In this document: in pieces, positions 1-64,000 of the stretch
Layout of the letters: every line of letters starts with the position of its first letter
Position numbering within the stretch: position 1 is the first letter of the stretch
Source of the DNA: a virus
Taxonomy: Duplodnaviria > Heunggongvirae > Uroviricota > Caudoviricetes
DNA: 64,000 nucleotides
Strand: one strand, 5' to 3'
Virus record (IMG/VR): IMGVR_UViG_3300027796_000011
Coordinates: 41,850-105,849 of that record
Made by a program: the position numbers and the translations under genes
Notes under the pieces: model-generated
The model's input: the letters and a program-made list of their open reading frames with translations, nothing else
Databases searched by the model: none
Told to the model about the DNA's origin: nothing

Positions 1-321
1 CTTAGCCGTGGTGACGGCGGTGATCTGAAAGTTTCCAGCCGTGATAGCCAGCCCGGCAAGGGAAACGTCGGCAAGATCGGTAAGATTGATGATGTGTTTG
101 ATGCTATCACCAACGGACAGGCCAGTAACGGCGATGTTGGTGGCGGTAGCAGCACCAGTGACGGTGGTGAACTTCAGGTCTTGGACAGCGGAAGTCTCTG
201 TCTGAAGGGCCTCAATAGCCGCCTTCATTTCGGTAAGGATGGACTTCAGCCCACCTGTACCCTGCTCAGAGAGTTTCGAGCCGCCCTGCCCGAAGTTGGA
301 AGGAATAGCCTGCAAAGCCAT
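1..321 (-). CDS. small structural-module protein, partial; the ORF runs off the window edge, paralog of 364..606
   Basis: ATG at 321-319 preceded by AGGAGA; the C-terminal half shares the segment VTGLSVGD...VSLAGLAITAE with the next gene (AVSLAGLAITAG). Confidence 0.4.
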   Translation of the reverse strand, partial: MALQAIPSNFGQGGSKLSEQGTGGLKSILTEMKAAIEALQTETSAVQDLKFTTVTGAATATNIAVTGLSVGDSIKHIINLTDLADVSLAGLAITAGNFQITAVTTAK

Positions 322-363
322 GATCTATCTCCTATGCAAAAGTGCGTTTAACTTCAAAAAGAC

Positions 364-606
364 TTAGCCAGCGGAAGAGTCGATCCACAGAACGATCAGG
401 TTCTTGGAGGCGGTGGAGGCAGTCACCTGGAACTTACCAGCGGTGATAGCCAGACCAGCCAGGGACACCGCAGCCGGGGTGGTGATGTCGATGACCGACA
501 CAACAGTGTCACCAACAGCGAGGCCGGTGCAGGTAATGTCGGTAGCGGCATTAGCACCAGTGCAAAGGGACATCTTGATCTTCTCATGCTCATTCTTACA
601 AGACAT
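364..606 (-). CDS. small protein paralogous to 1..321, downstream of the capsid gene (possible decoration or minor head protein)
   Basis: 80 aa ORF with AGGAGA RBS 7 nt before the ATG; shares the SLAGLAITA block with the neighbouring ORF. Confidence 0.4.
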   Translation of the reverse strand: MSCKNEHEKIKMSLCTGANAATDITCTGLAVGDTVVSVIDITTPAAVSLAGLAITAGKFQVTASTASKNLIVLWIDSSAG

Positions 607-679
607 GGACGTATCTCCTTATGTGTTTTATGTGAATCGGGGGAGGGGTTTAGCCTCCCCCACAAGTTACGCGGGTTGG

Positions 680-1609
680 TTACGCGGGGGAAGCGATGTC
701 GGTGATGACCACCATACCAGCCTCGTCCTCAACAGCGAAGTCCGAACGCAGGGTCAGGACCACGATGAAGACGCGGCTACGGATGTCACGGTCAGTCTCC
801 ACCATGATGTCGCGCTGAATACCCCAGATCATGTTCTTCGGCTCAACGAACAGCATCTTGGTGTCGGGGATGAGGGCAGCGGACTCGACGGGGACGCCAA
901 ACGCCTGGATAGCGCGGTTGGTTTCCAGCAGGGAGTCACCAGTGGCGGTCTGACGATCAGCCAGCACATCACGGTACATCACTTCCTGGTTGGGCGAGAT
1001 GAAGAAGCGCATGGCCTGCTTGTTCCGCTGGTACTTCGCGGGCATCTCAAGCTGAGCCTTCTTGAACAGGGCCTTGCCCATAGCACCGCTGGAAAAGGAC
1101 ACGGTGTGGGAGGTGGCACGCTTGATGATACCGTCCTGAAGGGCCAGATCAGCATCGGTGGACGTGGTGTCACCAAGCAGGAAAGCCTCTTCCAGGTCAA
1201 GGGCAACCTGAGTAGCCATGTGGCCCATGATGGTGTTTTCCAGCCCACCCTTTTCAATGTTGTCTTCCAGCACATCGTAGGGGATGTGAATCTCCGCGAT
1301 GCGCTCCTTGGTCACGAGTTCCAGCTTGCTGGTGGTCGGCGCACCGCGCTTGCTGGCATCCAGAGTCACACCAGAAGAGGGGGCGGCATGGAGAATACGA
1401 CTACCGAAGCCGATCTTCTCAATGTAGCGGGTGGGGGCACCCATCTTCACCAAACGAGCCTGCTTCAGCAAGGTCGGCTCATTGTAGACCAGACCGATGA
1501 ACTTGTTGGCCTGCTCATGTTCCAGATAGCCGCCGTTGGAAACGAGGCTGGAAACCGCCAGATCGGCCTTGTCTGCCGTCACTAAATCCCGATTTGAAAT
1601 CTTCGACAT
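680..1609 (-). CDS. major capsid protein, HK97 fold family
   Basis: 309 aa counted from MSKISN (RBS AGGAGAAG); N-terminal SNGGYLEHE matches the GGYLvP signature of HK97-family capsid proteins; sits in the head module after the scaffold. Confidence 0.6.
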   Translation of the reverse strand: MSKISNRDLVTADKADLAVSSLVSNGGYLEHEQANKFIGLVYNEPTLLKQARLVKMGAPTRYIEKIGFGSRILHAAPSSGVTLDASKRGAPTTSKLELVTKERIAEIHIPYDVLEDNIEKGGLENTIMGHMATQVALDLEEAFLLGDTTSTDADLALQDGIIKRATSHTVSFSSGAMGKALFKKAQLEMPAKYQRNKQAMRFFISPNQEVMYRDVLADRQTATGDSLLETNRAIQAFGVPVESAALIPDTKMLFVEPKNMIWGIQRDIMVETDRDIRSRVFIVVLTLRSDFAVEDEAGMVVITDIASPA

Positions 1610-1632
1610 TGTGTCTTCTCCTGTATGTCCAA

Positions 1633-2592
1633 TTAGTAATTGGAGCATTTAAGTTCTTGATATGTACACCCAGGAATAGCGTGTGCTTGCCTGTGACATT
1701 GCTTACAGAGTGTTATGCAGTTGTCTACATCAGCAGATTCTATGGGGTTACTGACCACCGGGTCTACATGATGGCACTCCAGACTTTCTTCTACGCCAAC
1801 ACCGCACTTCTGACAGGTGTAGTTATCTCTTGCCAGAACTAACATGCGGAGTTCGGGTTGCACTTCTCTATTACCAGAAAACTCTAATAAGCCTGGAGTT
1901 AATGTTTTCTTGTAATAGACAGGGCACACCTGTTTGCACCCTTCAGAGCAGTAGAGGCGCATCTCGGCACCGGCAGACATTTTACCGTCTATGGCCTCTA
2001 AGCGGTTCTTAACCTGTCCATTGGTGGGTAGGAACCACTGCCCACAATAATTGCATTTAACTTCAATATACCCGGAGCCTGTACGCCTAACCGTGTCGTA
2101 CATACCTAAACGATCTCCGTATGTGTCAAATAAAGCCCAAGACTTTTTCCAGATTTTATTCAAGTCGCTGCTACGAACTACCCTGTCGGGGCTGGACGCT
2201 CTACGCTCTTTATTCTTAACTGAAATAACATCTTTATTAGCAGCATAATAAGTCGCGTGTTTTTCTTGCAACAACTCTTTTTTCTGATCTCTGTAGGATA
2301 CCTGATAAGCACGGTTCTGCTCAAGAAGTTTTGCTTTGTTCGCTTCATGATAAGCACGGTTCTGCTCAAGAAGTTTTGCTTTGTTCGCTTCATAATAGCG
2401 TTTCTTGGTAGCTAAACGCTTCTCACGGTTCTTGTCATAAGAGGCTTTATTAGTGGCAACAGCATCTTTCCTAGTACAAGAAATGCACCGGCTACACGGC
2501 TTTCCGGCCTCTTTCCCGGTCTTGTGGAAGTAGAACTCCGTAAGGGGCAGTTCTACTCCACACCCGTTGCATTTTTTGTGGCTGCTATCCAT
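1633..2592 (-). CDS. HNH homing endonuclease with internal 15-aa tandem duplication
   Basis: C-terminal ECHHVDPV...NCITLCKQCHRQAH HNH motif; N-terminal Cys4 cluster; the 45-bp perfect tandem repeat at 2304-2393 encodes HEANKAKLLEQNRAY twice. Confidence 0.75.
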   Translation of the reverse strand: MDSSHKKCNGCGVELPLTEFYFHKTGKEAGKPCSRCISCTRKDAVATNKASYDKNREKRLATKKRYYEANKAKLLEQNRAYHEANKAKLLEQNRAYQVSYRDQKKELLQEKHATYYAANKDVISVKNKERRASSPDRVVRSSDLNKIWKKSWALFDTYGDRLGMYDTVRRTGSGYIEVKCNYCGQWFLPTNGQVKNRLEAIDGKMSAGAEMRLYCSEGCKQVCPVYYKKTLTPGLLEFSGNREVQPELRMLVLARDNYTCQKCGVGVEESLECHHVDPVVSNPIESADVDNCITLCKQCHRQAHAIPGCTYQELKCSNY

Positions 2593-2614
2593 ATAAGTGC
2601 CTGGTTTTTAACGC

Positions 2615-3559
2615 TTAACTCGCGGTGCGGGTAATTTTGAGGTTCGTCTGCTCTGTGGGGTCCAGGAGACTTTGAAAAGGCATCGACAGAGTGATGGGGC
2701 CTTCACCCGAAACCGCAGTATCAGAACCAGAGTACACCAAGCGGGGAATCAGAATGGTGTAGGACTTGGTGGTGCCGTTCCCAAGCACGATCTCGACACT
2801 GGAAACAGTCTCGTTCACGAACTTGTTGAACATGGTAGTGTCCTGAAAGAACGCAGACAGCGTACCAGTGAGGTTGGACCGGCCCGCCGTAATACCAGCG
2901 GCGTTGCGGTTGCCCAGAACAAACAAGGCTTCCAGGCCGTTCTGCAACTGGATATCCAGCCCGGTCACAAGACCAATGGTGGTGCCACCTTCCTTAATGG
3001 TCCCGCTAAAGCCGTCGAACGGCAGTTCAGCCTGCGAAGCAGTGGGGGACGCATCGAGGGGGGTTCCGGTCATGGCTTCAACGGTCTTGGCAAGCATGTT
3101 GAAGGAACCAGTGACCATCGCGTTGGGCTTGATGGACAGAGAGAACGTGTTCACCATACAGCCCTTGTAGACCTGATACTGTCCGATATCAGAGAACGAG
3201 CGTTCGATGGAGAACGAGGAGACGGGGTTGGTCTTGGCGGGGGTGGACTCAGCATCCCAAGAAGCCTTGAGGACGTTGGAGTTCCACTTTCCGAAGCAAG
3301 CAGCTTCGAGGAAGGGATCAAACTCCTTCCAAGAGAACTCGAAGGCCACATCACCACCACCGCGCTGGTTGCCCTGCTTGAAGCCGTAAATCTGGCGGTC
3401 AGAACGAAGCTCGGCGGACTGAAAGGCGTCCTTCGTCAACTGCATGGAACAACTGGTGTAACGGAGGTCCACCATGCTAGGGGTTGTGGGGGTGGTCCCG
3501 TAAGTCACCTCGGGCACGTAGCGGAATCCCGCAGAACTTCCGGCAGCGTAAGCGCACAT
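2615..3559 (-). CDS. head structural protein (second capsid-like or decoration protein)
   Basis: 314 aa; AAGGAG RBS; lies directly downstream of the scaffold-like gene in the morphogenesis operon; beta-rich and G/S/T-rich composition typical of virion proteins. Confidence 0.4.
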   Translation of the reverse strand: MCAYAAGSSAGFRYVPEVTYGTTPTTPSMVDLRYTSCSMQLTKDAFQSAELRSDRQIYGFKQGNQRGGGDVAFEFSWKEFDPFLEAACFGKWNSNVLKASWDAESTPAKTNPVSSFSIERSFSDIGQYQVYKGCMVNTFSLSIKPNAMVTGSFNMLAKTVEAMTGTPLDASPTASQAELPFDGFSGTIKEGGTTIGLVTGLDIQLQNGLEALFVLGNRNAAGITAGRSNLTGTLSAFFQDTTMFNKFVNETVSSVEIVLGNGTTKSYTILIPRLVYSGSDTAVSGEGPITLSMPFQSLLDPTEQTNLKITRTAS

Positions 3560-3581
3560 AGCGTGTTACTCCTTATCCTTA

Positions 3582-4631
3582 TTAGCGGACGTTACCAAAG
3601 AGGGCACCAGTGAAATCACCCTTCTCGGCAGCGGTCTTTTCTTTGGTAGCGACAGGAGCATCCTCAGTCTTGTCCACAACCACACCAGGAACAAGGCTCT
3701 GCATCTTGGTGACTTCCTTCCCCATATCTTCAAACTTGGAAGCAAGACCAAGAACCAGGGTCTTCAGTTCAGTGATGGTGGCCTCAAGGGCAGCCTTCCC
3801 GCCATCCTCGGCTTTGGCCTCTTCCACAACGGCCTCTGCGGGGGTGGTAGCCTCTTCCTTCTGCTCGACCTTGGGTTCAGTCGAAGCAACAACGTCTTCG
3901 GTTTTCTCTTCCACAACAGTCTCCTTGACATCTTCGGTTTTAGGTTCTGCTTCGACTTCTCTCTTCGTCGGCAGGAACGCCTCTCCCTTCGTCACGCTCA
4001 ACACGTTATCGAGGAAAGACGTAAAGTTCTTCCAGATACCCTGGACGGCTTTCAACTTGGACTTGGCATCCCCTTCAGTCTGGTTCAAGATACCGGAGAT
4101 AGCAGCCCACAGGGCGTCCATCTCATCCCAAGTCTCCCAAGACATCATCTTGGTGACAGTTTCGGCGGGGATGGGGCCAACCTCATCATCAAGGACGATA
4201 ACTTCAGACTTCTGCTTGAAGAGTTTGCCAAGCAGCCCGCTCTTCTCCTCGTCCTTGGGGATACCAACGATGGCTTTGATCTTGTGTTCAGCATCGAGTT
4301 CCACAATCTCAAAAGAATCATCCTTGAAAGCCTCGCGGGCGTGCTGCACAAAGGACACACCAGAAGCAGACTCAAGAGAGGCATCAGACTTAAAGGTAGC
4401 CTGGATGTCCTCCCCCAAACACTGCTTGATGACCTCTACGTCAGTGCCCTTCGGGGCCAGAATCGAATGGATTACACGCATACCAACCTCGCTCTTATGG
4501 ATTTTTTGACTCTTCACAACCTTGAATGGTATCTGATTAGCCGCGTACTGAACGGCACTGACGTAAATAGCCTCTGGGTTAACCATGAAGTTGACTTCAC
4601 GTTCGGCTGTATGTGTCTCTTGAATTGGCAT
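3582..4631 (-). CDS. head scaffolding-like protein
   Basis: 349 aa, very acidic, with E/K-rich coiled-coil C-terminal half (KTEDVKETVVEEKTEDV...); positioned between the protease-like and capsid genes. Confidence 0.45.
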   Translation of the reverse strand: MPIQETHTAEREVNFMVNPEAIYVSAVQYAANQIPFKVVKSQKIHKSEVGMRVIHSILAPKGTDVEVIKQCLGEDIQATFKSDASLESASGVSFVQHAREAFKDDSFEIVELDAEHKIKAIVGIPKDEEKSGLLGKLFKQKSEVIVLDDEVGPIPAETVTKMMSWETWDEMDALWAAISGILNQTEGDAKSKLKAVQGIWKNFTSFLDNVLSVTKGEAFLPTKREVEAEPKTEDVKETVVEEKTEDVVASTEPKVEQKEEATTPAEAVVEEAKAEDGGKAALEATITELKTLVLGLASKFEDMGKEVTKMQSLVPGVVVDKTEDAPVATKEKTAAEKGDFTGALFGNVR

Positions 4632-4671
4632 GTGTGCTATCCTTCCCGCTTTTTGAAGTTAACTTCAGTGC

Positions 4672-5229
4672 TTACTCGACAAAAAAGCGGTGGGAGTGGG
4701 AAAGTTTGGTGGCTGTTGCGGTTGTGGTCAGAATGTCGTGCGTATGCTCGTAGGCTTTCTCACACACGGCCATCCCCACAGTACCGTCAGCATTAAACTC
4801 CACATAGATGGAGTGCTTGTGGACCGGGACTTCATCAGCAGAAACACTATCCTCGGTGTCTCCAAAGAAAATCTTGGCAACTTCGGTGATGACCTTCTTG
4901 GCGACTTTGTTGACACGCATCTGCACAGAGAAGCCGTTCAACTCACCTTTACTAATCATCTCCCAGGTGGGGTTCTCTTCGTCAACACGGACACCAAGCA
5001 CCCAAGCACCTTCGGGGTAGGTAGGATCATCTGATTTGGCAATGAACGATTCGACAACTTCACAACCGTTGATGATATTGTCGTGACCCGTGTCGATATT
5101 GAGAACTTTTCCAGAGGCAATGAAATCGTGAGCCATTTTCTTGATGTCAGCAGCCAGCATGGTTTCCCCATCCGTATCTAGGATGTTGGGGGCGTACACC
5201 ACGCCTTCTACATAATGCTTCTGACCCAT
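4672..5229 (-). CDS. prohead protease-like protein (XkdF/DUF2213-like)
   Basis: 185 aa; GAGGG RBS; positioned immediately upstream of the scaffold gene; weak resemblance only. Confidence 0.3.
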   Translation of the reverse strand: MGQKHYVEGVVYAPNILDTDGETMLAADIKKMAHDFIASGKVLNIDTGHDNIINGCEVVESFIAKSDDPTYPEGAWVLGVRVDEENPTWEMISKGELNGFSVQMRVNKVAKKVITEVAKIFFGDTEDSVSADEVPVHKHSIYVEFNADGTVGMAVCEKAYEHTHDILTTTATATKLSHSHRFFVE

Positions 5230-5404
5230 GATATGCCCTCATATTGACGATTTTTCGTCAAAATTTGAGGCTAATATAGCGATTTCTGGGAATTGTCAAG
5301 CAGAGGTTCTAATTGGCAGGGATACTTGAATATTTTCAATGAGAACTGTTGTTATATTTGACGGTATAGCATTAAATTAACGATATATCATAATTTAGGC
5401 ATAA

Positions 5405-5437
5405 AAAAAGACCCCCAATCTCTTGGGGGTCTTAGTA
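5405..5437 (-). terminator. rho-independent terminator
   Basis: GACCCCCAAGAGATTGGGGGTC hairpin followed by a T7 run on the minus strand, downstream of 5458..5673. Confidence 0.5.
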
Positions 5438-5457
5438 TGTAGTTGTTGTGTCCGGTG

Positions 5458-5673
5458 TTACAGTGACAAGTGTTCTTTTAGCATCCTTCGAGTACATTCG
5501 TCACATATATCGAGGATAATCACCCCGTTCACCCCCGAAATCTCCATAGTGCCCAGATACATGTGCTCAAACTTCTCCATGTCTTCTGATGTGGTGTACG
5601 CCTTCTGACAAGCATCACACTTCATGCTAAGAATCTTCATCATCCCCGTCTCTTCCTGATTATACGTCAGCAT
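5458..5673 (-). CDS. small zinc-ribbon protein
   Basis: 71 aa with CDAC...CDEC pairs. Confidence 0.35.
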   Translation of the reverse strand: MLTYNQEETGMMKILSMKCDACQKAYTTSEDMEKFEHMYLGTMEISGVNGVIILDICDECTRRMLKEHLSL

Positions 5674-5692
5674 GTACTTCCCCCCCCATTTG

Positions 5693-6187
5693 TTAAGATT
5701 TAGTCACTTCGGTCTTCAGAAGAGACACCACGACAGTACGCACCCCGAACTCTCTCATGTCTTTCTTGTTGGACACAAGTATATCAATAGTCTTCTTGTG
5801 TTTCTTGGGCATCAGGTCATTGATAACAAAAAGACCCACACCATGAACTTTGATGATCTTACCTTTAGACCATCCCGCTCTGTGCAGGTCTTGGGAGACG
5901 GCCACCCCACCAAGGAAGGGTTCCGTACCGAACGCAGTTTCGTTAGGGTTACTGTCGCAAGAGGCTTCTGTCGCCATATAGGCAGTAGCCTTGAGGGATA
6001 TCGTCTCAATGTGGGAGGTGTTCTGAAACACCTTGGCTGGCTCTGGGTCTGGCATCTCAATACGGGGGGCCGGATCGTGAATGACGGGTCTTCCAGACGA
6101 CAACTCTTTGGACAGAGTTCCCGCCAGAAGGACGATGGAGATAAACAGCAGAATGTACCAAATAACGCTTGCTTGCTCTTTCGACAT
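5693..6187 (-). CDS. membrane-anchored 3D-domain peptidoglycan hydrolase (lytic transglycosylase-like)
   Basis: N-terminal TM helix VIWYILLFISIVLLAG; C-terminal ATAYMATEASCD...GGVAVSQD...GKIIKVHGVG...DILV matches the 3D domain (YocH/MltA-like). Confidence 0.6.
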   Translation of the reverse strand: MSKEQASVIWYILLFISIVLLAGTLSKELSSGRPVIHDPAPRIEMPDPEPAKVFQNTSHIETISLKATAYMATEASCDSNPNETAFGTEPFLGGVAVSQDLHRAGWSKGKIIKVHGVGLFVINDLMPKKHKKTIDILVSNKKDMREFGVRTVVVSLLKTEVTKS

Positions 6188-6225
6188 ACTCTTCACATTT
6201 CTCTTTTTTGAAGTTAAGTTCAGTT

Positions 6226-6486
6226 TCAATCCACCCGTTTCCGAATCCATCTTAAATCTGTGTTAGCTGGTTTTTGTCGTGAGCGAATCCACAGCACATC
6301 GAAAATGCCAGGACTACCCACTACACAAAAACCAGTGGCTTCTGGATGCGTGTTTGCAGCAACAACTACAGGGCGTCCTAGAAATTTTACCATCCCAAGT
6401 AGTATCGGGTACAACCCTCTATCTGGGAGGGCATCTAAGCCATCCAAAGACATAAGTGTGACTACATCCCCTTTCCTAAGTCTCAT
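6226..6486 (-). CDS. hypothetical protein
   Basis: 86 aa ORF in operon context. Confidence 0.3.
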   Translation of the reverse strand: MRLRKGDVVTLMSLDGLDALPDRGLYPILLGMVKFLGRPVVVAANTHPEATGFCVVGSPGIFDVLWIRSRQKPANTDLRWIRKRVD

Positions 6487-6790
6487 TACAGCCTCCCACC
6501 CGCTTCCGAATCAGTCTTATATCCTTGTGTTCTGCATCCCGCCTTACTATCTCCACACAGTTGGGGGGCAGAATCCTGACATCCCCCGTGTCCATCTGTA
6601 TGATGTAGCCATCTTGGAGTTGGGCCAGCCCAAGAATGTATCCAAACGTAGTCCCCTTCAGAAACGGCTTTATGGGGTCTTCCAGAACGTACTTCGGAAG
6701 GTCTTTTATGCACCTCAGTTCCTTCCGGCTCTTGATGCGGCACCTTCTGTGTACGTTTTTGGTCAGTTCTTCTGTCGAGTATGTAACCAT
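6476..6790 (-). CDS. member of the HRDIRLIR small-protein family
   Basis: C-terminal AEHKDIRLIRKRVGG matches the array consensus at 11.4-15 kb. Confidence 0.45.
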   Translation of the reverse strand: MVTYSTEELTKNVHRRCRIKSRKELRCIKDLPKYVLEDPIKPFLKGTTFGYILGLAQLQDGYIIQMDTGDVRILPPNCVEIVRRDAEHKDIRLIRKRVGGCNET

Positions 6791-6821
6791 GTGCGTACCC
6801 TACACAGTCTTCTCTCTTTTG

Positions 6822-7031
6822 TCAAGAGATATCTCGCATACCTCTCATACAACCGCACGCGATGACCGTCCCGCCCTTCAAGTTGTCCACTCTGATGGTT
6901 TTTAGGTTCCCGCAGTTGAGGCACTTGCATATCCACCAAGTCTTACCGGAGTTATCCTGCGGGGTGGCTCTGGCCTTCACCAACAACTCCCCAAACTGCT
7001 GACCTACGAGGTTTGAAGGTCTTCGTGGCAT
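6822..7031 (-). CDS. small Cys-rich zinc-binding protein
   Basis: WICKCLNCGN...ACGC motif. Confidence 0.35.
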   Translation of the reverse strand: MPRRPSNLVGQQFGELLVKARATPQDNSGKTWWICKCLNCGNLKTIRVDNLKGGTVIACGCMRGMRDIS

Positions 7032-7354
7032 GTAACTTCCTCCTGCTTCACGAACTTGGCACAGCCGTAGTTACCCACGTTATGGAACAGTTCTGAGATG
7101 TAGAGACTTGCACCTTCTGGGTGGTAATACTTCACAAGTGTTCCGTACAGCCCGCACTTCCCGTAGAAGATGCCCTGGACATGGCTCTCTACAAAAGGCT
7201 CCAGCCTGTTCGCACAACTAAAACAATTCTCCTTGTGCATCCTACCCCCACTTTGGCTAGTATTTGTGCATGTCAACAACATCAGGCCCCAGGTAGGGGT
7301 CAAGCAGTTTCCGCCACAGTGTATATCCATTCTTGGTGAGATGCACCCCATCAA
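7004..7354 (-). CDS. hypothetical Cys-rich protein
   Basis: 116 aa ORF. Confidence 0.3.
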   Translation of the reverse strand: MMGCISPRMDIHCGGNCLTPTWGLMLLTCTNTSQSGGRMHKENCFSCANRLEPFVESHVQGIFYGKCGLYGTLVKYYHPEGASLYISELFHNVGNYGCAKFVKQEEVTCHEDLQTS

Positions 7355-7802
7355 CTGTGAAATTCTGACTCAATCTGTTGCTATTGTCAAGAAAAAACAG
7401 ATGAAAATCCAGAAAAAGAACCTTCGGGTCCATCATGTGGTGGCAGAGAAGTCGCAACTCTGTGTTCACCCTATACACATGGGGATTCAATTCATCTCGG
7501 CGGGTGGGCAGGACAGACTGCACATAAATCTGCGTCTCCGGGGAGCCAGCCCGAATTTTTTCAATCAGGGCTTGGTATTTTGCAGTCAACTTCAAATCTT
7601 GAATCTGATTGATACCCACCATGATGAAGATTTTCTTGGGCTTCTGTGTCAGCACCGTATCTACCATCTTGGACATATCAGCGATTGTGCCAGACACCTT
7701 CCCGACGATCACGGAACCGTTAGGAAGCAGCGGGGAGGACTCCCACCCCTTGGTGATAGAGTCCCCCAGAAACACCAGCAGAAACAGATAGACAGCACTC
7801 AT
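7257..7802 (-). CDS. SGNH/GDSL-family hydrolase (esterase)
   Basis: GGGAAGGG RBS before MSAVYLF; FLGDSIT block I with catalytic Ser; DGVHLT block V; signal-peptide-like N-terminus. Confidence 0.6.
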   Translation of the reverse strand: MSAVYLFLLVFLGDSITKGWESSPLLPNGSVIVGKVSGTIADMSKMVDTVLTQKPKKIFIMVGINQIQDLKLTAKYQALIEKIRAGSPETQIYVQSVLPTRRDELNPHVYRVNTELRLLCHHMMDPKVLFLDFHLFFLDNSNRLSQNFTVDGVHLTKNGYTLWRKLLDPYLGPDVVDMHKY

Positions 7803-8059
7803 TAACCCTTCCCCTCGCACGTAAAAGTTATCTGGTCTGGACGCCACAGCCAGTCCGCAGGACGTTTAGACAGGTGGTCCAGCAGTTCCTTGTGGGAGTT
7901 CACCACGATACAGTTATCACAGGAACTCGCCCACGGAGCATTTCCATACCCACACACAGGACACTTCCATCCCACCGGGACGGGCTGCGGAGTCTCACAG
8001 GTGTGTCCAGAACTCTCCACGATCTTGCCACAATACTGACAGTAAGTCTTATGGAACAC
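7802..8059 (-). CDS. zinc-ribbon protein
   Basis: CQYCG...CETP...CPVCG Cys4 pairs. Confidence 0.35.
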   Translation of the reverse strand: MFHKTYCQYCGKIVESSGHTCETPQPVPVGWKCPVCGYGNAPWASSCDNCIVVNSHKELLDHLSKRPADWLWRPDQITFTCEGKG

Positions 8060-8062
8060 GGT

Positions 8063-9079
8063 CTAAACCTCCACGTAACAGGATAAGATGAACTCATCTC
8101 CAACCCTTGGGTCATACAGGTTTTTCTCTGGCGGGTAGGCATCCTGCAATGCTTTGATTTCTTCCAGCCCATCAACCAGAATCTTCTCGCAGTCTGCCCA
8201 AGGAACCTTTCCTTGCTTCACTTCCAGCAACTTGTCGGCACACGGAAGCGGGAAGGAAACCCCCCAACCAGTAGTGAGAAGTTGGTGCATCTGATAGAGA
8301 CAGCGAAGGGCATGAGAGACTGCCTTCCAATCCACCCCCTCATTACTGGCTGCCTGAATAGCCCGCTGTCCGTAGCGTTCAAAATCGCCTGTAACGCGGG
8401 TGGCAAACTCCTGCATGGTGATACCCCCCATGTGGACCTTCCCGCAAAGCACGAGGCTTCTGGAGCCATTCACAACCTTCTCAAAGCAGTACGAGGCATC
8501 CCCACATTCCGCAAGAATCTCCGTCATCCAGAAGTCCAACTTGAACTCAAGGATTTTGGGGTGGGCCTTCGTCAGCCAATCATAGACTTTCTTGATGGCG
8601 TTGAGCCTGGACCCCTTGATCGAATACTTCTTCGTCTGCTGCATGATGTAGCCCAGGTAGCCCTGAACCTTGGCCGGGTCATACAGATATCTGTGAATCT
8701 CTAGGAGGTCATTAACGAGTGACCAATCATCCTGCAAGAAACACTTGGGGTTGGTATGGGCATACAGCAGATCGAGGGCGTTGGTGTCCCCCATCCCCAA
8801 CAGTTTGAACCAATACTGCACAGACCACAGTTGAATGTCTACGTCGTCAGGGCTGTTCTTTCCGTCCCCCTCCTTCGACTTGAAGGACAGGTGCTTGCAA
8901 GTCTTCCCAAGGAACAAAGACCTTGTGCTTGGCAGAAAGATGCCTTTCACATCTGTGTCAGACGCTTCCGTGTTGGTGCCGTACAGACGGCTCCCGAAAT
9001 GCGTGAGGTAGAGAAGTTCGTGTCCCTCCGTAGCACACATGCCCTCTGCCTTCTCTACCAATTGCTCATCAGTCCACAT
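8063..9079 (-). CDS. pol-beta superfamily nucleotidyltransferase
   Basis: LYGTNTEASDTDVKGIF matches hG[GS]x9-13DxD of minimal nucleotidyltransferases; 338 aa. Confidence 0.55.
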   Translation of the reverse strand: MWTDEQLVEKAEGMCATEGHELLYLTHFGSRLYGTNTEASDTDVKGIFLPSTRSLFLGKTCKHLSFKSKEGDGKNSPDDVDIQLWSVQYWFKLLGMGDTNALDLLYAHTNPKCFLQDDWSLVNDLLEIHRYLYDPAKVQGYLGYIMQQTKKYSIKGSRLNAIKKVYDWLTKAHPKILEFKLDFWMTEILAECGDASYCFEKVVNGSRSLVLCGKVHMGGITMQEFATRVTGDFERYGQRAIQAASNEGVDWKAVSHALRCLYQMHQLLTTGWGVSFPLPCADKLLEVKQGKVPWADCEKILVDGLEEIKALQDAYPPEKNLYDPRVGDEFILSCYVEV

Positions 9080-9254
9080 ACTTCCTCACCCCCAATCCCT
9101 CTAAGATTTTTGCACGACGCTCAATCCCACCCCGAAGCATGTACAGATATTCGGGTAGGCCCTCCAGGTCATCAAAAGCATCCAAGAGATCGAGTTCCCA
9201 TACAGTCTCTTCGATCAAATCTTGGAACAGTTCAACATGGCTTCTCTTTTCCAT
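9069..9254 (-). CDS. hypothetical acidic protein
   Basis: GGAGGGG RBS before MEKRSHVELF. Confidence 0.3.
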   Translation of the reverse strand: MEKRSHVELFQDLIEETVWELDLLDAFDDLEGLPEYLYMLRGGIERRAKILEGLGVRKYVD

Positions 9255-9446
9255 GCACCCCTCCAAAAGTAGCAGTCCACTCCCCGTCCGTAAACAGGTT
9301 CTCCCAATCCCGCTGAAGTTCCAGGTACTTGTCGTGGTGCTGATTAAGCATGAAGCGACAGGCATCTGGTACTTTCGTAGACACCGCGCCAAGATACACA
9401 CACTTGAACAGTAAGTCAAGTTTTTTGTTCAGTATGTCCATTTTTG

Positions 9447-9653
9447 TCACGAGTTAAAGTCCTCGTAAACGGTATTGATAACATAGTCCATGAGTGCCGG
9501 GGTTTTGGCAACTATAGCAAGCGCGGCTATCTTAGCCATGTGTTCGGGAACCAAGTCCTCGTCCTGCATGGTAGGAAGATACATACGCATAGAGCCATCC
9601 GGGGACATCACCAGAGCCGCCTCATCCTCCCCACACTTCAGATCAATCGTCAT
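9447..9653 (-). CDS. hypothetical protein
   Basis: starts MTIDLK with ATGA overlap to the upstream gene. Confidence 0.3.
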   Translation of the reverse strand: MTIDLKCGEDEAALVMSPDGSMRMYLPTMQDEDLVPEHMAKIAALAIVAKTPALMDYVINTVYEDFNS

Positions 9654-18655: not shown

Positions 18656-18937
18656 TTACTGGTTTCCCGGTATTGCCCGAAAAGCATAGACCGGCATACC
18701 AGTACGGCGTTCTTGTATCTCGAAATCGTACTCCCCGTATTCAACTAGCAATGCCTTGCCCCAATATTTTCGGCCCGTGCCGAGATAATCATTTTTACGT
18801 AACCAGGCAAAAAGCTTTCGTGGCGTTATGTCTTTATCCGCAAAAGTGACGGTTTCTAACTTGTGCGCGTCATTCCATGACCAGCCATAATCATCTCCCC
18901 ATGCATCTATTGACAACATTTCATATTTTCTTTTCAT
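18656..18937 (-). CDS. hypothetical protein
   Basis: 93 aa ORF. Confidence 0.3.
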   Translation of the reverse strand: MKRKYEMLSIDAWGDDYGWSWNDAHKLETVTFADKDITPRKLFAWLRKNDYLGTGRKYWGKALLVEYGEYDFEIQERRTGMPVYAFRAIPGNQ

Positions 18938-18964
18938 GCTTTTTCCTTCCCCGATTTTTAATTG

Positions 18965-19216
18965 TTACCCGATGACCAGAATACGCCGATTGTGCGGGCC
19001 TGTCGTCTCGCCCACACTAATGCCAGCCGCCCGTAAACGGGCAAGCAGGTTATGACGGCTGGCGCAATATCGACAAGAAAAAAGCTTGGCCTTACCCTTT
19101 AGCGTACTACCCGATAAATTTTCAATCCCATTTATAATCCCCCTTTGATAACTCCCACGGGCCAAGCTCCATGCCCGATTGTACACGTCCATGTCTTTGC
19201 AAACGGTCCATGACAT
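18965..19216 (-). CDS. hypothetical protein
   Basis: 83 aa ORF. Confidence 0.3.
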   Translation of the reverse strand: MSWTVCKDMDVYNRAWSLARGSYQRGIINGIENLSGSTLKGKAKLFSCRYCASRHNLLARLRAAGISVGETTGPHNRRILVIG

Positions 19217-19232
19217 GTCTTTTCTCTCTTTT

Positions 19233-19451
19233 TTAACTGTTACGGGCCTTGCGATACAGGCCGCCAGATAGCATAATGTCTGCCCCAGGCGTGCCGCTTT
19301 CCGCGCGCCACTTGCGCCGCGCGGTCATGTATGCCTGCCGCGCTTTCCGGGCCGTCTGCCTGCCCGGCAGAAAAAGCGCGTGCCGCATATGGAAATAGTT
19401 GCCGCGCGTATCATCCCATTCCCACGATTGTCCTTCCATCTTGAGCTGCAT
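19233..19451 (-). CDS. hypothetical protein
   Basis: 72 aa ORF. Confidence 0.25.
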   Translation of the reverse strand: MQLKMEGQSWEWDDTRGNYFHMRHALFLPGRQTARKARQAYMTARRKWRAESGTPGADIMLSGGLYRKARNS

Positions 19452-19472
19452 TGTGCTTTTCCTTCCCGCTTT

Positions 19473-19865
19473 TTAATTGTCTGCGTCGGTAAACGAAAAT
19501 GGCAGGCCACAAACCGTCTGGCCCGCACGAAACCCGGCATACAATCCAAGCGCCTGTAGCTGTTCCCGGATATGCCTCCCGATCAAGTCCGGGCGTTCTC
19601 GGCGTATCTGTGCGCCTACCTCGTCAAAAAATATCTTGCGCCCCTGGCCGTCATAGTAATAACCGCCCATTTTTTCCTCGCTTTTTTTAGGGTTGCGTTT
19701 CAAGCCGGGAACTGTTCCCGGCTTGTTTGCAATCCTTTGTCGGCTACTCTCGCCGGGCCTGTCCCGGCTAAGCTCTGGCCTGTCAATTTTCAGTGATCTT
19801 TGCGGGCCGCTTCCCCGCACGTCGTGATTATTTTCTAATCGCATTCTGGCCTTCCCGTCAAGCAT
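19473..19865 (-). CDS. hypothetical basic protein
   Basis: 130 aa ORF. Confidence 0.25.
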   Translation of the reverse strand: MLDGKARMRLENNHDVRGSGPQRSLKIDRPELSRDRPGESSRQRIANKPGTVPGLKRNPKKSEEKMGGYYYDGQGRKIFFDEVGAQIRRERPDLIGRHIREQLQALGLYAGFRAGQTVCGLPFSFTDADN

Positions 19866-19869
19866 TTTT

Positions 19870-20470
19870 TCTATCTTTTTTTGGCCCGCTCAAAAAATTG
19901 AAATCAATTTCAAAAAATGCCGTATGTAATGATCCGGGCGCGCGAAGAGCATTTTTCATGCCAAAAAATCTTGAAAAAGGCCATTTTTCCTTGTATTGCG
20001 CTAAAAATCTAAAAACGTATCCTTGCCTAGCAAAACATGCCCGGCGCGGCAAATCGCATTCTGGCGTGTTTCAGCCCTATATGCTTCGCATAGCATAACG
20101 AAAAAAACTGGAAAAAAGCTCGATAAAAAGATTTTTTTGGCATGGTTTTTGTCGTGGCATGAAATATGCTTGGCGTTTTTTCCTGCCAGATTTTTTTGCT
20201 TTTTTTTGCTTTTTTTCGCATTTTCTTGTGCTTTTCCTGGTTTTTGGCATGGAACGTGAATTGACAAAACTTTGACTATACTACCACGGCTTTTCTCGCA
20301 TATACTCTCGACATGACAAAAAAATGGCGCAGATTGCTTGCCTTATGCTTTCTTGGGCATATGCTTTCGCGGACATATGCTTGACCACGCCGATATGCTT
20401 TCTTGAACATATGCTAGCTCGGACATATGCTTTTTCTAACCTATGCTTTGTGGAGCATAACGCTGGCGGT
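19870..20470. other. candidate replication origin: AT-rich tract plus iterons
   Basis: poly-T tracts at 20150-20250; six spaced (A)CATATGCT iterons at 20338-20462; an outward-facing promoter TTGACAAAACTTTGACTATACT at 20261. Confidence 0.45.
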
Positions 20471-20572
20471 AGTCTGGTCTGGCGGGGCGGCGGCTAAGTT
20501 CCAGGTGGGGCAGCCTGCTTACCTGTTAGGTATTCTGTCTTAAATCCTTCCCCAAAAAATGCTACGTTGCAA

Positions 20573-20652
20573 GTTGCCGGTCCCCCCTACGTTGCGGGTT
20601 GCCGGTCCCTTTTCATTTCTTGACCTACGTTGCTTGTTGTCGTTCCCTTGGG
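20573..20652. repeat. three tandem CTACGTTGCnnGTTGCCGGTCCC direct repeats
   Basis: read directly; a second triple copy lies at 31490-31558. Confidence 0.8.
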
Positions 20653-20867
20653 TGCTTCCTGCCCGCTTCCTTGAGGTAGTGCTGATTGTTGTCAGGATGC
20701 CCTGTGCTGGACTTTCTTTTGATTCTTGGGGTTGGATACGGTCTGCTTGGTAGGCTGGCTTTAGAATGGCTTGTCTTTGGCTGGTTTTGAGTGTTCTTTG
20801 GCTGTTCGGGGTGGGTTCTTTTAGCCTAGTTCTGGTTGCTTTCCCACCCCGATTTTTTGGACTTCTG

Positions 20868-21101
20868 CTAGGCGTCGATGATCGTAAAAATATCCTCAAT
20901 CGGATCGCCTTCCATGTCAATGTCGGCACGACAATGCCTGCGGTTGCCCTCCCGCTCCATTGCTTTGAAAATCTCAAAATCCTCCCACGGAAGTACGCCT
21001 CCCCCAGAATCAGACATGGCATTGGGGGCTAACACGCTCCAAACGTCTTCAAACTGTTCACCTGAGTATCTGTCAACCCACTCCATTTGATATTTCGGCA
21101 T
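20868..21101 (-). CDS. small acidic protein, three-member paralog family (member 1)
   Basis: WVDRYSGEQFEDVW...LPWEDFEIFKAMEREG. Confidence 0.4.
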   Translation of the reverse strand: MPKYQMEWVDRYSGEQFEDVWSVLAPNAMSDSGGGVLPWEDFEIFKAMEREGNRRHCRADIDMEGDPIEDIFTIIDA

Positions 21102-21130
21102 GTGTTTCCTCCCCGATTTTTTGGGTTAGG

Positions 21131-21334
21131 CTAGTCTTTCAGAATGGTGTAAACATCCCCCTCGCACTCCCACTCTAAGAGGCCCTGAGACTTCATTTTT
21201 TCAAAAATCGCCACATCTCCTCCATGCATCGCGTGTTCATCCTCGCTGCATAACGTGTTAGGGGTAAGGTGGTCCCACAATCCCTCACAACGTCGGCCAG
21301 TAAAAACATCCATCCAACTGATCTTGTATAGCAT
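21131..21334 (-). CDS. small acidic protein, paralog family member 2
   Basis: WMDVFTGRRCEGLW...DVAIFEKMKSQG. Confidence 0.4.
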   Translation of the reverse strand: MLYKISWMDVFTGRRCEGLWDHLTPNTLCSEDEHAMHGGDVAIFEKMKSQGLLEWECEGDVYTILKD

Positions 21335-21363
21335 TTAGGATACCTCCCCGATTTTTGGTATGT

Positions 21364-21621
21364 TTAGATGTCCGATGGATCAGGCAGCGGAGGCTTCTGT
21401 GACACGATGTGGTTATGGTACAAAGCCCACCACTCTGCTAGCACGTTCTCGTGGGCCTTTGGCAGCCAGTCTCCCCCACAAGTAAAAACAGAAACGGCAA
21501 TAGCCGCAAACACCGCTTTCGGACACTGCTCGTAAAAAGATATCTGCCGACTGTACTCGTTTGTCACCTTCCCGGCCATAACCCCCCTTATTAAGCAGAA
21601 ATTTCGTATGTGTCTTCCCAC
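21364..21621 (-). CDS. hypothetical protein
   Basis: 85 aa ORF. Confidence 0.3.
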   Translation of the reverse strand: MGRHIRNFCLIRGVMAGKVTNEYSRQISFYEQCPKAVFAAIAVSVFTCGGDWLPKAHENVLAEWWALYHNHIVSQKPPLPDPSDI

Positions 21622-21851
21622 GCATCCCCGAAGTCACCCACCCCCCGCACAATCCGGGTACTCTCCCCCCGACGTTCCATGTCTTTGAACACCTTGAAGG
21701 CGTCAAACCCCATTATACAGTCGCTCTTCAAGTCCCTGGCCTCAATATCTAAGGTAGTCCACTTCAAGGTGTAGATATTCGTCCCCGGAGTTGCCATGTA
21801 CGTGTATGTGTAGAGCATACCCCCCCTTTGTTTTTTTGAAGTTGATTTCAA
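21591..21851 (-). CDS. small acidic protein, paralog family member 3
   Basis: GFDAFKVFKDMERRG. Confidence 0.35.
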   Translation of the reverse strand: MKSTSKKQRGGMLYTYTYMATPGTNIYTLKWTTLDIEARDLKSDCIMGFDAFKVFKDMERRGESTRIVRGVGDFGDAWEDTYEISA

Positions 21852-22087
21852 TCCCAGGCGTACTTGATGAAAAAAGTCTTACCCGGTTCGATGTTCTTTG
21901 TCAAGCCCATGTTTTCCATTTCTTGGAAAGTATCCGCTTCCGCCTTGGTCATGATAACACTCTTGTACATACCCTTCCGAAAATAGATAGGTACAGACAG
22001 GTATCCCTGCTTTGCCTCGTTCCAAGTGATCTCAAGGGCCTTGCCATCCCCCATACCTTCGCTGGCGTACTGTATCTTGTAGGTCAT
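21848..22087 (-). CDS. hypothetical protein
   Basis: starts MTYKIQY directly after the conserved leader and promoter at 22142. Confidence 0.4.
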   Translation of the reverse strand: MTYKIQYASEGMGDGKALEITWNEAKQGYLSVPIYFRKGMYKSVIMTKAEADTFQEMENMGLTKNIEPGKTFFIKYAWD

Positions 22088-22123
22088 GTGCTTTCCCTCC
22101 CGCTCGTTTGTTGAGTACAGACT

Positions 22124-22297
22124 ACCGCTTTCGGGCAGGTTTGTCAAGGTTTTTTATGACCAGTTTGGCCGCTTGCAGACGCTTCTCGTCTTCCTTGGTA
22201 TTCAACCACGGGCACATGTTCAACGCCTTGACCATATTCTTGAGTGCCCAAGCGGGCTGGTTCCCCACTATGCTTCTCGCTTCCTGTAATGTCATGA
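22124..22297 (-). CDS. hypothetical small protein (57 aa, absent from the ORF track)
   Basis: GGGAGGG RBS then ATG ACA TTA CAG...; [21 protein letters not shown]... Confidence 0.3.
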
Positions 22298-22298
22298 C

Positions 22299-22518
22299 CT
22301 AACCCTCCCGCCTCTTGTAACAAGGGCAATTCTCGTGCGGGGTTTCCGCTTCTACCATCACACCGTCAGCATGTGCCCCGGTGGGCGGAAGCGGGATGGT
22401 GTCCAGGTAAAAACATCGCCCCATAAAATGGTCATCCTCCGGGTATCCGTTGTGTGTCTCCCAGATCGTATTCCAGTTGCAATACTTACAGGTATGACAA
22501 GTCCCTTCCTTGAGTTGC
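22299..22518 (-). CDS. small Cys-rich protein
   Basis: conserved leader then MQLKEGTCHTCKYC. Confidence 0.35.
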
Positions 22519-22593
22519 ATAGGCTCCCCCTCATTCATTGAAGACATTATGTGCTTTTTCTTGGAAAATGTCAAGAGGTTAATCTGGTAAAAT

Positions 22594-23184
22594 CTAGTAA
22601 GTGTCTTCCCTATCAAATTCTTCCAGCCCCGCCCGGAATGCCTCCCACTTGAAGTCCACAAAGGCATCCCGTAGCCGCTCGATATGGCATTGCATAAGCC
22701 GCTCGAAGTCATCCAACTGCTTCGCACAACGCTGCAATGCCTCTTTCTCTATGAACTTGCCTAAACTCGCGTGGAAGTGTTCAAGGACCGGGATAAAGTC
22801 AATCTCCTGCCCGTCAAATGTGAAAGCGATCCGCTTGTCAAGGCACCCATCACCATGTACCTCCACCCCGGGAGCCTTTTCCAAAGCAAGGTAAAACAAC
22901 GACTTGACGAGGGTCAAGGAGCTGTCTGTGTGTAGTTCTCGGATAGTCGTTTCTTTTTTCATGTGCATACCCCCGGCATACTCCCGATTTTTTGCTTCGG
23001 CGTATGTCATAGCCTTGTCAAAATAATTCTGACGCTTGGCACCTATCCTGCCGATCTTGCGAACCGTTCGGCTCCTGTCGTTGAACACGCACCAGTAATC
23101 CCCTATGCTGCCCACCCGGCACGGGCCTGTGGTGGTTGGCGAATGGACGGCACCGCAGTAGTGATTTTCGTAAGTGTCTGACAT
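22594..23184 (-). CDS. hypothetical protein
   Basis: GGGGGGTAGGAACC ATG; 196 aa. Confidence 0.4.
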   Translation of the reverse strand: MSDTYENHYCGAVHSPTTTGPCRVGSIGDYWCVFNDRSRTVRKIGRIGAKRQNYFDKAMTYAEAKNREYAGGMHMKKETTIRELHTDSSLTLVKSLFYLALEKAPGVEVHGDGCLDKRIAFTFDGQEIDFIPVLEHFHASLGKFIEKEALQRCAKQLDDFERLMQCHIERLRDAFVDFKWEAFRAGLEEFDREDTY

Positions 23185-23211
23185 GGTTCCTACCCCCCTC
23201 ATTTGTTTTGT

Positions 23212-23370
23212 CTATCTGTCCACAACGCCATTCACGTACTGGCGGGATGCCTTCAAAGACTTCGCAAGGACAGCCCCAAGTTCAGGGTGCTTGCGGACTG
23301 CCTGCCACCCATCACTGTCAACTAACTGGCGAATTTGTGCGGCCTGCTTTCTGGAAATAATGGCATTCAT
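23212..23370 (-). CDS. small hypothetical protein
   Basis: conserved leader then MNAIISRKQ. Confidence 0.35.
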   Translation of the reverse strand: MNAIISRKQAAQIRQLVDSDGWQAVRKHPELGAVLAKSLKASRQYVNGVVDR

Positions 23371-23443
23371 GTTCCTACCCCCCTCATTTGTTAGAAACAG
23401 TATGTGATTTTTCTTGGAAAATGTCAAGCGTATTTTTAATTTG

Positions 23444-23692
23444 CTATTTAATCCCTTCGCGGATTCGGTTGGCACACCACAACACACGATCAGGATGTAG
23501 CCCGCAACAATCTGAGCTAAGTTCTGGATTTACCACCATATCGTCAGCCACATCGGCAGCACCGGGAAGGACTCGCCCAAGTAGATGTAGATACCCGATT
23601 GCATTTGCCACCCTGTCCCCCCCATAAGCCGGGTGGCGTCCCTCGAAGATCGCTGCGGATTCTCTCAAGATGTCAACGGTAGTGCTGTTCAT
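23444..23692 (-). CDS. hypothetical protein
   Basis: 82 aa after the conserved leader. Confidence 0.35.
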   Translation of the reverse strand: MNSTTVDILRESAAIFEGRHPAYGGDRVANAIGYLHLLGRVLPGAADVADDMVVNPELSSDCCGLHPDRVLWCANRIREGIK

Positions 23693-23778
23693 GACTCCCC
23701 CTCATTCGTTGAAGACATTATGTGCTTTTTCTTGGAAAATGTCAAGCGTTATTTTTAACTTGCAACTTGATCCCCCCA

Positions 23779-24063
23779 TTACTTCCATGCGGCATACTTT
23801 GCCAGGAAGTCTAGACGTTCCTGTTCCTGCGTCAAGGCGTCTGTGAGTGGGATCAGGGACTCTTCTACCCGCGCAGCCCTCTCCCGGTCAAGAAAAAAAC
23901 CTACCGTCTGATCCGCATAGTCTGACCGCACATCGGTCACGCTTGTATAAGTGTACTGGCAATGCGGGCAGTAATCCCACCCCGCACCCTGGCCCCGGAG
24001 GTGCGAACAAAACTCACAAGCCGAAGACGCGCTTGAGATGGCAACTCTTTCCATTCTTTCCAT
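23779..24063 (-). CDS. hypothetical Cys-rich protein
   Basis: 94 aa; CEFCSH...CPHC. Confidence 0.35.
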   Translation of the reverse strand: MERMERVAISSASSACEFCSHLRGQGAGWDYCPHCQYTYTSVTDVRSDYADQTVGFFLDRERAARVEESLIPLTDALTQEQERLDFLAKYAAWK

Positions 24064-24142
24064 GTTCCTACCCCCCTCATTTGTTAGAAACAGTATAGAC
24101 CAAGAATCCCAGAAATGTCAAGTAGTTTTTTCGCAGTCAAAT

Positions 24143-24607
24143 TCAATTATTGACCCGGATCATGCGGTATTGCGGGTTGGTAGTCGTCTCCGTTCCAAAT
24201 TCCAGATACAGATGACGCTTACCCTTGCGATAGATGACCAAGTACACCGAATCCGAATACAGACCAAGTTCCTTGTGCTTGGCGGTCATCTTGGCCCCGC
24301 TGTACCATTCCACCCGCACCTCGTCCCCCTCCCGCAAAAGGGACAGGATAGACTCCGCATGATATGCCGTGCTGTACAAAGCCGTGTAATAACATCCGCT
24401 CAAGTCCTTTGCCCTGGCCGAATAGTTTGAAAAATACGCCTTTGTCTCAAAAGCGTAGGTGTACTCCCCGTTCTCCCGCACGATGTGAAACTCCCACTTG
24501 CAAGTACCCGCCCCTGGCTCAGACCGTAAAACCAGGGACTTGCTCAGATACTTTTCAGCCTTGAGGACGTACTTGATAGCCTTGATGTCTTCCTTGGTAA
24601 GTTCCAT
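24143..24607 (-). CDS. hypothetical protein
   Basis: 154 aa ORF with leader. Confidence 0.4.
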   Translation of the reverse strand: MELTKEDIKAIKYVLKAEKYLSKSLVLRSEPGAGTCKWEFHIVRENGEYTYAFETKAYFSNYSARAKDLSGCYYTALYSTAYHAESILSLLREGDEVRVEWYSGAKMTAKHKELGLYSDSVYLVIYRKGKRHLYLEFGTETTTNPQYRMIRVNN

Positions 24608-24955
24608 AGTGTTTCCCTCCCGATTTTTTAATAAAGGGCATCCAAAGGAAGAACGATCTCATTTCCTACGCAACGCTCATTTTCTGCCGCTTCCTTGGAT
24701 GGAAAAACCCGGATTCGATTCAATACTCTTGTATAAGAGTTTTTGCTTCCAGGCTTGGCAACGTATCCACCTTCGCCACCTGTCCTTTTCAAAATGAATC
24801 CATTTGATTGCATGTGTGTTTCCCTCCCCGATTTGTTGAGTAGAGTATGCGCTAAAAACCTGGAAATGTCAAGAGGTTTTTTGAAGTTAATGGCGAAAAA
24901 AAAGCGGGAAGGCTTGCACCTTCCCGCACTAACTATTCAGGATTCTTTGAGATGT

Positions 24956-25897
24956 TTAGATTTCAATCAGCCGGATCAGTTCCGCCTTGTCCGGGGTTGT
25001 GATCGTCACGACAAGGCCGCTCGTGTGCCGGTATTCAGTGTCCCCGTAGGCGTCCTCCCCACTTTCCAGGTTCAGCCACCCCAGAGTCACCGTGGCCTTG
25101 TCACCCAAAGCCTTGCGGGCCTCCCGCAACTTCTCAATTTCGGCCAGTTCGGGCTTGTCGCGCTCGTTCCATCCCGCAGCCTCCCCCTCCCGGATTCCGG
25201 CGGGAAGTTTGGCGTCCGCCAGCACATTCACGACGTATTCCTGACGGGCCAGGGCCTTCCAATCAAAGCCCTCTTCAAGTCTGGCAAGCAGCAACTCCGA
25301 TCCATGCGCCTTGGCCCACTTCTCCAAAGCCGCCTCACCTTCTGCCGCTTCCTGCCGCTTGCGGGCCTCGTACTCGTCCCGGCTCTTTTCCATGTCCTGC
25401 CGCTTCCGCAACTGTTCGGCTAACTCCGCTTCACGCTTGGCTTTCTTGGCCTCTCCCGCCTCTACCAGTTGCGCTTTGATGCTGTCAAACTCTTCCTCAA
25501 CCCACCGATAGCGGGCCTTCTCAAACTCCAAGGCGGCGGAAAAACTCTCAAAAGGTGCGTCAAACCCCTCTTTCATGACATAAGAGGCAAGGGATGGGTC
25601 GTCCTTATCATGTCCAATTATGCCGATGATCGGGGAGCCGTGCTTGACAATGTACAGGCTGTCGGTGCTGATGGTCTGAGTGCCCTCCCGCTCCCGGCGG
25701 ATGGACACCCCACCCCCCACAACCTGAGTCTGCAAAAGGGCCAGGGTCAGGCTGCCGTCCCGGTCAACCTTAAAAAAGTCAACGTCTTCCGGGGAAATCT
25801 CGCCGGTCAAGGTCTGCATGGCCTTGCCGTCCAGCCCGCGCTTCAAAGCCTCACGCTGCCCAGCCTCAGTCAGCTTGTAAGTGATCGTCGCCTTCAT
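24956..25897 (-). CDS. hypothetical coiled-coil protein
   Basis: GGGAGGGAACGAAAA ATG; central E/K/R-rich helix. Confidence 0.4.
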   Translation of the reverse strand: MKATITYKLTEAGQREALKRGLDGKAMQTLTGEISPEDVDFFKVDRDGSLTLALLQTQVVGGGVSIRREREGTQTISTDSLYIVKHGSPIIGIIGHDKDDPSLASYVMKEGFDAPFESFSAALEFEKARYRWVEEEFDSIKAQLVEAGEAKKAKREAELAEQLRKRQDMEKSRDEYEARKRQEAAEGEAALEKWAKAHGSELLLARLEEGFDWKALARQEYVVNVLADAKLPAGIREGEAAGWNERDKPELAEIEKLREARKALGDKATVTLGWLNLESGEDAYGDTEYRHTSGLVVTITTPDKAELIRLIEI

Positions 25898-26037
25898 TTT
25901 TCGTTCCCTCCCGCCCGGCCCCTGCCGGGGTTGTTGTTTCATGTCCCGCGCCATCCCCAGACGGGGCGGTGTTCCCCATTCCGTTGAGTAGGAGTCTACT
26001 CAATCCTTCCAGGTTTGTCAAGCGTTTTCTTGTTTTT

Positions 26038-26137
26038 TGGTGGAGGCAGCCGGACTCGAACCGGCATCTACCGGCCCCTTACAGGGGTGCCCGCGTCCGG
26101 GCGTCCATTGTCGTTCTACCGATTAAACTATGCCCCC
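26038..26137 (-). ncRNA. tRNA-like element with non-canonical anticodon region
   Basis: 7-bp acceptor stem GGGGGCA/TGCCTCC; D arm TAGTTTAATCGGTAGAAC; perfect T arm GCCGGTTCGAGTCCGGC; 3' ACCA; the 46-nt middle forms GCCCG-GACG-CGGGC and CCCCT-GTA-AGGGG hairpins but no 5-bp/7-nt anticodon arm. Confidence 0.5.
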
Positions 26138-26181
26138 ATGAAGTAGAAGAATACTCAATCCTTCCAGGTTTGTCAAGAGAT

Positions 26182-26457
26182 TTAATAATAAACCCCTAAA
26201 GCCCGGCACGCCAGGAAAGAAAAATCTGTGTTGTGCCCGATGTGCTTGACGGCCATAGCCTGTAACAAGGCACCCTCAATCGTAGTGCATCCGCAGTTCG
26301 TGTCCCGCCCCTCCACATACGGGTGAAATATCCGGTGGTCCTCCTTGTCAAGATGCTCCACGATGCTGTACGGCCCGACCTCGTGGACTTCCACCACAAC
26401 CCCCCACACAAAGTCTATCGTATTACCGTAAATCTGTGTCGGTCTACGCACTTTCAT
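26182..26457 (-). CDS. hypothetical protein
   Basis: 91 aa ORF downstream of the promoter at 26172. Confidence 0.3.
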   Translation of the reverse strand: MKVRRPTQIYGNTIDFVWGVVVEVHEVGPYSIVEHLDKEDHRIFHPYVEGRDTNCGCTTIEGALLQAMAVKHIGHNTDFSFLACRALGVYY

Positions 26458-26692
26458 ACTCCTTCACCATATCCACCGCTTGTTGAAGAAGACTCATGCC
26501 TTCTGGGGTGGGGGAGTCCACGCATAAATCCTCAGCCACAGCAATAACCTTTTTCAAGAGTACACGAAGTTTCTCAAAGTCCTCCCACTCCACATAGGTG
26601 CCATCGGCGTCAAGTTCCATGTCACAGCCGGGGCAGTCGTCGTCACTGAGCCACAACGCACTGGACTCAAGAGAGTACCGTTTTATGCTCAT
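26444..26692 (-). CDS. hypothetical acidic protein
   Basis: 82 aa ORF. Confidence 0.3.
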   Translation of the reverse strand: MSIKRYSLESSALWLSDDDCPGCDMELDADGTYVEWEDFEKLRVLLKKVIAVAEDLCVDSPTPEGMSLLQQAVDMVKEYESA

Positions 26693-26994
26693 GTAGCCAA
26701 CCCCTTTTTGAAGTGCTTTCTCACTGCGGCCTTGTATTCCGACGGCAACGGCATAACCGTTATAAGCACCTGCGCCAGACTGTAAATGTACACCATTTCC
26801 CCGTAAATCTTGATGTCTTTGGGCTTGGAGTGGTGCGCGGAAAACAGCGCATCGAAATACTTTTCAAGCCTCCCCGTTGCGTGTCTCCTTCCCATGCCCT
26901 TACTGTAGGCGATTGTTGCAGTCCTGTCAAGGGCTTTCTTTGGGAGTCCAACCCTCTCTTTTAAGCGTCTCGCTGCATGGTATGTGGTATGCAT
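26689..26994 (-). CDS. hypothetical protein
   Basis: 101 aa ORF. Confidence 0.3.
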   Translation of the reverse strand: MHTTYHAARRLKERVGLPKKALDRTATIAYSKGMGRRHATGRLEKYFDALFSAHHSKPKDIKIYGEMVYIYSLAQVLITVMPLPSEYKAAVRKHFKKGLAT

Positions 26995-27003
26995 GGCCTC
27001 CCC

Positions 27004-27615
27004 CTACATCCTGGCGAAGACTGCAACGTCTCCGTTATAAGTGCGTTCGGACCAATAGCTGTCAATAAACAGGTCACGGGCGTATGCGTCATAGTCGAAA
27101 TACGCTTGCAGATGTTCGGGGATGGAATCCAATTCCCCCATTTCGTCAAGCAGTTGCTCCGCAAATGCTGTTTCAGAATCAAAAGTGCCCTGGAAAGCAT
27201 CCTGAAAATCATCCAGGGTTGCATCCCCACCGTTGTCGTTTGCGTAAATGGCGTAAGCCTCCCCACCCTCTTCCAGAAGCCCATCCAGCTCGACAATCCT
27301 GTCCAGCGGGGTGTACTCCTCGACCAGCCCGTAAAATCCCTCTGAGTCATGAATGGCCCACTCCTCCGCAGACGGGAACGGGGAGGGCAAAGCACCGCCA
27401 CAATCCGGGCACCGCTCCCATTTGGCGTCCACATAAACGTCGCAGTCCTTGCAACGTCTACGCATGACATTGGGGTACTTGCTCATGGCAAGCAAGGCGT
27501 TAATCTGCGACTGAAGGCTTTCCGCACTCTCCCCGTCAACGTCGATCCATGTGCCCCGCGCTTCCCCGTTGTTGTAGTCGGCCAGGATGGACACATAGAT
27601 TTTTCTGTCGCTCAT
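27004..27615 (-). CDS. ardA: ArdA-family anti-restriction protein with inserted zinc ribbon
   Basis: IYVSILADYNNGEARGTWIDV, EWAIHDSEGFYG, IPEHLQAYFDYDAYARDLF align with Tn916 ArdA (VYIANLGKYNEGELVGAWF...EYAIHDYE...LQNYIDYQAYGRDL); highly acidic; CKDCD...CPDCGG insertion. Confidence 0.75.
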   Translation of the reverse strand: MSDRKIYVSILADYNNGEARGTWIDVDGESAESLQSQINALLAMSKYPNVMRRRCKDCDVYVDAKWERCPDCGGALPSPFPSAEEWAIHDSEGFYGLVEEYTPLDRIVELDGLLEEGGEAYAIYANDNGGDATLDDFQDAFQGTFDSETAFAEQLLDEMGELDSIPEHLQAYFDYDAYARDLFIDSYWSERTYNGDVAVFARM

Positions 27616-27703
27616 TTCGTTACCCTCCCGCTTGATTTGTTGAAGTCAGTATGTGCTATTTTCCAGGTTTTGTCAAGCACTTTTCCCATTGACTTCACTA
27701 TTT

Positions 27704-28015
27704 TCAGGAAGGCGACCAACCGTGCAGACAAAAGACCCTGAGAAGCGGGTTAACCCGCTGCAAAGTGCTGCGAATGTCGTTCGTTTTACTGTACCCGGAA
27801 CCCCCCAGACGGAAATGAAAAGCCGGATATTGGCTATGCTTACTGTAAATCTGATCGGGCAGCATTTCCTTAGACTTTTTGCCAAGGTCCGAATCCGACG
27901 GCCAGAGGATATTCAACCCCTCACCCTCGTCCAGGTACACGGCAAAGCGCGTGTTAGAAAGTTGAAGGATGTAAGCCCGCTTTGCGTCCTGAATTTGTTC
28001 CGCTTGTGCCTTCAT
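27704..28015 (-). CDS. hypothetical protein
   Basis: conserved leader then MKAQAEQIQ. Confidence 0.4.
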   Translation of the reverse strand: MKAQAEQIQDAKRAYILQLSNTRFAVYLDEGEGLNILWPSDSDLGKKSKEMLPDQIYSKHSQYPAFHFRLGGSGYSKTNDIRSTLQRVNPLLRVFCLHGWSPS

Positions 28016-28042
28016 GTGTGTTCCCTCCCGATTTGTTGAAGT

Positions 28043-28071
28043 CAGTATGTTCTTTTTCTGGGAAAATGTCA
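28043..28071 (-). promoter_or_regulatory. representative copy of the conserved promoter and leader cassette
   Basis: minus strand reads TTGACATTTTCCCAGAAAAAGAACATACT then GACTTCAACAAATCGGGAGGGAACACAC ATG; -35 hexamers of similar copies lie near 22142, 22569, 23422, 23740, 24116, 24866, 26016, 26172, 27671, 28836, 29387, 30577, 31066, 31313, 33046, 34317, 35268, 38878, 47155, 49124, 50692, 61099 and 62363. Confidence 0.6.
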
Positions 28072-28092
28072 AGCGGTTTTTCACATTGACTT

Positions 28093-28128
28093 CAAAAAAA
28101 CGGGGGGCTTTTACACCCCCCGCACATG
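28093..28128 (-). terminator. rho-independent terminator
   Basis: GCGGGGGGTGTAAAAGCCCCCCG hairpin + T7 on the minus strand. Confidence 0.5.
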
Positions 28129-28130
28129 TC

Positions 28131-28784
28131 TTAAATGTGGCAGTCAACCAGGGCCACAAGCTCATGCCCCTTGATCTCCTCCCAAAGCACCCGGAATTGG
28201 TCTTCCCACTCGCAAGGGCGTTTCTCCTCAGACACGCAAGCCCACCAGCCCATTTTGCCGCGCTCGTACCACACGCCGTCTTTCAGCACGGCAAACGTGG
28301 TTTCAACATCCCCGGCCTGATCCTTCCGGCAAATGTCCTTGCCGTCAAACATACCGCGCCACCGCCCGCCGATCTCCCACCAATCCCATTTGGCGTCGGG
28401 ATTCTCCCAATAGCCGTAGCGGCCCTTCTCCAGGTCGCGCCCATCGTATCCATACCAACCTTTGGCAAACTCCTCCAAAGTTTCGTACTGGTCCAGGTGC
28501 GGCACCTTAACCCTCTCGCTGTCTGCCGGGTACTCCTGGCGGGAAGACAGGTCTTTCTTGAAACGATCATCCCACCGATAGAACATACGCCCATCTTTGA
28601 GACGCACTTTCTCCACAGAGCCTTGCTGATACTCCGCGATGACGGACTCTTCCTTGTCGTGGAACTCTAAAAGTTCCTTCGGGAAGTCATCCTCCCCGCT
28701 GTACTCCTCAAACGGAGCCAGGGCCTTGGCGATGGACTCTTTTGTGCCGTCCTCAGTGACAACCAATACCGTAAAGTGTGACAT
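28131..28784 (-). CDS. hypothetical Trp-rich protein (WDWWEIGGRW motif)
   Basis: conserved leader then MSHFTVLVV; 217 aa. Confidence 0.4.
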   Translation of the reverse strand: MSHFTVLVVTEDGTKESIAKALAPFEEYSGEDDFPKELLEFHDKEESVIAEYQQGSVEKVRLKDGRMFYRWDDRFKKDLSSRQEYPADSERVKVPHLDQYETLEEFAKGWYGYDGRDLEKGRYGYWENPDAKWDWWEIGGRWRGMFDGKDICRKDQAGDVETTFAVLKDGVWYERGKMGWWACVSEEKRPCEWEDQFRVLWEEIKGHELVALVDCHI

Positions 28785-29087
28785 GTGTGTTCCCTCCCGA
28801 TTTGTTGAAGTCAGTATGTTCTTTTTCTGGGAAAATGTCAAGCACTATTTTGAAGTTAGTGTGAGAATTTCTGTCAGGGTCGCATGGATGGAGAACAGAC
28901 GTTCTTCCAAGCCCTCCCGCTCCGGGGCGGGGAGGCAACCCACTACCGCCCGGATATCCGCCAAATGACTTCTCATCTGGCAAGCGGATGACATGAGGGC
29001 CGAAAGCGTCTGAGCGTCCATGTCATTTTCCCGCCTCAATTCCTTTCAGAATGAGCCACCCTACGCATATTGCCCATAACACGAGGA

Positions 29088-29330
29088 CTACCATGCGCGG
29101 GCCTCCCGGTCACTGTCCTGCGGCAAATCCACCCCCATCAAAACATGATGGGAAGGAACGTCATGGGACACCTTGTAGTGCCTGCCGTACACGGGCCAGA
29201 AGCCGTAGTCGTCACAAAACTCCCGGCAATACTCCGGCAGGGACGCCTGGATTTCCTCCAGGCTGTCATACTGCATCAAAGTGGACCAGCTACCATCCGC
29301 CCGCTTTTCCTGAAAGCTGTATTCGTACAT
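29088..29330 (-). CDS. hypothetical protein
   Basis: conserved leader then MYEYSFQEK. Confidence 0.35.
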   Translation of the reverse strand: MYEYSFQEKRADGSWSTLMQYDSLEEIQASLPEYCREFCDDYGFWPVYGRHYKVSHDVPSHHVLMGVDLPQDSDREARAW

Positions 29331-29388
29331 GGTTCTTTTCCTCCCGCTCATTTGTTAGGTGCATCCTACCCGGTTTTTCCAGGTTTTG

Positions 29389-29742
29389 TCAAGAGGTTTT
29401 ATCCCCTAAATTAGACAAAACTTCGCGCAGTTGGGCAAAAGCCACTTTGCACAGGTCAAAGTGCGTCCCTAGGGACGCAAATGCGTGTTCGATGTACCAC
29501 GTATCGGAGCAGTCCGCACAAACCACATGCAGCGTTTCATACAATTCCCGGCACTGTGCATACCATGCCGCTGCCGCAGCCACACGACGAAGGCGGGCGA
29601 TCTCCAGGGAGGCATCCCCGTTGGTATCAATAGCCCCCCGAAGCCACTCACGTAATTCATGAACTTCCGCATTTTTGACATCCAAAGCCGTCCGAAGAAA
29701 CTCAACCTCCTGACCACAGCCGCACGACTCGCACATTGACAT
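29389..29742 (-). CDS. hypothetical Cys-rich protein
   Basis: MSMCESCGCG...; 117 aa. Confidence 0.3.
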   Translation of the reverse strand: MSMCESCGCGQEVEFLRTALDVKNAEVHELREWLRGAIDTNGDASLEIARLRRVAAAAAWYAQCRELYETLHVVCADCSDTWYIEHAFASLGTHFDLCKVAFAQLREVLSNLGDKTS

Positions 29743-29761
29743 GGTAGCCCCCACTGGTCGG

Positions 29762-30247
29762 TTAGTTCTTGATTTTCGGGACGGCCTTCACCTTCGCATA
29801 CAGGTCAGTTTCTTCCGCAACCAGCCCGGACTTCGAGACGATGGCCTTCGACAGAAAAGCCTCTGTCGCAGTCAGGCCGACCTTTACCAATTTGAAAAAG
29901 TCCTGCTCCCGATCCCGTTCCTTGAGCCACTGAAAGAAGCGTAGCGGGTCAATGTCCCTGGACTTTTTGCCTTCCCACACCAGCATGGAGGCTTCACCCT
30001 CAAGGCTGGTCGTCTCCAGGTCTTCTGCCACCCCGGCCAACTCTTCCTTCAAAGCCTTTTCCTCTGCTTTCGCAGCGGCCAGGGATTCCTTGAAAGCCTT
30101 TTCCTTGAGGTCGATTTCAGTCATCAAAGTCGCCAGCCGGTCAACCTTTTCGGCCAATTCGTTGCGCTGTTTGGGGATGGTAACAGACAGCCCCTTGATA
30201 GCAGACACCGTAGACGATTCGCGGATAAGTCTCATTCCAGTTTCCAT
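29762..30247 (-). CDS. coiled-coil protein (possibly Gp157-like)
   Basis: 161 aa, central KEKAFKESLAAAKAEEKALKEELAG coiled coil. Confidence 0.3.
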   Translation of the reverse strand: METGMRLIRESSTVSAIKGLSVTIPKQRNELAEKVDRLATLMTEIDLKEKAFKESLAAAKAEEKALKEELAGVAEDLETTSLEGEASMLVWEGKKSRDIDPLRFFQWLKERDREQDFFKLVKVGLTATEAFLSKAIVSKSGLVAEETDLYAKVKAVPKIKN

Positions 30248-30273
30248 AGCTCCCTCGTGTTCTTGTCTACACG

Positions 30274-30525
30274 TTAGGCAATGATTTCAGACACCCATTC
30301 AGGAATCCAACCCCACACCCCATCATCCTCAAGAATATCAAAATAGTCATGCCGCACAACATACGATACAGTAACAACAGTTCCCAGATAAGCAAACATG
30401 TCAGGGACGATGCTGTCCACCCACATGGGGTTGCACAGGGCACCCGCAAAATCAATCCCTGTGGACGCACTTGCCAACTCTTCCAGCGTCTTCAGACGCA
30501 CTTTCATCCCAGGCTTAATTTCCAT
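30274..30525 (-). CDS. N-domain-only member of the HRDIRLIR family
   Basis: MEIKPGMKVRLKTLEEL, YLGTVVTVS, WGWIPEWV; lacks the C-terminal HRD motif. Confidence 0.45.
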   Translation of the reverse strand: MEIKPGMKVRLKTLEELASASTGIDFAGALCNPMWVDSIVPDMFAYLGTVVTVSYVVRHDYFDILEDDGVWGWIPEWVSEIIA

Positions 30526-30601
30526 CGCTCCTCCCGCTCAATTTGTTGAGTAGATTATGGACGTTTTTCCAGGTTTTGTCAAGAGGTTTTTCCCATTGAC
30601 T

Positions 30602-30817
30602 TCAAAAAATAATGTCAGGGTGTAAACGGTAGACCTGTTTCCCAAGAAACACCCGCACATCCTGCGGGCTGGCCTTGCCCAAGAATTGCGCCAGCTTTTG
30701 CCGGGATGCCTTCCCGCCCGGCCTGACTTGAAAGTACCGCTGCGGGAGGGTCTTAGCCTCACCCCGGATGGTTAATTCCTCGTCCGTTTCCATATTGATG
30801 AAATTGATATTGGTCAT
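30602..30817 (-). CDS. hypothetical protein
   Basis: 72 aa starting MTNINFINME. Confidence 0.3.
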   Translation of the reverse strand: MTNINFINMETDEELTIRGEAKTLPQRYFQVRPGGKASRQKLAQFLGKASPQDVRVFLGKQVYRLHPDIIF

Positions 30818-31442
30818 TTTAGTCGTCCCCTCCAAGCAAGTCTAGACGCTCTTCAAGCGTGCGAATATAGCACGCCAAGTCTTCCCTGTCCATTTCAAGT
30901 TCTTCTATCCGGGCTTCCAGCTTGGCTATTTCGGAGTCTTTGAGGTCAAGCTCTACAGCAACGTCTTCCCAAAGCACCCACTCCCCATGCTTGTCAGCCT
31001 TCATCGTGTATCTGTCCATATGCCCCCCGATTTGTTGAGTAGAGTATGTGCTTTTTCTGGGAAAATGTCAAGCACTATTTTTCCAGTAATTTACCGCGCA
31101 ATCCTCCAAGTTCGCTAGGTACTCACTGTGCCTGTCGGCTGCGGCGTCACTCCAACCATCCCGCCATGCCACACGGTCCACGCTATCAATAGTATAAGGG
31201 CTAGCAGACTCTTCCCGTCCCTCCAGAAAGGCACTGTACCCCAGGTCGTATGCTTCCATGTGGTCCCTCCCGCTCATTTGTTAGGTGCATCCTACCCGAA
31301 AAATCTAGGGTTTGTCAAGAGGTTTTTTGAAGTCAATGGGAAAAAGCGGGGCGGGTGGGAAAACAGCCGAAGCCCCCAAAGCATCCTATAAGACACTATG
31401 AGGGCTTCTGGCTCAACTACCCGGCTATCTACCCGGCTTACT

Positions 31443-31558
31443 TCATGGGTCACTTAGGGGGTCACTTAGGGGGTCACTTGATGGGTCTACGTTGTAAGTC
31501 GTCGGTCCCCTACGTTGAACCTTGCCGTTCCCTACGTTGCAACCCGCCGTTCCCTCGA
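31443..31558. repeat. intergenic repeat cluster: 3x GGTCACTTAGGG followed by 3x CTACGTTGnAAnnnGnCGnTCCC
   Basis: read directly; same repeat family as 20573-20652. Confidence 0.8.
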
Positions 31559-32431
31559 CTACTTTGTTATGTCTCCCAGGCTCACCATCGGAGTAACATC
31601 CCCAGAGATTTTGGGGAGGATACCATCCCACTTCTCAACAGTCTTGTAGCGCACCAGTTCGGGAGTGAGAGACTTCGCCAGAATGAGGTTAGCCTCTGCC
31701 TGTGCCTTCGCCTTCAACGTGATGCTTTCGGCCTCTCCACGGGCCTTCTCAACACTCTTAGCTGCCTCCGCAGCAGCCTCCCGGCGTTCATTCTCACGCT
31801 GTTCAGCACGCTGCGTAGCCTCAATCTTAGCGTTGATACTGGCAATAACTTTTTCGGGGAGCCGGAAGTCCCCCACAAGATAAATGCGGTCAATCAGGAT
31901 GCCAATCGGGAGACATTGCTCACGAACCATATTCTCAACATCAGCCATCAATTTGGCCTTACCTTGCCCATACACATTAGCCACGGGCTGTGTTGACGAC
32001 AACGCCACCAAAGCATCCCGCACCATGTTACGGAGGTAGATGTCCGTGATCTCGTTCACACCCTTACGGTACTTCTGGAACAAGATATCAACCATTTCAG
32101 GCTTCACAGAAAAAGAGATTCCAAAATCACCGTTGACAGACAGCCCCTCGGATGTCTGAAAAGTGATGGATTCATCTTCAGGGCTTCCTTCCCGCTTATC
32201 AGCAGTCCAGACATAGTTCTGCGTAAAAACAGGGAACAAAAACAGATCGGTGTTCCACCCCAAGAAGTAGTATCCCGTGCCAACCTCTTCAGCGTCCACA
32301 CCCTTGTCACCACCAAGCAGATAGACCTTGACACCCTTGTAGCCAGCAGGGACTTTGGCGCAACCAAAACAACCCCCCGTGAAGGGCACCGACAGTAGCA
32401 GCAGAACAACCAGCAAGCGACTAATTTTCAC
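31559..32431 (-). CDS. SPFH/band-7 (stomatin/HflKC-like) lipoprotein
   Basis: signal peptide with lipobox FTGGC; SPFH domain; C-terminal A/E/K-rich coiled coil typical of band-7 proteins. Confidence 0.65.
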   Translation of the reverse strand: MKISRLLVVLLLLSVPFTGGCFGCAKVPAGYKGVKVYLLGGDKGVDAEEVGTGYYFLGWNTDLFLFPVFTQNYVWTADKREGSPEDESITFQTSEGLSVNGDFGISFSVKPEMVDILFQKYRKGVNEITDIYLRNMVRDALVALSSTQPVANVYGQGKAKLMADVENMVREQCLPIGILIDRIYLVGDFRLPEKVIASINAKIEATQRAEQRENERREAAAEAAKSVEKARGEAESITLKAKAQAEANLILAKSLTPELVRYKTVEKWDGILPKISGDVTPMVSLGDITK

Positions 32432-32440
32432 AAAGCCTCC

Positions 32441-32662
32441 CTACTTGTTAAAGTGTTTGTCCACAAGAGGCTTCCCTATCTTGCACTCCCACTTGTAGAT
32501 CAGATATACAATGACGGGCATCACTCCAGTGATGTACGCCCACCCGCCAAACACCGCGAAAGTGCTTTTGTAGGAGAACAAGAACGGAACAACAATCCCT
32601 ACAGAAAACCCTATAAAAGTCACTAAAAACACAAGACCCCAGAAACACAGCAGATACCGCAT
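32441..32662 (-). CDS. small two-TM membrane protein, partner of the SPFH protein
   Basis: GGAGG RBS; hydrophobic LLCFWGLVFLVTFIGFSVGIVVPFLF and FGGWAYITGVMPVIVYLI. Confidence 0.45.
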   Translation of the reverse strand: MRYLLCFWGLVFLVTFIGFSVGIVVPFLFSYKSTFAVFGGWAYITGVMPVIVYLIYKWECKIGKPLVDKHFNK

Positions 32663-32768
32663 ACTACACGCCTCCATTACCGAGGGGGTTATCCCAGAGG
32701 AACTCTCTAGAACATACCCCCCTATCAAGAGTTGAAGTTGATTTCAAAAATCTGGGTGAATACCCCCC

Positions 32769-32987
32769 CTAGTGACAAATACTATAACCCCGGCCAATCA
32801 TGCACTGCTGGCACAAATCCATCTGCGTGAACATGTTCCCCAAGGCACCCTGACCCGCTTGGGCCATACAAAAACTGTAATCCGCATTGAACTGCTGCGT
32901 GTTAAGTCCGGGCTTGCACCACTTACCAGCACAACCAGCCATCCCCAAAACAAGAACCAACAAAGTCACACAACCAAAACGCTTCAT
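32769..32987 (-). CDS. small Cys-rich secreted lipoprotein
   Basis: signal peptide MKRFGCVTLLVLVLGMAGC (lipobox LGMAGC). Confidence 0.45.
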   Translation of the reverse strand: MKRFGCVTLLVLVLGMAGCAGKWCKPGLNTQQFNADYSFCMAQAGQGALGNMFTQMDLCQQCMIGRGYSICH

Positions 32988-33522
32988 TCTCTTGTCCTCC
33001 CTAACCTTGATTTGTTAGGGACAGTATGCACACTTTTCTAGGATTTGTCAAGAGGTTTTTCAAGAGATTCAAGTTCCTCAAATAACTCAAAAAGTGCGTT
33101 CCACATCAGATCAGTATGCAAGGCACTAGCACGTTCGTAGGGGTCGGCGTGCATAGTCAGCAGTTCATCCTGCCCATCGAACGTATTCCTGATGTCGCAG
33201 ATGCCCTGATACATGGTATGCCAGACATTCTGGCAGAACTCCGAATAGTCGTAGTTCTTCTTGGCTCTCAAAGCCAGAGAAAGAATCCTTGACAATCGCT
33301 CATAGTTAAAGACAAGAGCCACTAGGCGTCCCCCCCGCTCACTTCCACAGTCTCTCTGTAAAGGGCTTTCAGATTGTCACGAAGATGCACCGACCTTCCC
33401 ACCACATCGGCCAAGATGTTCAGGGTCTTTAGCACGTTGCCCTTGTTGAAGTAATAATGTGCAGCATTGGCGTCCTTAATCAAAGACTGAAACTCTTTCG
33501 TAACCGTTTCCACAATGACCTC

Positions 33523-34260
33523 CTAGATTGTGACCCACCAGCCCGTTCTGCCGGGGATGGAAAGGCCGATATACGTTGTATCCTTAATGGTCCTCTTAAC
33601 ATACCTGTGCCAGTGCCCAAAAAGACTCAAAGCGGGCCGGTACTCCTCAATAAGAGACTGCAAAGCCTTTGTAGATGGATCGTTCCTATCCTTCTGTCGC
33701 ATCTCCATCATGGTATCCACCATGCACTCCGGGCAAGTATGACTGATAAGTATGTCATACGTCTGATGCTTTACTGCATCTAAGTCCTCTTGAGAAATGA
33801 TCTCCTCCTTCGAGAACCAATCCCACCCATCAACACGCTGACGGAAATCAACAGAACTAGCTCCCCCCATAAAAAGGGCGCGACGGCCATCAGGAAGTTC
33901 ATAGTAGCTCCCACGGGGCATGTAATAGATGTTTTCTGCTACCTCTATGGGAACCCTCCCCCCCGCCTTATCCACCAGTTCTCTAAGCATGTGATGTTGG
34001 CAATGATTGCCGTCACAGAACAGAATCTTGGTCTTTTGAGGTTTGATAGCATGGAGATACGTCAGTACATCTCCCCGCTCCAACACCCCACTATTCTTCT
34101 CGAAGTTAGTACGGAGTACCCTCCCCCCGTCCCTGGAACCCTGCACCAGAGGCCAGTATCCCATATCCCCACACACAATGCAGATTTCGGGCTGCTTCTT
34201 GGCGAGGATGCTGTTTAACTCCCCGAACTCCCCATGCTGATCCCCACACACCAGTATCAT
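33523..34260 (-). CDS. calcineurin-like metallophosphoesterase
   Basis: ILVCGDQHGE (GDxHG), CIVCGDMGYW (GDxxD), CDGNHCQHH (GNHE-like), GHWH. Confidence 0.65.
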   Translation of the reverse strand: MILVCGDQHGEFGELNSILAKKQPEICIVCGDMGYWPLVQGSRDGGRVLRTNFEKNSGVLERGDVLTYLHAIKPQKTKILFCDGNHCQHHMLRELVDKAGGRVPIEVAENIYYMPRGSYYELPDGRRALFMGGASSVDFRQRVDGWDWFSKEEIISQEDLDAVKHQTYDILISHTCPECMVDTMMEMRQKDRNDPSTKALQSLIEEYRPALSLFGHWHRYVKRTIKDTTYIGLSIPGRTGWWVTI

Positions 34261-34927
34261 CTGGAATCCTCCCCGCTCGATTTGTTACAAACATCTTACC
34301 CAATTTTTCTAGGCATTGTCAAGAGGAATTTCGCAGTCAACTTCAAAATTTTCGGGGTCGGTTAACTCTTCCCGCAGAAGTTCTCTCACTTTAGTCCTTT
34401 CTGCCTGATGGTACATCTGCCGATCCTTCCCGCTCTTGGGGCCGCAACACCGGCACTTCCATCTGTACCAACTCATGGCGTCCAGCCCCAAACGCTTATC
34501 AACCTTATCCGTCTTCGCAGACGACTGCATACTGCCCCCCCCTAGTTAGTCAGGAAGAGGGAGGCAAACTCCTCCCAGAACTCATCCTCTTCCAGTTCGT
34601 ACCTACGTTGCTTCTTGCCGTTCCCATGTACCTTCGTCAGATACCTGGAGTCCTTGGGCATTGCATCCCGCCGTGCTTCTCTGTAAGCCCTGCGGGTTGC
34701 CTCCCCCACATCAATCTTCTGGCACTTCATATCGCTCCCCCTCCAACTCGTTACGGTATCTCTCAATACACCCATCTAGAGTGGTATCCCCATGCTTCTT
34801 CCAATACTCATACAAAAGCAAGTTCAACTCTTTTGACATCTTCTCAACTGCGTCAGGAAAAGTTGCACGGCTTCGGATACGCATTACAAGCCTCAAACAC
34901 TTATGCAAAAACAAGTCAACATCTGGA

Positions 34928-35212
34928 TCAATCATCGTCGTTATCCTCATCGTTGCTGTAGTCGCGGGAGGGACGCACCTTCCCCTGGTAAGAACCGTTT
35001 CCAGAATAAATGTTGGTGTCTCCATTGCTGGTCTTAGACATCCTTCCCAGATACTTGCCATCCGTAGACCACACCGTGGAGGTGGTTCCGTGGTCCTTAA
35101 CAACCGCCTTGTAATTTCCGCTGTTGTCGTAGATACGATACGTCTTTGTCTCCGCACCCGCAAAAGCGGGCAGGGTCACACACAAGGTCATTAACAAAAA
35201 AAGTGTCTTCAT
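34928..35212 (-). CDS. secreted small protein
   Basis: signal peptide MKTLFLLMTLCVTLPAFAGA after the conserved leader and promoter. Confidence 0.45.
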   Translation of the reverse strand: MKTLFLLMTLCVTLPAFAGAETKTYRIYDNSGNYKAVVKDHGTTSTVWSTDGKYLGRMSKTSNGDTNIYSGNGSYQGKVRPSRDYSNDEDNDDD

Positions 35213-35372
35213 CTCAAGCTCCTTTCGGCAGTTGGTATGAAGACACTATAGGTACTTATCTAGGTTTTGTCAAGACTTATTTTTTAGAAATTGCCTGTAC
35301 TCCCACTCCTCCATCAAAAGCCCATACGCAGCCACCACAAAAGACACCAGCAACAAAGGCCATGCAACATAG

Positions 35373-35717
35373 TTATACATCACAACCTCCGTCCAGGTCG
35401 GCCAGGGCACGATATAGGGCGTCAAACTGCTTCCGGCCCGTGCTGACCGACAGCATCCGCGCTGCTTGGGCCACATTGCGGAGCTTGGCGATTTCGGCCC
35501 GTGCTTTGGCATCGACTGACCCGACTTCGTTGAGCGTCGCCGTCAGCTCTTCAATGACGGAATCTTTTGCGAGAATGCCCCTGTTAAGCCGCGCAATCTC
35601 CTCGTCCTTGGCGGCGATTTCGGCGGCGTGGTCGGTGAAGATGGAAATAAAGTCCACGCAATTCTCAAGAGGGTGCCCGTGGTCATCAGTAAAGTGATAT
35701 CTCTTAATCCTGTCCAT
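35373..35717 (-). CDS. hypothetical coiled-coil protein
   Basis: AGAAGGGGGCAACG ATG; 114 aa. Confidence 0.35.
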   Translation of the reverse strand: MDRIKRYHFTDDHGHPLENCVDFISIFTDHAAEIAAKDEEIARLNRGILAKDSVIEELTATLNEVGSVDAKARAEIAKLRNVAQAARMLSVSTGRKQFDALYRALADLDGGCDV

Positions 35718-35969
35718 CGTTGCCCCCTTCTGGCTTTTCTGGCCCACCATGATTAGGACACGCAAGCCCAGGTATGTACCCGTTGTAGCGAAAGTCAGCG
35801 CGGAACACTTCGCCCGTGTATGGGTCTCTGTACTCCTTGCACGGCGGGCGACGGCCGTATGCCGGTTTGTCGCAAAACCCAGCGGGGCAACCAGATGTCC
35901 ACGCCGGAACAGAGCATTTTCCGACGCCGTTGGTAAGTTCATGGTGGTGCTTTTGTGTTCTTGACATGC

Positions 35970-36155
35970 TCATTCCCACTCCTTTTTCATGGGCCGCACA
36001 GAGTAGGCGATGCCGTTTACAACGATGGCCCCGGCACCAACACAGCGAATCAAGGATTTTTTGACGTTTACATTACCAAACGATATGCCCAGAATAAATC
36101 CCACAAGCAGCGCCACGAGAGTCCAGCCGTTCATGACTCTACCCCTTTCGGCCAC
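35970..36155 (-). CDS. small single-TM membrane protein (paralog pair, holin-like)
   Basis: MNGWTLVALLVGFILGI. Confidence 0.35.
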   Translation of the reverse strand: MAERGRVMNGWTLVALLVGFILGISFGNVNVKKSLIRCVGAGAIVVNGIAYSVRPMKKEWE

Positions 36156-36343
36156 ACGCTGTAGGTGAGGCCGCCATGGGCCATCTTGTTGCGAATCCTT
36201 GCGAGTTCTGCCTCTATTTCTCCCAGTTCTGCCAACGCGGCCTTGATGTTGTTGCTCTTCACTGGACCAGTATTCACAGTCGTCCTAGCCAAAACACCCG
36301 GGACGAAGCCCACAAGCAGTGCCACGAGAGTCCATCCACTCAT
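36131..36343 (-). CDS. small single-TM membrane protein (paralog of 35970..36155)
   Basis: MSGWTLVALLVGFVPGV. Confidence 0.35.
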   Translation of the reverse strand: MSGWTLVALLVGFVPGVLARTTVNTGPVKSNNIKAALAELGEIEAELARIRNKMAHGGLTYSVWPKGVES

Positions 36344-38137
36344 CCCTCCACCCTCCCCTTGACTTCCTTGGTCTGCCTGTAGTCTTCAATGCGCGACACC
36401 ATGAGGTACACCAACCCAAACGCCCTCTCTTCTGCGTACGCCTTTGCTTCCTCAAGCTCCTGGAAGCGGCCCGTGAGGGTGCTGTTACCGGCTTTAACCT
36501 GATACCCCCCGTTCGCCCACTCGATGTACACGTTGAAAGCAAGGCCGACAAGTCGAGAGCACCCGTATTGATGTTCAGTCCACTGCAACTTAGACATTCT
36601 CAATCCTCCCCTTGACTTCCTGCGCCACCGGGATGGGCAGGGCGGCGCGCGTACGAATGGCCTTCATTATCTCTTTTATGGTGGTCCATGGCACAAAGAC
36701 TTTGCGCAGATAGGTGTACGGCTCCCCTTCAGCATCCTCTGCGGCCGTTTCCTCTATAAAATAAAACTCCCCCATGTAGGCGGCCTTCGTTTCTGCTGAC
36801 GGTGTAATCGCCTCCCGCAGCCTCTCCACGCTATTCACCGCCTCGACGCAACGGTCGGCGTCCTCCTCGCGCTGGAAGAAAGCGACATCTTTGCCATCTT
36901 CATCCACGACATTATGACGGCAGTCTTCCTCAACATACCAATCAGACATCTTCCACCCCCTCCACCTCATTTTCCATGTCATAGTTGAGTGCTTCTATTT
37001 TCCTGCAAATGAGATTGATTTGGCGTTTGATATCTTGTTTCTTTTGTATACACTGAACCAACATCACCGCTAGCTCCCGCATCTGGTCGCCTTTAGCCTT
37101 CATCTTCCACCTCGATTTCCCATGTGATTTCAATCGCCTCACCAATCCGGCCACAGCCCTTCAAAGAGTCAGCATATTCTCGTGATGGGAAAACTGTTCC
37201 ACCAGGAAACGCCATTGATGTCCTGTGGATTGATGGAGCCGGTGGGTAGATGTTGATGTACCCTGTTTTCTTCTCCACCCGCATCCGCTTCGGCGGTTCT
37301 GCGGGGGTGATACAAACACCGGGCCAGTAGAGGTCGGGGGTTAAGTCCTCAGAGTGGAATCTCCCGTTGATGGCCCAAGAGTATGCCTGTTGATCTTTGA
37401 ACGGGGCGACACAGCACCTAAGGCAGGTGTCGTAAATTTCTTTGACCACAACCTTGCCAAACCGCAGGCTCACCAATTCATCCCCCACGCGCACCTTGGA
37501 CAAATCGCTTTTGACTTCCATCACATCCTCCTTATCATTTTCCCGTTACCGGGAATATGGTCACGCTTGGGGCCAGGACCGTTCCAGCCTCCACACACCG
37601 TGGGCCGGAGATTTAGTATGCGGCTACCGTATGCTATCGGACGGCCTGCCGTGGTGTGCTTGCACCCTCTCGGTAGTCCTGGCCCCAAGCGCGGCCCGGA
37701 TGGTTCCGGGCCTGATGCTACGCCATAGCCTTAATGCGCTGCTCTTCCTGCTCACACAGCACGTCATAGGAAGCATCTTCGACTTCAGGATACAGGGAGT
37801 AATCATATCCATCCCAATTATCCACCCCACCCCCCTCCAGCATCATTAGCTTGATCTCGCACTTACGCAACTTAAAGTACCTGTCCTTGCTAATAGTCAC
37901 TTCCCCTTCCATGTTAACCCTCCCGCTGACTGCGTTTGACGTTCCAAGGAGTTTGCTGCCGCATCTTGGACAGTGCCCTAGTCAAGTCCAGGCTGGCCCG
38001 CTTCAAAGCTCCTCCCTCTTTGGAGGCATACGGACTATCATTCACACCATGCACGGCAAGATACTCCATGTACTTAGTCAAAAAACGCTTTGCCTCTTCC
38101 GCAGCTTCAACAATATTCTTATACAGCACGGGGCCTC

Positions 38138-38821
38138 CTATGCAGCGGCTTCGTCTGCCGTAAAATTACCAGGGATAACCCCGTACCACTTACGGGCTTC
38201 CTCGATGTCATCGACGCTGAAAGCGCGGGACAGGAAGCGGGCCGCAATCTGCTCATCATTGTTGGTCATCTCAAGATACTTGTTAAAAGTCTCAACAATA
38301 GTCTGATACCTGGAAGCCTTACTCTTGCACTCGTAAAAGTCCCCCCACAGCCCGTCCGTTGCCTCCCGCATGGCCTTCACAGCATCCGCGTGTTCCTTAC
38401 GAGACTTTTCGTTCTTATTCTTAATCTCACGATTCTTGTCCAACACGCTCTTCTGATTCATAACTTCAGAGTAATCGCACAGGGTGACTTCTTCGATACT
38501 GTACGAGATGTACGGAGATGCGTACATGTAATCCGACCCGACACTGTACTCATAGTCAGCATGGGAAGGCTTGAGTGACGCAAACACCTGTGCCTCTTCC
38601 ATTGTCTTGAAAACGGCGTTGAACTCCTGATTGCCGTATTCCTTCTGGCCCCGAACTTTGTAGTAAGACTTCCGGGGAAGGTCCACCTCTTCAACCTCTT
38701 GAATGATTGGGACGGTGACTTTGACCACCCCGCGCTCCATCAATTCATAGTCCAGATACTTTTGAAGATCGTCTTCCGTAAGACCCGCCCGCTCCTGTTC
38801 AGTCATGTCCCAATAACGCAT
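38138..38821 (-). CDS. hypothetical protein
   Basis: conserved leader then MRYWDMTEQE; 228 aa. Confidence 0.4.
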   Translation of the reverse strand: MRYWDMTEQERAGLTEDDLQKYLDYELMERGVVKVTVPIIQEVEEVDLPRKSYYKVRGQKEYGNQEFNAVFKTMEEAQVFASLKPSHADYEYSVGSDYMYASPYISYSIEEVTLCDYSEVMNQKSVLDKNREIKNKNEKSRKEHADAVKAMREATDGLWGDFYECKSKASRYQTIVETFNKYLEMTNNDEQIAARFLSRAFSVDDIEEARKWYGVIPGNFTADEAAA

Positions 38822-39940
38822 TTTGATTTCCCTCCCGCTCGATTTGTTAGAAACAGTATGTGCTTTTTCTGGGAAAATGTCAAGCACTTTTTCACATTGA
38901 CTTCACAAATTTGGGTCTACCGACTTGGCTATGCAATAATCCCTAGCAGTTCCGTAAGGATCGTCCTTCCAGGTAGCAGCCATCAGGTTGTAAAGCCTCT
39001 CAACCACTACGAAAACTGCGGGGTGGTCTTCGACTGCGAACGCACCATCATGAGGCCCAAGTTTGAAACACAGTTCCTCTAACATGATAGCCAGAGAAGA
39101 GATGTCATCCTCGCTACTCGCATCCACAACGTCTTGGTAATCTCTTTGATCTAGCATGTAGCCCCTCCCGCCCACTCAACCTTCCCTATGGAAAGGGAAG
39201 GTTCCAGTTGGATGTGCAACATGAAATGCCCGGAACACGCAGCGCACTGCAAAGTTTTCACTACGTTGAGATCGTCCGGGTCCAAAACTACAAGCCTCTC
39301 ACCCTCTGCGGACTCTTCATTAGCAGCATCTACCAACGTAGTAGCACCACAGTTCGGGCATTTCACATTGAATTTCACTGCGTAGCCTTCCCGCTCTCGC
39401 GCTCCATCTTCAGAAGCTCAGGCATGAACGGAGTCTTGTACCAGTATACATCCCCCCGCTCATCTGTGAGCATCGTGGGCACATACTTGTCTTCTCCGTC
39501 CTTGGCAGAAAATTCATCCAGAAGGTTCAGTACAAACAACTCCAGAATCCCTTCAGCGAGTGCTTTGAGTACGTTCAGAATGGGCATGAACTGCCGGGGA
39601 GACTTCGGCAGTTTAGCCATTGCCAGAAGGACACCCCCATACCCAATCAACGCGCTGTGCATCTCAAAGAACTGCTGTTCGTGCTTGTGCGCTTTACGCA
39701 GTTTCGTACACATGTCAGGAAAGATTCCCATCGTAGCCATGAACTCCTCAAATCGGGAGGGCACACTACTAGAGTCCTCAAAAGAAACACCAAGCATCTT
39801 AAACCCTTCCAACATGGTAGACACCAAATCCTCATTGCTCAAAACAACTTTAGAACCAATCATCGTCCCCTCCGTCTCGGTTGTCCATACAGTGTATCAA
39901 GGTTGCTAACACCAGCACGAAACACAGAACTAGTCCCATA

Positions 39941-40609
39941 CTATCCATCACCGTTCCCCACCCCATCAAAGATGACAGGCACTTTTTCCCTAGCCTTTTC
40001 CAACATCATCTGAGCAATGACCCGCATGTTCGGGTGGGCTGCTTTTGCAGTCCGCAGTTCAAAGAAGTTCAACAAAGAACGCGGGTTGACAGTCATTACA
40101 ATCTCCGTAGCCAAAGACATATTCAATACCTGCCTAGCCTGTTCCGGCCTCCACCCCAACTCACGCAGAGCCTTGTAATTCTTCTCCGTCTGGATGCAGT
40201 CTGCAATGAAAACAGCCGTAGCTGTCCAATCATCCATTGTAGGGTACGCATTTGACAACTCTTGGTAGTCCCACTCACCAAGGAAATCAGCATTCATCCA
40301 GGCGGGAAGAAGGAACTCCATGGCATCCTTGTAGTCACAGTAGCGCGAGGACTCCACGGCGAAATTCGCAATGCGATGCCGTGTCATCTCTGCCAGGACA
40401 CCTCTATCCGTCTTGATACGAAACGTCATCACAAAGTGTTCTATCATGGCAGTATGCCCACGATTTATGAGCATCTTGACCATACGTTCCGCCGTCCCCG
40501 GCCCCGCCTTGTCAAAACTCTGGTAACAGGTTCTTGCCACCCCCTCAAGAAACTCCAAGGGATTCTCTGGACACGCAATAAGCTCAACTGTCGGCGCAAT
40601 CAGCCTCAT
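39941..40609 (-). CDS. thyX: flavin-dependent thymidylate synthase
   Basis: ThyX signature RHRX7S (MTRHRIANFAVESSRY); 222 aa. Confidence 0.85.
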   Translation of the reverse strand: MRLIAPTVELIACPENPLEFLEGVARTCYQSFDKAGPGTAERMVKMLINRGHTAMIEHFVMTFRIKTDRGVLAEMTRHRIANFAVESSRYCDYKDAMEFLLPAWMNADFLGEWDYQELSNAYPTMDDWTATAVFIADCIQTEKNYKALRELGWRPEQARQVLNMSLATEIVMTVNPRSLLNFFELRTAKAAHPNMRVIAQMMLEKAREKVPVIFDGVGNGDG

Positions 40610-40865
40610 ACTACTCCCCCTCTTGAGTTAGGGGGACGGAAACACCGTCCCCCCCATCCATGTAGGCATTACAGACCCTCGACACCCAGAGCCTCAAACC
40701 CCCTGCGAACCCTTGCATCAATTACATCCCCTTCAAAAGTAAAAAACAAGAGAACTGTCTTACCAAGCGGAGTGCAGTTGACTTCACTTGTCATCAAATG
40801 TTTTTTCATTTCAGTTAAAACGTCTTCCTGCACACCTTGAGTAGAGGCGGATGTATCTAAAAGCA

Positions 40866-41201
40866 TTAACGATTGTCCCCCGACCCGCCCAACACACCAC
40901 GGTCTTTACGGGAAAAAAGTTTCTCGATATTGGCAACCGCAGCCTCATCCAGCGACTTGTCCAACTCCGATGCTGCATTGGAAAGATACCACAAAACATC
41001 CCCAAGTTCCTGAATCAGAATGTCCCTGTTTTCCTGCGTGATCTCCCCCCTCTGATCCCGCCAAATCTTCTTCACCTTGTTGGCGAACTCCCCGGCCTCC
41101 CCGGCCAACCCCAACGCAACATAGGCAAGCCCTGTGAACTCACCAACCCCACCATAAATGGCCGTGGTCCTAGCCCTCATCTGGTACTCTTCAAAGTCCA
41201 T
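40866..41201 (-). CDS. mazG: MazG-like nucleoside triphosphate pyrophosphohydrolase
   Basis: AAGGAG RBS; ALGLAGEAGEFANKVKK...ELGDVLWYL matches the MazG/NTP-PPase EEXXE/D helix motifs. Confidence 0.75.
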   Translation of the reverse strand: MDFEEYQMRARTTAIYGGVGEFTGLAYVALGLAGEAGEFANKVKKIWRDQRGEITQENRDILIQELGDVLWYLSNAASELDKSLDEAAVANIEKLFSRKDRGVLGGSGDNR

Positions 41202-41829
41202 GCAACACGCTCCTTGTGCTGTTTTTTCAGAATCCAACTTTTATAGCAGAAAGCAACAAAAATGCAAGCCCTTTTCATTTCCTACTGGATACGTTCGCTT
41301 CTGCTAACCTCTTGGAAAACTGTTTCAAATTGGCATCTGTGAGTTCAAAAAAATCTTTTACGCCCTTTCCGTATGACGCGCACACCCCGAATCTGAAAGC
41401 CTCCACCTCTTCAGGTGTTTCAAACTCGTAGGTGTCAATGTGAACTTTAACCTTTTTCAGTTTCTTTGCATCCGTACAATTTACATCAAAATACGTGAGG
41501 ATTGAATCTTCATCAAACAACATGTGGATTTTGTGCATAAATTCCCGCCCAATCTACATAAGGTTTTCTCTTTCGGCCAGCCACCTCGGGATGACCAGCG
41601 TCACATCATCCCCCCGTTCAAGTGTTCCAATGGGCCACCCCCGATCCGTGCCCATGTCCGTAAAAAACCATTCCTTAATGTACCTCCGTGGGAAGAATAT
41701 TTCGCGTTCCGACATATCATCAAACAGACACACGGCTAAGTCTGTGATGGTCAAGACCGTCCCAAATCGCTCTATTGGTTCATTCCTCTCTTCGTGGGTC
41801 ATGTGCCCCTTCCCTCTTTGAAGTTAAGT

Positions 41830-44800
41830 TCAAAAAATCTGGGGTCGGCCTGTTCTGATCCTACGAACTTCTGTCCGTACCTCTTTCGTCTTCAACTGCT
41901 TCCCGCTGTTCACGGCCACTATCACATACGTTCCACCCGCCACGGCGTCTCCTACGTCCTTCCCACCCCCCTGTGGGTGGTCTGCCTTCTGCTTCTTCGG
42001 GTCGTACTTCAACTCTCGCAGTTCCTTCGTTAGTACAGGGTGGTCGGGAAGGATCAACCTGTCGTCACGTAGTCCCTGCTTCACTTCCATCCAGGGAGCC
42101 AAGTTCTTGTCCACAGAGACAATGGAACTCTTGATCTGAAACCCCCGATAATTCCTAAGTCTCCGCATACGTTGAAGCAGTGTGGCACTTTGAAACGTAT
42201 CCGATGTCACATAAATCAACGGAATCCAAGCGGCAATCAATTCAATCAAATCCCCGATCCTGTTAATGTCAATCTCATCGGACATGGGAGGAACGATCTG
42301 CAAGGCTCCATCAACAACAACCAGGGGCTTCTGCCCCGGAGTGGCCTCACGCACCTTCCCGGTTTTCTCATCGTAGTCGTAACTCTTCCCTACGTCCTTC
42401 CAGCCCCCCAAGTGCGTGACTGCCAATCCGGCACAGTCATTTGTCAAAGCCAAGTCCACATGAATCGCGTATTCATTCAAGGAATCAAGATAATCAGAAA
42501 TGTAGGTTTTGTCAAGTAGAAATTCAAGATTTTCAAAAGAATTTAAGTCTACCGAATCATGGGCGAACAGTTGCTTCCCGCTATATGCCTTGTGGTGGGC
42601 TTTAGTGGACCTGACAATAGATTCCCTGTCCTTGATGAACAGATTCACGCCACCCACCGGCACACCGGCTATATCACGGATAGCAGCATCTATATCACTC
42701 TGGAAATCGGGAAGGAAGTCCACAGGTACTTCAAGTACATCCTGAAGTTCTATCGCTTCCTCTTTGGATTGAATGATTCTGGAACGCCTTGTGTCATCCC
42801 CAACTTCAACCAGGAAGGTTTCATCAGAGAAAGTGCCTACCGGCTTGGCTTCCCACTGCGACAACGAGGAAAAGTAAATCGGGCAGGGAACACCCTTCGC
42901 CTTATAGTCATCAACCTCTGCTTTCTTGGTAGACACAAAGTCACCAGGATAGTGGGCCGAAGACATGATACACAACTTACCAGGAACCTTCCCGCGACGA
43001 TTGAAACGCGATTTGATACGTCTAGTGATGGTGCTGTAAAGTTTCTGTGCTTGGTTGTATTCTGCCTCCCCGGTGAACTTGGCCCTGGATGAGTTCTCAA
43101 TGTTCGCCATGAAGTTCACTTCGTCGAGACAATTATGTGCTATAAAAACACCGCTTCGTGCCTTTGCAAAAAACGCATGTGTATTAGGAACATTCTTCAG
43201 GTCATACACGGCACACTTTCTAAAAATAGGTTCAATCCCCATACACAAGACGGGTTGAAACCCTCTGCGAGTGCTTGGAACGTCACTTCTCTGACCTTCT
43301 CTCGAATAAGTTTTCGATACAACGCCCCCAAACCCATCTGCTGAAGAATTGCTTGCGTAACTAACCTGATGTTCTCTGTCTGACGTGCCGCAGTCATCTT
43401 TGTTAAAGTCTTTTCGTCTCGCAACCACAGGTTCCCCTTCACCTCGATAAGACCGAAAGATGTCTCGAAATCTGGTATATATATTTTCTTCTTCCCTTGA
43501 TATAGGTAAGGAAGCCTCTTGGACTCGTATTTGTATGGAATCACCAAGAAATCCAACCAAAAAGCAAACACCAACTCTAGTTTGGAAGCTAGTACCAATA
43601 AGGTGCCATCCGGGCGAAAATACCTCACCATCTTGCCACTGAACCCCGTCGCCAGAACAGCCTCCCTGCCCCGCATACAATGATATTCCATATTTGCTTT
43701 CTGCAATACGGACAACTTTAAGTACCGTTCCTTCGCGGCTAAAGACTTCGCGGCAGCATACTCCTGGTTCTGGTATAACTCTCGTAGTTTTGCAGGTCCG
43801 AGGTGCCGAACCTTCGCTATACCTCCGCGCAGGGCCTCTATAAACGCAGGGGCTTTTCTCTGCTCGTAAACATGCTCCCGTGCTTTTTCCGAACAAACCT
43901 CTGCAATGTCTTGCGCCTTCATTGTCGCTTTTGGAAATAGCTCCCGATACTTCGTAGGAGTCATGTTGTGTTTTTTCAAATGTGTCCCGGTTATCATACG
44001 CATCTCCGCACCGCACACTAGACACGGAACCAACTCCCCAGGAGATTTCCTTTTTCTCTGTGTCTCCATCATCTTCGGAGTACACAGTATCTCCCCTGGA
44101 AACATCTCCCGATACACCCTTCCAGTCATCGAATGTACGTTTTTCAAATGCTGTGTTAGATATGTAACCCGCGCTCCGCATATCTTGCATGTCAACAAAC
44201 TTAAAACACCTTCCTGGCATGTTTGAGGCTGCAATCCACTCACCGGAATCCTCCATAAACTTTTGGTCTTTAGTGCATATAATATGCTCTCCATTATCAA
44301 ACGAGACTTTATACAACTCCTTGTATCCAGTCAGTACGGACTCAACAGGACAATCAGTAGCCCTAATGACGGAACCCTCTACATCATAGGTTAAAACCGG
44401 AGAGCACCCCCCCGCATCCATGCGCACAAACGTACCATCGGAGGCAAGGTATTCTTGTTCTGGAGGAAAACAAGCAGTGAACACGTTCAAGCCCAAAGCG
44501 GACGTATCACCAGAAGCCACAGGCATGATGGTGACATCGCTCGGGAAACGGAGTTCCGTTGTAATGCTTTTGTCATACGGGAAATACTTCTGGAAGTACT
44601 CCCCCCGCCGTAGCATCTGGGAGAACTGATCGAACAGAACCTTTCTAGCAAGCGTCAGGCTCATGGATTGGAAAATCATGAAGATACTTGAGCCAGAAGA
44701 CAACCCGTACTCAAGTTGCGGGGTGTGGTAGCAAGACAGTTTATATAGCTGATACGCAAGAATTAACTGTGCGCGGAAGCTCTTACCAGAACCGATTGAG

Positions 44801-45180
44801 CCACCCAATACAACTTCTCTGATAATCGCTTCGTTTGGACCTTGAAAAATGTCATGCAATTCGGTTAACAGCATGGGCCACACCTGTCCACGAAGACCTA
44901 AAAAGAACGGGTCTTCAATGAACTGCACAATGGGAACAGGCTCCCACCGGAGTCCTGTCTTGGTTGTAAGTATGGAGTAGTCACCTGTCTGGATTGCCTT
45001 CCCGACTGATTGAAAGACCTTGGAGACTTCCTCAAGTTCAAGGAATCCATCCCCATCAGTCATGTAATGCAGCAGGGACTCTACCTCTTTCTCAACCAGG
45101 GGGCGGTGTTCTTTCGGGGTGTCCTCCAGAACCATGTCCATGCCTTCCAGGGCATCTTTTAACTTGATCTGGTCTGACAT
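41830..45180 (-). CDS. terminase large subunit precursor containing an intein
   Basis: Walker A GGSIGSGKS; intein begins CFPPEQEYLASDGTFVRMD (aa 237), block B-like TKDQKFMEDSGEWIAASNM, block F/G AVYDLKNVPNTHAFFAKARSGVFIAHN, +1 Cys directly precedes Walker B LDEVNF. Confidence 0.8.
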   Translation of the reverse strand: MSDQIKLKDALEGMDMVLEDTPKEHRPLVEKEVESLLHYMTDGDGFLELEEVSKVFQSVGKAIQTGDYSILTTKTGLRWEPVPIVQFIEDPFFLGLRGQVWPMLLTELHDIFQGPNEAIIREVVLGGSIGSGKSFRAQLILAYQLYKLSCYHTPQLEYGLSSGSSIFMIFQSMSLTLARKVLFDQFSQMLRRGEYFQKYFPYDKSITTELRFPSDVTIMPVASGDTSALGLNVFTACFPPEQEYLASDGTFVRMDAGGCSPVLTYDVEGSVIRATDCPVESVLTGYKELYKVSFDNGEHIICTKDQKFMEDSGEWIAASNMPGRCFKFVDMQDMRSAGYISNTAFEKRTFDDWKGVSGDVSRGDTVYSEDDGDTEKKEISWGVGSVSSVRCGDAYDNRDTFEKTQHDSYEVSGAISKSDNEGARHCRGLFGKSTGACLRAEKSPCVYRGPARRYSEGSAPRTCKTTRVIPEPGVCCREVFSREGTVLKVVRIAESKYGISLYAGQGGCSGDGVQWQDGEVFSPGWHLIGTSFQTRVGVCFLVGFLGDSIQIRVQEASLPISREEENIYTRFRDIFRSYRGEGEPVVARRKDFNKDDCGTSDREHQVSYASNSSADGFGGVVSKTYSREGQRSDVPSTRRGFQPVLCMGIEPIFRKCAVYDLKNVPNTHAFFAKARSGVFIAHNCLDEVNFMANIENSSRAKFTGEAEYNQAQKLYSTITRRIKSRFNRRGKVPGKLCIMSSAHYPGDFVSTKKAEVDDYKAKGVPCPIYFSSLSQWEAKPVGTFSDETFLVEVGDDTRRSRIIQSKEEAIELQDVLEVPVDFLPDFQSDIDAAIRDIAGVPVGGVNLFIKDRESIVRSTKAHHKAYSGKQLFAHDSVDLNSFENLEFLLDKTYISDYLDSLNEYAIHVDLALTNDCAGLAVTHLGGWKDVGKSYDYDEKTGKVREATPGQKPLVVVDGALQIVPPMSDEIDINRIGDLIELIAAWIPLIYVTSDTFQSATLLQRMRRLRNYRGFQIKSSIVSVDKNLAPWMEVKQGLRDDRLILPDHPVLTKELRELKYDPKKQKADHPQGGGKDVGDAVAGGTYVIVAVNSGKQLKTKEVRTEVRRIRTGRPQIF
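43132..44472 (-). other. intein (447 codons) within the terminase gene
   Basis: Cys1 at aa 237 and terminal HN at aa 682-683 in the terminase frame; the central part is kept stop-free but has odd composition. Confidence 0.7.
43197..44300 (-). CDS. +1-frame ORF nested in the intein: tandem Ros/MucR-type C2H2 zinc fingers + PD-(D/E)xK endonuclease
   Basis: CKICGARVTYLTQHLKNVHSMTGRVYREMFP and CLVCGAEMRMITGTHLKKHNMTPTKYRELFP (C-x2-C...H-x3-H-x-MT...YRE); C-terminal IYIPDFETSFGLIEVKG nuclease motif; the first ~40 codons of this span overlap the intein N-terminal splicing domain and are probably not coding. Confidence 0.55.
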   Translation of the reverse strand: MIMESILYALKTKSLWRIPVSGLQPQTCQEGVLSLLTCKICGARVTYLTQHLKNVHSMTGRVYREMFPGEILCTPKMMETQRKRKSPGELVPCLVCGAEMRMITGTHLKKHNMTPTKYRELFPKATMKAQDIAEVCSEKAREHVYEQRKAPAFIEALRGGIAKVRHLGPAKLRELYQNQEYAAAKSLAAKERYLKLSVLQKANMEYHCMRGREAVLATGFSGKMVRYFRPDGTLLVLASKLELVFAFWLDFLVIPYKYESKRLPYLYQGKKKIYIPDFETSFGLIEVKGNLWLRDEKTLTKMTAARQTENIRLVTQAILQQMGLGALYRKLIREKVREVTFQALAEGFNPSCVWGLNLFLESVPCMT

Positions 45181-46079
45181 TAGGACTCCTCCCCGCCAGG
45201 AAGCACATCAAGCACCAGGGGGCTTGTGGCAGGTTCCCGATCTACAGATTTGGTCTTGAGCCATCCCAACATGCGTTCCATCCCGGCCCCGACAGACTTG
45301 CGGGACTCTTCATCAAAGTTCTGGATGTACTTGTGGTAGGAGTTCCTTACGTTGTCAGCCAACTGTTCCTGCTGCGTCTTCAGAAGGTCAGCAGCAATCT
45401 GGAACTTGCCAAGCGTATCCCAAGTCTTACGAATGGAGTCCGCACAGGAGTCGATATCTTTCTCTGTTACCCCTAAATCCCCATCCATACTGCGCTTGAT
45501 AAGACCCTCAAAACGACGGTACTGCATCTTGATGAGGTTGTGTAACCCCCTGAACAGGTCATCATTGCTGTCATCAGCTAGGACTTGCTCCAGCACCTCG
45601 TCATAGGTGGCCGGTGTCTTTCGATCAAAATAGAGTTTCTTCGGTATGCCTTTTGTCTTTTCGGCTTCAATCTCCTTGGTGACTTCGATGATGACTTCTT
45701 CTGTAGGGAATTGGTACATCTCTTCAATCTCAAGAGAGTTATCACACACTCTTGCAAATCTACGGAGTTGCTTCTCCATCCCGCTACATTTCTCTTTCAG
45801 GTAGGTAATGACTTTAGCTGCGCTGTCCTCCCCCAACTTGGTGGCATTACGCATGGAACGTATGAACGTCACATCGTATTGGGTTGATTGGAGGATCGTG
45901 CCTATCAAGGCCAAAGCATGTCCGTCGATAGACGCCCTCCCGAAAATCTTCCAGCGAACAAGTCTATCTACCCCCTTGGATTGTCCCGCAGTCAATCCTT
46001 CCCTATCCTTACACCGCTCCTTAACCTCTTCCAGCATCTTCAACCGATAGTCGTGGTCTGACTTAGTAACTTCTGACAT
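45180..46079 (-). CDS. putative terminase small subunit / packaging-associated protein
   Basis: 299 aa gene immediately upstream of the large-terminase gene; assignment by position only. Confidence 0.3.
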   Translation of the reverse strand: MSEVTKSDHDYRLKMLEEVKERCKDREGLTAGQSKGVDRLVRWKIFGRASIDGHALALIGTILQSTQYDVTFIRSMRNATKLGEDSAAKVITYLKEKCSGMEKQLRRFARVCDNSLEIEEMYQFPTEEVIIEVTKEIEAEKTKGIPKKLYFDRKTPATYDEVLEQVLADDSNDDLFRGLHNLIKMQYRRFEGLIKRSMDGDLGVTEKDIDSCADSIRKTWDTLGKFQIAADLLKTQQEQLADNVRNSYHKYIQNFDEESRKSVGAGMERMLGWLKTKSVDREPATSPLVLDVLPGGEES

Positions 46080-46175
46080 TCTTGCTCCATAAGAGTTCCC
46101 TCCCCCTCACGCCGTATTGACGCTTGGGGGAGGGTTTCGGGAGGGGAAGGATTTTTGCAGACAACTTCAAAAAAT

Positions 46176-47102
46176 CTACTGGACCTTCCCCAACACTTGG
46201 TTCAAATCAACATCCGCCATAAGACTTTGCGTCAAATCATCCGCCTTCGGAGACTCAAACCCACCCATCAAGGCTTCGGCGGTGGGGGCGGAAGACGACT
46301 GCATCAGTTTGACACCGTAAGTCTTTTCCAGGCGGGCAATCGCCGCATCGAGAGTAACCCCTTCCGGCATGGCCTCCCGCAGTTCCATCCAATCACCCAG
46401 GATGGCCGCAGTGATCTCCTTGTCGGTTTTGAGATGAGGCCAGTTGCTTTTGCCCACTTCCAGGGCGGACTCAAAGGTAGTGGATTCGACACCTTCAAGC
46501 AGCCAGGAAATCTTGTGCTTCTGCTGCGTAGCATCCTTCGGGTCAATCTTCTTCGTCTCCTCCTTCAACTTGTCCTGAAGGGCCGGGACGGTCACTTCCT
46601 GCGCGAGGTCCAGAAGTTCCTCGATACGCCCCTTGATCTCTTCCTTTTTCTGGGAGATTTCCTCCACAGACATATCATTCTCGTCGAGCTTACGGGTAGC
46701 CTGCTCCCCGGCCCGCGCAATCGCCGCAGCCTTCGTCCACCCAATGGCCTGGACCCTCTCCTGGTCCAGTTTGTAGGTACGCACCATCTTGGCGACACTC
46801 ACCAGTTCGTAGGCAATCCGCGAGGACATATCCAGTTCGCCCTCAACGTATTCCTCAAAGTTCTTGTATCCCCAGGATTCATAGTATGCCTTCCGATCCC
46901 CAGACAACTTGCCAGACTCGTTCACTTCCAGAAGATCACGGGACAGGCTGAAGAACGCATCCTTGACGGCCTTACCGGCATTGCGAATCCGCAGACGGAC
47001 TTCAGCCATGTGACGTTCGGGAAGGGGAAGACTACTGAAATCATCCTCTGCCATCATAACTTCCGGCGTAATCACCTTGACCAACTCTTTAACTTCAGAC
47101 AT
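46176..47102 (-). CDS. hypothetical protein
   Basis: GGAGGGAG RBS before MSEVKELVK; 309 aa. Confidence 0.4.
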   Translation of the reverse strand: MSEVKELVKVITPEVMMAEDDFSSLPLPERHMAEVRLRIRNAGKAVKDAFFSLSRDLLEVNESGKLSGDRKAYYESWGYKNFEEYVEGELDMSSRIAYELVSVAKMVRTYKLDQERVQAIGWTKAAAIARAGEQATRKLDENDMSVEEISQKKEEIKGRIEELLDLAQEVTVPALQDKLKEETKKIDPKDATQQKHKISWLLEGVESTTFESALEVGKSNWPHLKTDKEITAAILGDWMELREAMPEGVTLDAAIARLEKTYGVKLMQSSSAPTAEALMGGFESPKADDLTQSLMADVDLNQVLGKVQ

Positions 47103-47180
47103 TTTTTCTCCCTCCAGAGTGTTGATGCACCTAATATACATCATTTTTGAGTTTTGTCAAGAGAAAACCTTGTTTTTCTC

Positions 47181-48764
47181 TTAATTTGATCGAATCAGGC
47201 GAGTAATCCCGCCCAAGGCGTCCTTTGCCTCTTGCACCCTCACCGCTTTGACAGAGGAAACCGGGGTGGCCCGCCCCTCCATCCAACGACGGAAGGCGTC
47301 AATGTTCTCCTTGTCGGTCTTGGAAAGGGGCACCATCTTGGAAGCCACCAGGGTCAAGATGTCGGTGGTAACGTCCTGGTTGCCGTCAAACGCCACATAC
47401 AAGCCCTCATCAACCACGGCCTCGATCTCTGCCCCAACAAAGCCTTCCGTAGCAGCAGAGAGCCTTGTGAGGTCAAAGTTCGCTACTTCCCGCCCGCGCT
47501 TGCGGAGGTGAATCGAAAAAATCTGCTCACGCTCAAAGTCGGCGGGAAGGTCAACCGCAAACACCTCATCCCAACGTCCTTTCCGAAACATAGCCCCATC
47601 AAGATTCCGAATGGTGTTGCAGGTCGCAATCTTGTAAATAGGGGCCTTGGTTTCGCTCATCCAAGTCAGCAGACTTCCGATGACCCGGCTGGTGACACCA
47701 GAGTCCGATTTGCCAGAGGACTCCAACCCCGCCAGGAGCTTTTCGGCTTCGTCAATCAGCAGACAGGCAGGGGCAACCGTCTCCAAGAGGCTCAAGGCTT
47801 CCTTGGTGGCCTGTTCGCTGCTGCCAACCACCCCACGGAACAGCGCACCCACATCCAGCCGATACAGCGGCAGATTCAGCACGCTGGCAATCGTCTTGGC
47901 GGAAAGGGTCTTGCCGGTTCCGGGCTGGCCGACCAGCATCAGTCCCTTGGGGGGCTTCAAGCCAAAGTCCAGGGCACTACGGTGTTCCTCGAAATAGCGA
48001 CGGCGACGGCGAACGTGTTCCTTCAGGTTGTCGAACCCTCCCAACGTATCAAAGGACTCGTCAGTCGGCATGTACTCCAAAACACCAGACTGCTTGATAG
48101 CCAACTGCTTCTCTTTCCGCAGCAGGTTGATGTCCACCCCGCGACTGCCCACAATGGAAAGAGCCATCGCGTTTTCGGCTTTCAGTCTGGTGAGTCCAGT
48201 AGCATTTTCCGCAGCCTTTTCCAGCATGTCATCAGAGATATCCAGCCCCATCGCTTCCTTGTACGCCTCGGTGATGGACGAAAACAAGGTCTTGATCTCT
48301 TCCTTGGTGGGGAGGTCAAAGTCAATGAAGGTGATGACCTCTGACAACTCTTCAGGACACTCAAATGCCGCCCCGACAAAGATCACATGAGAACCCTTGG
48401 TACGGATGGCGTAGGCGGCATCCCGAAGGGCCTGCTTGGAAAACGGGTTGTTGTCAATGAACGCCTTGGGGTTGAAGACAATGTAAAGCCTGTTCTTGTG
48501 GGGCCACCCATCATCCGACGTGGAGATGTAGCGCATCAACTCCCCAAGTTCCGTAGTGTCCTGAATCCGGTCACTGACAGGATCATCAGACGCATACGGG
48601 TACAGTCCGGTAGTGACCTTCCAGACAAAGACATTGAGAGGTTCTTCCAACCCGGCATGTTCCACGTTATGGACAATCTCTTGGAGTGCCCTTTCCTGCT
48701 CCGTAGTCCTCACATACAGACACGGATACCCTGCCAGAATATACGATGAAATATCAAAAGCCAT
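47181..48764 (-). CDS. AAA+ ATPase
   Basis: Walker A LVGQPGTGKT, Walker B CLLIDEAEK, sensor and arginine-finger region ATCNTIRNLDGAMFRKGRWD. Confidence 0.65.
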   Translation of the reverse strand: MAFDISSYILAGYPCLYVRTTEQERALQEIVHNVEHAGLEEPLNVFVWKVTTGLYPYASDDPVSDRIQDTTELGELMRYISTSDDGWPHKNRLYIVFNPKAFIDNNPFSKQALRDAAYAIRTKGSHVIFVGAAFECPEELSEVITFIDFDLPTKEEIKTLFSSITEAYKEAMGLDISDDMLEKAAENATGLTRLKAENAMALSIVGSRGVDINLLRKEKQLAIKQSGVLEYMPTDESFDTLGGFDNLKEHVRRRRRYFEEHRSALDFGLKPPKGLMLVGQPGTGKTLSAKTIASVLNLPLYRLDVGALFRGVVGSSEQATKEALSLLETVAPACLLIDEAEKLLAGLESSGKSDSGVTSRVIGSLLTWMSETKAPIYKIATCNTIRNLDGAMFRKGRWDEVFAVDLPADFEREQIFSIHLRKRGREVANFDLTRLSAATEGFVGAEIEAVVDEGLYVAFDGNQDVTTDILTLVASKMVPLSKTDKENIDAFRRWMEGRATPVSSVKAVRVQEAKDALGGITRLIRSN

Positions 48765-49135
48765 TAGTTTCTCCCTCCCACTATCTAGGAATTAAAGAGT
48801 TTCCCAATCACCGGATTCGTTCATGTACTGCATCTCTGTACATCCGTAGTTGCTCATAGCCCAATCAAGCGGGGCGAACGCAACGTCCTCACTCCCATCA
48901 TAGATGTCCTTCTTGGAGATACTACCAAGGAAGTACACGTTACCATCATCATCCAGAAGTCGGAACATCGTGCAGTCTTTCAAGGAAGCCTCTTTGGCAT
49001 AATACCCCGTCCCAACTTCTGTGTTCCTGCCCGCTTCTGGAATCAAGCAGCCTGTGATTACCCATCCCATGTTCTTTCCCTCCCCGATTTGTTGAGAACA
49101 TCCTACCTGAATTTTCCAGGTTTTGTCAAGAGAAA

Positions 49136-50242
49136 TTATCCCTTGATGTTCAAGATGGGCTTGAAGTGATTCACAACGTCGATCACAATGCCCTGCTGCC
49201 GATCAATCACCTCTTCCAAGTTCTTGTAGGCCATCGGGGACTCATCCAGGGTATGCTTGGAGACAGACGCCACAATGCCGTGCATCTCTTCCTCAAACTG
49301 CTCCACAGTAAATGCCTCCTTGGCCTTGGAACGACTCATCGTCCGTCCAGCCCCGTGAGAAGACGAGCACAGATAGTCCTCATTTCCAAGACCCTGCACG
49401 ATGTAAACCCCATCCCGCATGTTGCCGGGGATGATGCCGTACTGCCCCGCCATAGCCGGGGTGGCTCCCTTCCGGTGCAGAATACCGTCCTCAAGAATCT
49501 GTGCGTAGTTGTGAGGAACATCAATCACCAACTCCTCTTCAAAACCTATTTCAAACTCCCCCTCCTCAAAAAAATCCTCAAGAGACTCAATAACAGCCTC
49601 CAACATAGACAGGCGGTTGGTCACAGCCCAATCCACAGCAAACCGCATATCCTCATAGTATGCCCTTCCCAGGAGAGAATCGAATGCAAACCACTTTTCC
49701 CTCTTGAGGTAATGGGTACAGATACGGTGCCCCAAGTTACGAGAGCCAGAATGGATTGTGACTCCAACCTCTTTGGTAGCCGCAGACACCCCAAACTCAA
49801 TGAAGTGGTTTCCAGAGCCAAGCGTTCCTAACTGCGCGTACTGGTTGGCACGAACCTCTTCATCCAAGTCCTTATCTCCAAGGGATGACTTGAAGTCCCC
49901 AATCTCGCTGTTAGAGAACCTTCCAGTTCCCGTGGGGATATTTTTATGGATGGTATGAAACAGCCCAAGCAGATCAACATGCTCGAAAAAGTCCTCTTGG
50001 GAGATGCCGAGAGGGTAATGCAGCACGCCGCATCCGATGTCATAGCCAACGTAGCTAGGGGAGATGACGTTATCGAGGAGAGCCACCCCGCCAATGGGCA
50101 TGTCGTAGCCCGTATGACAGTCAGGCATGATAGCCACCCTCTTCACGAAGTCCAATGCAGCCACCTTCTCGATCTGATCCAGTGCTGAAGACTCAATATC
50201 CGCAATAGGCAGCATAAACGAAACCTTATCAAACTTTCCCAC
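49136..50242 (-). CDS. rtcB: RtcB-family RNA 3'-phosphate/5'-OH ligase
   Basis: MPDCHTGYDMPIGGV, DIGCGV, GSGNHFIEF, GAGR match the RtcB metal- and GTP-binding motifs. Confidence 0.8.
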   Translation of the reverse strand: MGKFDKVSFMLPIADIESSALDQIEKVAALDFVKRVAIMPDCHTGYDMPIGGVALLDNVISPSYVGYDIGCGVLHYPLGISQEDFFEHVDLLGLFHTIHKNIPTGTGRFSNSEIGDFKSSLGDKDLDEEVRANQYAQLGTLGSGNHFIEFGVSAATKEVGVTIHSGSRNLGHRICTHYLKREKWFAFDSLLGRAYYEDMRFAVDWAVTNRLSMLEAVIESLEDFFEEGEFEIGFEEELVIDVPHNYAQILEDGILHRKGATPAMAGQYGIIPGNMRDGVYIVQGLGNEDYLCSSSHGAGRTMSRSKAKEAFTVEQFEEEMHGIVASVSKHTLDESPMAYKNLEEVIDRQQGIVIDVVNHFKPILNIKG

Positions 50243-50256
50243 AACAACCTCCTAGT

Positions 50257-50634
50257 TTACAGGTACAAAGCACCCACATGCCAGTCTATAGCTCCAAGGA
50301 CCAGTTTAAGGCCTTGCTCAAGAGCATCAGCAGACAACACCAAGTCTTCTGTAAGTCTAGTGCGAAACATTTTAGGATATTCAGGCGCGTACACAGCGGT
50401 ATAAGTGTTTCCAAGAATAAAGCAATAATGGAATGAGGAGTCCATCCCACCAACAACAAAAGATACTGGCACCCTAAAGGTATTTTTAATAAACGGGGCC
50501 AGAACCTCCCCAGGAGCGTCTTCCACAGTAAAAACACCGAACTCTTTCAGGTTAAGTTCCTTGCATATACCACGAACTTCCTCCTCCTCCAAAACAAATC
50601 CAAAGAAAACAAAAGCCTTAGCGTCCATTCCCAT
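50257..50634 (-). CDS. hypothetical protein
   Basis: conserved leader GGGAGGGAACTAAC ATG. Confidence 0.35.
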   Translation of the reverse strand: MGMDAKAFVFFGFVLEEEEVRGICKELNLKEFGVFTVEDAPGEVLAPFIKNTFRVPVSFVVGGMDSSFHYCFILGNTYTAVYAPEYPKMFRTRLTEDLVLSADALEQGLKLVLGAIDWHVGALYL

Positions 50635-50783
50635 GTTAGTTCCCTCCCGATCAATTTGTTGTTGGGGAGATATTACCACTTTTTCTGGGTTTGTCAACAA
50701 AAAAGTTGAGGGCAGGACTTCTCCCACCCCCAACTCGTTAGAACTACTTAAAATGTTTTTGAAATTGACTTCAGAAATTCTAG

Positions 50784-51452
50784 CTAATCCATCAGCGGGG
50801 AGATGATCTCCCCCCACAACTTGTACCCTTCCAGGCTCAAATGAAGCCCATCTGTCGTCAGGTGAACCTTCATGTTGTTACCCTCCCCAACAAAATGAGA
50901 GTATAGATCGACAAACGTAAACGTCTTGATTTGTTTGGCATACGCAGCTAGGAGCAGGTTCGTCTTCGCTATCTGTGCCTTGTCCCGATGGTGCGTAAGC
51001 GTAAACCCTGTATGCACGGGCAGGATGCTCTGCACATAAACCTTCGTGCCTATGCTGTAGAAAGCGTTAGCAATCATCAAGATGTCCTGAACAACTCTGT
51101 CTGCGGCCTCTTGCGTTCCCCACCCGAAATTGTTGGTGCCTATCAAAAGGAACAGTTTCTTCGGATGCTCTTTTAACAGATCATACTGGCGGGCCAGCAC
51201 CCCAAGCGTAGTGTCACCAGATATACCACGATTCACCACATCCTTCTGAACAAAGTACTCAGCATAATTTGACTGCCCTTCGGTCACAGAATCTCCAACC
51301 AGAATGATTTTTCCAGTAGTAGGGTGACACCTGTACTCGTCCACCTTCTGTATGTAGTAGTCAGAAAAGGGCGGGAGGGCTTCCTTAACAGTCGCCTCCT
51401 TCCCGAACAACGCCATAATCCACACAACTATCTTCTGTAGCAGTTCTTTCAC
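50784..51452 (-). CDS. SGNH/GDSL-family hydrolase (second copy)
   Basis: GTG start after GGGGAGGAAGCAA; ILVGDSVTEGQ block I; TTDGLHLS block V. Confidence 0.55.
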   Translation of the reverse strand: MKELLQKIVVWIMALFGKEATVKEALPPFSDYYIQKVDEYRCHPTTGKIILVGDSVTEGQSNYAEYFVQKDVVNRGISGDTTLGVLARQYDLLKEHPKKLFLLIGTNNFGWGTQEAADRVVQDILMIANAFYSIGTKVYVQSILPVHTGFTLTHHRDKAQIAKTNLLLAAYAKQIKTFTFVDLYSHFVGEGNNMKVHLTTDGLHLSLEGYKLWGEIISPLMD

Positions 51453-51475
51453 TTGCTTCCTCCCCGAATTTGAAG

Positions 51476-52057
51476 TTAATTTCGGAAATTCCAAGACTGT
51501 TGCATTTCCGTCAGGAACCTTCCGTTATATGCCTTGAATTTCTCACGAAACTTGCTGCGCTTGGCATCGAGTTCTTCTGCCGGGGCCAGGGTGTGCCTCC
51601 CCAAAAGTGCCAAGGTAAAGCCGTCAGCTTCATCCCCATTGGCTACCGGCATCCCCCAAAAGTCTCGTATGGCAACCCTAACCTCTTTCTTGTCTGCTGA
51701 TGCCTTCCCGGTTGCAAATCCCTTGAGTATATTCGGCTCTGCCAACAGGAACGGGAGGCCAGTAATTTTCGGGATGGAGTGCTTTAAGTAGCCCATCATC
51801 TCCAGTCTATCAGCAGCATTACCTAACACTCCATACAATGCTGCTCTTGAGATGTCTTCAAAGACTACTACATCTCCTGGTTGAATAATGTTGAGTACCC
51901 CTTCCACCCCGATTTTTTGACGTTCCCACGACGTTTTATCTGGTTTGGTCGGGAGGGATAACGACGCAGTTTCATTCCTACCAAGGTCTATGATACCAAC
52001 CCCCGGCCTTGCCAACGAGATATCCAACCCAATGAACCTCATAGCATCAGCCTTCAT
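51476..52057 (-). CDS. RuvC-like Holliday junction resolvase
   Basis: FIGLDISLARPGVGII (RNase H-fold motif I), VVFEDISRAAL, GDEADGFTLALLG. Confidence 0.5.
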   Translation of the reverse strand: MKADAMRFIGLDISLARPGVGIIDLGRNETASLSLPTKPDKTSWERQKIGVEGVLNIIQPGDVVVFEDISRAALYGVLGNAADRLEMMGYLKHSIPKITGLPFLLAEPNILKGFATGKASADKKEVRVAIRDFWGMPVANGDEADGFTLALLGRHTLAPAEELDAKRSKFREKFKAYNGRFLTEMQQSWNFRN

Positions 52058-52380
52058 CTCCACTCTCCAGAGAGTCCAGCCAATCGAACTCCACATCTGT
52101 AGCCCAATTATACTTATTTGTAAGAAACTCTTGAAACTCTGCTCCCAACTCAGTGACATCCATATCAACCAACACTCCTTTCACAGGCACCTCTACACGC
52201 TCACCCATCAAAGTGACAATGTTCACCAATTTAAGGTGTTTCGCTGTCCCATAGCAATCCTTTATTGTATGTTCCAAACCCATACTTTTAGCAGGGATGT
52301 TCAACTTCTCAATGGCTACAACAACATTCTCACCCCAACCGATATACAACTTGCGCCCAACGATATCCCATTTCACACAG

Positions 52381-53739
52381 TTAGTCCTCATAATTATCCA
52401 CCATTTCAATACGTTTCCCGAGCCAACGCATTACGTTAACCGCCATTGAATTTCCCGACGCCTTATACCTTAGGCCATCAGGGCAATTCTCTGCGGGCTT
52501 ATTACGCCAAGGGATGGCGGTGTAGCTGTCTGGGAATCCCTGTAGTCTTTCGCACTCTGTTGGCGTCAGTCGGCGGACTTGGTAGGGGGGCTGGAATATC
52601 TTTGGCGTATTCCGCCCCGTCGCATTGGAGTTCGTGCCGATGGACGGGCAGTGAGGCGTCACAAGGACATCGCCGGATTGATTCTGGGTAAAGGCCACAG
52701 CCTGATACCCGTTCGCACCTAGAGCGTGAGCGCGGTTGTACCCTACAATGGGGTCTTGCGTAGCATGAACGCACAGTGTTTCACTTTCAAAATCTAGGCG
52801 CTGTTTAGTAGTAGTAGTAGTAGTAGCAACGTCTATAGATACACAACAACCACCACCAAAAGCACCTACTATATAAGAACCGTTATCAAGACAGTTCCTA
52901 ACTTTAGCCCCTAAAGGCCCAGATACCGTGGGGGAATGCCATAGGACATCTTCTCTAAGGCACTCCGCAATCTCGGCGGCAGCTACAATGCCTACTACAT
53001 GGGGCTGCGCTTGATCCAGCGTGTGAGTACACTCTTCACTTATTCCCCATCCGTTACTTGAGGTGTTCGCGCTCCTTCTGCCAAAGCTGTGTGTAGCATT
53101 GGAGGCAACGCTTTCCCCCGTTTTTCTGCACGGCGCAGAATCCCGGCGCACGCCTTCGCGCTCAAAAAGAATCTCTCTGGGATCGGCCCCGTCTCTAGGA
53201 CATGCGACAAGAAAGACACGCTTGCGCCGTTGTGCCAGACCGAAATATTGGGCGTCGAGGCATCTCCACGCGATTGCTCTTTCGGGACCAAGCACGAAAC
53301 CAGCGTCCGTCCATTTTCCCCCTGGAGGGAGGAGCGGACCATCTTCTCCGGCCAATGCGCCAAGTAGGCATCCGAAAGCGTTTGTTTTGTCGGACAAGAC
53401 TCCTGGCACGTTCTCCCATACTGCATATCTTGGACAAGATTCATTCACTATCCTCGCATATTGTAAAGTCAGGTTTCCACGGTCATCATTAAGTCCTTCC
53501 CTCAATCCTGCCACAGAGAAGGCTTGGCAAGGGCTACCACCAACAAGTACATCAATCCCTCTAAAGGCGTTCCCGTCAATCTGTGTAGCATCCCCAAGAT
53601 TAGGAATATTCGGGTGATGGAACTTCAACACTTCACAAGGGAAAGGGTCAATCTCTGAAAACGCTACAGGTTCCCACCCCAAACCCTTCCAAGAAACACT
53701 TGCAGCCTCTATTCCAGAAAACAAAGAAAGGTATTTCAA
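52381..53739 (-). CDS. DNA (cytosine-5)-methyltransferase
   Basis: motif I LSLFSGIEA, motif IV GGSPCQAFSVAG, motif VI AVWENVPG; variable region contains a (AGT)6 repeat encoding TTTTT. Confidence 0.8.
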   Translation of the reverse strand: MKYLSLFSGIEAASVSWKGLGWEPVAFSEIDPFPCEVLKFHHPNIPNLGDATQIDGNAFRGIDVLVGGSPCQAFSVAGLREGLNDDRGNLTLQYARIVNESCPRYAVWENVPGVLSDKTNAFGCLLGALAGEDGPLLPPGGKWTDAGFVLGPERAIAWRCLDAQYFGLAQRRKRVFLVACPRDGADPREILFEREGVRRDSAPCRKTGESVASNATHSFGRRSANTSSNGWGISEECTHTLDQAQPHVVGIVAAAEIAECLREDVLWHSPTVSGPLGAKVRNCLDNGSYIVGAFGGGCCVSIDVATTTTTTKQRLDFESETLCVHATQDPIVGYNRAHALGANGYQAVAFTQNQSGDVLVTPHCPSIGTNSNATGRNTPKIFQPPYQVRRLTPTECERLQGFPDSYTAIPWRNKPAENCPDGLRYKASGNSMAVNVMRWLGKRIEMVDNYED

Positions 53740-53742
53740 AAT

Positions 53743-53925
53743 CTAACCCTCGTATCGGTCACGGGTGCTGTAGAATCCTTCCCCCTTCAAATGAAAATTC
53801 TGGGTGGACAACTGCCGGTTTGCATCCCCACCACATCGTGGGCAGGGAGAAAACAGTACGTTCATTGGAGTCAATTCCTCAAACTCATGCTTGCATCTCG
53901 TACACTTCCATTCATATAATGGCAT
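53743..53925 (-). CDS. FmdB-family zinc-ribbon protein
   Basis: MPLYEWKCTRCKHEFE...CPRCGG. Confidence 0.5.
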   Translation of the reverse strand: MPLYEWKCTRCKHEFEELTPMNVLFSPCPRCGGDANRQLSTQNFHLKGEGFYSTRDRYEG

Positions 53926-54221
53926 AGGTTCTTGCCCTCCCGCCTAGTGGTATTGATCCAAAACACGAACACTATTCAAACCAAACAAGTATCTGCCGTC
54001 TTTTTGCTTCCCGAAAGAACTCATAGTCCAGAAGATAGTAGGATTGACCTCCGTCTCACATAGAGCATTTACGTCTTCTTCTGTCCTACCGTTTGCGTTG
54101 CAGACCTTACAACCCCACCCGGTGATAGCGGATAGGGTTGTAGGTACATGCTCTGAGGTTATCTCCGTTGCATCCCCACAATTCATGCAAATGACTACCA
54201 ATACATCTGCTTTGTGCATGG

Positions 54222-55139
54222 CTACGCCTGTATGGGAGTGGGTCTGGTTGACTGCACATCCATAAGGTACACCTTGTGTGCATATGTCCCATCATCGTAG
54301 ATATCAAAAACGACACATCCTGTATCTACAACGCCAGAGCATTGAGAGGCACCGTATATGGTGGACGGACCTTGCAGAGAGGGGAGGACCACACCGCGCC
54401 AACCTCTAGAAGCAGATTCATCGTAGTAGTGGACATGGCTACGAAGCATGATGTCTGCTTTGGGGGAGTAGTTGCGTTCATTCCACAAGATGTTCCAGAC
54501 ACGTTCTTTCTTGATGGCGGTTGCCCTCCCCCACGGGACAGAGGAACCACCTATCTTGTGCTTCACATCGAAGACCACCCCGTTCACATCCACCCACTCG
54601 TGACTTCCCACCCGCCCCTTGACGGCTTCGGCTACCAACTGCTCATAGTTGGTGAAGTCCTTCCCATTCACATGGTATGGGGTGCCCCTGGTGAACACGT
54701 TGGTTCTAGCGTCAATGAACTTGGCAATGTGAATCGCCATATCCGCCTGTTCTTTGAGGTCTGTGGTGGTCTGCTCCACCCCGCCAGACTTGTCACCCTT
54801 CCCGTCAATCAGATCACCGTTGCCGATCAGGACATCAATGGGTTGGATTTTTGAAATCAACTGCGAAAACCAATCCCACATTTCCACCTGAAGGTCAGCA
54901 TACATACGCTTCTTCTGGTCCGCTTCCTCATGCGGGGTGGATTGCCAAGGAGGCGGGGTTAGCCCCGCACGATGCCCACAATGCCAATCACCGGTAGCCA
55001 GTACCCGTTTGAAGGTTCCACGCTTATGACGGGCAAACAACCCCTGGAACGTAGACCACGGCATGTCCGTATGCCTCCATGCTTCCCGAACCTGACCACC
55101 AAACTCCTGCACCAAGTCAAAGACCTCTTTAGGCGTCAT
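54222..55139 (-). CDS. calcineurin-like metallophosphoesterase
   Basis: LATGDWHCGH, IGNGDLIDGKG, HVHYYD motifs. Confidence 0.55.
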   Translation of the reverse strand: MTPKEVFDLVQEFGGQVREAWRHTDMPWSTFQGLFARHKRGTFKRVLATGDWHCGHRAGLTPPPWQSTPHEEADQKKRMYADLQVEMWDWFSQLISKIQPIDVLIGNGDLIDGKGDKSGGVEQTTTDLKEQADMAIHIAKFIDARTNVFTRGTPYHVNGKDFTNYEQLVAEAVKGRVGSHEWVDVNGVVFDVKHKIGGSSVPWGRATAIKKERVWNILWNERNYSPKADIMLRSHVHYYDESASRGWRGVVLPSLQGPSTIYGASQCSGVVDTGCVVFDIYDDGTYAHKVYLMDVQSTRPTPIQA

Positions 55140-55749
55140 CTCTGGTATCCTCCCCGACTAAAATCTTGATCTTGCGTTCACACTGCTTGACCACCTCTCC
55201 AAACGAGTACATATGAGTCGGGATGGTCAGGAACAGACGATGCTTGTACTTGTACGGCAAATTCTCATACACAGCCCGTCTGCGATTCCAAAGAGCCTCA
55301 TCCACCATCTCATAACGATCAGGAGTTCCAAACTCCAACGTACTCATGCGCTCCCTGGCCGTCTTGTAATCCGCATCCAAGATGATCGTCAGAGGCGGGG
55401 TGGGAATCAGATTCTTCAACGCAGCATCCATAGCAGCATACTCAAGGGTCTTTCCCATCCCAGATGTTTCAATCTGGTACACATAGGTGCTGTCCGGCCC
55501 ACGATCAGCCAGATACACAACATCCATCTCCATGTTGTCCATCGTATGACGCATATCCGCCATGAAGAACAAGCATGAAGCCACTACACTCATGTCAGTA
55601 TCAGGGTCCAGCAACGTCTGGCGTACCAGTTTCCCAACTGACGTTTGACCAGGAAATCGAACAGACTGCCAATGCGGGTTGCGAGACATCAACTCCCGAA
55701 TAACGGTAGTCTTACCAGAGCCATCAACACCTTCAAACGTAATCAGCAT
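55129..55749 (-). CDS. tmk: thymidylate kinase
   Basis: ITFEGVDGSGKTT P-loop, RFPGQT (cf. REPGGT), LADRGPDSTYVYQ (cf. DRHDLSTQAYQ). Confidence 0.75.
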   Translation of the reverse strand: MLITFEGVDGSGKTTVIRELMSRNPHWQSVRFPGQTSVGKLVRQTLLDPDTDMSVVASCLFFMADMRHTMDNMEMDVVYLADRGPDSTYVYQIETSGMGKTLEYAAMDAALKNLIPTPPLTIILDADYKTARERMSTLEFGTPDRYEMVDEALWNRRRAVYENLPYKYKHRLFLTIPTHMYSFGEVVKQCERKIKILVGEDTRDDA

Positions 55750-56406
55750 CTATTCAATCTCCCTGTATATGTCTCTACACGATTCAAGTTCTTCCCTTGT
55801 AAACAACTCCCTAAGTCTGCCTATTGCCATACTAACGCGCAAGCATACGGCCTGCTTCGTAGTGCCTATCTCCTCCCCAATCATTCTGTAGTTTTTCTCT
55901 TGATGAAAGTACGCATCCAACAATTCTTTATCCTCTTCGGATAACAACTGTAACTTACAGCTCACTATAGCATAAAACCTTTGAAGTTCAAGTTGCTTAT
56001 CCGTAGTTTCTTGAGGGTCAAGACAACTACGCTCATTTAATGTGGTAGCCCCCTGAGTGTACCCATACAACTTTGTCAACTCATTAGCTACTGACTGCGC
56101 GATAGCCTTACGGATGTAAACAGTAAACTGCCCTATCTCCATTGAAGGCATGTTACGCAAGGCGACCATCACACCTAAAGCAGCCTCCCCCATACAAGAG
56201 TTTATCCAATCGTCCTTATCCACCCCAAAAATCTTAGATGTCTTATTGTAGGCATCAGTGCCCACACAGTTTTTGAAACGCCTCCAAACCTTATCCGCTA
56301 CAATCTTGAGTCGTGCATCAAACTCTTCCTTCGGAATATAACTCTTCTCCAACAGGAAGGGCTTTATAACCTCTTCAAACTCTTTCTTGTATGCTTCCTG
56401 TTTCAT
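55750..56406 (-). CDS. phage-encoded sigma-70-family sigma factor
   Basis: C-terminal region-4 HTH YRMIGEEIGTTKQAVCLRVSMAIGRLRE; region-2-like segment upstream; start MKQEAYKK. Confidence 0.6.
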   Translation of the reverse strand: MKQEAYKKEFEEVIKPFLLEKSYIPKEEFDARLKIVADKVWRRFKNCVGTDAYNKTSKIFGVDKDDWINSCMGEAALGVMVALRNMPSMEIGQFTVYIRKAIAQSVANELTKLYGYTQGATTLNERSCLDPQETTDKQLELQRFYAIVSCKLQLLSEEDKELLDAYFHQEKNYRMIGEEIGTTKQAVCLRVSMAIGRLRELFTREELESCRDIYREIE

Positions 56407-56407
56407 G

Positions 56408-59221
56408 CTAGCCACACGTTGTATAGCCGCAGGACAGGCAATGCCCACAACCATTCTCATATACATACGTTTTCTTACCACACTCTGTGCAGACCGCCCC
56501 CAACTCCTGTTCAATAATCTCCGCTTCTTCAGCATCCACTTCGGGCAGGTAAGTCCGAAGAATACGGGCAATCACCGCAGAGGCGTCCACCAGGGAATAA
56601 CTGCCCTTATCCAACTGCTTGATGACATACTCAAGCGGGATTCCGCTCCGCAGAAGAAGGCTCACCAAACGAGTGATCGTCTCCCACAGAGCATATTTCT
56701 CATTGAAGACGGCTTCGCTATACACACCGCCCCCGTTGATGCCAGCTTCGCGGGGCAGTTTCGCAAAGACTTCAACCGGGATGTCATCATCATCCAGGGA
56801 CACGATGATATACATCTTGGCACCCTTCCAAAGAACCCGGTGGCGTCTGGCCCGCTCCACTTCCAACAGATCACGGATCACCACGGACGGGAGGGCCAAC
56901 GTGTCTTCATCTTCATGCTTCTCAGTCTTCATGCTGGAAGAGGAGTCTTTAGAAATCAGAACACCGTCTTTGCACCCATCCCGAAAAACAGTGATGCCCT
57001 TCAAGCCCTTACCCCAGGCTTCGTAGTAGATATCTTCCATCTGCTCCGCAGTAGCCTCGCGGGGAAGGTTCGTCGTAGAACTGATAGATGCAGAGATATA
57101 CTTCTGAATAGCCGCCTGTACGGCAATACGGTCAGAAGGACTCACAGCATCCGCTTCAACATAACTCAGACTATCCCGCAACTCTTCCAGAGTCATGTTC
57201 TCGTACTTGGAAGGGTTGGACTCCACATGATCCAGAGCAGGGCCGTGGACACAATTAACCAGCGTATCAGAGAGGCGGGTGGCCCGCTGGTAGGAGAACT
57301 TGAAAATAGGCTCAATGCCAGAGGAACAATTCCCGGCCATGATACTGATGCTACCACAGGGGCCAACAGTGTTAAACCCAACATTCCGTAAACCATGTTG
57401 AACGATCTTTAACCTGAGTTCCGTATCCAAATAAAGATTCTTCACAAACAACGAATTGCAGAATCGAATACGTGCATCCGGGTCATTGAAAGCATCACAA
57501 CACCCAAAGTTATGAGCCAAGTCACACGAGGCATACAGTTGCTTAACTATCATCGCTTTTGTCAGTTGCGAACAAAAACGAAGAGAATCGTCACTACCAT
57601 ACTTAATGCCAAGCATTGCTAGTGCGTCGGCCAGCCCGGTGAACTCCAACCCAATACGTTTGCCAAACCTGTCAGCGTCCCGCTGTTCTTGAAGTGGGTG
57701 CTTGCTCATATTGATATCAGACATCGTATCCAGAAACAACGTAGCATCCCACACAGCGTCCTCAAAGCCTACCCAATCAAAACGGGCACTGTCCGTCCAA
57801 GGGTTAATCACAAACTTATGTAGAACCAGGGCGGCTAAAAGACAATTATTCCAATACCCTAGTGGCTGTTCGCCGCATTGCCCCGTGATAATACCAGTAG
57901 CCAACGCGATTTTATGTGTTGTAGGGATAGTACAGCAGTAGACAGTATGCTCTCCAGGTAGACACTCTATACTGCGGATGATCCCCCGATCACTATGCAC
58001 GCCTCTCGGATAACATGAGTCAAGAGCATCCCCAGGCTTCAGTTCTTTTGCCTGAAGTTTACTTCCGTCTTCCAAGTACATCGTATGGTACGGAGTCACA
58101 TCAATATAAGGGTCTTCCCGGAAGTGAATACGAAGAAGTTGCTGCCCCTCCCCCGTCACACGGAAGTTATTACATTGAACCCACGCGTTACCATCGAAAA
58201 CAGTGACTTCCTTCCCGACCAAATCCTTAATGGGGGTTGGACCGTTAGAGGTGGCAATCAACGTGTCACCACTGAAACAAGGATTAGTTCCCATAGGAAC
58301 CAACGACTCATGTACCGCAGAAGCAGGGTCTTCCTGCTGAACCCTGTCAATGAAGAGCATCCCCGGATCACCACATGACCAGTTCGCTTCGCAGATGTCT
58401 TTGAAAATTTCGCGGGCAGGAACCTTCCCAAAACTTTTGACCGGATAGCCATTCTTCAACCACGCATCATAGTTGCCATCCCACTCTTTGTTGTAGAGTT
58501 CTTTGTTGGCTTCAATGTCAGGGAAGATAAACTCCCACTCTTCATCGTTCTCATACGCATTCATGAAGTCATCTGTAACTTTGAGGCTGATGTTGGCCCC
58601 AGAGATATCAGGAACCCTACCCGTAAGGTTGTCCTTCCCGAAAACCCGCTCCGGGTTGGCCTTCGACCAAATGAAGTCCAAAGCATCTGGATGCCGGATG
58701 TCCAGGGACACAAGAAGTGCGCCGCGCCTCCCGTTCTGTCCGATGGTCTGTGTGACCTCAGAGAAGAGAGGCATGAAGGACACCGCACCAGAGGATGTCT
58801 TAGCAGCATTATCCACAGAAGAACTTTTAGGGCGCAAGATGGTGATATCCGTCCCGCAGCCCCCCCGCAGGGCGTAAGTGCGAGACATCTTCTTCTGTGC
58901 TTCAAAGATGCCTTCCAGGGAGTCTTCCTCGATCTTGATGAGGTAGCAGTTGGACAATGAGCAGCGGACTTCTGTGTTGCCAAGTCCGTAGAGAATAGAA
59001 CCAGCAGGGATGAACTTTCCATCCCGCAAAAGTTTAGCTATGGAGTCATCCTCTTCTGAGGAGTACTTGGAGACTTTGGTGAACTCCTGCACAACCCGCT
59101 CAATTACGTCGTCAAAAGACGATTCTCCTTGATGACAATACTTCTTCTGGGCGACCATACTGATGAAATCTTCCCGGTCTTTCAACCCGACTTCAATATC
59201 TTTCTTGGTAATGTGCGACAT
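56408..59221 (-). CDS. ribonucleotide reductase (probably class II, NrdJ-like) containing a mini-intein
   Basis: GTNP|C...|CGEQP: the active-site NPCGE is interrupted; C-terminal CTECG...CGHCLSC zinc ribbon; no glycyl-radical motif. Confidence 0.7.
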   Translation of the reverse strand: MSHITKKDIEVGLKDREDFISMVAQKKYCHQGESSFDDVIERVVQEFTKVSKYSSEEDDSIAKLLRDGKFIPAGSILYGLGNTEVRCSLSNCYLIKIEEDSLEGIFEAQKKMSRTYALRGGCGTDITILRPKSSSVDNAAKTSSGAVSFMPLFSEVTQTIGQNGRRGALLVSLDIRHPDALDFIWSKANPERVFGKDNLTGRVPDISGANISLKVTDDFMNAYENDEEWEFIFPDIEANKELYNKEWDGNYDAWLKNGYPVKSFGKVPAREIFKDICEANWSCGDPGMLFIDRVQQEDPASAVHESLVPMGTNPCFSGDTLIATSNGPTPIKDLVGKEVTVFDGNAWVQCNNFRVTGEGQQLLRIHFREDPYIDVTPYHTMYLEDGSKLQAKELKPGDALDSCYPRGVHSDRGIIRSIECLPGEHTVYCCTIPTTHKIALATGIITGQCGEQPLGYWNNCLLAALVLHKFVINPWTDSARFDWVGFEDAVWDATLFLDTMSDINMSKHPLQEQRDADRFGKRIGLEFTGLADALAMLGIKYGSDDSLRFCSQLTKAMIVKQLYASCDLAHNFGCCDAFNDPDARIRFCNSLFVKNLYLDTELRLKIVQHGLRNVGFNTVGPCGSISIMAGNCSSGIEPIFKFSYQRATRLSDTLVNCVHGPALDHVESNPSKYENMTLEELRDSLSYVEADAVSPSDRIAVQAAIQKYISASISSTTNLPREATAEQMEDIYYEAWGKGLKGITVFRDGCKDGVLISKDSSSSMKTEKHEDEDTLALPSVVIRDLLEVERARRHRVLWKGAKMYIIVSLDDDDIPVEVFAKLPREAGINGGGVYSEAVFNEKYALWETITRLVSLLLRSGIPLEYVIKQLDKGSYSLVDASAVIARILRTYLPEVDAEEAEIIEQELGAVCTECGKKTYVYENGCGHCLSCGYTTCG
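57878..58279 (-). other. mini-intein (134 aa) in the RNR, ending in Gln
   Basis: begins CFSGDTLIATSNG (block A), TPYHTMYLEDGSKLQAKELKPGDAL (block B), HTVYCCTIPTTHKIALATGIITGQ followed by the +1 Cys of NPCGE. Confidence 0.65.
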
Positions 59222-59327
59222 CCCGCCTCCGGGTAGATTTGTATTTTTGAAGTTGATTGCAGAAAAGTTTGGGAAGCCCCAACATCCATGTCAAGGCTTC
59301 CCTATTGCGGGGAGGGTGGGTAGCTAA

Positions 59328-59771
59328 CTAGGTGGTGGAAAACTTAAACCGGACACTAGGGCCAAGCATCCCGCGCAACCGCGAGATAAGCCCATGCTCA
59401 AACTCAGACACCGTAGACTTCCGAAGGGCTTCATACTGCTCCTTGGCACGCTGCTTCAGGCACCAATCACAGTTACACTCTGGGCCGTCATCGTCCTCTG
59501 CGTCTGCGTATCCCTCATCCACATCTTCCTCAAGAGACAGGTCTTCAGGGATATCATCCACCCCGGAATCGTGCTCGTAGAACTCAAAACCGTCAGTAAC
59601 GGTCTTGCCGTTTTCCTGCACAACCAGGAAATCGACAGAGCCAGAGCCGTCACGCTTCATGGTCAGCGTGAACTCTTCCAGTTCACCCTCACACATGTCA
59701 TCAAAAAAACACAGGGTGTTGTCGCAAAACTCCATCACTTCATCACGCTCTTCTTCACAAAACTGTTGCAC
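59328..59771 (-). CDS. highly acidic Cys-containing protein
   Basis: 147 aa, D/E-rich. Confidence 0.35.
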   Translation of the reverse strand: MQQFCEEERDEVMEFCDNTLCFFDDMCEGELEEFTLTMKRDGSGSVDFLVVQENGKTVTDGFEFYEHDSGVDDIPEDLSLEEDVDEGYADAEDDDGPECNCDWCLKQRAKEQYEALRKSTVSEFEHGLISRLRGMLGPSVRFKFSTT

Positions 59772-59797
59772 GTTGACCTCCCCGCTGTGGCGGGCTG

Positions 59798-60703
59798 TTA
59801 GAATGTCTGAGCAGCAGCTAGCTGCTCTTTATACCACTCTGGAAATCCTCTGGTAGCCACACGCAGTACATCCCTACCAAATATCTCCCAGAGTTTGTCC
59901 TTGATGTTGTCCTTCTCCTCTTCTGTGATGTCCGAAGTGATCTCCTTCAGAAGAGGGCCGATGTCCTGCGGAGTCTCTGTGAGCCTCCCATCTTCCCGCA
60001 AATGGTTTATAGCCTTATGCCAGCGGGCAGGAGTGCAGTACCCCTCAGACATAACTTCAAACTTACCCTTACCAGTGTTCTCTTTCTTCCAATTTGCGCC
60101 ATTCACCTCTTTGAACTTCTCAGACACAAATTTTCCACAAGTAACGGGGTACTCCTTGTCTTGGAAGTAATGCGTTTGAGCGTAGTTCTTAACAACAAAC
60201 CCCTCAATCATGCTACCACCAAGAAAGGACATCCTATTCAGCCACACAGAGAAATCCTCGCTGACGGAACAAGTCCCCGTGTAGATGAGGGGAGCTACGT
60301 CAATGCCTAACCGAGAAGCAATATCCTTCTTCTCCCCCCTGGTAACAAAGTTTTCCATTTTCAGATCATACACATCCCACAAGACCAGATTCCCTTTGGG
60401 GGTGTGATCGTAGGCCAACGTGTTGTGTTTCGGACGGCACAATGCCTCTGTGTAATAAATGTACCTGGATTCCAAAAGGCTCTCAACACTCAAAACATGT
60501 GCAATCGAAGGCTGAAATAACTTGTCAGCAGTACCCGCAAAAACTTCAGCACGCTTGCTACGGAAGTAGACCTCTGTGCTTGGCTTTGCGAACACAAAGC
60601 AAGAGCCGTCCACCTTCTCTTCCACGAAGACCTTTCCGTGAAACAACTTCCCAAGTCGCTTGTCTCCAATGGCGGCTATCTTTTGGAATCCAGGCAATTT
60701 CAT
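59798..60703 (-). CDS. ATP-dependent polynucleotide ligase (Rnl2-like RNA ligase or minimal DNA ligase)
   Basis: motif I EEKVDGSCF (KxDG), motif IV SMIEGFVVK, motif V CGKFVSEKFKE. Confidence 0.55.
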   Translation of the reverse strand: MKLPGFQKIAAIGDKRLGKLFHGKVFVEEKVDGSCFVFAKPSTEVYFRSKRAEVFAGTADKLFQPSIAHVLSVESLLESRYIYYTEALCRPKHNTLAYDHTPKGNLVLWDVYDLKMENFVTRGEKKDIASRLGIDVAPLIYTGTCSVSEDFSVWLNRMSFLGGSMIEGFVVKNYAQTHYFQDKEYPVTCGKFVSEKFKEVNGANWKKENTGKGKFEVMSEGYCTPARWHKAINHLREDGRLTETPQDIGPLLKEITSDITEEEKDNIKDKLWEIFGRDVLRVATRGFPEWYKEQLAAAQTF

Positions 60704-61100
60704 GCTACGCCCCCTTGGTAGCCGTAACAGACTTCCGCATGGTGGAACGGAAACTATCCTCCATGTTCCGCATGGAGAGGGTCCGAAGACAGATAGCCTG
60801 ATCCTTTGTCATCCCGCCCTCAACCTCAAACCGCTTGATGGCGTGCAACGTCTCATCCACACTGCAATCCGTGACATACCGAAGAGCCGCCCGAAAAATG
60901 GGGTCAACATCAGAAGCCAAAGTCTTGAGTGTTTGCACAAACGCCTTGAACTCCGGGTCATCCTTCAGAAACGGCAGCAGCCGCGCAAACTGAGCCAGTT
61001 CACTAATATCCAAGGTACTCCCTCCCAATTTTTTGAAGTTAATTTCAGGACTCCTGCCCCAACCGTCGAACGAGTATAATAAGTCGTTTCTCTAGGTTTG

Positions 61101-61994
61101 TCAAGAAGTTTTTTCAAAGTTTTTTTGACATTGCTCTTTCATAGGACAATTCCTACCCCGATACGTTGCGAAGGCTCCGTCCCGACACTCTGGGAGAGGG
61201 TCTGGAACATAGGTAGGGTCCACCACCCCGCGATTGAAGGACTCCAATGTGTCTTGGAGATACCCTACAACGTCAGGGTCTTTACGCACAGGGAACACCT
61301 TGACCGGGATACCCTTCTGGTGCCTCTTGCTGATGTAGGCAACAAAGCCCTTGTCAGGGTTGAACTGCACCGGAATCTGGGTATCTGCTTGCATCAGCAT
61401 CATGTAAGCATTGACCTGTATCGTGTGGTCCCCCTTCGGGGCGGTCATAGCCTCAAAGTCCTTCCCCGAACAGGTCTTGAAGTCCAAAATGCGAAGATCA
61501 CCTGGAGCCACTTCCACGAACCCGTCAATATGCCCCGTGACCCTGTAAGGGGTTTCCATCTTTAGGCTGTATTCAGAGTAGTTGATACACCTTACTGAGG
61601 AACCACAGCCAGAACACTCTTGAGAGGGACGCCGCCCGAAATACATAAAGCCGCAGTTAAGGCACTGCCACCAACCCAGGAAGTTCGTGGACAAATAGTC
61701 ACCAGAGTCTTGCAAGTACCTGTGAACAGCGTTACCAATGTCAAAGGTCATCTGCAATCCAGCCGGGGTGGCCCTCCCCCACATAACACCAGAGCGTAGT
61801 CCAAGAATCTTCTCACGAACACATACGTCATGCAGGGACGAACAACGTAAGAAGGACGAATACGGGAACTGCTCCCGCTTCGTAGTCATGTTGAACAGCG
61901 CGTGCGCCAAAAGTTGCGGGTCGGCTATGCCGTCCACTTCCGCACTCTTAACTGGTGCTGTCACATCTGAAGAGTAAGTCCTGATAAATCTCAT
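61101..61994 (-). CDS. Cas4/RecB-like PD-(D/E)xK nuclease with C-terminal Cys cluster
   Basis: GHIDGFVEV...LRILDFKTCS (D...D/ExK); C-terminal CRDGAFATYRGRNCPMKEQC Fe-S-like cluster; central Cys4 CLNCG...CSGCG. Confidence 0.5.
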   Translation of the reverse strand: MRFIRTYSSDVTAPVKSAEVDGIADPQLLAHALFNMTTKREQFPYSSFLRCSSLHDVCVREKILGLRSGVMWGRATPAGLQMTFDIGNAVHRYLQDSGDYLSTNFLGWWQCLNCGFMYFGRRPSQECSGCGSSVRCINYSEYSLKMETPYRVTGHIDGFVEVAPGDLRILDFKTCSGKDFEAMTAPKGDHTIQVNAYMMLMQADTQIPVQFNPDKGFVAYISKRHQKGIPVKVFPVRKDPDVVGYLQDTLESFNRGVVDPTYVPDPLPECRDGAFATYRGRNCPMKEQCQKNFEKTS

Positions 61995-62385
61995 CTTAAA
62001 AACCCCATACGTTGGCGTCTAAGAGCCACAATCTTTTCAAGCAGCGAGTCTAGCGTTTCAGTAGGCATATGCCATACGGTCTTACCCGTGGGCTTCACAT
62101 CCTGACCCCATCCCGCCATGTAATCCTGCCGCTTCATGCCAAGTTGCTCAATAACTTCCTGCACTACAGAATCTCTAGGTTCCTTCCACCCCAACCCATC
62201 TGTCAGGTAAATGAAGCCTTCGGCACAGTCACGTTGGAACCAAGCCCCCTCAACAATATCCCCAATAACCTCTGAGGCTGTGATGTCGTCATCCATCTGT
62301 TGAGTCCTCCCCAATTTTTTGAACTCAATTTCAGAGCGTATTATACACAATTTTCCAGATTTTGTCAAGAGAAATTATCGTGCTC

Positions 62386-62727
62386 CTACCTGTAGTGCGT
62401 GAACACCCAGAACCGCACATCCGGGGACTCTATCCCAAAGTGCTCAGTAATAAGGGCCTTCACCTTATTGCACTCAAGACGTGTTAAGTAGGGACTGATA
62501 GGCTCTAGTCCACCACACTCATCAGACCTGGATAGCACCCTCCCAATAAAGGTGTACTTCCCACACATGCCATCAAAAACAACCGTTAGTCCGTTGTGCG
62601 GAACTACTGGCTCAAAGGGATTATCCGTGTACGGCTCAACCACATCCCACATATCGTCGCCGCCTACCCCACCGTCACCTGGAAGTTTTACAGCATACAT
62701 GACGTAAGTGTTCTGTTGAACACTCAT
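62386..62727 (-). CDS. hypothetical protein
   Basis: AAGGAG RBS before MSVQQNTY. Confidence 0.35.
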   Translation of the reverse strand: MSVQQNTYVMYAVKLPGDGGVGGDDMWDVVEPYTDNPFEPVVPHNGLTVVFDGMCGKYTFIGRVLSRSDECGGLEPISPYLTRLECNKVKALITEHFGIESPDVRFWVFTHYR

Positions 62728-62953
62728 ACTGATCTCCTTTGTCAAGAAGTTTCTTCAATAAGCCCCTTGCGGGAAGCACACTCCGCACAATACACAGCAC
62801 CGCTACCTTCGGGGTCTGAATACCAATCCAAACTGAGCAAAAACTCCGGTATTGATATCCCAAAGTCACACAGATAACTGAGATCGTAATCGTCCTCAAT
62901 GCCGCAGTCATCACAAGCAACACACAACCTGCGAGAAATTCCCATAACACCCC

Positions 62954-63187
62954 CTACTTGTTGAAAAGAATCCACCCAGGAAGGAGCAGTATTGAAGCAC
63001 TCACCCAACCAACAAGAGTCGCCGCAAAAATCTTCACAAAGCCCCAACCAATGGTAAGCCCATCCATAGGGGTGGCTTGCACACCATCAACAATGCTCAC
63101 GATACCCCCGATGAAACAGACATACACTCCCATGTAAAGACCAAGAACAACACCACACAGCATCAAAAGTGAGCCTAACAGTTTCAT
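62954..63187 (-). CDS. two-TM membrane protein (holin-like)
   Basis: 77 aa, two hydrophobic helices. Confidence 0.35.
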   Translation of the reverse strand: MKLLGSLLMLCGVVLGLYMGVYVCFIGGIVSIVDGVQATPMDGLTIGWGFVKIFAATLVGWVSASILLLPGWILFNK

Positions 63188-63199
63188 GAAATCCCTCCC

Positions 63200-63694
63200 T
63201 CAAGATAAAAAATCGCCTGCTGACTTAGCAAACCAGTGACGGCACAGGTCGGGTAGGAGCAGCAGTCTATCCTCCCCGATCATGCTCAATGCCTTCTTGA
63301 ACTTACGCTTCCCGCCTCCCCGCCAGACACCCTTCACTTCCAGAAACAGTCCTGACTTCGGGAGGTAAAAATCCGCCGTGTACGAGTGAACTCCGTCTAT
63401 ATCCAACACTACCGATTCGTACTCGTACTCCCACCCCAAATCAAACTTCATTGTCTCTGCTACTATGCCTTCGTAGTTCGACCTGAACGCTTGGTTTAGT
63501 CTTGGGAACCAGATGTCACCAGGAGCCAGCCCGCTTGTAACCTTACTGCACTTGGTGGGAAGGCCCACATGGCGGGAAGTACGCACATACTCCACAAAGC
63601 AATTAAAAGAACAGAAAGCGGGACAGTCCACCTGGAGGTAGGATAAATCCTTTACGTTGAAACCTATCCCACCCCCACACACAGCACACAACAT
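63200..63694 (-). CDS. free-standing PD-(D/E)xK endonuclease related to the terminase-intein ORF
   Basis: DFYLPKSGLFLEVKG compares with IYIPDFETSFGLIEVKG; N-terminal CAVCGGG Cys cluster. Confidence 0.45.
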   Translation of the reverse strand: MLCAVCGGGIGFNVKDLSYLQVDCPAFCSFNCFVEYVRTSRHVGLPTKCSKVTSGLAPGDIWFPRLNQAFRSNYEGIVAETMKFDLGWEYEYESVVLDIDGVHSYTADFYLPKSGLFLEVKGVWRGGGKRKFKKALSMIGEDRLLLLPDLCRHWFAKSAGDFLS

Positions 63695-64000
63695 TATTCC
63701 CCCTCATCATCAAGTTTTTGAAACTGTTTGTATTGTCCTTCCCGCTTCATGCTATGGATGCAGCGCAGAGCGGCAGACGCTTCAGAGATGCGACCAGCAT
63801 ACACATAGGTCAGATGCTCAAAAACATCACACATCTCAGCGGAGTCTTCATCCCACACATCCTCAAAAGACATCCCAAGGTAGGCTAAGTCCCCCGTGCT
63901 GCCAAAGTTGAGTGCTGTTAAAAAGTTAGGATTTGCGGTATCCTCACATATACTGTGGTTGATGTCTTCAACCAATGCAATCAAGGCTTCTCTATCTTCT

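What the first reader, a model, noticed from the sequence alone, without database searches (positions are those of the whole stretch)
26038..26137. tRNA-like element with intact acceptor, D and T arms but no anticodon arm
- The minus strand forms a 7-bp acceptor stem, a D arm, a perfect GTTCGAGTC T arm and a 3' ACCA.
- The 46-nt central segment folds as two short GC hairpins and has no 5-bp/7-nt anticodon stem-loop.
- Candidate identities: an intron-containing or atypical tRNA, a tRNA-like mimic or decoy, a tmRNA-like fragment, or the attP copy of a host tRNA.
- It lies between two copies of the promoter cassette.
Basis: seen in the sequence. Interest (0 to 1): 0.6.

Follow-up and report, generated by a model that had tools for sequence, protein, structure and literature searches.

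The report
Anticodon-less alanine-type tRNA mimic in phage
A roughly 106-kb phage carries, behind its own early promoter, a 100-nt gene that has every part of an alanine tRNA except the anticodon arm, so the RNA can probably be processed and charged like a tRNA but cannot read a codon; it is either a non-decoding tRNA mimic or a recently broken tRNA gene.

Summary
Window 26038-26137 (minus strand) matches Rfam tRNA at 48.6 bits (cut-off 29), with perfect acceptor, D and T arms, all elbow nucleotides and an encoded ACCA. A 46-nt centre forming two GC hairpins stands where the anticodon arm should be.

- **Not an intron-containing tRNA:** no single deletion restores an anticodon arm; the best solution has 3 of 5 pairs, the same as shuffled sequence.
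- **Not tmRNA or attP:** there is no tag ORF and no integrase.
- **Alanine identity:** the acceptor end carries all four bacterial alanine determinants (A73, G2-C71, G3.U70, G4-C69). G3.U70 occurred in 29 of 31 tRNA-Ala genes but only 3 of 254 other tRNAs here.
- **Expression signals:** the element has its own copy of a phage-family promoter, with the predicted start about 2 nt before G1. Its 3' layout matches the phage's genuine tRNA-Thr.
- **Accessory:** it is identical in independent assemblies but absent from the one diverged relative.
- **Context:** the phage encodes RtcB, a second RNA ligase, RlaP and a phosphoesterase, and ArdA lies nearby.

Best reading: a tRNA-Ala-derived, non-decoding tRNA mimic (0.42). 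Main rival: a freshly decayed tRNA gene (0.30). No orthologue, covariation or expression data exist.

The parts
26148..26177 (-). Promoter A: C-TTGACA, 17-nt spacer, TATTCT. This is the upstream exact copy of the 26-nt cassette and drives the tRNA-like gene.
   Evidence: It belongs to a family of about 30 phage promoters with the spacer consensus aaacctggaaaa, but only copies A and B are identical at 26 of 26 positions; the others match at 10-18 of 26.
26138..26147 (-). Initial transcribed region UCUACUUCAU. The predicted start is about 2 nt upstream of G1, giving a very short RNase P leader.
   Evidence: Alignment with the conserved CTACTCAA start region of the other phage promoters. The start site is inferred, not mapped.
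26038..26137 (-). The tRNA-like RNA gene: 100 nt including the encoded CCA.
   Evidence: Rfam RF00005 at 48.6 bits, E=2.4e-7, covering the full model. Identical in L187 and L188.
26131..26137 (-). Acceptor stem 5' strand, GGGGGCA (RNA 1-7).
   Evidence: Pairs with 26042-26048: G1-C72, G2-C71, G3.U70, G4-C69, G5-C68, C6-G67, A7-U66.
26113..26128 (-). D arm, GUUU-AAUCGGUA-GAAC (RNA 10-25), with A14, A15, G18, G19 and A21.
   Evidence: Aligned to the Rfam tRNA consensus with posterior probability marked '*' throughout.
26066..26111 (-). The 46-nt central segment (RNA 27-72) that replaces the anticodon arm and variable loop.
   Evidence: No deletion yields a canonical anticodon arm.
26089..26102 (-). 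Hairpin 1, GCCCG-GACG-CGGGC (RNA 36-49).
   Evidence: Present in the minimum-free-energy and constrained folds; pair probability 0.59. Unique in the window.
26075..26087 (-). Hairpin 2, CCCC-UGUAA-GGGG (RNA 51-63). If read as a 7-nt loop, C-U-GUA-A-G resembles a Tyr anticodon loop on a stem of only 3-4 bp.
   Evidence: Pair probability 0.86-0.91. No significant recurrence in the window.
26049..26065 (-). T arm, GCCGG-UUCGAGU-CCGGC (RNA 73-89, standard positions 49-65).
26038..26048 (-). Acceptor stem 3' strand UGCCUCC, discriminator A73 and the encoded CCA.
26023..26037 (-). A-rich spacer (AAAAACAAGAAAACG) between the CCA and promoter B. There is no terminator-like site here.
   Evidence: The phage's genuine tRNA-Thr has the same layout of CCA, A-rich spacer and CTTGACA promoter.
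25993..26022 (-). Promoter B: the downstream exact copy of the cassette with -10 TAGACT. It drives the 313-aa gene at 24956-25897.
   Evidence: This is the only copy present in the relative L185.

Best explanation
This is a tRNA(Ala)-derived gene for a non-decoding tRNA mimic.

Proposed mechanism:
1. The host sigma-70 RNA polymerase transcribes it early in infection from its own copy of a phage promoter. Because no terminator follows, it is probably the 5' end of a transcript that continues into the 313-aa gene.
2. The intact acceptor/T helix and D/T-loop elbow let RNase P cut at G1 and let nucleases trim the 3' end back to the encoded CCA. This releases a stable L-shaped RNA of about 100 nt.
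3. Alanyl-tRNA synthetase reads only the acceptor stem, and the RNA carries A73, G2-C71, G3.U70 and G4-C69, so it is expected to be charged with alanine.
4. The anticodon arm is replaced by two short GC hairpins, so it cannot pair with a codon in the ribosomal A site.

It would therefore act through what it binds rather than what it decodes. The role I consider most likely is a decoy or competitor for host factors that recognise the tRNA body or acceptor end, for example tRNA-directed defence nucleases or toxins. A stable tRNA scaffold displaying the two hairpins is the alternative form of the same idea.

Shown: the anatomy, the promoter, the identity elements, the lack of any restorable anticodon arm, and the accessory status. 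Inferred: transcription, processing, charging, and above all the decoy role.
For: - tRNA core intact: Rfam tRNA 48.6 bits over the full model, with every conserved elbow nucleotide present.
- No anticodon arm: neither present nor restorable by one deletion. The best solution has 3 of 5 pairs, the mode of 1000 shuffles, and no solution has an Ala anticodon.
- Alanine identity: all four acceptor-stem determinants listed for bacterial tRNA-Ala are present, and that set includes no anticodon determinant (PMC9976931).
- G3.U70 is diagnostic: among 285 canonical tRNAs in the fetched loci it occurs in 29 of 31 tRNA-Ala genes and 3 of 254 others. It is also rare (2 of 65) among long aberrant tRNA-likes sampled from viral contigs with no constraint on the acceptor.
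- Ancestry: the conserved halves are most similar to tRNA-Ala genes.
- Expression signals: a dedicated promoter from the phage's own promoter family, an exact 26/26 duplicate of the next gene's promoter, with the start predicted about 2 nt before G1. The 3' layout matches the phage's bona fide tRNA-Thr.
- Real sequence: identical in independent assemblies from at least two samples.
- Context of tRNA conflict: RtcB, a PF09414 RNA ligase, RlaP and a calcineurin-type phosphoesterase are in the same genome, ArdA lies about 870 bp upstream, and the region is dense in early promoters.
- Structural analogues exist: other tRNA-likes with G3.U70, A73 and CCA but no usable anticodon arm occur in a temperate-phage contig (L001) and directly beside a genuine tRNA-Ala gene (L081).
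Against: - No orthologue with sequence variation was found, so there is no covariation or conservation evidence. The only diverged relative of the locus (L185, 77% aa identity in the downstream gene) lacks the element.
- There are no expression data.
- The central hairpins are not more stable than expected from composition (z=-1.4).
- Position 20 is U, not the minor Ala determinant G20.
- Long aberrant tRNA-like genes with all kinds of acceptor stems are common in viral contigs, so gene decay is a realistic source.
- Known phage tRNA counter-defence works by supplying decoding tRNAs, and mutating the anticodon abolishes it (bioRxiv 10.1101/2023.03.15.532788). A decoy role has only been suggested (PMC13096335). 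I found no paper describing an RNA of this type.
Confidence: 0.42

Rival explanations
1. It is a recently inactivated tRNA-Ala gene. An ordinary phage tRNA-Ala had its anticodon arm destroyed by an insertion or rearrangement. The remainder still looks perfect because the event is recent, and the RNA has no function.
For: - It is a singleton sequence, absent from the one diverged relative, with no conservation evidence.
- Aberrant long tRNA-likes are frequent in viral contigs.
- The stability of the central segment is explained by composition.
- Phage tRNA content turns over quickly (own knowledge).
Against: - Every one of about 20 conserved core positions and all 21 stem pairs outside the centre are intact.
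- No single indel restores an Ala anticodon arm, or any other. The change is therefore a replacement of the whole arm by 46 nt at 67% G+C in a genome of about 50% G+C, a composition reached by only about 2% of genome segments.
- It keeps a dedicated, exactly duplicated promoter at the right distance.
- It is stably identical across samples.
Confidence: 0.3
2. It is a genuine decoding tRNA that needs unconventional maturation. One or more segments would be removed by an unknown endonuclease and rejoined by the phage RtcB or RNA ligase. Alternatively, hairpin 2 (loop C-U-GUA-A-G) would serve directly as a Tyr-reading anticodon arm on an alanine-accepting body.
For: - The phage encodes RtcB, named a tRNA-splicing ligase, and a second RNA ligase.
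- The hairpin 2 loop has U33-like, GUA and purine-37-like positions.
- At least one phage-array tRNA-Ala elsewhere (L113) resolves perfectly as UUUGCAU after removing 18 nt between U33 and U34, so short insertions in phage tRNA anticodon loops may exist.
Against: - No single deletion gives more than 3 of 5 stem pairs with U33 and R37, which is the same as random sequence.
- Using hairpin 2 leaves only a 3-4 bp stem, with a 24-nt extra branch 5' of it and 9 nt 3' of it.
- No splicing endonuclease was found.
- Phage RtcB and Rnl are adequately explained as repair of nuclease-cut tRNAs (own knowledge; PMC12776372 for RlaP).
Confidence: 0.1
3. It is an RNA-processing signal rather than a trans-acting RNA. 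The tRNA-like fold recruits RNase P and 3' trimming enzymes to cut read-through transcripts, insulating the 313-aa gene's mRNA from upstream transcription or fixing its ends.
For: - No terminator-like site lies between the upstream ORFs, the element and the 313-aa gene. The next minus-strand terminator-like sites are at 24904-24927 and 28100-28123.
- The element sits between tandem copies of the same promoter.
- tRNA-like punctuation of transcripts is known in other systems (own knowledge).
Against: - A processing signal does not need a full alanine identity set or an encoded CCA.
- Promoter A, placed about 2 nt before G1, makes the element the first thing transcribed rather than an internal cut site.
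- The relative L185 expresses the same gene without it.
Confidence: 0.08
4. It is an attP or integration-site remnant: a copy of a host tRNA gene segment used for site-specific integration.
For: Many temperate phages integrate into tRNA or tmRNA genes and carry the matching 3' segment (own knowledge).
Against: - The full-length tRNA body, not just a 3' segment, is present with its own promoter.
- No integrase or recombinase domain was found among the ORFs scanned, and the neighbours are ArdA and small early genes.
- The genome content looks lytic: RNR, ThyX, DnaB, primase and repair enzymes.
- The exact 3' half is absent from viral contigs.
Confidence: 0.03
5. It is a tmRNA-like, or minimal tmRNA, molecule acting in ribosome rescue.
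For: - It shares with the tmRNA tRNA-like domain the G3.U70/A73/CCA acceptor end, the T arm and the lack of an anticodon (own knowledge; PMC3929946 abstract).
- The analogue L001 aligns end to end to the Rfam tmRNA model at 23.7 bits.
Against: - ARAGORN's tmRNA mode finds nothing.
- Rfam tmRNA models score at most 16 bits against a cut-off of 47.
- There is no tag reading frame, resume codon or pseudoknot in 46 nt.
- The D arm is a canonical paired D arm, unlike that of tmRNA.
Confidence: 0.02

Closest known systems
Canonical bacterial or phage tRNA-Ala (Rfam RF00005)
   Same: 7-bp acceptor stem with G1-C72, G2-C71, G3.U70 and G4-C69, plus A73 and CCA. Canonical D and T arms and elbow nucleotides. 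Passes the Rfam gathering score. The conserved halves are most similar to tRNA-Ala genes.
   Different: There is no 5-bp/7-nt anticodon stem-loop and no NGC anticodon. A 46-nt segment with two GC hairpins stands in its place, and position 20 is U rather than G. It cannot decode.
tRNA-like domain of tmRNA, and alanine-accepting RNA minihelices
   Same: Alanine acceptor identity based on G3.U70 without any anticodon. Expected to be charged by AlaRS independently of the rest of the molecule (Francklyn and Schimmel 1989, cited in PMC9976931; PMC3929946).
   Different: It has no mRNA-like module, pseudoknots or tag. The D arm is fully paired. It is only 100 nt long, and the tmRNA models do not match.
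Phage tRNAs that neutralise tRNA-targeting defences (T5 tRNA-Lys against PARIS; T5 or T6 tRNA-Tyr against retron-Eco7 and Septu)
   Same: A phage-encoded tRNA-type RNA, made early from a strong phage promoter, in a genome clearly engaged in conflict over tRNA (RNA-repair enzymes, with ArdA nearby) (PMC11464382, PMC13096335, bioRxiv 10.1101/2023.03.15.532788).
   Different: Those RNAs are decoding tRNAs that replace the cleaved host species, and anticodon mutations abolish rescue. This RNA has no anticodon arm, so it could act only as a decoy or competitor, a mode that has not been demonstrated.
Non-decoding tRNA-like small RNAs and irregular tRNAs (B. cereus tRNA-Other, bacterial YrlA Y-RNA modules, allo-tRNA-like RNAs with five-stem junctions, engineered tRNA scaffolds)
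   Same: A tRNA-shaped body used for something other than standard decoding. A five-way junction is the most stable fold once the tRNA arms are imposed. Inactive allo-tRNA-like sequences are also described as possible five-stem junctions (PMC7609411).
   Different: Acceptor/T-stem geometry is 7/5, not 8/4 or 9/3. The 5' and 3' ends form the acceptor stem, unlike in YrlA. No Rfam family other than tRNA matches. The setting is a phage with a dedicated promoter.
Structural analogues found here: L001 (IMG/VR temperate-phage contig), L081 (next to tRNA-Ala) and about 20 further long tRNA-likes with G3.U70, A73 and CCA
   Same: Ala-type acceptor end with encoded CCA, intact D and T arms, and 40-55 nt in place of the anticodon arm that cannot be resolved into a tRNA-Ala anticodon arm. 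Most of those tested are called tRNA by Rfam at 32-58 bits; L001 and L158 are exceptions.
   Different: There is no detectable sequence similarity in the central part, so these are analogues and not homologues. They were found with a pattern that forced U70-C71-C72-A73. An unbiased viral scan shows no enrichment of Ala-type acceptors among long tRNA-likes (2 of 65).

Membership tests
tRNA (Rfam RF00005) | Covariance-model score at or above the gathering threshold of 29 bits | tested here: met
   48.6 bits, E=2.4e-7, model positions 1-71.
tRNA (Rfam RF00005) | 7-bp acceptor stem, D arm with G18 and G19, and T arm with the U54-U55-C56 and A58 loop | tested here: met
   All are present and aligned with high posterior probability.
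tRNA (Rfam RF00005) | Anticodon arm: 5-bp stem and 7-nt loop with U33 and a purine at 37 | tested here: not met
   The model skips 38 nt, and ARAGORN's default, intron and tmRNA modes find nothing. The brute-force search finds no such arm.
Intron-containing tRNA | Removing one contiguous segment yields a canonical anticodon arm | tested here: not met
   0 solutions with 5 pairs, and 0 with at least 4 pairs plus U33 and R37. The best is 3 pairs, the mode of 1000 shuffles. No solution has an Ala anticodon.
Intron-containing tRNA | A splicing mechanism is available: a group I intron core, or a splicing endonuclease plus a ligase | tested here: inconclusive
   There is no group I intron match in the window, and the insert is far too short for one. 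No endonuclease domain of that kind was found among the ORFs scanned. However, two RNA ligases, RtcB and a PF09414 protein, are encoded.
tRNA-Ala identity (substrate of AlaRS) | G3.U70 wobble pair | tested here: met
   G3 (26135) pairs with U70 (26044). G3.U70 occurs in 29 of 31 tRNA-Ala genes against 3 of 254 other tRNAs in the fetched loci.
tRNA-Ala identity (substrate of AlaRS) | A73, G2-C71 and G4-C69 (bacterial set) | tested here: met
   All three are present. The determinant list comes from PMC9976931.
tRNA-Ala identity (substrate of AlaRS) | G20 (minor determinant) | tested here: not met
   Position 20 is U in the D loop AAUCGGUA.
tRNA-Ala identity (substrate of AlaRS) | Actual aminoacylation with alanine | not testable with these tools
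   This needs an in vitro AlaRS assay, or acid-urea Northern blots or periodate sequencing.
tmRNA | A tag-peptide reading frame with resume codon, and pseudoknots, between the two halves of the tRNA-like domain | tested here: not met
   ARAGORN's tmRNA mode finds nothing. The only tmRNA-type Rfam match is a 16-bit partial hit of the permuted model, cut-off 47. Only 46 nt lie between the D and T arms.
Phage attP in a tRNA gene | An adjacent integrase, and only the 3' part of the tRNA is present | tested here: not met
   No integrase domain was found among the ORFs scanned. The gene is full length and has its own promoter.
Phage attP in a tRNA gene | Sequence identity with a host tRNA gene | not tested
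The 3' half is absent from viral contigs.
YrlA / bacterial Y RNA | A Ro-binding stem formed by the 5' and 3' ends, with an internal tRNA-like module and a linked rsr gene | tested here: not met
   Here the 5' and 3' ends form the acceptor stem. No Y-RNA family matched even at E up to 10.
Functional (selected) structured RNA | Conservation and compensatory changes across orthologues | tested here: inconclusive
   The only copies found are identical. The one diverged relative lacks the element. No other relatives exist in the protein databases searched.

The most novel reading that the evidence does not exclude
The RNA is a new kind of RNA anti-defence factor: an anticodon-less tRNA mimic that AlaRS can charge. 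The phage would make it in bulk from an early promoter to soak up or misdirect host immune effectors that recognise the tRNA body or acceptor end, such as tRNA-directed nucleases or acceptor-end toxins. It would work alongside the phage's unusually complete RNA-repair kit (RtcB, Rnl-type ligase, RlaP, phosphoesterase) and the nearby ArdA. The scattered, non-homologous Ala-type anticodon-less tRNA-likes in other phage contigs (L001, L081) would then be convergent examples of the same strategy.
Probability: 0.13. Interest if true: 0.8.

Novelty: new variant of a known kind. Interest (0 to 1): 0.45.

Why it matters
Phage tRNAs are now understood mainly as replacements for host tRNAs destroyed by immune nucleases. 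An RNA that keeps everything needed to be handled and charged as tRNA-Ala, but has had its decoding arm replaced, cannot act that way. If it is functional, it points to a second, decoy-type use of the tRNA shape in phage-host conflict. It would also be a natural counterpart of the engineered tRNA scaffold.

There is a practical consequence too. Rfam-based pipelines would annotate this gene, and dozens of similar long tRNA-likes found here, simply as tRNA, while ARAGORN misses them. They are therefore either mislabelled or invisible in phage annotations and in codon-usage analyses.

If it is only a broken tRNA gene, it is an unusually clean snapshot of how phage tRNA genes decay.

Tried and rejected
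- **Close DNA relatives:** megablast of 24000-28000 and blastn of the element against GenBank phages found no match. Exact 25-mers of the 5' and 3' halves gave 0 hits in viral contigs.
- **Wasted scan:** one viral scan was lost to a pattern that was off by one in the acceptor strand. After that I validated every pattern on the window first.
- **Orthologues through neighbouring proteins:** The search for related loci with the 313-aa and 91-aa proteins found nothing. Deep protein searches with the 313-aa, 91-aa and 101-aa proteins returned only the same phage plus one 77%-identical fragment that lacks the element. No covariation test was therefore possible.
- **Intron model:** rejected by exhaustive deletion search with a shuffle null. 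ARAGORN's calls at lowered thresholds are inconsistent, including a call on the wrong strand.
- **tmRNA, Y RNA and all other Rfam families:** nothing at E up to 10 apart from tRNA and two chance-level matches.
- **Centre derived from, or antisense to, the conserved 5'UTR downstream:** the local similarity (ACCCC-loop-GGGGCCGG) and its co-linear spacing (repeat D4, 156 nt, against the promoter repeat at 155 nt) looked promising but were not significant (p=0.08 local, p=0.055 global).
- **Either hairpin as a repeated protein-binding site in the genome:** no recurrence beyond chance.
- **UGUAA (Tyr-like) loop as a shared motif:** it appears in the window element, L158, L121, L147 and L001, which by my rough hand estimate is only marginally above expectation. 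I kept it as an unverified lead only.
- **An Ala-specific class of anticodon-less phage tRNA mimics:** my first pattern forced U70-C71-C72-A73. The unbiased rescan showed only 2 of 65 long viral tRNA-likes with G3.U70 (one search used the wrong index and one search corrected it). An Ala-specific class is therefore not supported.
- **Function of the co-regulated 313-aa protein:** no Pfam, PHROG or PADLOC hit. The AlphaFold model had mean pLDDT 49, too poor for a fold search.
- **PARIS link through ArdA and tRNA-Thr:** the PARIS paper mentions neither.
Full report
**1. What is there**

On the minus strand, window 26137..26038 reads GGGGGCA UA GUUU-AAUCGGUA-GAAC G [46 nt] GCCGG-UUCGAGU-CCGGC UGCCUCC A CCA. 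Rfam's tRNA model matches it over the whole model at 48.6 bits (gathering score 29, E=2.4e-7 for the 64-kb window). It is the only family in the window to reach its threshold, but the alignment jumps over 38 nt where 13 are expected. ARAGORN finds no tRNA or tmRNA in the window, and none at this locus in its intron or tmRNA modes. Only with thresholds lowered does it make weak, mutually inconsistent calls, one of them on the wrong strand. Every nucleotide that builds the tRNA elbow is present: U8, A14, A15 with U48, G18, G19, A21, G26, G53-C61, U54, U55, C56, G57 and A58. The 46-nt centre folds into two GC hairpins, GCCCG-GACG-CGGGC and CCCC-UGUAA-GGGG, with pair probabilities of 0.59 and about 0.9. 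With the tRNA arms imposed, a five-way junction (-39.7 to -40.6 kcal/mol) is more stable than a version with a closing stem (-37.7).

**2. It is not a canonical tRNA with an intron**

I enumerated every single contiguous deletion of the 46-nt centre, for every variable-region length from 3 to 21 nt (4 to 24 in the re-run with the null), and asked for a 5-bp stem and a 7-nt loop with U33 and a purine at 37. No solution has 5 pairs, and none has 4 pairs with U33 and R37. The best is 3 pairs, which is the mode of 1000 shuffles of the same 46 nt (21% of shuffles reach 4 pairs and 3.5% reach 5). With an alanine anticodon (NGC) required, there is no solution at all. By contrast, 20 of the 45 long tRNA-likes with G3.U70 that I collected resolve perfectly as tRNA-Ala plus an insertion. 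Most of these are archaeal introns at the canonical position, so the test does detect real introns. No group I intron, tmRNA, Y RNA or other Rfam family matches, even at E up to 10. No splicing endonuclease or integrase domain was found among the ORFs I scanned.

**3. The acceptor end says alanine**

The stem is G1-C72, G2-C71, G3.U70, G4-C69, G5-C68, C6-G67, A7-U66, with discriminator A73. The published bacterial alanine identity set is A73, G2-C71, G3.U70 and G4-C69 in the acceptor stem, G20 in the core, and nothing in the anticodon (PMC9976931). The element's conserved halves are also most similar to tRNA-Ala genes: the two best matches and 7 of the top 12 are tRNA-Ala, and tRNA-Ala has the highest mean score by isotype. 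That reference set is, however, enriched for Ala loci. AlaRS charges even acceptor minihelices that carry G3.U70 (work cited in PMC9976931), so the RNA is expected to accept alanine although it cannot decode. This step is an inference, not a result.

**4. It looks like an expressed gene of this phage**

The window is phage DNA. It encodes a terminase, ribonucleotide reductase, ThyX, PhoH, a C5 methylase and an AAA ATPase, and the flanks fetched from the same genome add capsid, tail, DnaB and primase genes. Minus-strand promoters are abundant: 30 sites share the consensus ...cTTGACAaaacctggaaaa...CATACT...CTACTCAA. The two cassettes flanking the element belong to this family. They are identical to each other at 26 of 26 positions, whereas all other members match at 10-18 of 26, and the similarity extends to 42 nt at 88%. 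Promoter A (TTGACA, 17 nt, TATTCT) ends 10 nt before G1. Aligning the conserved initial transcribed region puts the start about 2 nt upstream of G1. After the CCA come 15 A-rich nucleotides and then promoter B, with no terminator-like site before 24904-24927. The phage's one canonical tRNA, tRNA-Thr(UGU), lies just outside the window and scores 60.7 bits. It has the same 3' layout of encoded CCA, A-rich spacer and CTTGACA promoter. The element and both cassettes are identical in independent assemblies from different JGI samples, and the contigs reach about 106 kb.

**5. It is accessory**

The only diverged relative of the locus is an ENA contig with 77% amino-acid identity in the downstream gene. 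There, the homologue of ORF 26689-26994 is followed directly by a single promoter copy, a conserved GC-rich leader of about 100 nt, and the gene. The 82-aa and 91-aa ORFs, promoter A and the tRNA-like element are all missing. The element therefore sits in a variable cassette bounded by promoter repeats. No other relative exists in the databases I could search, so conservation and covariation cannot be assessed. This is the main weakness of any functional claim.

**6. Context**

This one genome encodes four RNA-repair-type enzymes:
- RtcB at 49136-50242;
- a PF09414 ATP-dependent RNA ligase at 59798-60703;
- an RlaP nucleotidyltransferase at 8063-9079, a family recently shown to add nucleotides to the 3' ends of damaged RNAs and to be needed to restore the function of heavily damaged, repaired tRNA (PMC12776372);
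- a calcineurin-type phosphoesterase at 33523-34260.

That is a full heal-and-seal toolkit, which implies that the host attacks tRNAs. An ArdA anti-restriction gene lies about 870 bp upstream of the element. The literature I could search shows that phage tRNAs defeat PARIS, retron-Eco7 and Septu by supplying functional tRNAs, in some cases cleavage-resistant variants, and that anticodon mutations abolish rescue. A decoy role is only suggested. I found no description of an anticodon-less alanine-type tRNA mimic in phages.

**7. Analogues elsewhere**

I scanned for a D arm, a gap too long for a class I tRNA, a T arm and ...UCCACCA. This returned 3 viral, 62 genomic and more than 119 metagenomic loci. 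In 82 matches (65 distinct sequences) the acceptor stem closes. The set contains archaeal intron-bearing tRNA-Ala genes, class II tRNAs and tandem genes. About 25 sequences with G3.U70, A73 and CCA cannot be turned into tRNA-Ala. These include:
- L001, in a temperate-phage contig, where ARAGORN finds nothing and Rfam reports only a sub-threshold tmRNA match at 23.7 bits;
- L081, a 6-bp stem with a tetraloop and an unstructured tail, lying directly after a genuine tRNA-Ala(UGC);
- L158, a long arm ending in the same C-UGUAA-G loop;
- two sequence-related groups from Acidobacteriota and Verrucomicrobiota MAGs.

These are analogues, not homologues, because the centres share no sequence. The pattern also forced U70-C71-C72-A73. 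A rescan of viral contigs with no constraint on the acceptor gave 65 closing candidates, of which only 2 have G3.U70. Anticodon-less or oversized tRNA-likes are thus common in viruses and are not specifically alanine-type. This result supports the pseudogene rival as much as it supports a functional class.

**8. Verdict**

The anatomy is best described as a tRNA(Ala)-derived tRNA-like gene in which the whole anticodon arm has been replaced. Four observations favour function:
- the untouched core;
- the complete alanine identity set;
- the dedicated, exactly duplicated promoter at the right distance;
- a replacement segment with 67% G+C, a composition found in only about 2% of segments of this genome.

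Three weigh against it: the absence of any orthologue, its absence from the one relative, and a central fold that is no better than its composition predicts (z=-1.4). I assign 0.42 to a functional non-decoding tRNA mimic, within which the specific decoy role deserves about 0.13. The rivals are a freshly decayed tRNA gene (0.30), an unconventionally matured decoding tRNA (0.10), a transcript-processing signal (0.08), attP (0.03) and a tmRNA-like RNA (0.02). It is a new variant of a known kind, namely tRNA-like RNAs and irregular tRNAs. It is of moderate interest and is readily testable by Northern blot, RNase P and AlaRS assays, and a deletion mutant.

Noticed in passing
window 41830-45180 (-): The terminase large subunit ORF is 1116 aa. 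It matches phage TerL proteins in two separate pieces that together cover only about 50-59% of it, which implies an insert of roughly 500 aa, probably an intein with a homing endonuclease.
   Followed up: no
window 49136-50242 (-), 59798-60703 (-), 8063-9079 (-), 33523-34260 (-): One phage carries four RNA-repair-type enzymes: RtcB, a PF09414 ATP-dependent RNA ligase, an RlaP nucleotidyltransferase and a calcineurin-like phosphoesterase. This is an unusually complete heal-and-seal kit and implies strong host pressure on tRNAs.
   Followed up: partly
window 25898-25995 (-); L185 170-285: The GC-rich 5' leader of about 100 nt in front of the 313-aa gene is about 90% identical to that of the relative L185, while the protein is only 77% identical. 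It contains the hairpins GGGG-AACACCG-CCCC and CCCGGC-AGGG-GCCGGG next to the GGGAGGG Shine-Dalgarno sequence, so it may be a structured regulatory leader.
   Followed up: partly
window 20000-63000 (-), e.g. 30582, 29392, 28072, 27676, 24872, 23427: About 30 promoters share an extended consensus that goes well beyond the two hexamers (aaaacctcTTGACAaaacctggaaaa..CATACT..CTACTCAA, plus a variant with TTTTCCCAGAAAAAG in the spacer). The conserved spacer suggests a phage-specific regulator or sigma-factor contact.
   Followed up: partly
L311 274-350 (-) (same phage, outside the window); L312 1-75 (-): The phage encodes one canonical tRNA-Thr(UGU) with an encoded CCA, followed by an A-rich spacer and a CTTGACA promoter. 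A Logan-assembled relative carries a diverged copy.
   Followed up: partly
L074 7651-7747 (+), inside the 23S rRNA gene at 6324-9479: A 97-nt tRNA-like with G3.U70, A73 and CCA (Rfam tRNA 53.8 bits) lies inside a bacterial 23S rRNA gene as an intervening sequence. A group I intron match (58.9 bits) lies at 10467-10675.
   Followed up: no
L018, L140, L102, L183, L086, L147 (and L047); L010, L162, L123: There are two sequence-related groups of long tRNA-likes (93-105 nt) with G3.U70, A73 and CCA in Acidobacteriota and Verrucomicrobiota MAGs and soil metagenomes. One has a GGGGA/UCCCC stem closing a 25-30-nt loop with conserved AAG..CGGCUC motifs. The other has a rod of about 20 bp ending in UUGGAAACUG. 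Rfam calls them tRNA at 44-58 bits, and none resolves to a tRNA-Ala anticodon arm.
   Followed up: partly
L113 2216-2310 (-): In a phage-like tRNA array, next to a normal tRNA-Ala(UGC), a second Ala-type gene becomes a perfect tRNA-Ala (loop UUUGCAU, 5-bp stem) if 18 nt between U33 and U34 are removed. This would be a short insertion in the anticodon loop at a non-canonical position, in a bacterial-virus context.
   Followed up: partly
L004, L033, L163, L175, L113 1284-1377, L118 3322-3409, L236, L280, L230, L297: tRNA-Ile(UAU) genes with a long, class II-like variable arm (88-96 nt) recur in Planctomycetota MAGs and in phage tRNA arrays.
   Followed up: no
L202, L265, L279, L207, L219, L302 (IMG/VR): Eukaryote-type tRNA-Tyr(GUA) genes with canonical 37/38 introns occur in IMG/VR contigs. 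They presumably come from giant viruses or from eukaryotic contamination.
   Followed up: no
window 1633-2592 (-): An HNH endonuclease gene sits between the tail-tube and major-capsid genes. Together with the probable terminase intein, it indicates several selfish elements in the structural module.
   Followed up: no

Follow-up and report, generated by a model that had tools for sequence, protein, structure and literature searches.

The large terminase gene in the 64,000-nucleotide stretch of phage DNA analyzed here (the window, from IMG/VR record IMGVR_UViG_3300027796_000011) very probably contains a class 1-like intein in its Walker B motif, and the center of this intein carries a complete, independently translated homing endonuclease gene in the +1 frame. 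This is directly supported by the architecture of the locus, by selection on both reading frames, by the fold and family of the nuclease and by the conserved splice-site residues. The main reading of a first-pass annotation of the same sequence, that of a contiguous intein with an endonuclease gene in another frame and an open host frame, is thereby upheld, in that the architecture recurs in relatives and conservation follows the endonuclease.

The list of open reading frames gives a terminase ORF of 1116 aa (45180..41830), in which an ORF of 367 aa is nested (44300..43197), and all features of this locus are on the minus strand. The large terminase precursor (41830..45180, 1116 codons plus stop) runs in a single frame through the N-extein (44473..45180, 236 aa), whose C-terminal end, ...ALGLNVFTA, is the Walker B strand, the intein (43132..44472, 447 aa, Cys1 to Asn447) and the C-extein (41830..43131), which opens with the +1 Cys and then Walker B (CLDEVNF). 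Six intein-less terminases align across exactly this gap (ALGLNVFTA / 447 aa / CLDEVNF), placing the insertion within Walker B, and the ORF list and this alignment together bear out the first-pass description of a 1116-codon terminase ORF with an intein before LDEVNF. Insert-free homologs are 666–740 aa in length and have the precomputed Pfam assignment PF27249 (MJ0330_N), while a megablast search of the terminase against GenBank phages gave no match. The host gene is unbroken, its frame being continuous over 1116 codons, and hence it is not a fractured gene with a split intein. In addition, DNA and protein identical to those of the window are present in other assemblies, so the locus is not an assembly artifact. 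The terminases closest to that of the window (47–50% identity) are without the intein, while the intein-bearing ones are only 33–40% identical. This sporadic distribution is the sole, indirect sign of homing, and the assignment of the nuclease to the homing endonucleases is a prediction. Elsewhere in the window, the RtcB gene (49136..50242) was inspected for interruption and nothing unusual was seen.

The insert appears to be a contiguous class 1-like intein that would be removed by protein splicing. Its motifs, CFPPEQEYLASDGT, TKDQKFMEDSGEW and AVYDLKNVPNTHAFFA..GVFIAHN, followed by Cys and LDEVNF, are in the terminase frame, and they are divided between a putative HINT N-lobe with blocks A and B (44170..44472), which is kept in five of five relatives, and a C-lobe with blocks F and G (43132..43257, ...VYDLKNVPNTHAFFA...GVFIAHN), which the nested gene overlaps with its final 20 codons. 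The splicing blocks had been described as canonical, and this is true of A, F, G and the +1 Cys, but in block B the canonical His is replaced by Gln. This block is T-K-D-Q in the window, and all five relatives have the pattern T-x-D-Q, that is, without the His of T-x-x-H. The penultimate His of block G occurs in the window only, the inteins of the other relatives ending in SN or KN. Natural inteins without the block B His or the penultimate His exist, so the missing residues are not an argument against an intein; they suggest that the splicing chemistry may be atypical. The window has Cys1, the terminal Asn and the +1 Cys, as do three relatives (L003, L014 and L015) wherever the ends are present. 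The HINT assignment is based on these motifs together with sub-threshold profile matches. A profile of the mini-intein aligns with a canonical mini-intein located at the identical insertion site (hhalign 93.7%, E 1.9e-7), the top matches in a PDB profile search are all solved inteins but weak (E 0.005–0.1), and the Pfam Intein_splicing match (E 6e-4) is under the gathering score. The AF2 model of the intein, built from a shallow alignment, has a pLDDT of 27.5 and is uninformative both on the HINT fold and on disorder in the center.

The two ORFs are offset by 880 nt, and the nested one is thus in frame +1 relative to the terminase. This frame is open from 44330 to 43199, and over the rest of the terminase gene stops interrupt it at intervals of roughly 60–90 nt. 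The nested gene (43197..44243, 348 codons plus TGA) is likely to start at GTG 44243 and not at TTG 44300, since a full-length homolog alignment supports the GTG (homolog P0012 aligns to it from residue 2). A GGAGG Shine-Dalgarno sequence (44250..44254) lies 6 nt 5′ of this GTG, and neighboring genes of the phage have GGAGG-type sites with identical spacing; SD-like motifs are weak or absent 5′ of the nested start in L014 and of some candidate starts. The nested gene would thus be one that is translated on its own from an internal start.

Its product combines a pair of Ros/MucR zinc fingers with a helical linker and a TnsA/Vsr-like PD-(D/E)xK nuclease. A Pfam search of the +1 product matches ROS_MUCR (PF05443) over two stretches (E 3e-12, 47.1 bits versus a gathering score of 25.4), as was anticipated at first pass, and gives a weak match to Phage_endo_I. 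Finger 1 (44097..44189, CKICG...HLKNVH...FP) overlaps at the nucleotide level with the final conserved strands of the HINT N-lobe (FKFVDMQDM), and in finger 2 (43932..44024, CLVCG...HLKKH...FP) the residues C74, C77, H88 and H92 are nearly invariant among 28 sequences. Two fingers with H-x3-H had been proposed, and both fingers are present, but that spacing is found in finger 2 only, finger 1 being C-x2-C-x9-H-x4-H. The ligands C-x2-C...H-x3-4-H are conserved and metal binding is predicted. In the nuclease core (43344..43634; S220, E223, D258, E267-V-K269), E223 and D258 are invariant in the 28 sequences and E267 and K269 nearly so, and the AF2 model of the endonuclease (mean pLDDT 85, core >90) assigns the core to the TnsA/Vsr-like PD-(D/E)xK enzymes with a restriction-endonuclease-like fold. 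Identity to TnsA, Vsr and I-Bth0305I, which are PD-(D/E)xK enzymes without the N-terminal Ros/MucR fingers and long helical linker, is only 15–24%. The proposed kinship to the nuclease encoded at 63200..63694 holds at the profile level only (hhalign 96.5%, E 8e-10), the BLASTP comparison not being significant.

Homologs of the nested protein, up to E 6e-42, were found by an exhaustive HMMER search. With the nested ORF as query, a word-indexed protein search gave no match, as is to be expected given that gene callers pass over such ORFs. No relatives were found in two metagenome contig scans and a genome contig scan, viral scans with the window ORF or the HINT N-lobe gave nothing or the L003 contig alone, and a profile search (A2) gave only distant proteins with zinc fingers in common. 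Free-standing relatives of the endonuclease are L016 and gp123 of Bacillus phage vB_BceM-HSE3. The same intein with the same +1 nested gene occurs in four diverged relatives found in other metagenomes, the endonucleases being ∼33–38% identical, and two more distant terminases have a different nested endonuclease, likewise in +1 and with zero host-frame stops. The seven contigs in all come from different samples and assemblers (JGI, IMG/VR, ENA, and Logan); the source metagenomes include JGI 3300004151 and 3300037067, SRR29078109, SRR24044327 and ERZ23495177.

Nucleotide identity among five of the genes is 0.52, 0.58 and 0.36 at endonuclease codon positions 1, 2 and 3, and for these columns the endonuclease frame has an amino acid identity of 0.40 and the host frame one of 0.215, a pattern that points to protein-level purifying selection on the endonuclease frame. 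In the segment where finger 1 overlaps the HINT N-lobe, host-frame amino acid identity is 0.43 versus 0.08–0.28 in the center, and by this comparison the overlap is truly dual-coded. At either end, the nested gene runs into conserved strands of the HINT lobes (in L014, the nested stop is 11 nt before the intein end), and hence the same nucleotides are required in two frames.

The open host frame was evaluated by comparison with 5000 synonymous shuffles of the nested gene. The window has 0 terminase-frame stops versus 17.7 ± 2.9 from the shuffles (minimum 7; Poisson P(0) ∼2e-8), which bears out the earlier statement that the stop-free stretch is improbable by chance. In the comparison across all cases, the observed and expected values are 0 vs. 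17.1 in the window, 0 vs. 15.4 in L003, 0 vs. 11.6 in L014, 0 vs. 15.0 in L002, 0 vs. 9.3 in L015, 0 vs. 16.8 in L017 and 0 vs. 4.7 in L019. Third-frame stops are about as many as expected across these cases, and the third frame of the terminase gene has 86. Given the +1 offset, a stop in the host frame can only read T|AA, T|AG or T|GA, its T being the third position of an endonuclease codon. Since NNT and NNC encode the same amino acid in every case, the choice of codons is enough to hold the host frame open, with the endonuclease protein unchanged. At the endonuclease third position, T precedes AA/AG/GA codons in 0 of 463 cases versus 312 of 1195 elsewhere. Selection holds the host frame open. 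The endonuclease family might also have been generally ‘pre-adapted’ with an open alternative frame, and this was rejected, as the free-standing control L016 has 5 stops in that frame (7.8 expected).

The host-frame center itself (43258..44169), ∼300 codons rich in G, S, R, V, D and E, appears to be chiefly a poorly conserved filler that is kept stop-free. It is improbable that both frames are functional here, with the ∼300-residue host stretch being a selected domain or linker for splicing tuning or nucleic-acid binding, even though the stretch is always translated within the precursor, its G/S/R/E-rich composition is alike in five relatives and the first 20–30 overlapped codons are conserved in both frames. 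A genuine conserved domain, which the first-pass annotation had considered at this position, is not what the profile search indicates: Pfam gives no match to the frame-A center, and host-frame identity there is only 0.08–0.28. Moreover, the indels vary among relatives, the least conserved nucleotide corresponds to position 3 of the endonuclease codon and position 1 of the host codon, and a similar composition results from a K/E-rich gene being read one base out of frame. Of the codons reported as rare in this region, ATA and CGA (and also AGA) are enriched and TTA hardly is. The codon adaptation comparison proposed for the frames was run and does not discriminate them (endonuclease 0.63, host 0.62, third 0.62).

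It is very unlikely that the element is a decaying relic, either with the nested gene as a pseudogene or with the insert unspliced and tolerated as a loop, as proposed for ShiLan. Such decay would fit the absence of the block B His, the absence of the penultimate His outside the window and the low codon adaptation of the nested gene (0.63 vs. 0.68–0.83 for genes of the phage). Against this, none of the seven cases has a disrupted endonuclease frame, the catalytic and zinc-binding residues are conserved and the conservation pattern is of the coding type, and wherever the ends are present, so are Cys1, the terminal Asn and the +1 Cys. Moreover, an essential ATPase is unlikely to tolerate 447 unspliced residues within its Walker B strand.

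Highly improbable, too, is programmed frameshifting, either into +1 and back, an alternative named at first pass, or once to give a fusion of N-extein, HINT-N and endonuclease. The window has 29 open +1 codons 5′ of the GTG, so that a shift is possible in principle, but in four relatives (L014, L002, L017, and L019) the +1 frame is closed by a stop ≤1 codon before the endonuclease start. Free-standing homologs start at the equivalent residue, a GGAGG-N6 start exists, and a double shift needs no open host frame, which is nevertheless strictly open in 7 of 7 cases. An Rfam search of 42500..45500 (E ≤ 0.1) gave no match and so no sign of a frameshift element or of a group I or II intron. Finally, displacement of an ordinary in-frame intein endonuclease by two compensating indels (sequencing or assembly errors, or recent mutations), which for a single sequence is the simplest artifact giving a frame switch near each junction and had likewise been raised as an alternative, is practically excluded by the comparative data, as ∼17 host-frame stops would be expected in the center and there are none, seven contigs that differ in sample and assembler share the +1 arrangement, the 36% identity of endonuclease third positions means that the stop-free state was maintained across a long divergence, and the conserved HINT strands overlapped at both ends consist of nucleotides needed in two frames.

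The reading of the locus as an intein with a separately translated +1 endonuclease gene suggests how the element could operate. Ribosomes in the terminase frame would cross the endonuclease gene out of frame, producing ∼300 residues of poorly conserved filler, and the two HINT lobes would then splice out all 447 residues of the insert and join the terminase parts. Initiation by other ribosomes at GGAGG-N6-GTG (44243) would give the 348-residue endonuclease. This enzyme, whose cleavage specificity is a presumed one, would cut intein-less terminase alleles during co-infection such that intein and endonuclease are copied as one unit. The element may have originated when a free-standing endonuclease gene invaded a mini-intein. 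A further proposal, which we regard as unlikely, is that +1 nesting is no passing accident but a stable, selectable third state besides the in-frame fusion and the split ‘fractured’ state. The +1 frame would be favored because T-to-C changes, silent in the endonuclease, suffice to remove every host-frame stop, and the ∼300-residue filler might perhaps be functional as a tether or timing device for terminase maturation. The sample for this proposal is seven cases from two endonuclease families, all in +1 and across deep divergence, which represent two independent origins only, and published cases are in other frames.

The architecture as such is already known, as out-of-frame or antisense endonuclease genes in inteins, terminase inteins included, have been described in preprints from 2025–2026 and as far back as 1998. 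The features of this class are all found in the window, namely a complete ORF between the splicing blocks, an open intein frame, purifying selection and free-standing relatives, and what is new, and well supported, is a further member with another nuclease family and frame. In actinobacteriophages, inteins have endonucleases in a separate frame or antisense, which are endonuclease VII-like in ‘frame 3’ and LAGLIDADG or VSR-like in antisense, and it was proposed that a free-standing endonuclease gene invaded the intein (Gosselin, Arsenault & Gogarten, bioRxiv 10.1101/2025.01.02.630785). The window resembles these cases in having a contiguous intein, an endonuclease gene between the splicing blocks off the intein frame, an open extein frame, a terminase large subunit, which is among their hosts, and a nested gene related to free-standing phage endonucleases. 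It differs in that the nuclease is a TnsA/Vsr-like PD-(D/E)xK enzyme with two Ros/MucR fingers encoded on the sense strand in +1, in that the host is an unrelated MJ0330_N-type terminase of uncultivated non-actinobacteriophages, and in that the element is conserved across a much deeper divergence (∼35% identity).

The cyanobacterial DnaX intein, as described in the preprints that cite the original report, has an out-of-frame LAGLIDADG endonuclease (Gorbalenya, 1998, via 10.64898/2026.09.14.751524), for which secondary invasion of a mini-intein was proposed (Phillips, DeSimone & Gogarten, bioRxiv 10.64898/2026.09.14.751524). There too an overlapping ORF lies in the intein, with the endonuclease frame under purifying selection and the intein frame relaxed, but the host gene is cellular (dnaX), the nuclease family is LAGLIDADG and the frame, which one preprint calls a ‘+2 ORF’ and the other antisense, is not that of the window. 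In fractured genes, split inteins have a free-standing endonuclease gene between their halves (Dassa et al., 2009, PMC2677866). These also have a separately translated endonuclease (GIY-YIG or Vsr-like PD-(D/E)xK) at the usual intein position, phage hosts including a terminase, and an endonuclease 3′ end that overlaps the downstream intein part; however, their host is in two trans-splicing ORFs, unlike the continuous host frame of the window. The insert of ShiLan is without a splicing domain and is thought to stay in the protein as a loop (2025, PMC11855218). It shares with the window an out-of-frame nested endonuclease gene, a GTG start and a host frame without stops across the insert, whereas the window insert is bounded by HINT lobes with splice-junction residues.

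The window thus provides a clean, comparatively backed example of the recently recognized inteins with a separate, overlapping homing endonuclease gene, and it widens the class, beyond the actinobacteriophage and cyanobacterial cases, to include large uncultivated phages as well as a new type of nuclease (Ros/MucR plus TnsA-like PD-(D/E)xK). The lack of T at the third position of the nested gene before AA/AG/GA codons is a quantitative signature by which others can be searched for. Gene callers hide the endonuclease, as in the window, or cut the terminase up, as in L014, and such elements are therefore systematically missed. The apparent tolerance of an intein for ∼300 residues of unselected filler bears on intein engineering and on models of the first association of endonuclease and splicing domains. 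In L003, a second intein in the same terminase gene is in the split state, and hence contiguous and split inteins are both present.

The large terminase gene (minus strand, 45180..41830; 1116 codons in the ORF listing) contains an insert of 447 residues, which appears as a clean gap flanked by aligned sequence when the protein is compared with six intein-less homologous terminases of 666–740 aa. The gap lies between ALGLNVFTA and CLDEVNF, and the insert is therefore within the Walker B motif. It coincides exactly with the intein span proposed in the first-pass annotation (43132..44472, minus strand), and it contains the motifs resembling blocks A, B, F and G that are listed there, with Cys as its first residue, His-Asn as its last two and Cys as the residue that follows. 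Inside the intein, an ORF of 367 codons (44300..43197, minus strand) begins 880 nt after the terminase start and is therefore in the +1 frame. This frame is stop-free from 44330 to 43199, compared with about one stop per 60–90 nt in the rest of the terminase gene, and the third frame of the terminase gene has 86 stops. The same stretch of DNA holds a contiguous host frame, that of the terminase and intein, and an entire nested cistron that has a start and a stop codon of its own.

The +1 product matches the Pfam family ROS_MUCR above its gathering score in two stretches (E 3e-12), and Phage_endo_I weakly. When 1.8 billion representatives were searched exhaustively with HMMER, 332 relatives were obtained, the best of which (P0011–P0013, 318–347 aa) align over the whole length with E values of 1e-35 to 6e-42. 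The N-terminus of P0012 (MSGLRQKK...) pairs with the nested ORF from residue 20 onward (VSGLQPQT), which points to GTG 44243 as the probable start; this is preceded, with 6-nt spacing, by GGAGG, and neighbouring phage genes have ribosome-binding sites of the same type and spacing. Modelled with AlphaFold2 from an alignment of 28 sequences, the protein has a mean pLDDT of 85, and in that alignment E223 and D258 are invariant and E267-x-K269 is nearly so. Given the Pfam match, the homologs, the GGAGG-GTG start, the model and the conserved catalytic residues, the nested gene product is two Ros/MucR fingers, a helical linker and a PD-(D/E)xK nuclease, in agreement with the zinc-finger nuclease first read in this frame. 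The proposed kinship with a second nuclease in the window is seen in a profile comparison but is not significant by BLASTP: the free-standing 164-aa protein at 63200..63694 (minus strand), which has a Cys-rich N-terminal region, contains the same nuclease core (hhalign 96.5%, E 8e-10). It falls in the PHROG families 'endonuclease' and 'Holliday junction resolvase' and may be either another mobile endonuclease or a phage resolvase.

When the nested gene was subjected to synonymous-codon shuffling (5000 shuffles) that preserved protein and codon usage, 17.1–17.7 ± 2.9 terminase-frame stops were expected (shuffle minimum 7; Poisson P(0) ~2e-8) and none is observed, which bears out the earlier claim that an open frame is very unlikely by chance. 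Over the same gene, the third frame has 29 stops versus 29.6 expected. With a +1 offset, the genetic code places the T of any host-frame stop at the third position of a nested-gene codon, and NNT-to-NNC changes are silent in every case, so the host frame can be kept open at zero cost to the endonuclease.

The comparison with relatives is the decisive evidence. The three best homologs, P0011–P0013, are all nested like the window gene, and a fourth nested relative was retrieved by a back-translated pattern scan of IMG/VR. Locus L014 (Logan SRR29078109) has a 1117-aa terminase ORF (5115–8468) with an intein (5748–7055) and nested P0011 (6001–7044), whose stop codon precedes the end of the intein by 11 nt, and locus L003 (IMGVR_UViG_3300037067_013705) has a terminase ORF (5055–8564), intein (5772–7103) and nested gene (5995–6981). 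In the short contigs L002 (ENA, 1088 bp) and L015 (Logan, 1755 bp), a single frame has no stop over the entire contig, encoding the HINT (intein splicing domain) N-lobe in L002 and the N-lobe, C-lobe, ...GKN / CLDEVNFF and C-extein in L015; P0012 and P0013 of this pair are in the +1 frame. The offset is +1 in all four loci and host-frame stops number 0 versus 9.3–15.4 expected, compared with 5 versus 7.8 expected in a free-standing homolog (L016) adjoining a GmrSD gene. In two distant terminases, P0008 (L017, 1968–3455) and P0010 (L019, 3234–4019), the intein is one residue further along Walker B and the nested +1 gene that it carries is a different one, encoding NUMOD3-like repeats together with one or two PD-(D/E)xK-like cores; host-frame stops are again 0 (16.8 expected in L017, 4.7 in L019). 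Both terminases have additional inteins, in which HNH or LAGLIDADG domains are in frame, and the portal gene adjoining the L019 terminase is also intein-bearing. The terminases closest to that of the window (47–50% identity) are without the intein and the intein-bearing ones are 33–40% identical, a sporadic distribution that is compatible with homing or repeated loss.

The terminase gene of L003 also has a second intein near its C-terminus (8400–9590), which is split ('fractured'). The terminase ORF stops at 8564 within the N-intein (..DHPAHG / CHSGDTEV..), next comes a free-standing HNH/AP2-like gene (8624–9328), and a short ORF (9309–9590) supplies the C-intein (..GPFVHN / SKDVSDA..) along with the end of the terminase. 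Both outcomes of endonuclease/intein association are thus present in a single gene, as a nested +1 endonuclease and as a split second intein.

When the five nested genes are aligned by codon, identity at the first, second and third endonuclease codon positions is 0.52, 0.58 and 0.36, the signature of a protein-coding frame; for amino-acid identity, the same columns give 0.40 when read in the endonuclease frame and 0.215 when read in the host frame. T at the third position before AA/AG/GA codons occurs in 0 of 463 cases in these genes, versus 312 of 1195 in other contexts. Since the endonucleases are pairwise only 32–38% identical, and their third positions only 36%, the host frame has been kept stop-free through extensive sequence turnover. 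The first 20–30 codons of the nested gene are conserved in both frames (host identity 0.43), and here the first zinc knuckle (LLTCKICG) shares nucleotides with the last conserved strands of the HINT N-lobe (FKFxDMQDM), while the 3′ end of the gene overlaps blocks F and G. These comparisons show both selection acting on the nested protein and selection against stops in the host frame.

The relatives, the stop avoidance and the frame-specific selection support the main interpretation of the first-pass annotation, an intein with an out-of-frame endonuclease gene and a host frame kept open. Ribosomes making the precursor would read the endonuclease gene out of frame, and the HINT lobes would excise all 447 residues by splicing, while the endonuclease would be produced by internal initiation and would cleave intein-less alleles, such that intein and endonuclease would home as a single unit. 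The alternative of programmed ribosomal frameshifting is unnecessary. In L014, L002, L017 and L019 a stop shuts the +1 frame at most one codon upstream of the start, which favours internal initiation and makes frameshifting upstream of the start sterically impossible in these four relatives. A functional domain is unlikely, and has nothing in its support, in the host-frame centre, which has no match in Pfam, is G/S/R/E-rich, varies in indels among relatives and is enriched in ATA, CGA and AGA, codons rare for this phage; ATA and CGA had been noted before, and TTA, also named then, is hardly enriched. A group I/II intron is not indicated by an Rfam scan of 42500..45500, which gave no hit at E ≤ 0.1, and would not need an open frame. 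The open host frame, the presence of the arrangement in seven independent assemblies and the use of nucleotides in two frames at both junctions exclude sequencing errors or two compensating frameshifts; JGI contig Ga0066602_10000549 also has the identical DNA, and five contigs have the identical protein.

The weak point of the nested-gene interpretation is the HINT assignment, which is based on the exact insertion, the splice-junction residues, an hhalign mini-intein match and weak hits to solved inteins. The window intein matches a canonical mini-intein at the same site in P0009 (hhalign 93.7%, E 1.9e-7); its profile hits are weak and all to solved inteins (best E 0.005), its Pfam score is under the gathering score and its AF2 model is uninformative (pLDDT 27.5). 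Cys1, the terminal Asn and the +1 Cys are conserved in the sequences that include the intein ends. The penultimate His is found only in the window among the five relatives, and block B (window 44275..44264 and equivalents in L003, L014, L002 and L015) reads T-x-D-Q, with Gln replacing the His of canonical T-x-x-H, in 5/5. The missing block B and penultimate His residues suggest that the N-terminal splice junction may be activated atypically.

The element belongs to a kind recently described elsewhere. The same architecture was reported in actinobacteriophage inteins, terminase inteins among them, with an endonuclease VII-like gene in 'frame 3' and antisense-strand LAGLIDADG or VSR-like genes (Gosselin, Arsenault and Gogarten, bioRxiv 10.1101/2025.01.02.630785, who cite the Synechocystis DnaX case of Gorbalenya, 1998), and in a cyanobacterial dnaX intein selection is frame-specific in the same way (Phillips et al., bioRxiv 10.64898/2026.09.14.751524). 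The window element differs in its nuclease family and DNA-binding module, in its sense-strand +1 frame, and in its terminase family and uncultivated phage hosts; its conservation is unusually deep, and its stop-avoidance signature is quantified. Two states are related to it, the fractured genes reported by Dassa et al. 2009 (PMC2677866) and the ShiLan insert, which is without a splicing domain. The automatic call divides the L014 terminase (6001–8468) in two, giving the nested endonuclease (347 aa) and, from a GTG in Walker B, a C-terminal fragment of 466 aa, with the N-terminal 886 nt uncalled, and the window gene record has the long ORF only; either way, the architecture is misrepresented in public protein sets.

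An identical terminase is found on a contig of at least 106 kb, indicating a large phage, and the closest named terminase homolog is from a Victivallales metagenome-assembled genome. The window also encodes (47181..59221 and 10097..11272) a class II-like ribonucleotide reductase with a TSCPD domain, RtcB RNA ligase, an RlaP-like nucleotidyltransferase, PhoH, ThyX, MazG and an AAA ATPase.

Follow-up and report, generated by a model that had tools for sequence, protein, structure and literature searches.

The genome of an uncultured phage of ~106 kb was found to encode RNA ligases of two kinds, RtcB and an Rnl2-like enzyme, together with the nucleotidyltransferase RlaP and a stand-alone GGQ peptide-release domain; all of these genes are intact. 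Coordinates are those of the window, the whole stretch of 64,000 nucleotides that was analysed (Table 1). The repair genes are dispersed over more than 50 kb in separate transcription units. We suggest that this dispersed set, not an operon, probably keeps the translation machinery functional while RNA is being cleaved in the infected cell. Consensus scans indicated that several copies of one sigma-70-type promoter family head the repair-gene units, which suggests that the host RNA polymerase probably transcribes these genes.

Table 1. Features of the window that are discussed in the text.
Feature	Coordinates	Strand	Basis
GDSL/SGNH hydrolase; a Zn-ribbon ORF lies between this gene and RlaP	7257..7802	-	PF13472
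RlaP nucleotidyltransferase, counterpart of T4 NrdC.11	8063..9079	-	PF10127, phrog_388, GS...DxD motif
PhoH2-like ATPase, divergent from RlaP, upstream of the GGQ cluster	10091..11272	+	PF02562
Stand-alone GGQ peptidyl-tRNA hydrolase domain, RF2 domain-3 type, 122 aa	13512..13880	+	PF00472
tRNA-Ala-like gene, G3:U70, A73, encoded CCA	26041..26137	-	Rfam tRNA, 48.6 bits
Calcineurin-like metallophosphoesterase among early genes	33523..34260	-	PF00149, phrog_1649
RtcB, 3'-phosphate/2',3'-cyclic-phosphate to 5'-OH RNA ligase, short form, 368 aa	49136..50242	-	PF01139, phrog_1075, alignment to PhoRtcB
125-aa ORF, no assigned function, apparently co-transcribed with RtcB	50257..50634	-	Gene call
Terminator-like hairpin (50736-50703), then directly a predicted phage-family sigma-70 promoter (50697-50670)	50670..50736	-	Consensus scans
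GDSL/SGNH hydrolase, 222 aa, immediately upstream of the ORF125-RtcB unit	50784..51452	-	PF13472 at 3.5e-22
Divergent metallophosphoesterase, N-terminal helical extension, nuclease-like	54222..55139	-	Fold model, Foldseek, family alignment
ATP-dependent RNA ligase, uncharacterized Rnl2-like clade	59798..60703	-	PF09414, phrog_548, motifs, AF2 model, Foldseek
Promoter of the phage family, upstream of the unit formed by the 107-aa ORF and the ligase	61076..61104	-	11/12 consensus positions

The initial annotation had listed RtcB, a KxDG ligase, a nucleotidyltransferase and two phosphoesterases as an RNA-repair toolkit, and all five ORFs are present on the minus strand. When the HMM assignment that it proposed was run, RtcB matched its Pfam family, RNA_ligase, RlaP and the Metallophos protein at 33523 scored above the Pfam cutoffs, and the phosphoesterase at 54222 scored below. 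The RNA-repair reading held for RtcB, the ligase and the nucleotidyltransferase, three proteins whose families are defined by RNA repair and whose catalytic motifs are intact, but not for the phosphoesterases, for which no evidence of action on RNA was found.

RtcB matched Pfam PF01139 at 2.7e-87 and phrog_1075 at 4e-101, and it falls under the NCBIfam equivalog cutoffs for both PRK09588 and TIGR03073. Its hallmark motifs, noted earlier, were borne out by alignment to P. horikoshii RtcB, in which every metal-binding residue is conserved, as is the guanylylation histidine (D41/H43, D68/C71, N145/H146, H164, H244 and, in SHGAGR, H296). Because RtcB does not depend on end healing, its mode of action differs from that of the T4 pathway. 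The accompanying 125-aa ORF had no Pfam or PHROG match, and its homologs never adjoin RtcB in the other loci examined; the promoter at 50697-50670 would head this two-gene unit. The GDSL/SGNH hydrolase next to the unit is a paralog of the one near RlaP (27% identity, E = 3e-16).

The KxDG motif of the second ligase was also found as described (motif I, E29-K30-V-D32-G33-S34). The protein matched Pfam RNA_ligase PF09414 at 43.1 bits (cutoff 27) and phrog_548 "RNA ligase", and the invariant residues K30/D32/G33, E86, E167-G-x-V-x-K172 and K191/K198 correspond to motifs I, III, IV and V. In the AF2 model (pLDDT 87.9), an adenylyltransferase domain is followed by a helical C-terminal domain without an OB fold. 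The best 39 Foldseek matches of this model are all RNA ligases, ranked above any DNA ligase, with T4 Rnl2 (~14% identity in the structural alignment), NgrRnl, Pab1020, REL1, Trl1 and Rnl1 at the top. On the Pfam match, the conserved motifs and these structural matches, DNA ligase identity was rejected. A bona fide DNA ligase with an RtcB lacking catalytic residues, or enzymes acting in phage DNA-end processing, had been named as what would speak against RNA repair; neither was found, since this ligase is an RNA ligase. Its clade has >1000 metagenomic members, and no cultured-phage member was found at E <= 1e-10.

The ligase gene sits in a replication and nucleotide-metabolism module, adjoining a Cas4-like PD-(D/E)XK nuclease, with RNR, Tmk, a RuvC-like protein, DnaB and primase around it on the same strand. 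This position, the distance of up to 50 kb between the genes and the location of RlaP beside no ligase count against our explanation. The position of the ligase fits a rather unlikely alternative in which the genes form no coordinated toolkit: RNA would be the substrate of RtcB alone, or perhaps also of RlaP, while the ligase would serve replication or recombination by sealing nicks with RNA 3' ends in duplexes, such as primer junctions and recombination intermediates. Among the neighbours of the ligase clade in 29 viral loci were PolA (5), DnaB (4) and RNase H-fold proteins (5), as often as T4-type Pnkp (5 ORFs); "Swiss Army Knife" HAD (2), RtcB (2-3) and Metallophos (2) were also present. 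However, several loci pair the clade with the healing enzymes Pnkp and "Swiss Army Knife" HAD and with tRNAs, and one of them (L002) holds tRNAs, exonuclease, ligase, HNH, Pnkp and methyltransferase in one cassette. In another locus (L037), the ligase adjoins a true ATP-dependent DNA ligase, so the Rnl2-like enzyme there is not the DNA ligase of that phage. In cultured phages, RtcB is also found inside RNR and replication modules, and thus module position says little about the substrate. The Foldseek ranking likewise argues against this alternative.

The same alternative would make the phosphoesterase at 54222 an exonuclease serving replication or recombination, and that at 33523 an early-gene phosphodiesterase or phosphatase directed against host signalling or defence. 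The 54222 protein reached only 17.7 bits on Pfam Metallophos (cutoff 21.5) and carries GTPYH where GNHE is expected, but the model (pLDDT 92.8) and Foldseek support the metallophosphoesterase fold, and the family conserves the metal ligands. Its best Foldseek matches, PolD DP1 exonuclease, Mre11 and SbcD, favour the nuclease role; there was no Pnkp-type enzyme in the top 50 matches. Its homologs had no RNA-repair neighbours, and the surrounding genes were unrelated. The 33523 protein scored 40 bits on PF00149 (cutoff 21.5) and also matched phrog_1649; the motifs GDQHG, GDMG, GNHC and GHWH are readable in it, and no relative was found in the PDB by sequence. Its gene lies among small early ORFs, near ArdA and Band-7, which agrees with a counter-defence role, as does the discussion of T5 A1-type calcineurin-like phosphodiesterases as counter-signalling enzymes (PMC7824862). 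The initial annotation was thus right that both proteins have the calcineurin-like fold, but evidence for RNA end healing was found for neither, which also counts against our explanation; the 33523 enzyme is a possible candidate for RNA 3'-end healing as a phosphatase.

No polynucleotide kinase was found in the ~86 kb surveyed (the window and the flanks viewed), which likewise counts against our explanation. The Tmk-like P-loop kinase gene overlapping the 54222 gene encodes dTMP-kinase motifs (GVDGSGKTT, DRGPDSTYVYQ; PF02223, TIGR00041) and not those of a polynucleotide kinase. Clostridium thermocellum Pnkp/Hen1 combines a kinase, a calcineurin-type phosphoesterase and a ligase. The phage presumably resembles it in having a calcineurin-type phosphoesterase, an ATP-dependent ligase and the overlapping Tmk-like gene, but the kinase is of the dTMP type, the 54222 phosphoesterase resembles DP1 and Mre11, and Hen1 was not found.

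The protein called a minimal nucleotidyltransferase in the initial annotation is a nucleotidyltransferase but not a minimal one, since it is RlaP (PF10127, 54.2 bits, cutoff 23; phrog_388, 1.4e-56), with the motif G29-S30...D41-x-D43 readable in the sequence. Homologs number 1503 in cultured phages, some annotated nrdC.11. RlaP enzymes are reported to add 1-2 NMP onto damaged RNA 3'-OH ends, a product that suits 5'-phosphate ligases and not RtcB (PMC12776372). Here the gene adjoins no ligase gene and lies 41 kb from RtcB. Divergent promoters at 9938(-) and 9992(+) separate it from the PhoH2-like gene, whose product scored 153 bits on NF053827 "RNA 5'-3' helicase PhoH2", under its cutoff. The commonest neighbour families of phage RlaP are RNA ligases (4 + 3), RtcB (3), HD (4), Metallophos (3) and Pnkp; of 70 loci, 7 had RtcB and 2 had GGQ homologs within 6 kb. 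At the family level, the co-occurrence of repair genes exceeds chance.

The GGQ protein had been described as an ArfB-like factor, but it does not belong to the ArfB family (40.2 bits against a cutoff of 100; no basic tail). Its NCBIfam matches to prfB, prfA and prfH span only their GGQ domain, the best PDB match is RF2 residues 234-294, and phrog_3122 matched across residues 2-109. It belongs to a known phage family often found beside tRNA arrays, which adjoin its homologs in 11 of 26 loci. Together with RtcB it could form a ribosome-repair pair like PrfH-RtcB2, in which the GGQ protein would free ribosomes after a nuclease, for example one of the colicin E3 type, had cleaved the decoding centre of their 16S rRNA, and RtcB would re-ligate the rRNA. 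Such repair by PrfH-RtcB2 is already established (PMC9304027, PMC9223846, PMC6514570), an RtcB-family ligase and a release-factor-derived GGQ protein likewise occur here in one genome, and the PDB matches of the GGQ protein include PrfH structures. We consider this pairing improbable. The scores of RtcB on TIGR03073 "release_rtcB" (140 bits) and of the GGQ domain on TIGR03072 prfH (75.9 bits) are far under the equivalog cutoffs of 271.8 and 166.65; the 122-aa protein is a bare catalytic domain without the codon-recognition-like domain of PrfH; the genes are not linked, since 35 kb separates them and they lie on opposite strands; and GGQ homologs in other phages adjoin tRNA arrays, not RtcB.

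In the tRNA-Ala-like gene, 42 nt replace the 17-nt anticodon arm, and the acceptor, D and T arms are intact. Default ARAGORN did not detect it, but a relaxed intron-permitting run gave tRNA-Ala(GGC) with a 12-nt insert. The gene has its own strong promoter, and identical promoter boxes lie on its flanks. Insert-bearing tRNAs were also observed in L002 (tRNA-Cys, GCA, U73, 39-nt insert, 1.7 kb from both Pnkp and a ligase of the same clade), in one RlaP locus (L089) and in bacterial chromosomes where no repair genes lie close by. The tRNA-Ala-like RNA is a possible substrate or partner of the repair enzymes. It is very improbable that the ligases serve to mature it, with an endonuclease of host or phage excising the insert and RtcB or the Rnl-type ligase joining the halves; if true, the phage would offer a case of protein-dependent tRNA splicing. 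The intact arms, encoded CCA and strong promoter, the match of the GGC anticodon with the Ala acceptor identity, and the insert-bearing tRNAs of L002 and L089 would fit such splicing. Against it, neither a bulge-helix-bulge motif nor a splicing endonuclease was found, the proposed "mature" anticodon stem has 3/5 Watson-Crick pairs and G33, and the compared inserts share no motif. Moreover, the co-occurrence of insert-bearing tRNAs with repair genes is biased because the loci were chosen for RNA-repair genes, and the bacterial examples have no such genes in their vicinity.

We therefore return to repair of the translation apparatus, a reading that starts from the family assignments and intact catalytic motifs and whose steps are drawn from knowledge of the families. 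Anticodon nucleases and many toxin RNases leave 2',3'-cyclic-phosphate or 3'-phosphate and 5'-OH ends in tRNA, rRNA or mRNA, and RtcB would seal such breaks directly with GTP and Mn2+. For breaks that RtcB cannot restore correctly, a second route is predicted, in which RlaP would put one or two nucleotides on an RNA 3'-OH end short of a base and the Rnl2-like ATP-dependent ligase would then join the 3'-OH to a 5'-phosphate. This route presupposes 3'-phosphate removal, with the 33523 metallophosphoesterase as candidate phosphatase, and 5' phosphorylation, for which no kinase was found. Where broken tRNA or mRNA has blocked a ribosome, the GGQ domain may release the peptide.

The proposed analogy with T4 Pnk/Rnl1 was only partly apt. 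The ligase has the Rnl fold and motifs of T4 Rnl2 and Rnl1, T4-type Pnkp accompanies its relatives in other phages, and RlaP is the counterpart of NrdC.11 (PMC12776372). Unlike the T4 Pnkp-Rnl1 system, which counters PrrC, no Pnkp or other 5'-kinase was found here in the window and the flanks viewed, and RtcB offers a healing-independent route that T4 does not have. The conserved RtcB active site and the presence of RtcB and RlaP in one genome recall the Pseudomonas RtcB-RlaP-RtcA operons and E. coli RtcBA (PMC12776372), but the two genes are 41 kb apart here under phage sigma-70-type promoters, and neither an RtcA cyclase nor an RtcR regulator was seen.

Burroughs and Aravind reportedly described phage RNA-repair and ribosome-rescue gene sets by comparative genomics in 2016. 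Iyer et al. reported such sets with the same combination (2021, PMC7824862; also PMC6514570), and the gene neighbourhoods seen in other phages agree with published accounts of these kits (PMC7824862, PMC6514570, PMC12776372). The present phage differs from them in being an uncultured phage of ~106 kb and not a jumbo phage, in having a bacterial-type GGQ domain in place of Pth2, in that neither a tRNA array nor a healing enzyme of the Pnkp or HAD type was found, and in its ligase clade. As in the published kits, RtcB, an ATP-dependent Rnl-type ligase, RlaP, calcineurin-like phosphoesterases, a peptidyl-tRNA hydrolase function and PhoH occur together, and the same purpose, undoing host attacks on tRNA and ribosomes, is proposed. 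The gene set is thus a new example of a known phage kit that mends the damaged translation apparatus, and not a new kind of system.

The open reading frames (ORFs) named by the initial annotation were all found in their places, with its five enzymes on the minus strand. Its RtcB call, which relied on hallmark motifs, was borne out. The protein is a short form of 368 aa that scored 294.2 bits against PF01139 (cutoff 27; 2.7e-87) in the Pfam profile search and matched phrog_1075 at 4e-101 in the PHROG profile search. Alignment with P. horikoshii RtcB indicated that the motifs PDCHTGY (D41, H43), GYDIGCG (D68, C71), GSGNHF (N145, H146), HSGSR (H164), PHN (H244) and SHGAGR (H296) are kept. In the P. 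horikoshii enzyme, D95, C98, N202/H203, H234, H329 and H404 are the metal ligands and the His-GMP nucleophile (guanylylated histidine), and both the ligands and the histidine are present in the phage protein. RtcB has homologs in 499 records of cultured phages. Many of these homologs carry the RtcB label, and the best of them, in Salmonella phage Arash, is 41% identical. In Cronobacter phage A24 and Stenotrophomonas phage ANB28, the gene likewise sits amid RNR and replication genes, and the position of RtcB in the window is therefore typical. A terminator-like hairpin leads straight into a strong promoter at 50697 (-). Because the two abut, it is suggested that a 125-aa ORF and RtcB form a predicted transcription unit of their own.

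Coordinates of the features discussed, in the window unless another locus is named
Feature	Coordinates	Strand
GDSL/SGNH hydrolase	7257-7802	-
RlaP	8063-9079	-
Seven tandem ORFs	12148-15018	+
GGQ protein	13512-13880	+
Promoter box, first copy	25997-26021	
tRNA-Ala-like gene	26041-26137	-
Promoter box, second copy	26152-26176	
ArdA antirestriction protein	27004-27615	-
Band-7/SPFH membrane protein	31559-32431	-
33523 phosphoesterase	33523-34260	-
ThyX	39941-40609	-
Large terminase	41830-45180	-
AAA+ ATPase	47181-48764	-
RtcB	49136-50242	-
Terminator-like hairpin	50736-50703	
GDSL/SGNH hydrolase, paralog	50784-51452	-
54222 phosphoesterase	54222-55139	-
RNR large subunit	56408-59221	-
Rnl2-like ligase	59798-60703	-
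Promoter examples, plus strand	9992, 11339, 12085	+
Promoter examples, minus strand	9938, 22147, 26021, 26176, 29392, 31318, 34322, 47160, 49129, 50697, 61104, 62368	-
tRNA and ligase cassette, locus L002	8087-13913	
GOLLD RNA, locus L146	12505-12967	
tRNA-like gene, locus L043	9994-10092	
tRNA-like gene, locus L149	5139-5234	
tRNA-like gene, locus L148	5373-5478	

Two genes downstream of RtcB lies a classic-clade AAA+ ATPase with a ~250-aa N-terminal domain (phrog_8638, function unknown). Weak tblastn homologs of it (24-31% identity) lie no further than 6-7 kb from RlaP at 5 of the 70 RlaP loci and equally near to GGQ homologs at 2 of the 26 GGQ loci, and these matches could reflect generic AAA similarity. 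By eye, putative intein-like insertions were seen in the RNR large subunit (937 aa; CFSGDTLI...) and in the large terminase (1116 aa; CFPPEQEY...AHNC).

The second sealing enzyme scored 43.1 bits against PF09414 (RNA_ligase; cutoff 27) and also matched phrog_548, with no match in the NCBIfam and PDB sequence searches. It belongs to a clade of more than 1000 metagenomic homologs of ~300 aa, all of them PF09414 and some additionally PF09511. Motifs I (E29-K30-x-D32-G33-S34), III (E86-Y87), IV (E167-G168-x-V170-x-K172) and V (K191...K198) show little or no variation in 42 family members. The AlphaFold model (pLDDT 87.9) consists of an adenylyltransferase domain and a helical C-terminal domain, without an OB domain. 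In a Foldseek search of the PDB, T4 Rnl2 came first (2.5e-8), followed by Naegleria Rnl5, archaeal Rnl3, REL1, Trl1 and T4 Rnl1. Ranks 1 to 39 were all RNA ligases, and the first DNA ligases appeared at E ~4e-4 (at least 3.9e-4). The structural alignment with T4 Rnl2 (2hvr) covers the full length in 310 columns, but with a TM of 0.46, an rmsd of 14.6 A and 14% identity. The protein thus does not profile as a bona fide DNA ligase by Pfam or Foldseek, and a classical ATP-dependent DNA ligase was ruled out by the absence of a PF01068 (DNA_ligase_A_M) match in the Pfam search and of the OB domain. In locus L037, retrieved for comparison, a true PF01068 DNA ligase is encoded right beside a homolog of the window ligase.

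At E <= 1e-10, this clade has no homolog in 50,697 cultured-phage (GenBank) records. The nearest cultured-phage relatives are 26-27% identical ORFs of Bacillus phages and Staphylococcus phage K-like phages, labelled inconsistently as RNA ligase, DNA ligase or hypothetical protein. In a survey of the five nearest ORFs at each of 29 IMG/VR loci, T4-type Pnkp, PolA and RNase H-fold proteins accounted for 5 ORFs each, DnaB for 4, RtcB for 2-3, and 'Swiss Army Knife' HAD and Metallophos proteins for 2 each; tRNAs were present in 7 of the loci. Locus L002 (IMGVR_UViG_3300006930_000015) has a compact cassette in which tRNA-Pro, an insert-bearing tRNA-Cys, an RNase H-fold exonuclease and the ligase are followed by HNH, a T4-type Pnkp and an O-methyltransferase-like protein. 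This neighbour survey, the L037 arrangement and the L002 cassette indicate a clade of RNA ligases that frequently act alongside end-healing enzymes.

The initial annotation counted two calcineurin-like phosphoesterases among the repair proteins. The 33523 protein is a standard Metallophos member by profile and motifs (PF00149 40 bits, cutoff 21.5; GDQHG, GDMG, GNHC and GHWH all in the sequence), and its gene stands amid small early ORFs with Band-7 and ArdA (2.3e-34) close by. The 54222 protein scored 17.7 bits, under the same Pfam cutoff, but qualifies by its fold and metal ligands. Its family keeps D51/H53, G108-D109, GTPYH156, H194 and H235-x-H237, and its model (pLDDT 92.8) matched best the PolD DP1 proofreading exonuclease in Foldseek (6e-12), with further matches to Rv0805, Vps29, Mre11, GpdQ and SbcD. 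RNA-repair genes were absent from the two contexts of 54222 homologs inspected, and neither phosphoesterase is assignable to RNA end healing. A less likely alternative is that the ligase, together with the 54222 phosphoesterase, acts in DNA transactions. The DP1 match and the PolA and DnaB neighbours are compatible with it, while the structural ranking of the ligase and its Pnkp, RtcB and tRNA neighbours point to RNA. The window also encodes ThyX (PF02511) and the Band-7/SPFH protein, and precomputed Pfam calls place MazG in their vicinity.

No polynucleotide kinase was found in the window and the flanks covered by exact-protein look-ups (~86 kb of the genome in all), and the precomputed Pfam calls over the same extent held no AAA_33 or HAD_PNKP domain. 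These flanks contribute genes for capsid and tail to one side of the window; to the other they add a helicase, a primase and DnaB. PhoH, TerL, the AAA+ ATPase and a Tmk-like protein are the only Walker A/P-loop proteins in the window. The Tmk-like kinase was ruled out as a hidden polynucleotide kinase by its dTMP-kinase motifs and profile matches.

The nucleotidyltransferase is a member of the RlaP family, the name of which derives from its RNA-ligase gene neighbourhood. It scored 54.2 bits against PF10127 (cutoff 23) and matched phrog_388 at 1.4e-56, and the Pol-beta hG[GS]...DxD motif can be read in its sequence as G29-S30 ... D41-x-D43. There are 1503 cultured-phage homologs, some of the ORFs being annotated nrdC.11. 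In ~38 phage loci, the families most often beside RlaP were RNA_ligase (4), HD (4), RNA_lig_T4_1 (3), RtcB (3), Metallophos (3), and AAA_33 (3) with HAD_PNKP (2). Of 70 loci searched by tblastn, 7 have RtcB <=6 kb from RlaP and 2 have a GGQ homolog within that distance. The association with ligases is seen at the family level; RlaP of the window adjoins no ligase, the nearest being RtcB, 41 kb off. Its gene and a PhoH2-like gene form a divergently transcribed pair, with the GGQ gene 2 kb beyond. According to a 2025 preprint, RlaP extends damaged RNA 3'-OH ends by one or two NMPs, and the product fits 5'-phosphate ligases, not RtcB (PMC12776372), which gives a rationale for both ligase types in this phage.

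A GDSL/SGNH hydrolase gene is parted from RlaP by a Zn-ribbon ORF, and its paralog (27% identity, E = 3e-16) lies directly upstream of the unit formed by the 125-aa ORF and RtcB. The GDSL hydrolases were rejected as general RlaP/RtcB partners because GDSL is not among the frequent neighbours of RlaP or the ligase in other phages.

The GGQ protein is a stand-alone RF-1 domain of 122 aa (PF00472) with a GPGGQH motif, and it matched phrog_3122 at 1.1e-23 over residues 2-109, nearly its full length. It had been called ArfB-like, and this label did not hold. PRK09256 gave 40.2 bits (cutoff 100) over residues 7-39 only, and the C-terminal tail is not basic, with ~10 K/R and ~9 D/E in the last ~55 residues. 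On these sequence features, the protein is ArfB-like in architecture only. The best matches were to domain 3 of RF2, RF1 and PrfH, and an unlikely rival explanation is that RtcB and the GGQ protein form a PrfH-RtcB2-like ribosome-repair pair. On the other hand, RtcB scored only 140.3 bits against the PrfH-linked RtcB2 equivalog TIGR03073 (cutoff 271.8), and it was also below the cutoff of PRK09588 (173.8 vs 407). In 11 of 26 viral loci with GGQ homologs, tRNA genes were present <=7 kb away, up to 37 in one locus, and the protein neighbours were heterogeneous, TROVE and Rnl1 appearing once each. A role of the GGQ protein in translation support is plausible, though generic.

Seven tandem ORFs, one of them double-domain, surround the GGQ gene. 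Common to all of them are a small beta-rich domain (GxRVRLK...YFGxVVxV...WxFHxDWV) and the tail H(R/S)D(I/L)RLIR(L/M)R at the C-terminus, and the array had no Pfam or PHROG match except a single weak phrog_17705. The basic tails near a tail-less GGQ domain may be reminiscent of ArfA/ArfB-type adaptors. In locus L146 (IMGVR_UViG_3300049846_001717), a GOLLD RNA (Rfam 172 bits) was observed within the 37-tRNA array beside the GGQ homolog.

The window also contains an aberrant tRNA-Ala-like gene, which scored 48.6 bits against the Rfam tRNA model (RF00005) and is missed by default ARAGORN. The score stems from the acceptor, D and T arms, which are perfect, and 38 nt replace 13 anticodon-arm positions. 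CCA is encoded, and G3:U70 is found with A73, which together make up the alanine identity set. The 17-nt anticodon arm is replaced by 42 nt that form two hairpins (GCCCG-GACG-CGGGC and CCCC-UGUAA-GGGG) and hold an 8-nt tandem repeat, GGACGCCC/GGACGCGG. The gene is not a canonical tRNA, as it lacks the 5-bp anticodon stem and 7-nt loop, and no bulge-helix-bulge motif was seen by inspection. Relaxed, intron-permitting ARAGORN called tRNA-Ala(GGC) with a 12-nt insert; the call is consistent with the identity of the acceptor, but it relies on a weak anticodon stem. A call in the tmRNA mode of ARAGORN was spurious. The gene lies between two identical phage promoter boxes, with ArdA ~900 bp upstream.

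A first metagenome pattern scan, in a collection without the source contig, gave no match to this gene. Relaxed scans retrieved insert-bearing Ala-type tRNA-likes only in unrelated contigs, bacterial chromosomes included, and just 2 of 185,579 representative genomes matched. The acceptor common to these matches is no discovery, since the patterns forced G3:U70. The bacterial-chromosome examples L043 (on a contig with DnaJ and Rho), L149 and L148 (the latter two from a Terriglobia MAG and an Armatimonadales MAG) have Ala-type acceptors and 20-24-nt inserts on the 5' side of an anticodon loop that is canonical in other respects (UCU, UAU and CCG by ARAGORN). In L043 and L149, CCA is encoded and a strong TTGACAAA-type promoter lies upstream.

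Among phages, the tRNA-Cys of L002 (GCA anticodon, U73, Rfam 49.8 bits), near the ligase and Pnkp, has a 39-nt insert in the anticodon loop, and other insert-bearing tRNAs were found in L089 (an RlaP locus) and L146. They make up ~2 of 112 tRNA matches in the scanned phage loci, and no enrichment is claimed because the sampling was biased to repair loci. The inserts have no common motif, and the 56-60-nt ARAGORN 'introns' in tRNA arrays were merged neighbouring tRNAs. That the ligases mature a phage RNA is another, very unlikely alternative; the tRNAs near ligase and RlaP genes speak for it, and the missing common motif and bulge-helix-bulge against it. We consider it very improbable that the strongly promoted tRNA-Ala-like RNA of the window and the other insert-bearing phage tRNAs are natural substrates or partners of phage RNA ligases, either in a protein-dependent cut-and-rejoin tRNA maturation or as an Ala-chargeable decoy or rescue RNA acting with the GGQ factor. 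A link of the tRNA-like gene to RtcB is speculative.

A predicted promoter family with ~19 sites in the window heads most early and middle units, those of RtcB, the ligase and the tRNA-like gene among them. It is of extended sigma-70 type, with an A/T-rich stretch followed by cTTGACAAAaCCtaGAaaa...TAnnaT, and is often trailed by a common leader, AACAAATGAGCGGG. The phage is uncultured. Proteins identical to those of the window are encoded on a 75-kb contig (3300004151) and a 106-kb contig (3300027719 Ga0209467_1000210) from JGI, and several Logan assemblies contain them as well. Megablast of 47-62 kb gave no nucleotide match to GenBank phages, and related-locus searches with RtcB, the ORF beside the tRNA-like gene and the AAA ATPase gave no confirmed relatives of the phage. 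PDB sequence searches with both phosphoesterases and RlaP, like that with the ligase, returned nothing useful.

The initial annotation had proposed an RNA-repair toolkit directed against host abortive-infection nucleases and likened it to T4 Pnk/Rnl1. This reading stands in part: the core enzymes belong to RNA-repair families and the ligase is not a DNA ligase, whereas the phosphoesterases are not assignable to RNA repair, the ArfB label drops out and no kinase was found in the ~86 kb surveyed. Phage gene sets for RNA repair and ribosome rescue have already been published (PMC7824862, PMC6514570), and by analogy RtcB, the ligase, RlaP and the GGQ factor fit this picture. The observations are best explained by repair genes for the translation apparatus that are dispersed over the genome. 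RtcB would seal cyclic-phosphate/5'-OH breaks directly, RlaP and the Rnl-type ligase would handle breaks missing a nucleotide, and the GGQ domain would free jammed ribosomes. Among the more unusual elements of the genome are the uncharacterized ligase clade, the missing kinase, the tRNA-like gene with its aberrant anticodon arm and the array of orphan paralogs that surrounds GGQ; we regard them as leads and not findings.

The value of this reading is incremental, since the idea of phage RNA repair is already established. The large Rnl2-like clade, metagenomic and paired with Pnkp, RtcB and tRNAs, is a target for biochemistry. How the 3'-OH products of RlaP become ligated is a question raised in the RlaP preprint (PMC12776372), and this genome, which combines RlaP with both RtcB and a 5'-phosphate ligase, is a natural case that bears on it. 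The analysis also flags rare insert-bearing tRNA genes in phages encoding RNA ligases; if they were substrates of these ligases, this would mean protein-dependent tRNA maturation in bacterial viruses. If the repair reading is right, the phage devotes genes to two RNA-sealing routes of complementary chemistry and to a ribosome-release factor, and its host population would use RNA-cutting defences.

Follow-up and report, generated by a model that had tools for sequence, protein, structure and literature searches.

The position directly N-terminal to the thiyl-radical cysteine is the most frequent intein insertion site in ribonucleotide reductases (RNRs) (Dassa et al. 2009, PMC2677866). Viral RNR inteins include the RIR1 intein of Chilo iridescent virus (CIV), whose native C-terminal Gln supports more efficient splicing than a substituted Asn (PMC4031507, citing Amitai et al. 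2004); allelic mini-inteins are known, beside the full-length form, from the Wiseana and Costelytra iridescent viruses (PMC1635734). Natural mini-inteins with a C-terminal Gln are also known from DNA polymerase II (Pol II) of Pyrococcus abyssi and P. horikoshii, for which splicing has been shown and structures have been solved (PMC4031507; PMC8229266). In phages, an annotated NrdA intein (InBase RIR1 alleles) is found in the Caulobacter phage phiCbK and its relatives, and the RNR alpha chain of the cultured Nitrincola phage 1M3-16 (NC_024217) is interrupted at the equivalent position by a mini-intein of 136 aa, LSNL/CVAGGTL...SYCFNEPLRNMGVFNGILTGQ/CQEI (slashes mark splice junctions), that is unannotated in the record. 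The NrdJ-1 intein from the GOS metagenome interrupts the active site of a class II RNR of phage-like type and occurs naturally as two halves, which are separated by a free-standing endonuclease gene (PMC2677866).

Here, we describe a 134-aa mini-intein in the class II RNR gene (nrdJ) of an uncultured phage, within a 64-kb stretch of DNA that was analysed as a whole (the window). We consider it very probably functional and of class 1, with its splicing chemistry and efficiency inferred. Its insertion point is that of the phiCbK intein, N-terminal to the radical Cys, reading SNL/C in class I (phiCbK NrdA) and NP/C in class II (the window). The two belong to the same family (tblastn E=7e-10, CVTGETEILT...VFCATEP...GYLTGN/CSEI); however, the phiCbK intein has 307 aa, an Asn end and a class Ia host, whereas that of the window has 134 aa, a Gln end and a class II host. 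The 1M3-16 mini-intein shares with it a Cys at F:4, a penultimate Gly and a terminal Gln, but differs in its class Ia host and is only 29% identical. By published description the CIV element is likewise an intein of a viral RNR large subunit; the CIV, Wiseana and Costelytra inteins, however, belong to eukaryotic viruses and a class I enzyme, and the present one to a phage and a class II enzyme. The Pyrococcus Pol II inteins share the Gln end but are archaeal, interrupt DNA polymerase II, end in His-Gln with Gln slower than Asn, and represent another sequence family (Foldseek rank 49). The Hint fold of NrdJ-1 (PDB 8ubs) matches our model at rank 13; its insertion lies one residue more C-terminal and it ends in Asn (PMC2677866). 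An initial sequence-only reading of this DNA had implied that the site itself is rare, which does not hold for the most frequent insertion point in RNRs (PMC2677866).

The features of the locus, with the evidence for each in brackets, are as follows.

56408..59221, minus strand: precursor gene of a class II (adenosylcobalamin) RNR, 937 aa and stop (ORF list, PF02867, PF12637, TIGR02504).
58280..59221, minus strand: N-extein, residues 1-314, C-terminus ...LVPMGTNP, with the Asn-Pro of NPCGE (BLASTP break, boundary strings).
57878..58279, minus strand: mini-intein, 134 aa, precursor residues 315-448, Cys1...Gly133-Gln134 (translation, TIGR01445, alignment, AF2 model, Foldseek).
58241..58279, minus strand: block A, residues 1-13, CFSGDTLIATSNG, with the predicted nucleophile Cys1 (family alignment, TIGR01445).
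58067..58108, minus strand: block B, residues 58-71, YIDVTPYHTMYLED, with Thr62 (B:7) and His65 (B:10) (family alignment, Pho RadA intein).
57983..58018, minus strand: short linker, residues 88-99, SCYPRGVHSDRG, deletion scar (alignment with the 346-aa P0002 intein; pLDDT).
57902..57949, minus strand: block F, residues 111-126, HTVYCCTIPTTHKIAL, with Cys115 at F:4 and His122 (family alignment, relatives, Pho RadA intein).
57878..57898, minus strand: block G, residues 128-134, TGIITGQ, with Thr132 (G:5), Gly133 (G:6) and Gln134 (G:7, codon CAA) (translation).
56411..57877, minus strand: C-extein, residues 449-937, from CGEQPLGYW... to the C-terminus (Pfam TSCPD, sequence).
57875..57877, minus strand: Cys+1 codon, the first C-extein residue, predicted splice nucleophile and RNR thiyl-radical Cys (alignment to 1xje).
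56549-56830, minus strand: TSCPD domain in the C-extein (Pfam, residues 798-891).
56411-56491, minus strand: Cys-rich, zinc-ribbon-like C-terminal tail of the C-extein (sequence).

Family models and the spliced NPCGE motif identify the host enzyme, at the level of sequence, as a class II RNR (NrdJ). PF02867 was matched with E=1.4e-92, the TSCPD model PF12637 was also matched in Pfam, and the score for TIGR02504 (NrdJ_Z), 401.5 bits, lies above that model's cutoff of 399.95. BLASTP alignments between the spliced query and its homologues break at extein position 314/315, in segments 1-315 and 312-803. The spliced GTNPCGEQPLG aligns gap-free with STNPCGEIGLS of Thermotoga maritima NrdJ (1xje), its NPCGE falling on N320-P-C322-G-E324 (residue numbers counted from the alignment). 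Cys322, the counterpart of Cys+1 (Cys449), is the established thiyl-radical site of NrdJ. Alignment of the exteins to NrdJ hence places the insertion point directly before the equivalent of this residue, and bears out the earlier proposal that the insert splits the NPCGE motif. In the 937-aa precursor Asn-Pro is parted from Cys-Gly-Glu, which rules out reductase activity before splicing.

A protein identical to this precursor was found on five contigs, with three samples among the places listed; its recurrence on several contigs and in several samples argues that the interrupted gene is not an assembly artefact. Megablast of the RNR gene against phage genomes gave no match, and a search of IMG/VR for close RNR relatives found none.

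The insert had been placed at 57878-58279 without a strand being given. These coordinates are exact to the base and apply to the minus strand, where the interval encodes 134 codons, CFSGDTLIAT...HTVYCCTIPTTHKIALATGIITGQ, preceded by ...LVPMGTNP and followed by CGEQPLGYW; on the plus strand its translation is riddled with stops. An uninterrupted NPC[G/A]E is present in 66 of 120 RNR homologues, and 46 of the 120 possess an insert, apparently at the same point, that ends in Asn or Gln directly before C[G/A]E. Among the close homologues, empty sites (P0006, P0011, P0012, P0015, P0016) are mixed with occupied ones.

The presence of extra sequence at the same point in many homologues could be taken to mean that the 134 residues form a loop native to this one RNR lineage and no Hint domain at all, and the Pfam Hint models do fall under their gathering scores for the insert (Hint_2, PF13403, E=0.019; Intein_splicing, PF14890, E=0.24). 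We regard this explanation as extremely improbable. Homologues at 51-55% identity lack any insert and read NPCGE, the inserts of other homologues turn out to be inteins too, and a loop placed between the Pro and the radical Cys would disrupt the active site known from the NrdJ structure 1xje. Furthermore, the NCBIfam model for the intein N-terminal splicing region, TIGR01445, matches residues 1-68 above its cutoff (30.3 bits against 24.5, E=6.5e-7). Direct sequence matches in the PDB are weak; they include the inteins of Pho RadA and Tvo VMA, with which blocks B and F line up: block B lies opposite VTPSHPVLL of the Pho RadA intein, and the VYCC of block F opposite its VYDL.

An AF2 model of the intein, a prediction built on a 28-sequence alignment, has a pLDDT of 94.8 and a pTM of 0.86, lowered in the linker alone (pLDDT 79). 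When the model was compared with the PDB by Foldseek, the best 50 matches were all Hint-fold domains and nearly all inteins, with a best TM-score of 0.85; examples are NpuDnaE (TM 0.85, rmsd 1.9 A), Npu and Ssp DnaB, Mtu RecA and the NrdJ-1 split intein. The insert is predicted to adopt the Hint fold, and its matching solved Hint-fold domains only counts against a native loop. A native clade insertion without Hint blocks, which had been named as the finding that would overturn the intein reading, is hence contradicted by the empty-site homologues, by TIGR01445 and by the fold.

Pfam and NCBIfam profiles revealed no endonuclease family match in the 134-aa insert. It is a mini-intein, without a homing endonuclease between blocks B and F; the earlier description of a Hint domain lacking an endonuclease is upheld by TIGR01445, by the AF2 and Foldseek results and by the LAGLIDADG block that is missing relative to P0002, the nearest relative (below).

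The residues of the splicing blocks agree with class 1. In the 28-sequence family alignment, C1, T10 and G13 of block A, T62 and H65 of block B (a Thr-x-x-His present as TPYH), and Y114 and C115 of block F are invariant. [quoted passage not shown] The two assisting residues that are common, though not obligatory, are both replaced: the penultimate His by Gly133 and the F:4 Asp by Cys115. Functional inteins with other G:6 residues are on record (PMC4031507), and F:4, usually Asp in standard inteins, has been reported as Cys in WCT inteins (Tori et al. 2010, PMC2807308).

Given these residues, the class 1 mechanism leads us to infer the following steps. Cys1 (precursor Cys315), aided by Thr62 and His65, would initiate splicing by an N-S acyl shift of the Pro314-Cys315 bond. 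The N-extein would then pass by trans-thioesterification to Cys+1 (Cys449), which later becomes the thiyl-radical Cys. Gln134 would cyclise to a glutarimide, where Asn usually forms a succinimide, and with no penultimate His assisting, thereby freeing the intein. A final S-N shift would re-form a normal peptide bond in NP-CGE and yield an enzyme of 803 aa.

Two other classifications were considered and rejected. Class 3 (WCT) inteins, such as that of mycobacteriophage Bethlehem DnaB, have Cys at F:4 and Thr at G:5 as the window's intein does (PMC2807308); however, they lack an N-terminal nucleophile, their B:12 residue is Trp and their +1 residue is in most cases Ser or Thr. Here Cys1 is present, Met stands at B:12, Cys stands at +1, and the common features are limited to the F:4 Cys and the G:5 Thr. 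Assignment to the bacterial intein-like (BIL) domains was dismissed because Cys+1 is present and the insert lies within an RNR active site.

A non-standard splicing route, or splicing that depends on conditions, overlaps with the class 1 reading and does not exclude it; we consider it unlikely, though not negligible. Cys115, which would lie beside Cys1 and Cys+1, could serve as an auxiliary nucleophile or as the branch point, in the manner of class 3 inteins, and with an invariant F:4 Cys and a usual G:5 Thr the family has two of the three class 3 WCT residues. Alternatively, a disulfide between Cys115 and a catalytic Cys could make maturation of the RNR redox-gated; disulfide switches are known from other inteins, one of them the Gln-ending intein of Pab PolII (Nicastri et al. 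2013, as cited in PMC4031507). Conversely, Cys1 is invariant, the Thr..His of block B is that of class 1, and B:12 is Met in this intein and Met or Phe in its relatives, not the class 3 Trp, such that a route other than class 1 is not required. In addition, grafting WCT onto a class 1 intein gave no class 3 splicing (PMC7664689). It is tempting to speculate, with a low expectation of being right, that the clade with Cys1, F:4 Cys, G:6 Gly and a Gln or Asn end splices through the F:4 thiol and so stands between classes 1 and 3, or acts as a redox switch that releases active reductase only under reducing conditions. Three cysteines would then cluster at the splice centre, with the enzyme's own thiyl-radical Cys as the +1 nucleophile.

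For the window's intein, class 1 splicing remains by far the preferred reading, and its relatives are numerous. A phmmer search with the 134 residues against 1.84 billion representative proteins returned 1338 matches at E<=1e-3, 268 of them at E<=1e-10; a word-index protein search with the intein alone gave no match, and the relatives came from the exhaustive HMMER search. The claim that the intein ends in Gln instead of the canonical Asn is correct for Gln134, but the rarity it implied is not: Gln is terminal in 78 of 134 relatives at the same site, Asn in 55 and Arg in one; a change between Gln and Asn takes two base substitutions. This share of 58% comes from relatives chosen by similarity to a Gln-ending query, and homologues chosen by their exteins give 7 of 46. 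No covariation of the terminal Gln or Asn was found with the block F His/Asn, with G:5 or with the +2 extein residue. In about 115 of the 134 relatives the residue after the aromatic position of block F is Cys, usually with Thr at G:5.

The inserts of other RNR homologues comprise several unrelated intein alleles, of VYCC..GQ/GN and VYDF..HN types, with Cys1 and with Asn or Gln directly before the +1 Cys. A degenerate VYCCTVP DNA pattern occurred at 120 or more loci in GTDB genomes, mostly by chance; four ORFs passed the intein HMM, and two of the three that could be parsed are clear members, one of them, among the matches listed, in an Acaryochloridaceae cyanobacterium MAG. The clade is very large, and as far as we could find in the literature it is without a biochemical study; nor did we find a published splicing assay for any member of the VYCC...G[Q/N] family. 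Taken together, the window's intein is an ordinary addition to the known RNR active-site inteins, in which both its site and its Gln end are usual.

The nearest relative, in the metagenomic NrdJ P0002, occupies the same site with the intein end GIITGQ/CGEQP, and its exteins are about 87% identical to those of the window. The N-terminal splicing regions of the two inteins are 84% identical in amino acids, their C-terminal regions 67%. The P0002 intein, at 346 aa, keeps both LAGLIDADG motifs (YLKGFLLAEGHL, KFLAGLFDGDGTV), whereas in the window's intein the endonuclease block of about 212 aa is gone, a 12-residue linker stands in its place and nothing else is missing. The alignment thus identifies the mini-intein as a deletion derivative of a LAGLIDADG intein of about 346 aa. 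That ancestor would have been a homing element whose target is the codons immediately before that of the thiyl-radical Cys in RNRs of classes I and II, and with its endonuclease deleted the element would now be an immobile passenger. Its retention may reflect the cost of an imprecise loss, by which an essential active site would be destroyed. The GC content of the intein (0.485) is near that of the exteins (0.50), so that a recent arrival is not clearly signalled.

Loss of the homing endonuclease, together with the missing canonical penultimate His and F:4 Asp, might instead denote an intein by descent that no longer splices, a decaying remnant that inactivates the phage nrdJ and leaves it a pseudogene or in another role; such degeneration has been suggested for some intein-interrupted phage RNR genes (Dwivedi et al. 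2013, PMC3653736). We think this improbable. The 937-codon reading frame is intact, every family-invariant residue is retained, and the identical protein was found again in several samples. The G:6 Gly, the F:4 Cys and the terminal Gln are majority states of a very large family and not private lesions. Moreover, relative to P0002, dN/dS in the splicing regions (0.06-0.13) equals that in the exteins (0.08-0.11): the N part of the intein gives 0.058 (pN 0.091, pS 0.67), the C part 0.135, and the exteins 0.077 and 0.111, values that are rough with synonymous divergence of the intein near saturation (pS ~0.7). These comparisons point to purifying selection on the splicing regions, as on the exteins.

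The sequence-only reading had also counted two inteins in the one 64-kb window, and the second, a 447-aa intein in the large terminase, is real as well; it carries an out-of-frame nuclease gene. A terminase family profile search against PDB sequences gave no match, and that intein was recognised by fold comparison. It is the more interesting of the window's two. The nrdJ mini-intein opens no long-standing question.

Intein biology gains little from another endonuclease-less intein at the most invaded RNR site. For annotation, the locus should be read as a single nrdJ gene with an intein, and its mature enzyme as having 803 aa, not 937. The close full-length relative dates the deletion of the endonuclease. 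If its splicing is efficient, a compact 134-aa intein with Cys1, Cys+1 and a Gly-Gln end might serve protein engineering, and the family-wide F:4 Cys represents an unexplored variation on the catalytic centre.

The 134 residues quoted in the sequence-only reading with the strand unstated (CFSGDTLIAT...IALATGIITGQ) are the exact translation of the minus strand at window positions 57878-58279; on the plus strand, the translation of the same interval is stop-ridden. They interrupt a ribonucleotide reductase (RNR) gene between ...LVPMGTNP on the N-terminal side and CGEQPLGYW on the C-terminal side. An identical 937-aa protein (P0001, the window's own RNR) is encoded on five contigs, among them a JGI contig of 106 kb and places in two SRA assemblies, and the sequence is therefore not an assembly accident. 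The features concerned are as follows.

56408..59221, minus strand: RNR open reading frame, 937 aa, with the insert at residues 315-448
Insert residues 1-13: intein block A
Insert residues 58-71: intein block B, with T62 and H65
Insert residues 111-126: intein block F, with C115 at position F:4 and H122
Insert residues 128-134: intein block G, with T132, G133 and Q134, followed by C+1
57935-57937, minus strand: codon of Cys115

The open reading frame encodes a class II, adenosylcobalamin-type RNR, matching the PF02867 barrel at E=1.4e-92, carrying a TSCPD domain at residues 798-891 and scoring 401.5 bits against TIGR02504 (NrdJ_Z; cutoff 399.95). When residues 315-448 are removed, the resulting 803-aa product aligns without gaps across the junction to Thermotoga maritima NrdJ (PDB 1xje), reading GTNPCGEQPLGYW against STNPCGEIGLSDY, which bears out the proposed insertion point. 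Counted along this alignment, the first cysteine of the C-extein corresponds to C322 of 1xje, established in NrdJ as the thiyl-radical cysteine, with Asn320 and Glu324 on either side. The insert therefore parts Asn-Pro from Cys-Gly-Glu, and the first residue of the C-extein is the radical cysteine itself.

Several lines of evidence agree with the earlier proposal that the insert is a Hint domain. It passes TIGR01445, the intein N-terminal splicing region, at 30.3 bits (cutoff 24.5, E=6.5e-7); Pfam Hint_2 and Intein_splicing give sub-threshold matches only. Against PDB sequences, phmmer returned weak matches to two inteins, Pho RadA and Tvo VMA, in which the blocks line up in register (VTPYH against VTPSH; VYCCTIPTTHKIALATGII against VYDLVIPETHNFIAPNGLV). 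An exhaustive phmmer search of 1.84 billion cluster representatives recovered 1338 proteins at E<=1e-3, of which 268 reached E<=1e-10. In an alignment of 28 mini-inteins of this family, C1, T10, G13, I17, L20, G22, W33, T62, H65, Y114 and C115 are invariant. The AlphaFold2 model built on that alignment is all-beta (mean pLDDT 94.8, pTM 0.86), its only soft spot being residues 91-100. The 50 best PDB matches that Foldseek gives for it all have the Hint fold, nearly all being inteins, together with two BIL and two Hedgehog autoprocessing domains; they include NpuDnaE (TM 0.85, rmsd 1.9 A), Npu DnaB, Ssp DnaB, Mtu RecA, gp41-1 and the NrdJ-1 split intein.

Occupancy of the insertion site varies among homologues. 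The motif NPC[G/A]E is uninterrupted in 66 of the 120 best RNR homologues, while 46 carry an insert ending [N/Q]|C[G/A]E at apparently the same point. Among the fifteen closest, the site is empty in five (P0006, P0011, P0012, P0015 and P0016) and occupied in nine. Nor are the occupants all related, some being of the window's type (..VYCC..G[Q/N]|C) and others canonical ..VYDF..HN|C inteins. Sporadic occupancy by several alleles, as seen here at the RNR active site, marks a homing site and not a clade-specific loop. A native insertion common to this RNR clade and lacking Hint blocks, the alternative that the sequence-only reading had itself raised, is ruled out by this pattern. Of the intein sites described in RNRs, the one immediately N-terminal to the thiyl-radical cysteine is the most often occupied (Dassa et al. 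2009, PMC2677866). Among bacterial intein hosts RNR ranks second, with 211 inteins; in archaea it has 43 (PMC4760082). The homologues P0004 and P0005 carry, besides the active-site intein, a second insert of ~410 aa at extein position ~163; the window's gene has only one.

The nearest relative, P0002, has exteins that are 89% and 86.5% identical to those of the window's RNR. Its intein, 346 aa long and likewise inserted at this site, shares the GIITGQ|CGEQP end and contains two LAGLIDADG motifs. Amino-acid identity between the two inteins is 84% over residues 1-87 and 67% over the last 36 residues. Where P0002 carries about 212 residues, the window's intein has SCYPRGVHSDRG alone, which falls on the low-confidence stretch of the AlphaFold2 model; the reported lack of an endonuclease is thereby upheld. 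On this comparison the window's mini-intein arose by deletion. Among 134 relatives at the RNR active site, 49 are minis and 85 full length, and endonuclease loss is therefore frequent.

The mini-intein keeps every residue that is invariant in the 28-sequence alignment. Compared with P0002, its N-terminal part has a pN of 0.091 and a pS of 0.67 (dN/dS 0.058) and its C-terminal part a dN/dS of 0.135; the exteins give 0.077 and 0.111. With pS near saturation these ratios are rough, but in both intein and exteins pN is far below pS. Because the active-site motif is broken in the unspliced precursor, selection on the exteins, as read from these comparisons, implies that the intein would splice.

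The C-terminal glutamine (Gln134, codon CAA at 57878-57880, minus strand) was correctly observed in the earlier reading but is unsurprising: this ending is the norm for the intein family and has been shown to work in a viral RNR intein, that of CIV. In the 134 relatives, a sample found by intein similarity and thus biased toward the query, the terminal residue is Gln in 78, Asn in 55 and Arg in one (P0203); Q or N thus ends 133, and Gly precedes the terminal residue in 112. When homologues were chosen by extein similarity, seven of 46 occupied sites ended in Gln. Close relatives alternate, P0002 and P0014 ending in Q and P0003, P0004 and P0005 in N, and a search for covariation of the terminal Q/N with the block F His/Asn, G:5 and the +2 extein residue found none. 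A change from Gln (CAR) to Asn (AAY) takes two base changes, via His or Lys. For inteins that terminate in Gln or Asp, a class 1 mechanism is assumed in which that residue cyclises; the native Gln of the CIV RNR intein splices better than Asn, and in the Pab and Mma PolII inteins Gln is slower (PMC4031507). His-Gln is listed in reviews as a standard intein ending (PMC2874743), and allelic mini-inteins are present in other iridovirus RIR1 genes (PMC1635734).

Slightly out of the ordinary is the family's invariant Cys at F:4, accompanied for the most part by Thr at G:5 and Gly at G:6, although Cys1 and a block B of class 1 type are retained. At F:4, standard inteins usually have Asp, PRP8 inteins Trp and class 3 (WCT) inteins Cys (Tori et al. 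2010, PMC2807308). The window's intein shares the F:4 Cys with class 3; nevertheless, membership of that class is rejected: both Cys1 and Cys+1 are present, block B carries the class 1 T..H, and B:12 is Met, not Trp. The ..YC..[G/K][Q/N]|C pattern recurs in related inteins inserted elsewhere in the same RNRs, and the F:4 Cys is therefore a clade trait. We consider it unlikely that this cysteine has a mechanistic or redox role.

Relatives also occur in sequenced phages, a tblastn search of GenBank phages with the 134 aa matching 296 records. One is a 136-aa mini-intein in the RNR alpha chain of the cultured Nitrincola phage 1M3-16 (NC_024217, 2001-2408; SNL|CVAGGTL...SYCFNEPLRNMGVFNGILTGQ|CQEI), which shares its architecture, F:4 Cys and Gly-Gln end with the window's intein and is not annotated in its GenBank record. 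An annotated intein of 307 aa is present in the phiCbK-like Caulobacter phages (SNL|CVTGETE...GYLTGN|CSEI), and the class II RNRs of Thermus phages TSP4, P23-45 and G20c carry a related one (INP|CLAGDTL...CHSGN|CAE in TSP4). In TSP4 (MH992131, 1469-4258) two CDS are annotated for the class II RNR, with an in-frame stop inside a LAGLIDADG intein of the window's family (INP|CLAGDTL ... CHSGN|CAEILL); either the intein is broken or the record, which is marked UNVERIFIED, contains a sequencing error. No nucleotide-level relative was found in the phage collection, and no close RNR relative in IMG/VR. Taken together, the RNR intein is real and was rightly read, and it adds one more intein of a well-known type at the best-known site.

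The gene content at 47181-62368, 8063-9079 and 10091-11272 is phage-like. Minus-strand genes encode an AAA ATPase, RtcB, a GDSL lipase-like protein, a C5 DNA methylase, a metallophosphatase-like protein, thymidylate kinase, a sigma-70 region 4 protein, NrdJ, an RNA ligase and a PD-(D/E)XK nuclease. The ORF at 50257-50817, upstream of the RtcB-like ORF, has no family match.

8063-9079, minus strand: nucleotidyltransferase
10091-11272, plus strand: PhoH-like ORF
49136-50242, minus strand: RtcB-like ORF, GTG start, covering Pfam profile positions 134-426 only
41830..45180, minus strand: large terminase ORF, 1116 aa, Walker A GGSIGSGKS
43132-44472, minus strand: terminase intein, 447 aa, residues 237-683
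43197..44300, minus strand (that of the terminase): nested ORF, offset by one base

The claim of two inteins in 64 kb is borne out by the large terminase ORF, which itself has no Pfam or PHROG match. Its insert reads ...LNVFTA|CFPPEQEY...AVYDLKNVPNTHAFFAKARSGVFIAHN|CLDEVNF. The closest terminase homologues (P0270-P0275, 666-740 aa) have no insert and read ..SALG.N...[L/V/Y/F/S]DE.NF, which places the insert directly before Walker B. The top 11 PDB matches of the P0270 AlphaFold2 model (pLDDT 73) are large terminases of HK97, T4, D6E, phiV-1 and G20c.

The middle of the terminase intein reads like out-of-frame sequence. In the product of the nested ORF, a Ros/MucR zinc finger (PF05443, 46.9 bits vs 25.4) precedes a T7 endonuclease I-like PD-(D/E)xK module (phrog_945, E=3.7e-7) with weak matches to PDB 1m0d and 2jsp. 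Over its 1104 nt the intein frame contains no stops; in 2000 shuffles of the nested ORF among synonymous codons, that frame had a mean of 17.6 stops and never zero. An open reading is therefore being maintained in each of the two frames. No homologue combining an intein with a nested out-of-frame nuclease was found. The first report of inteins whose homing endonuclease has a reading frame of its own is a 2025 preprint on actinobacteriophages, where an endonuclease VII-like gene occupies frame 3 (bioRxiv 10.1101/2025.01.02.630785). The window's terminase intein resembles that architecture but differs in nuclease family, and it would be a further separate-frame example, employing another family of nuclease.
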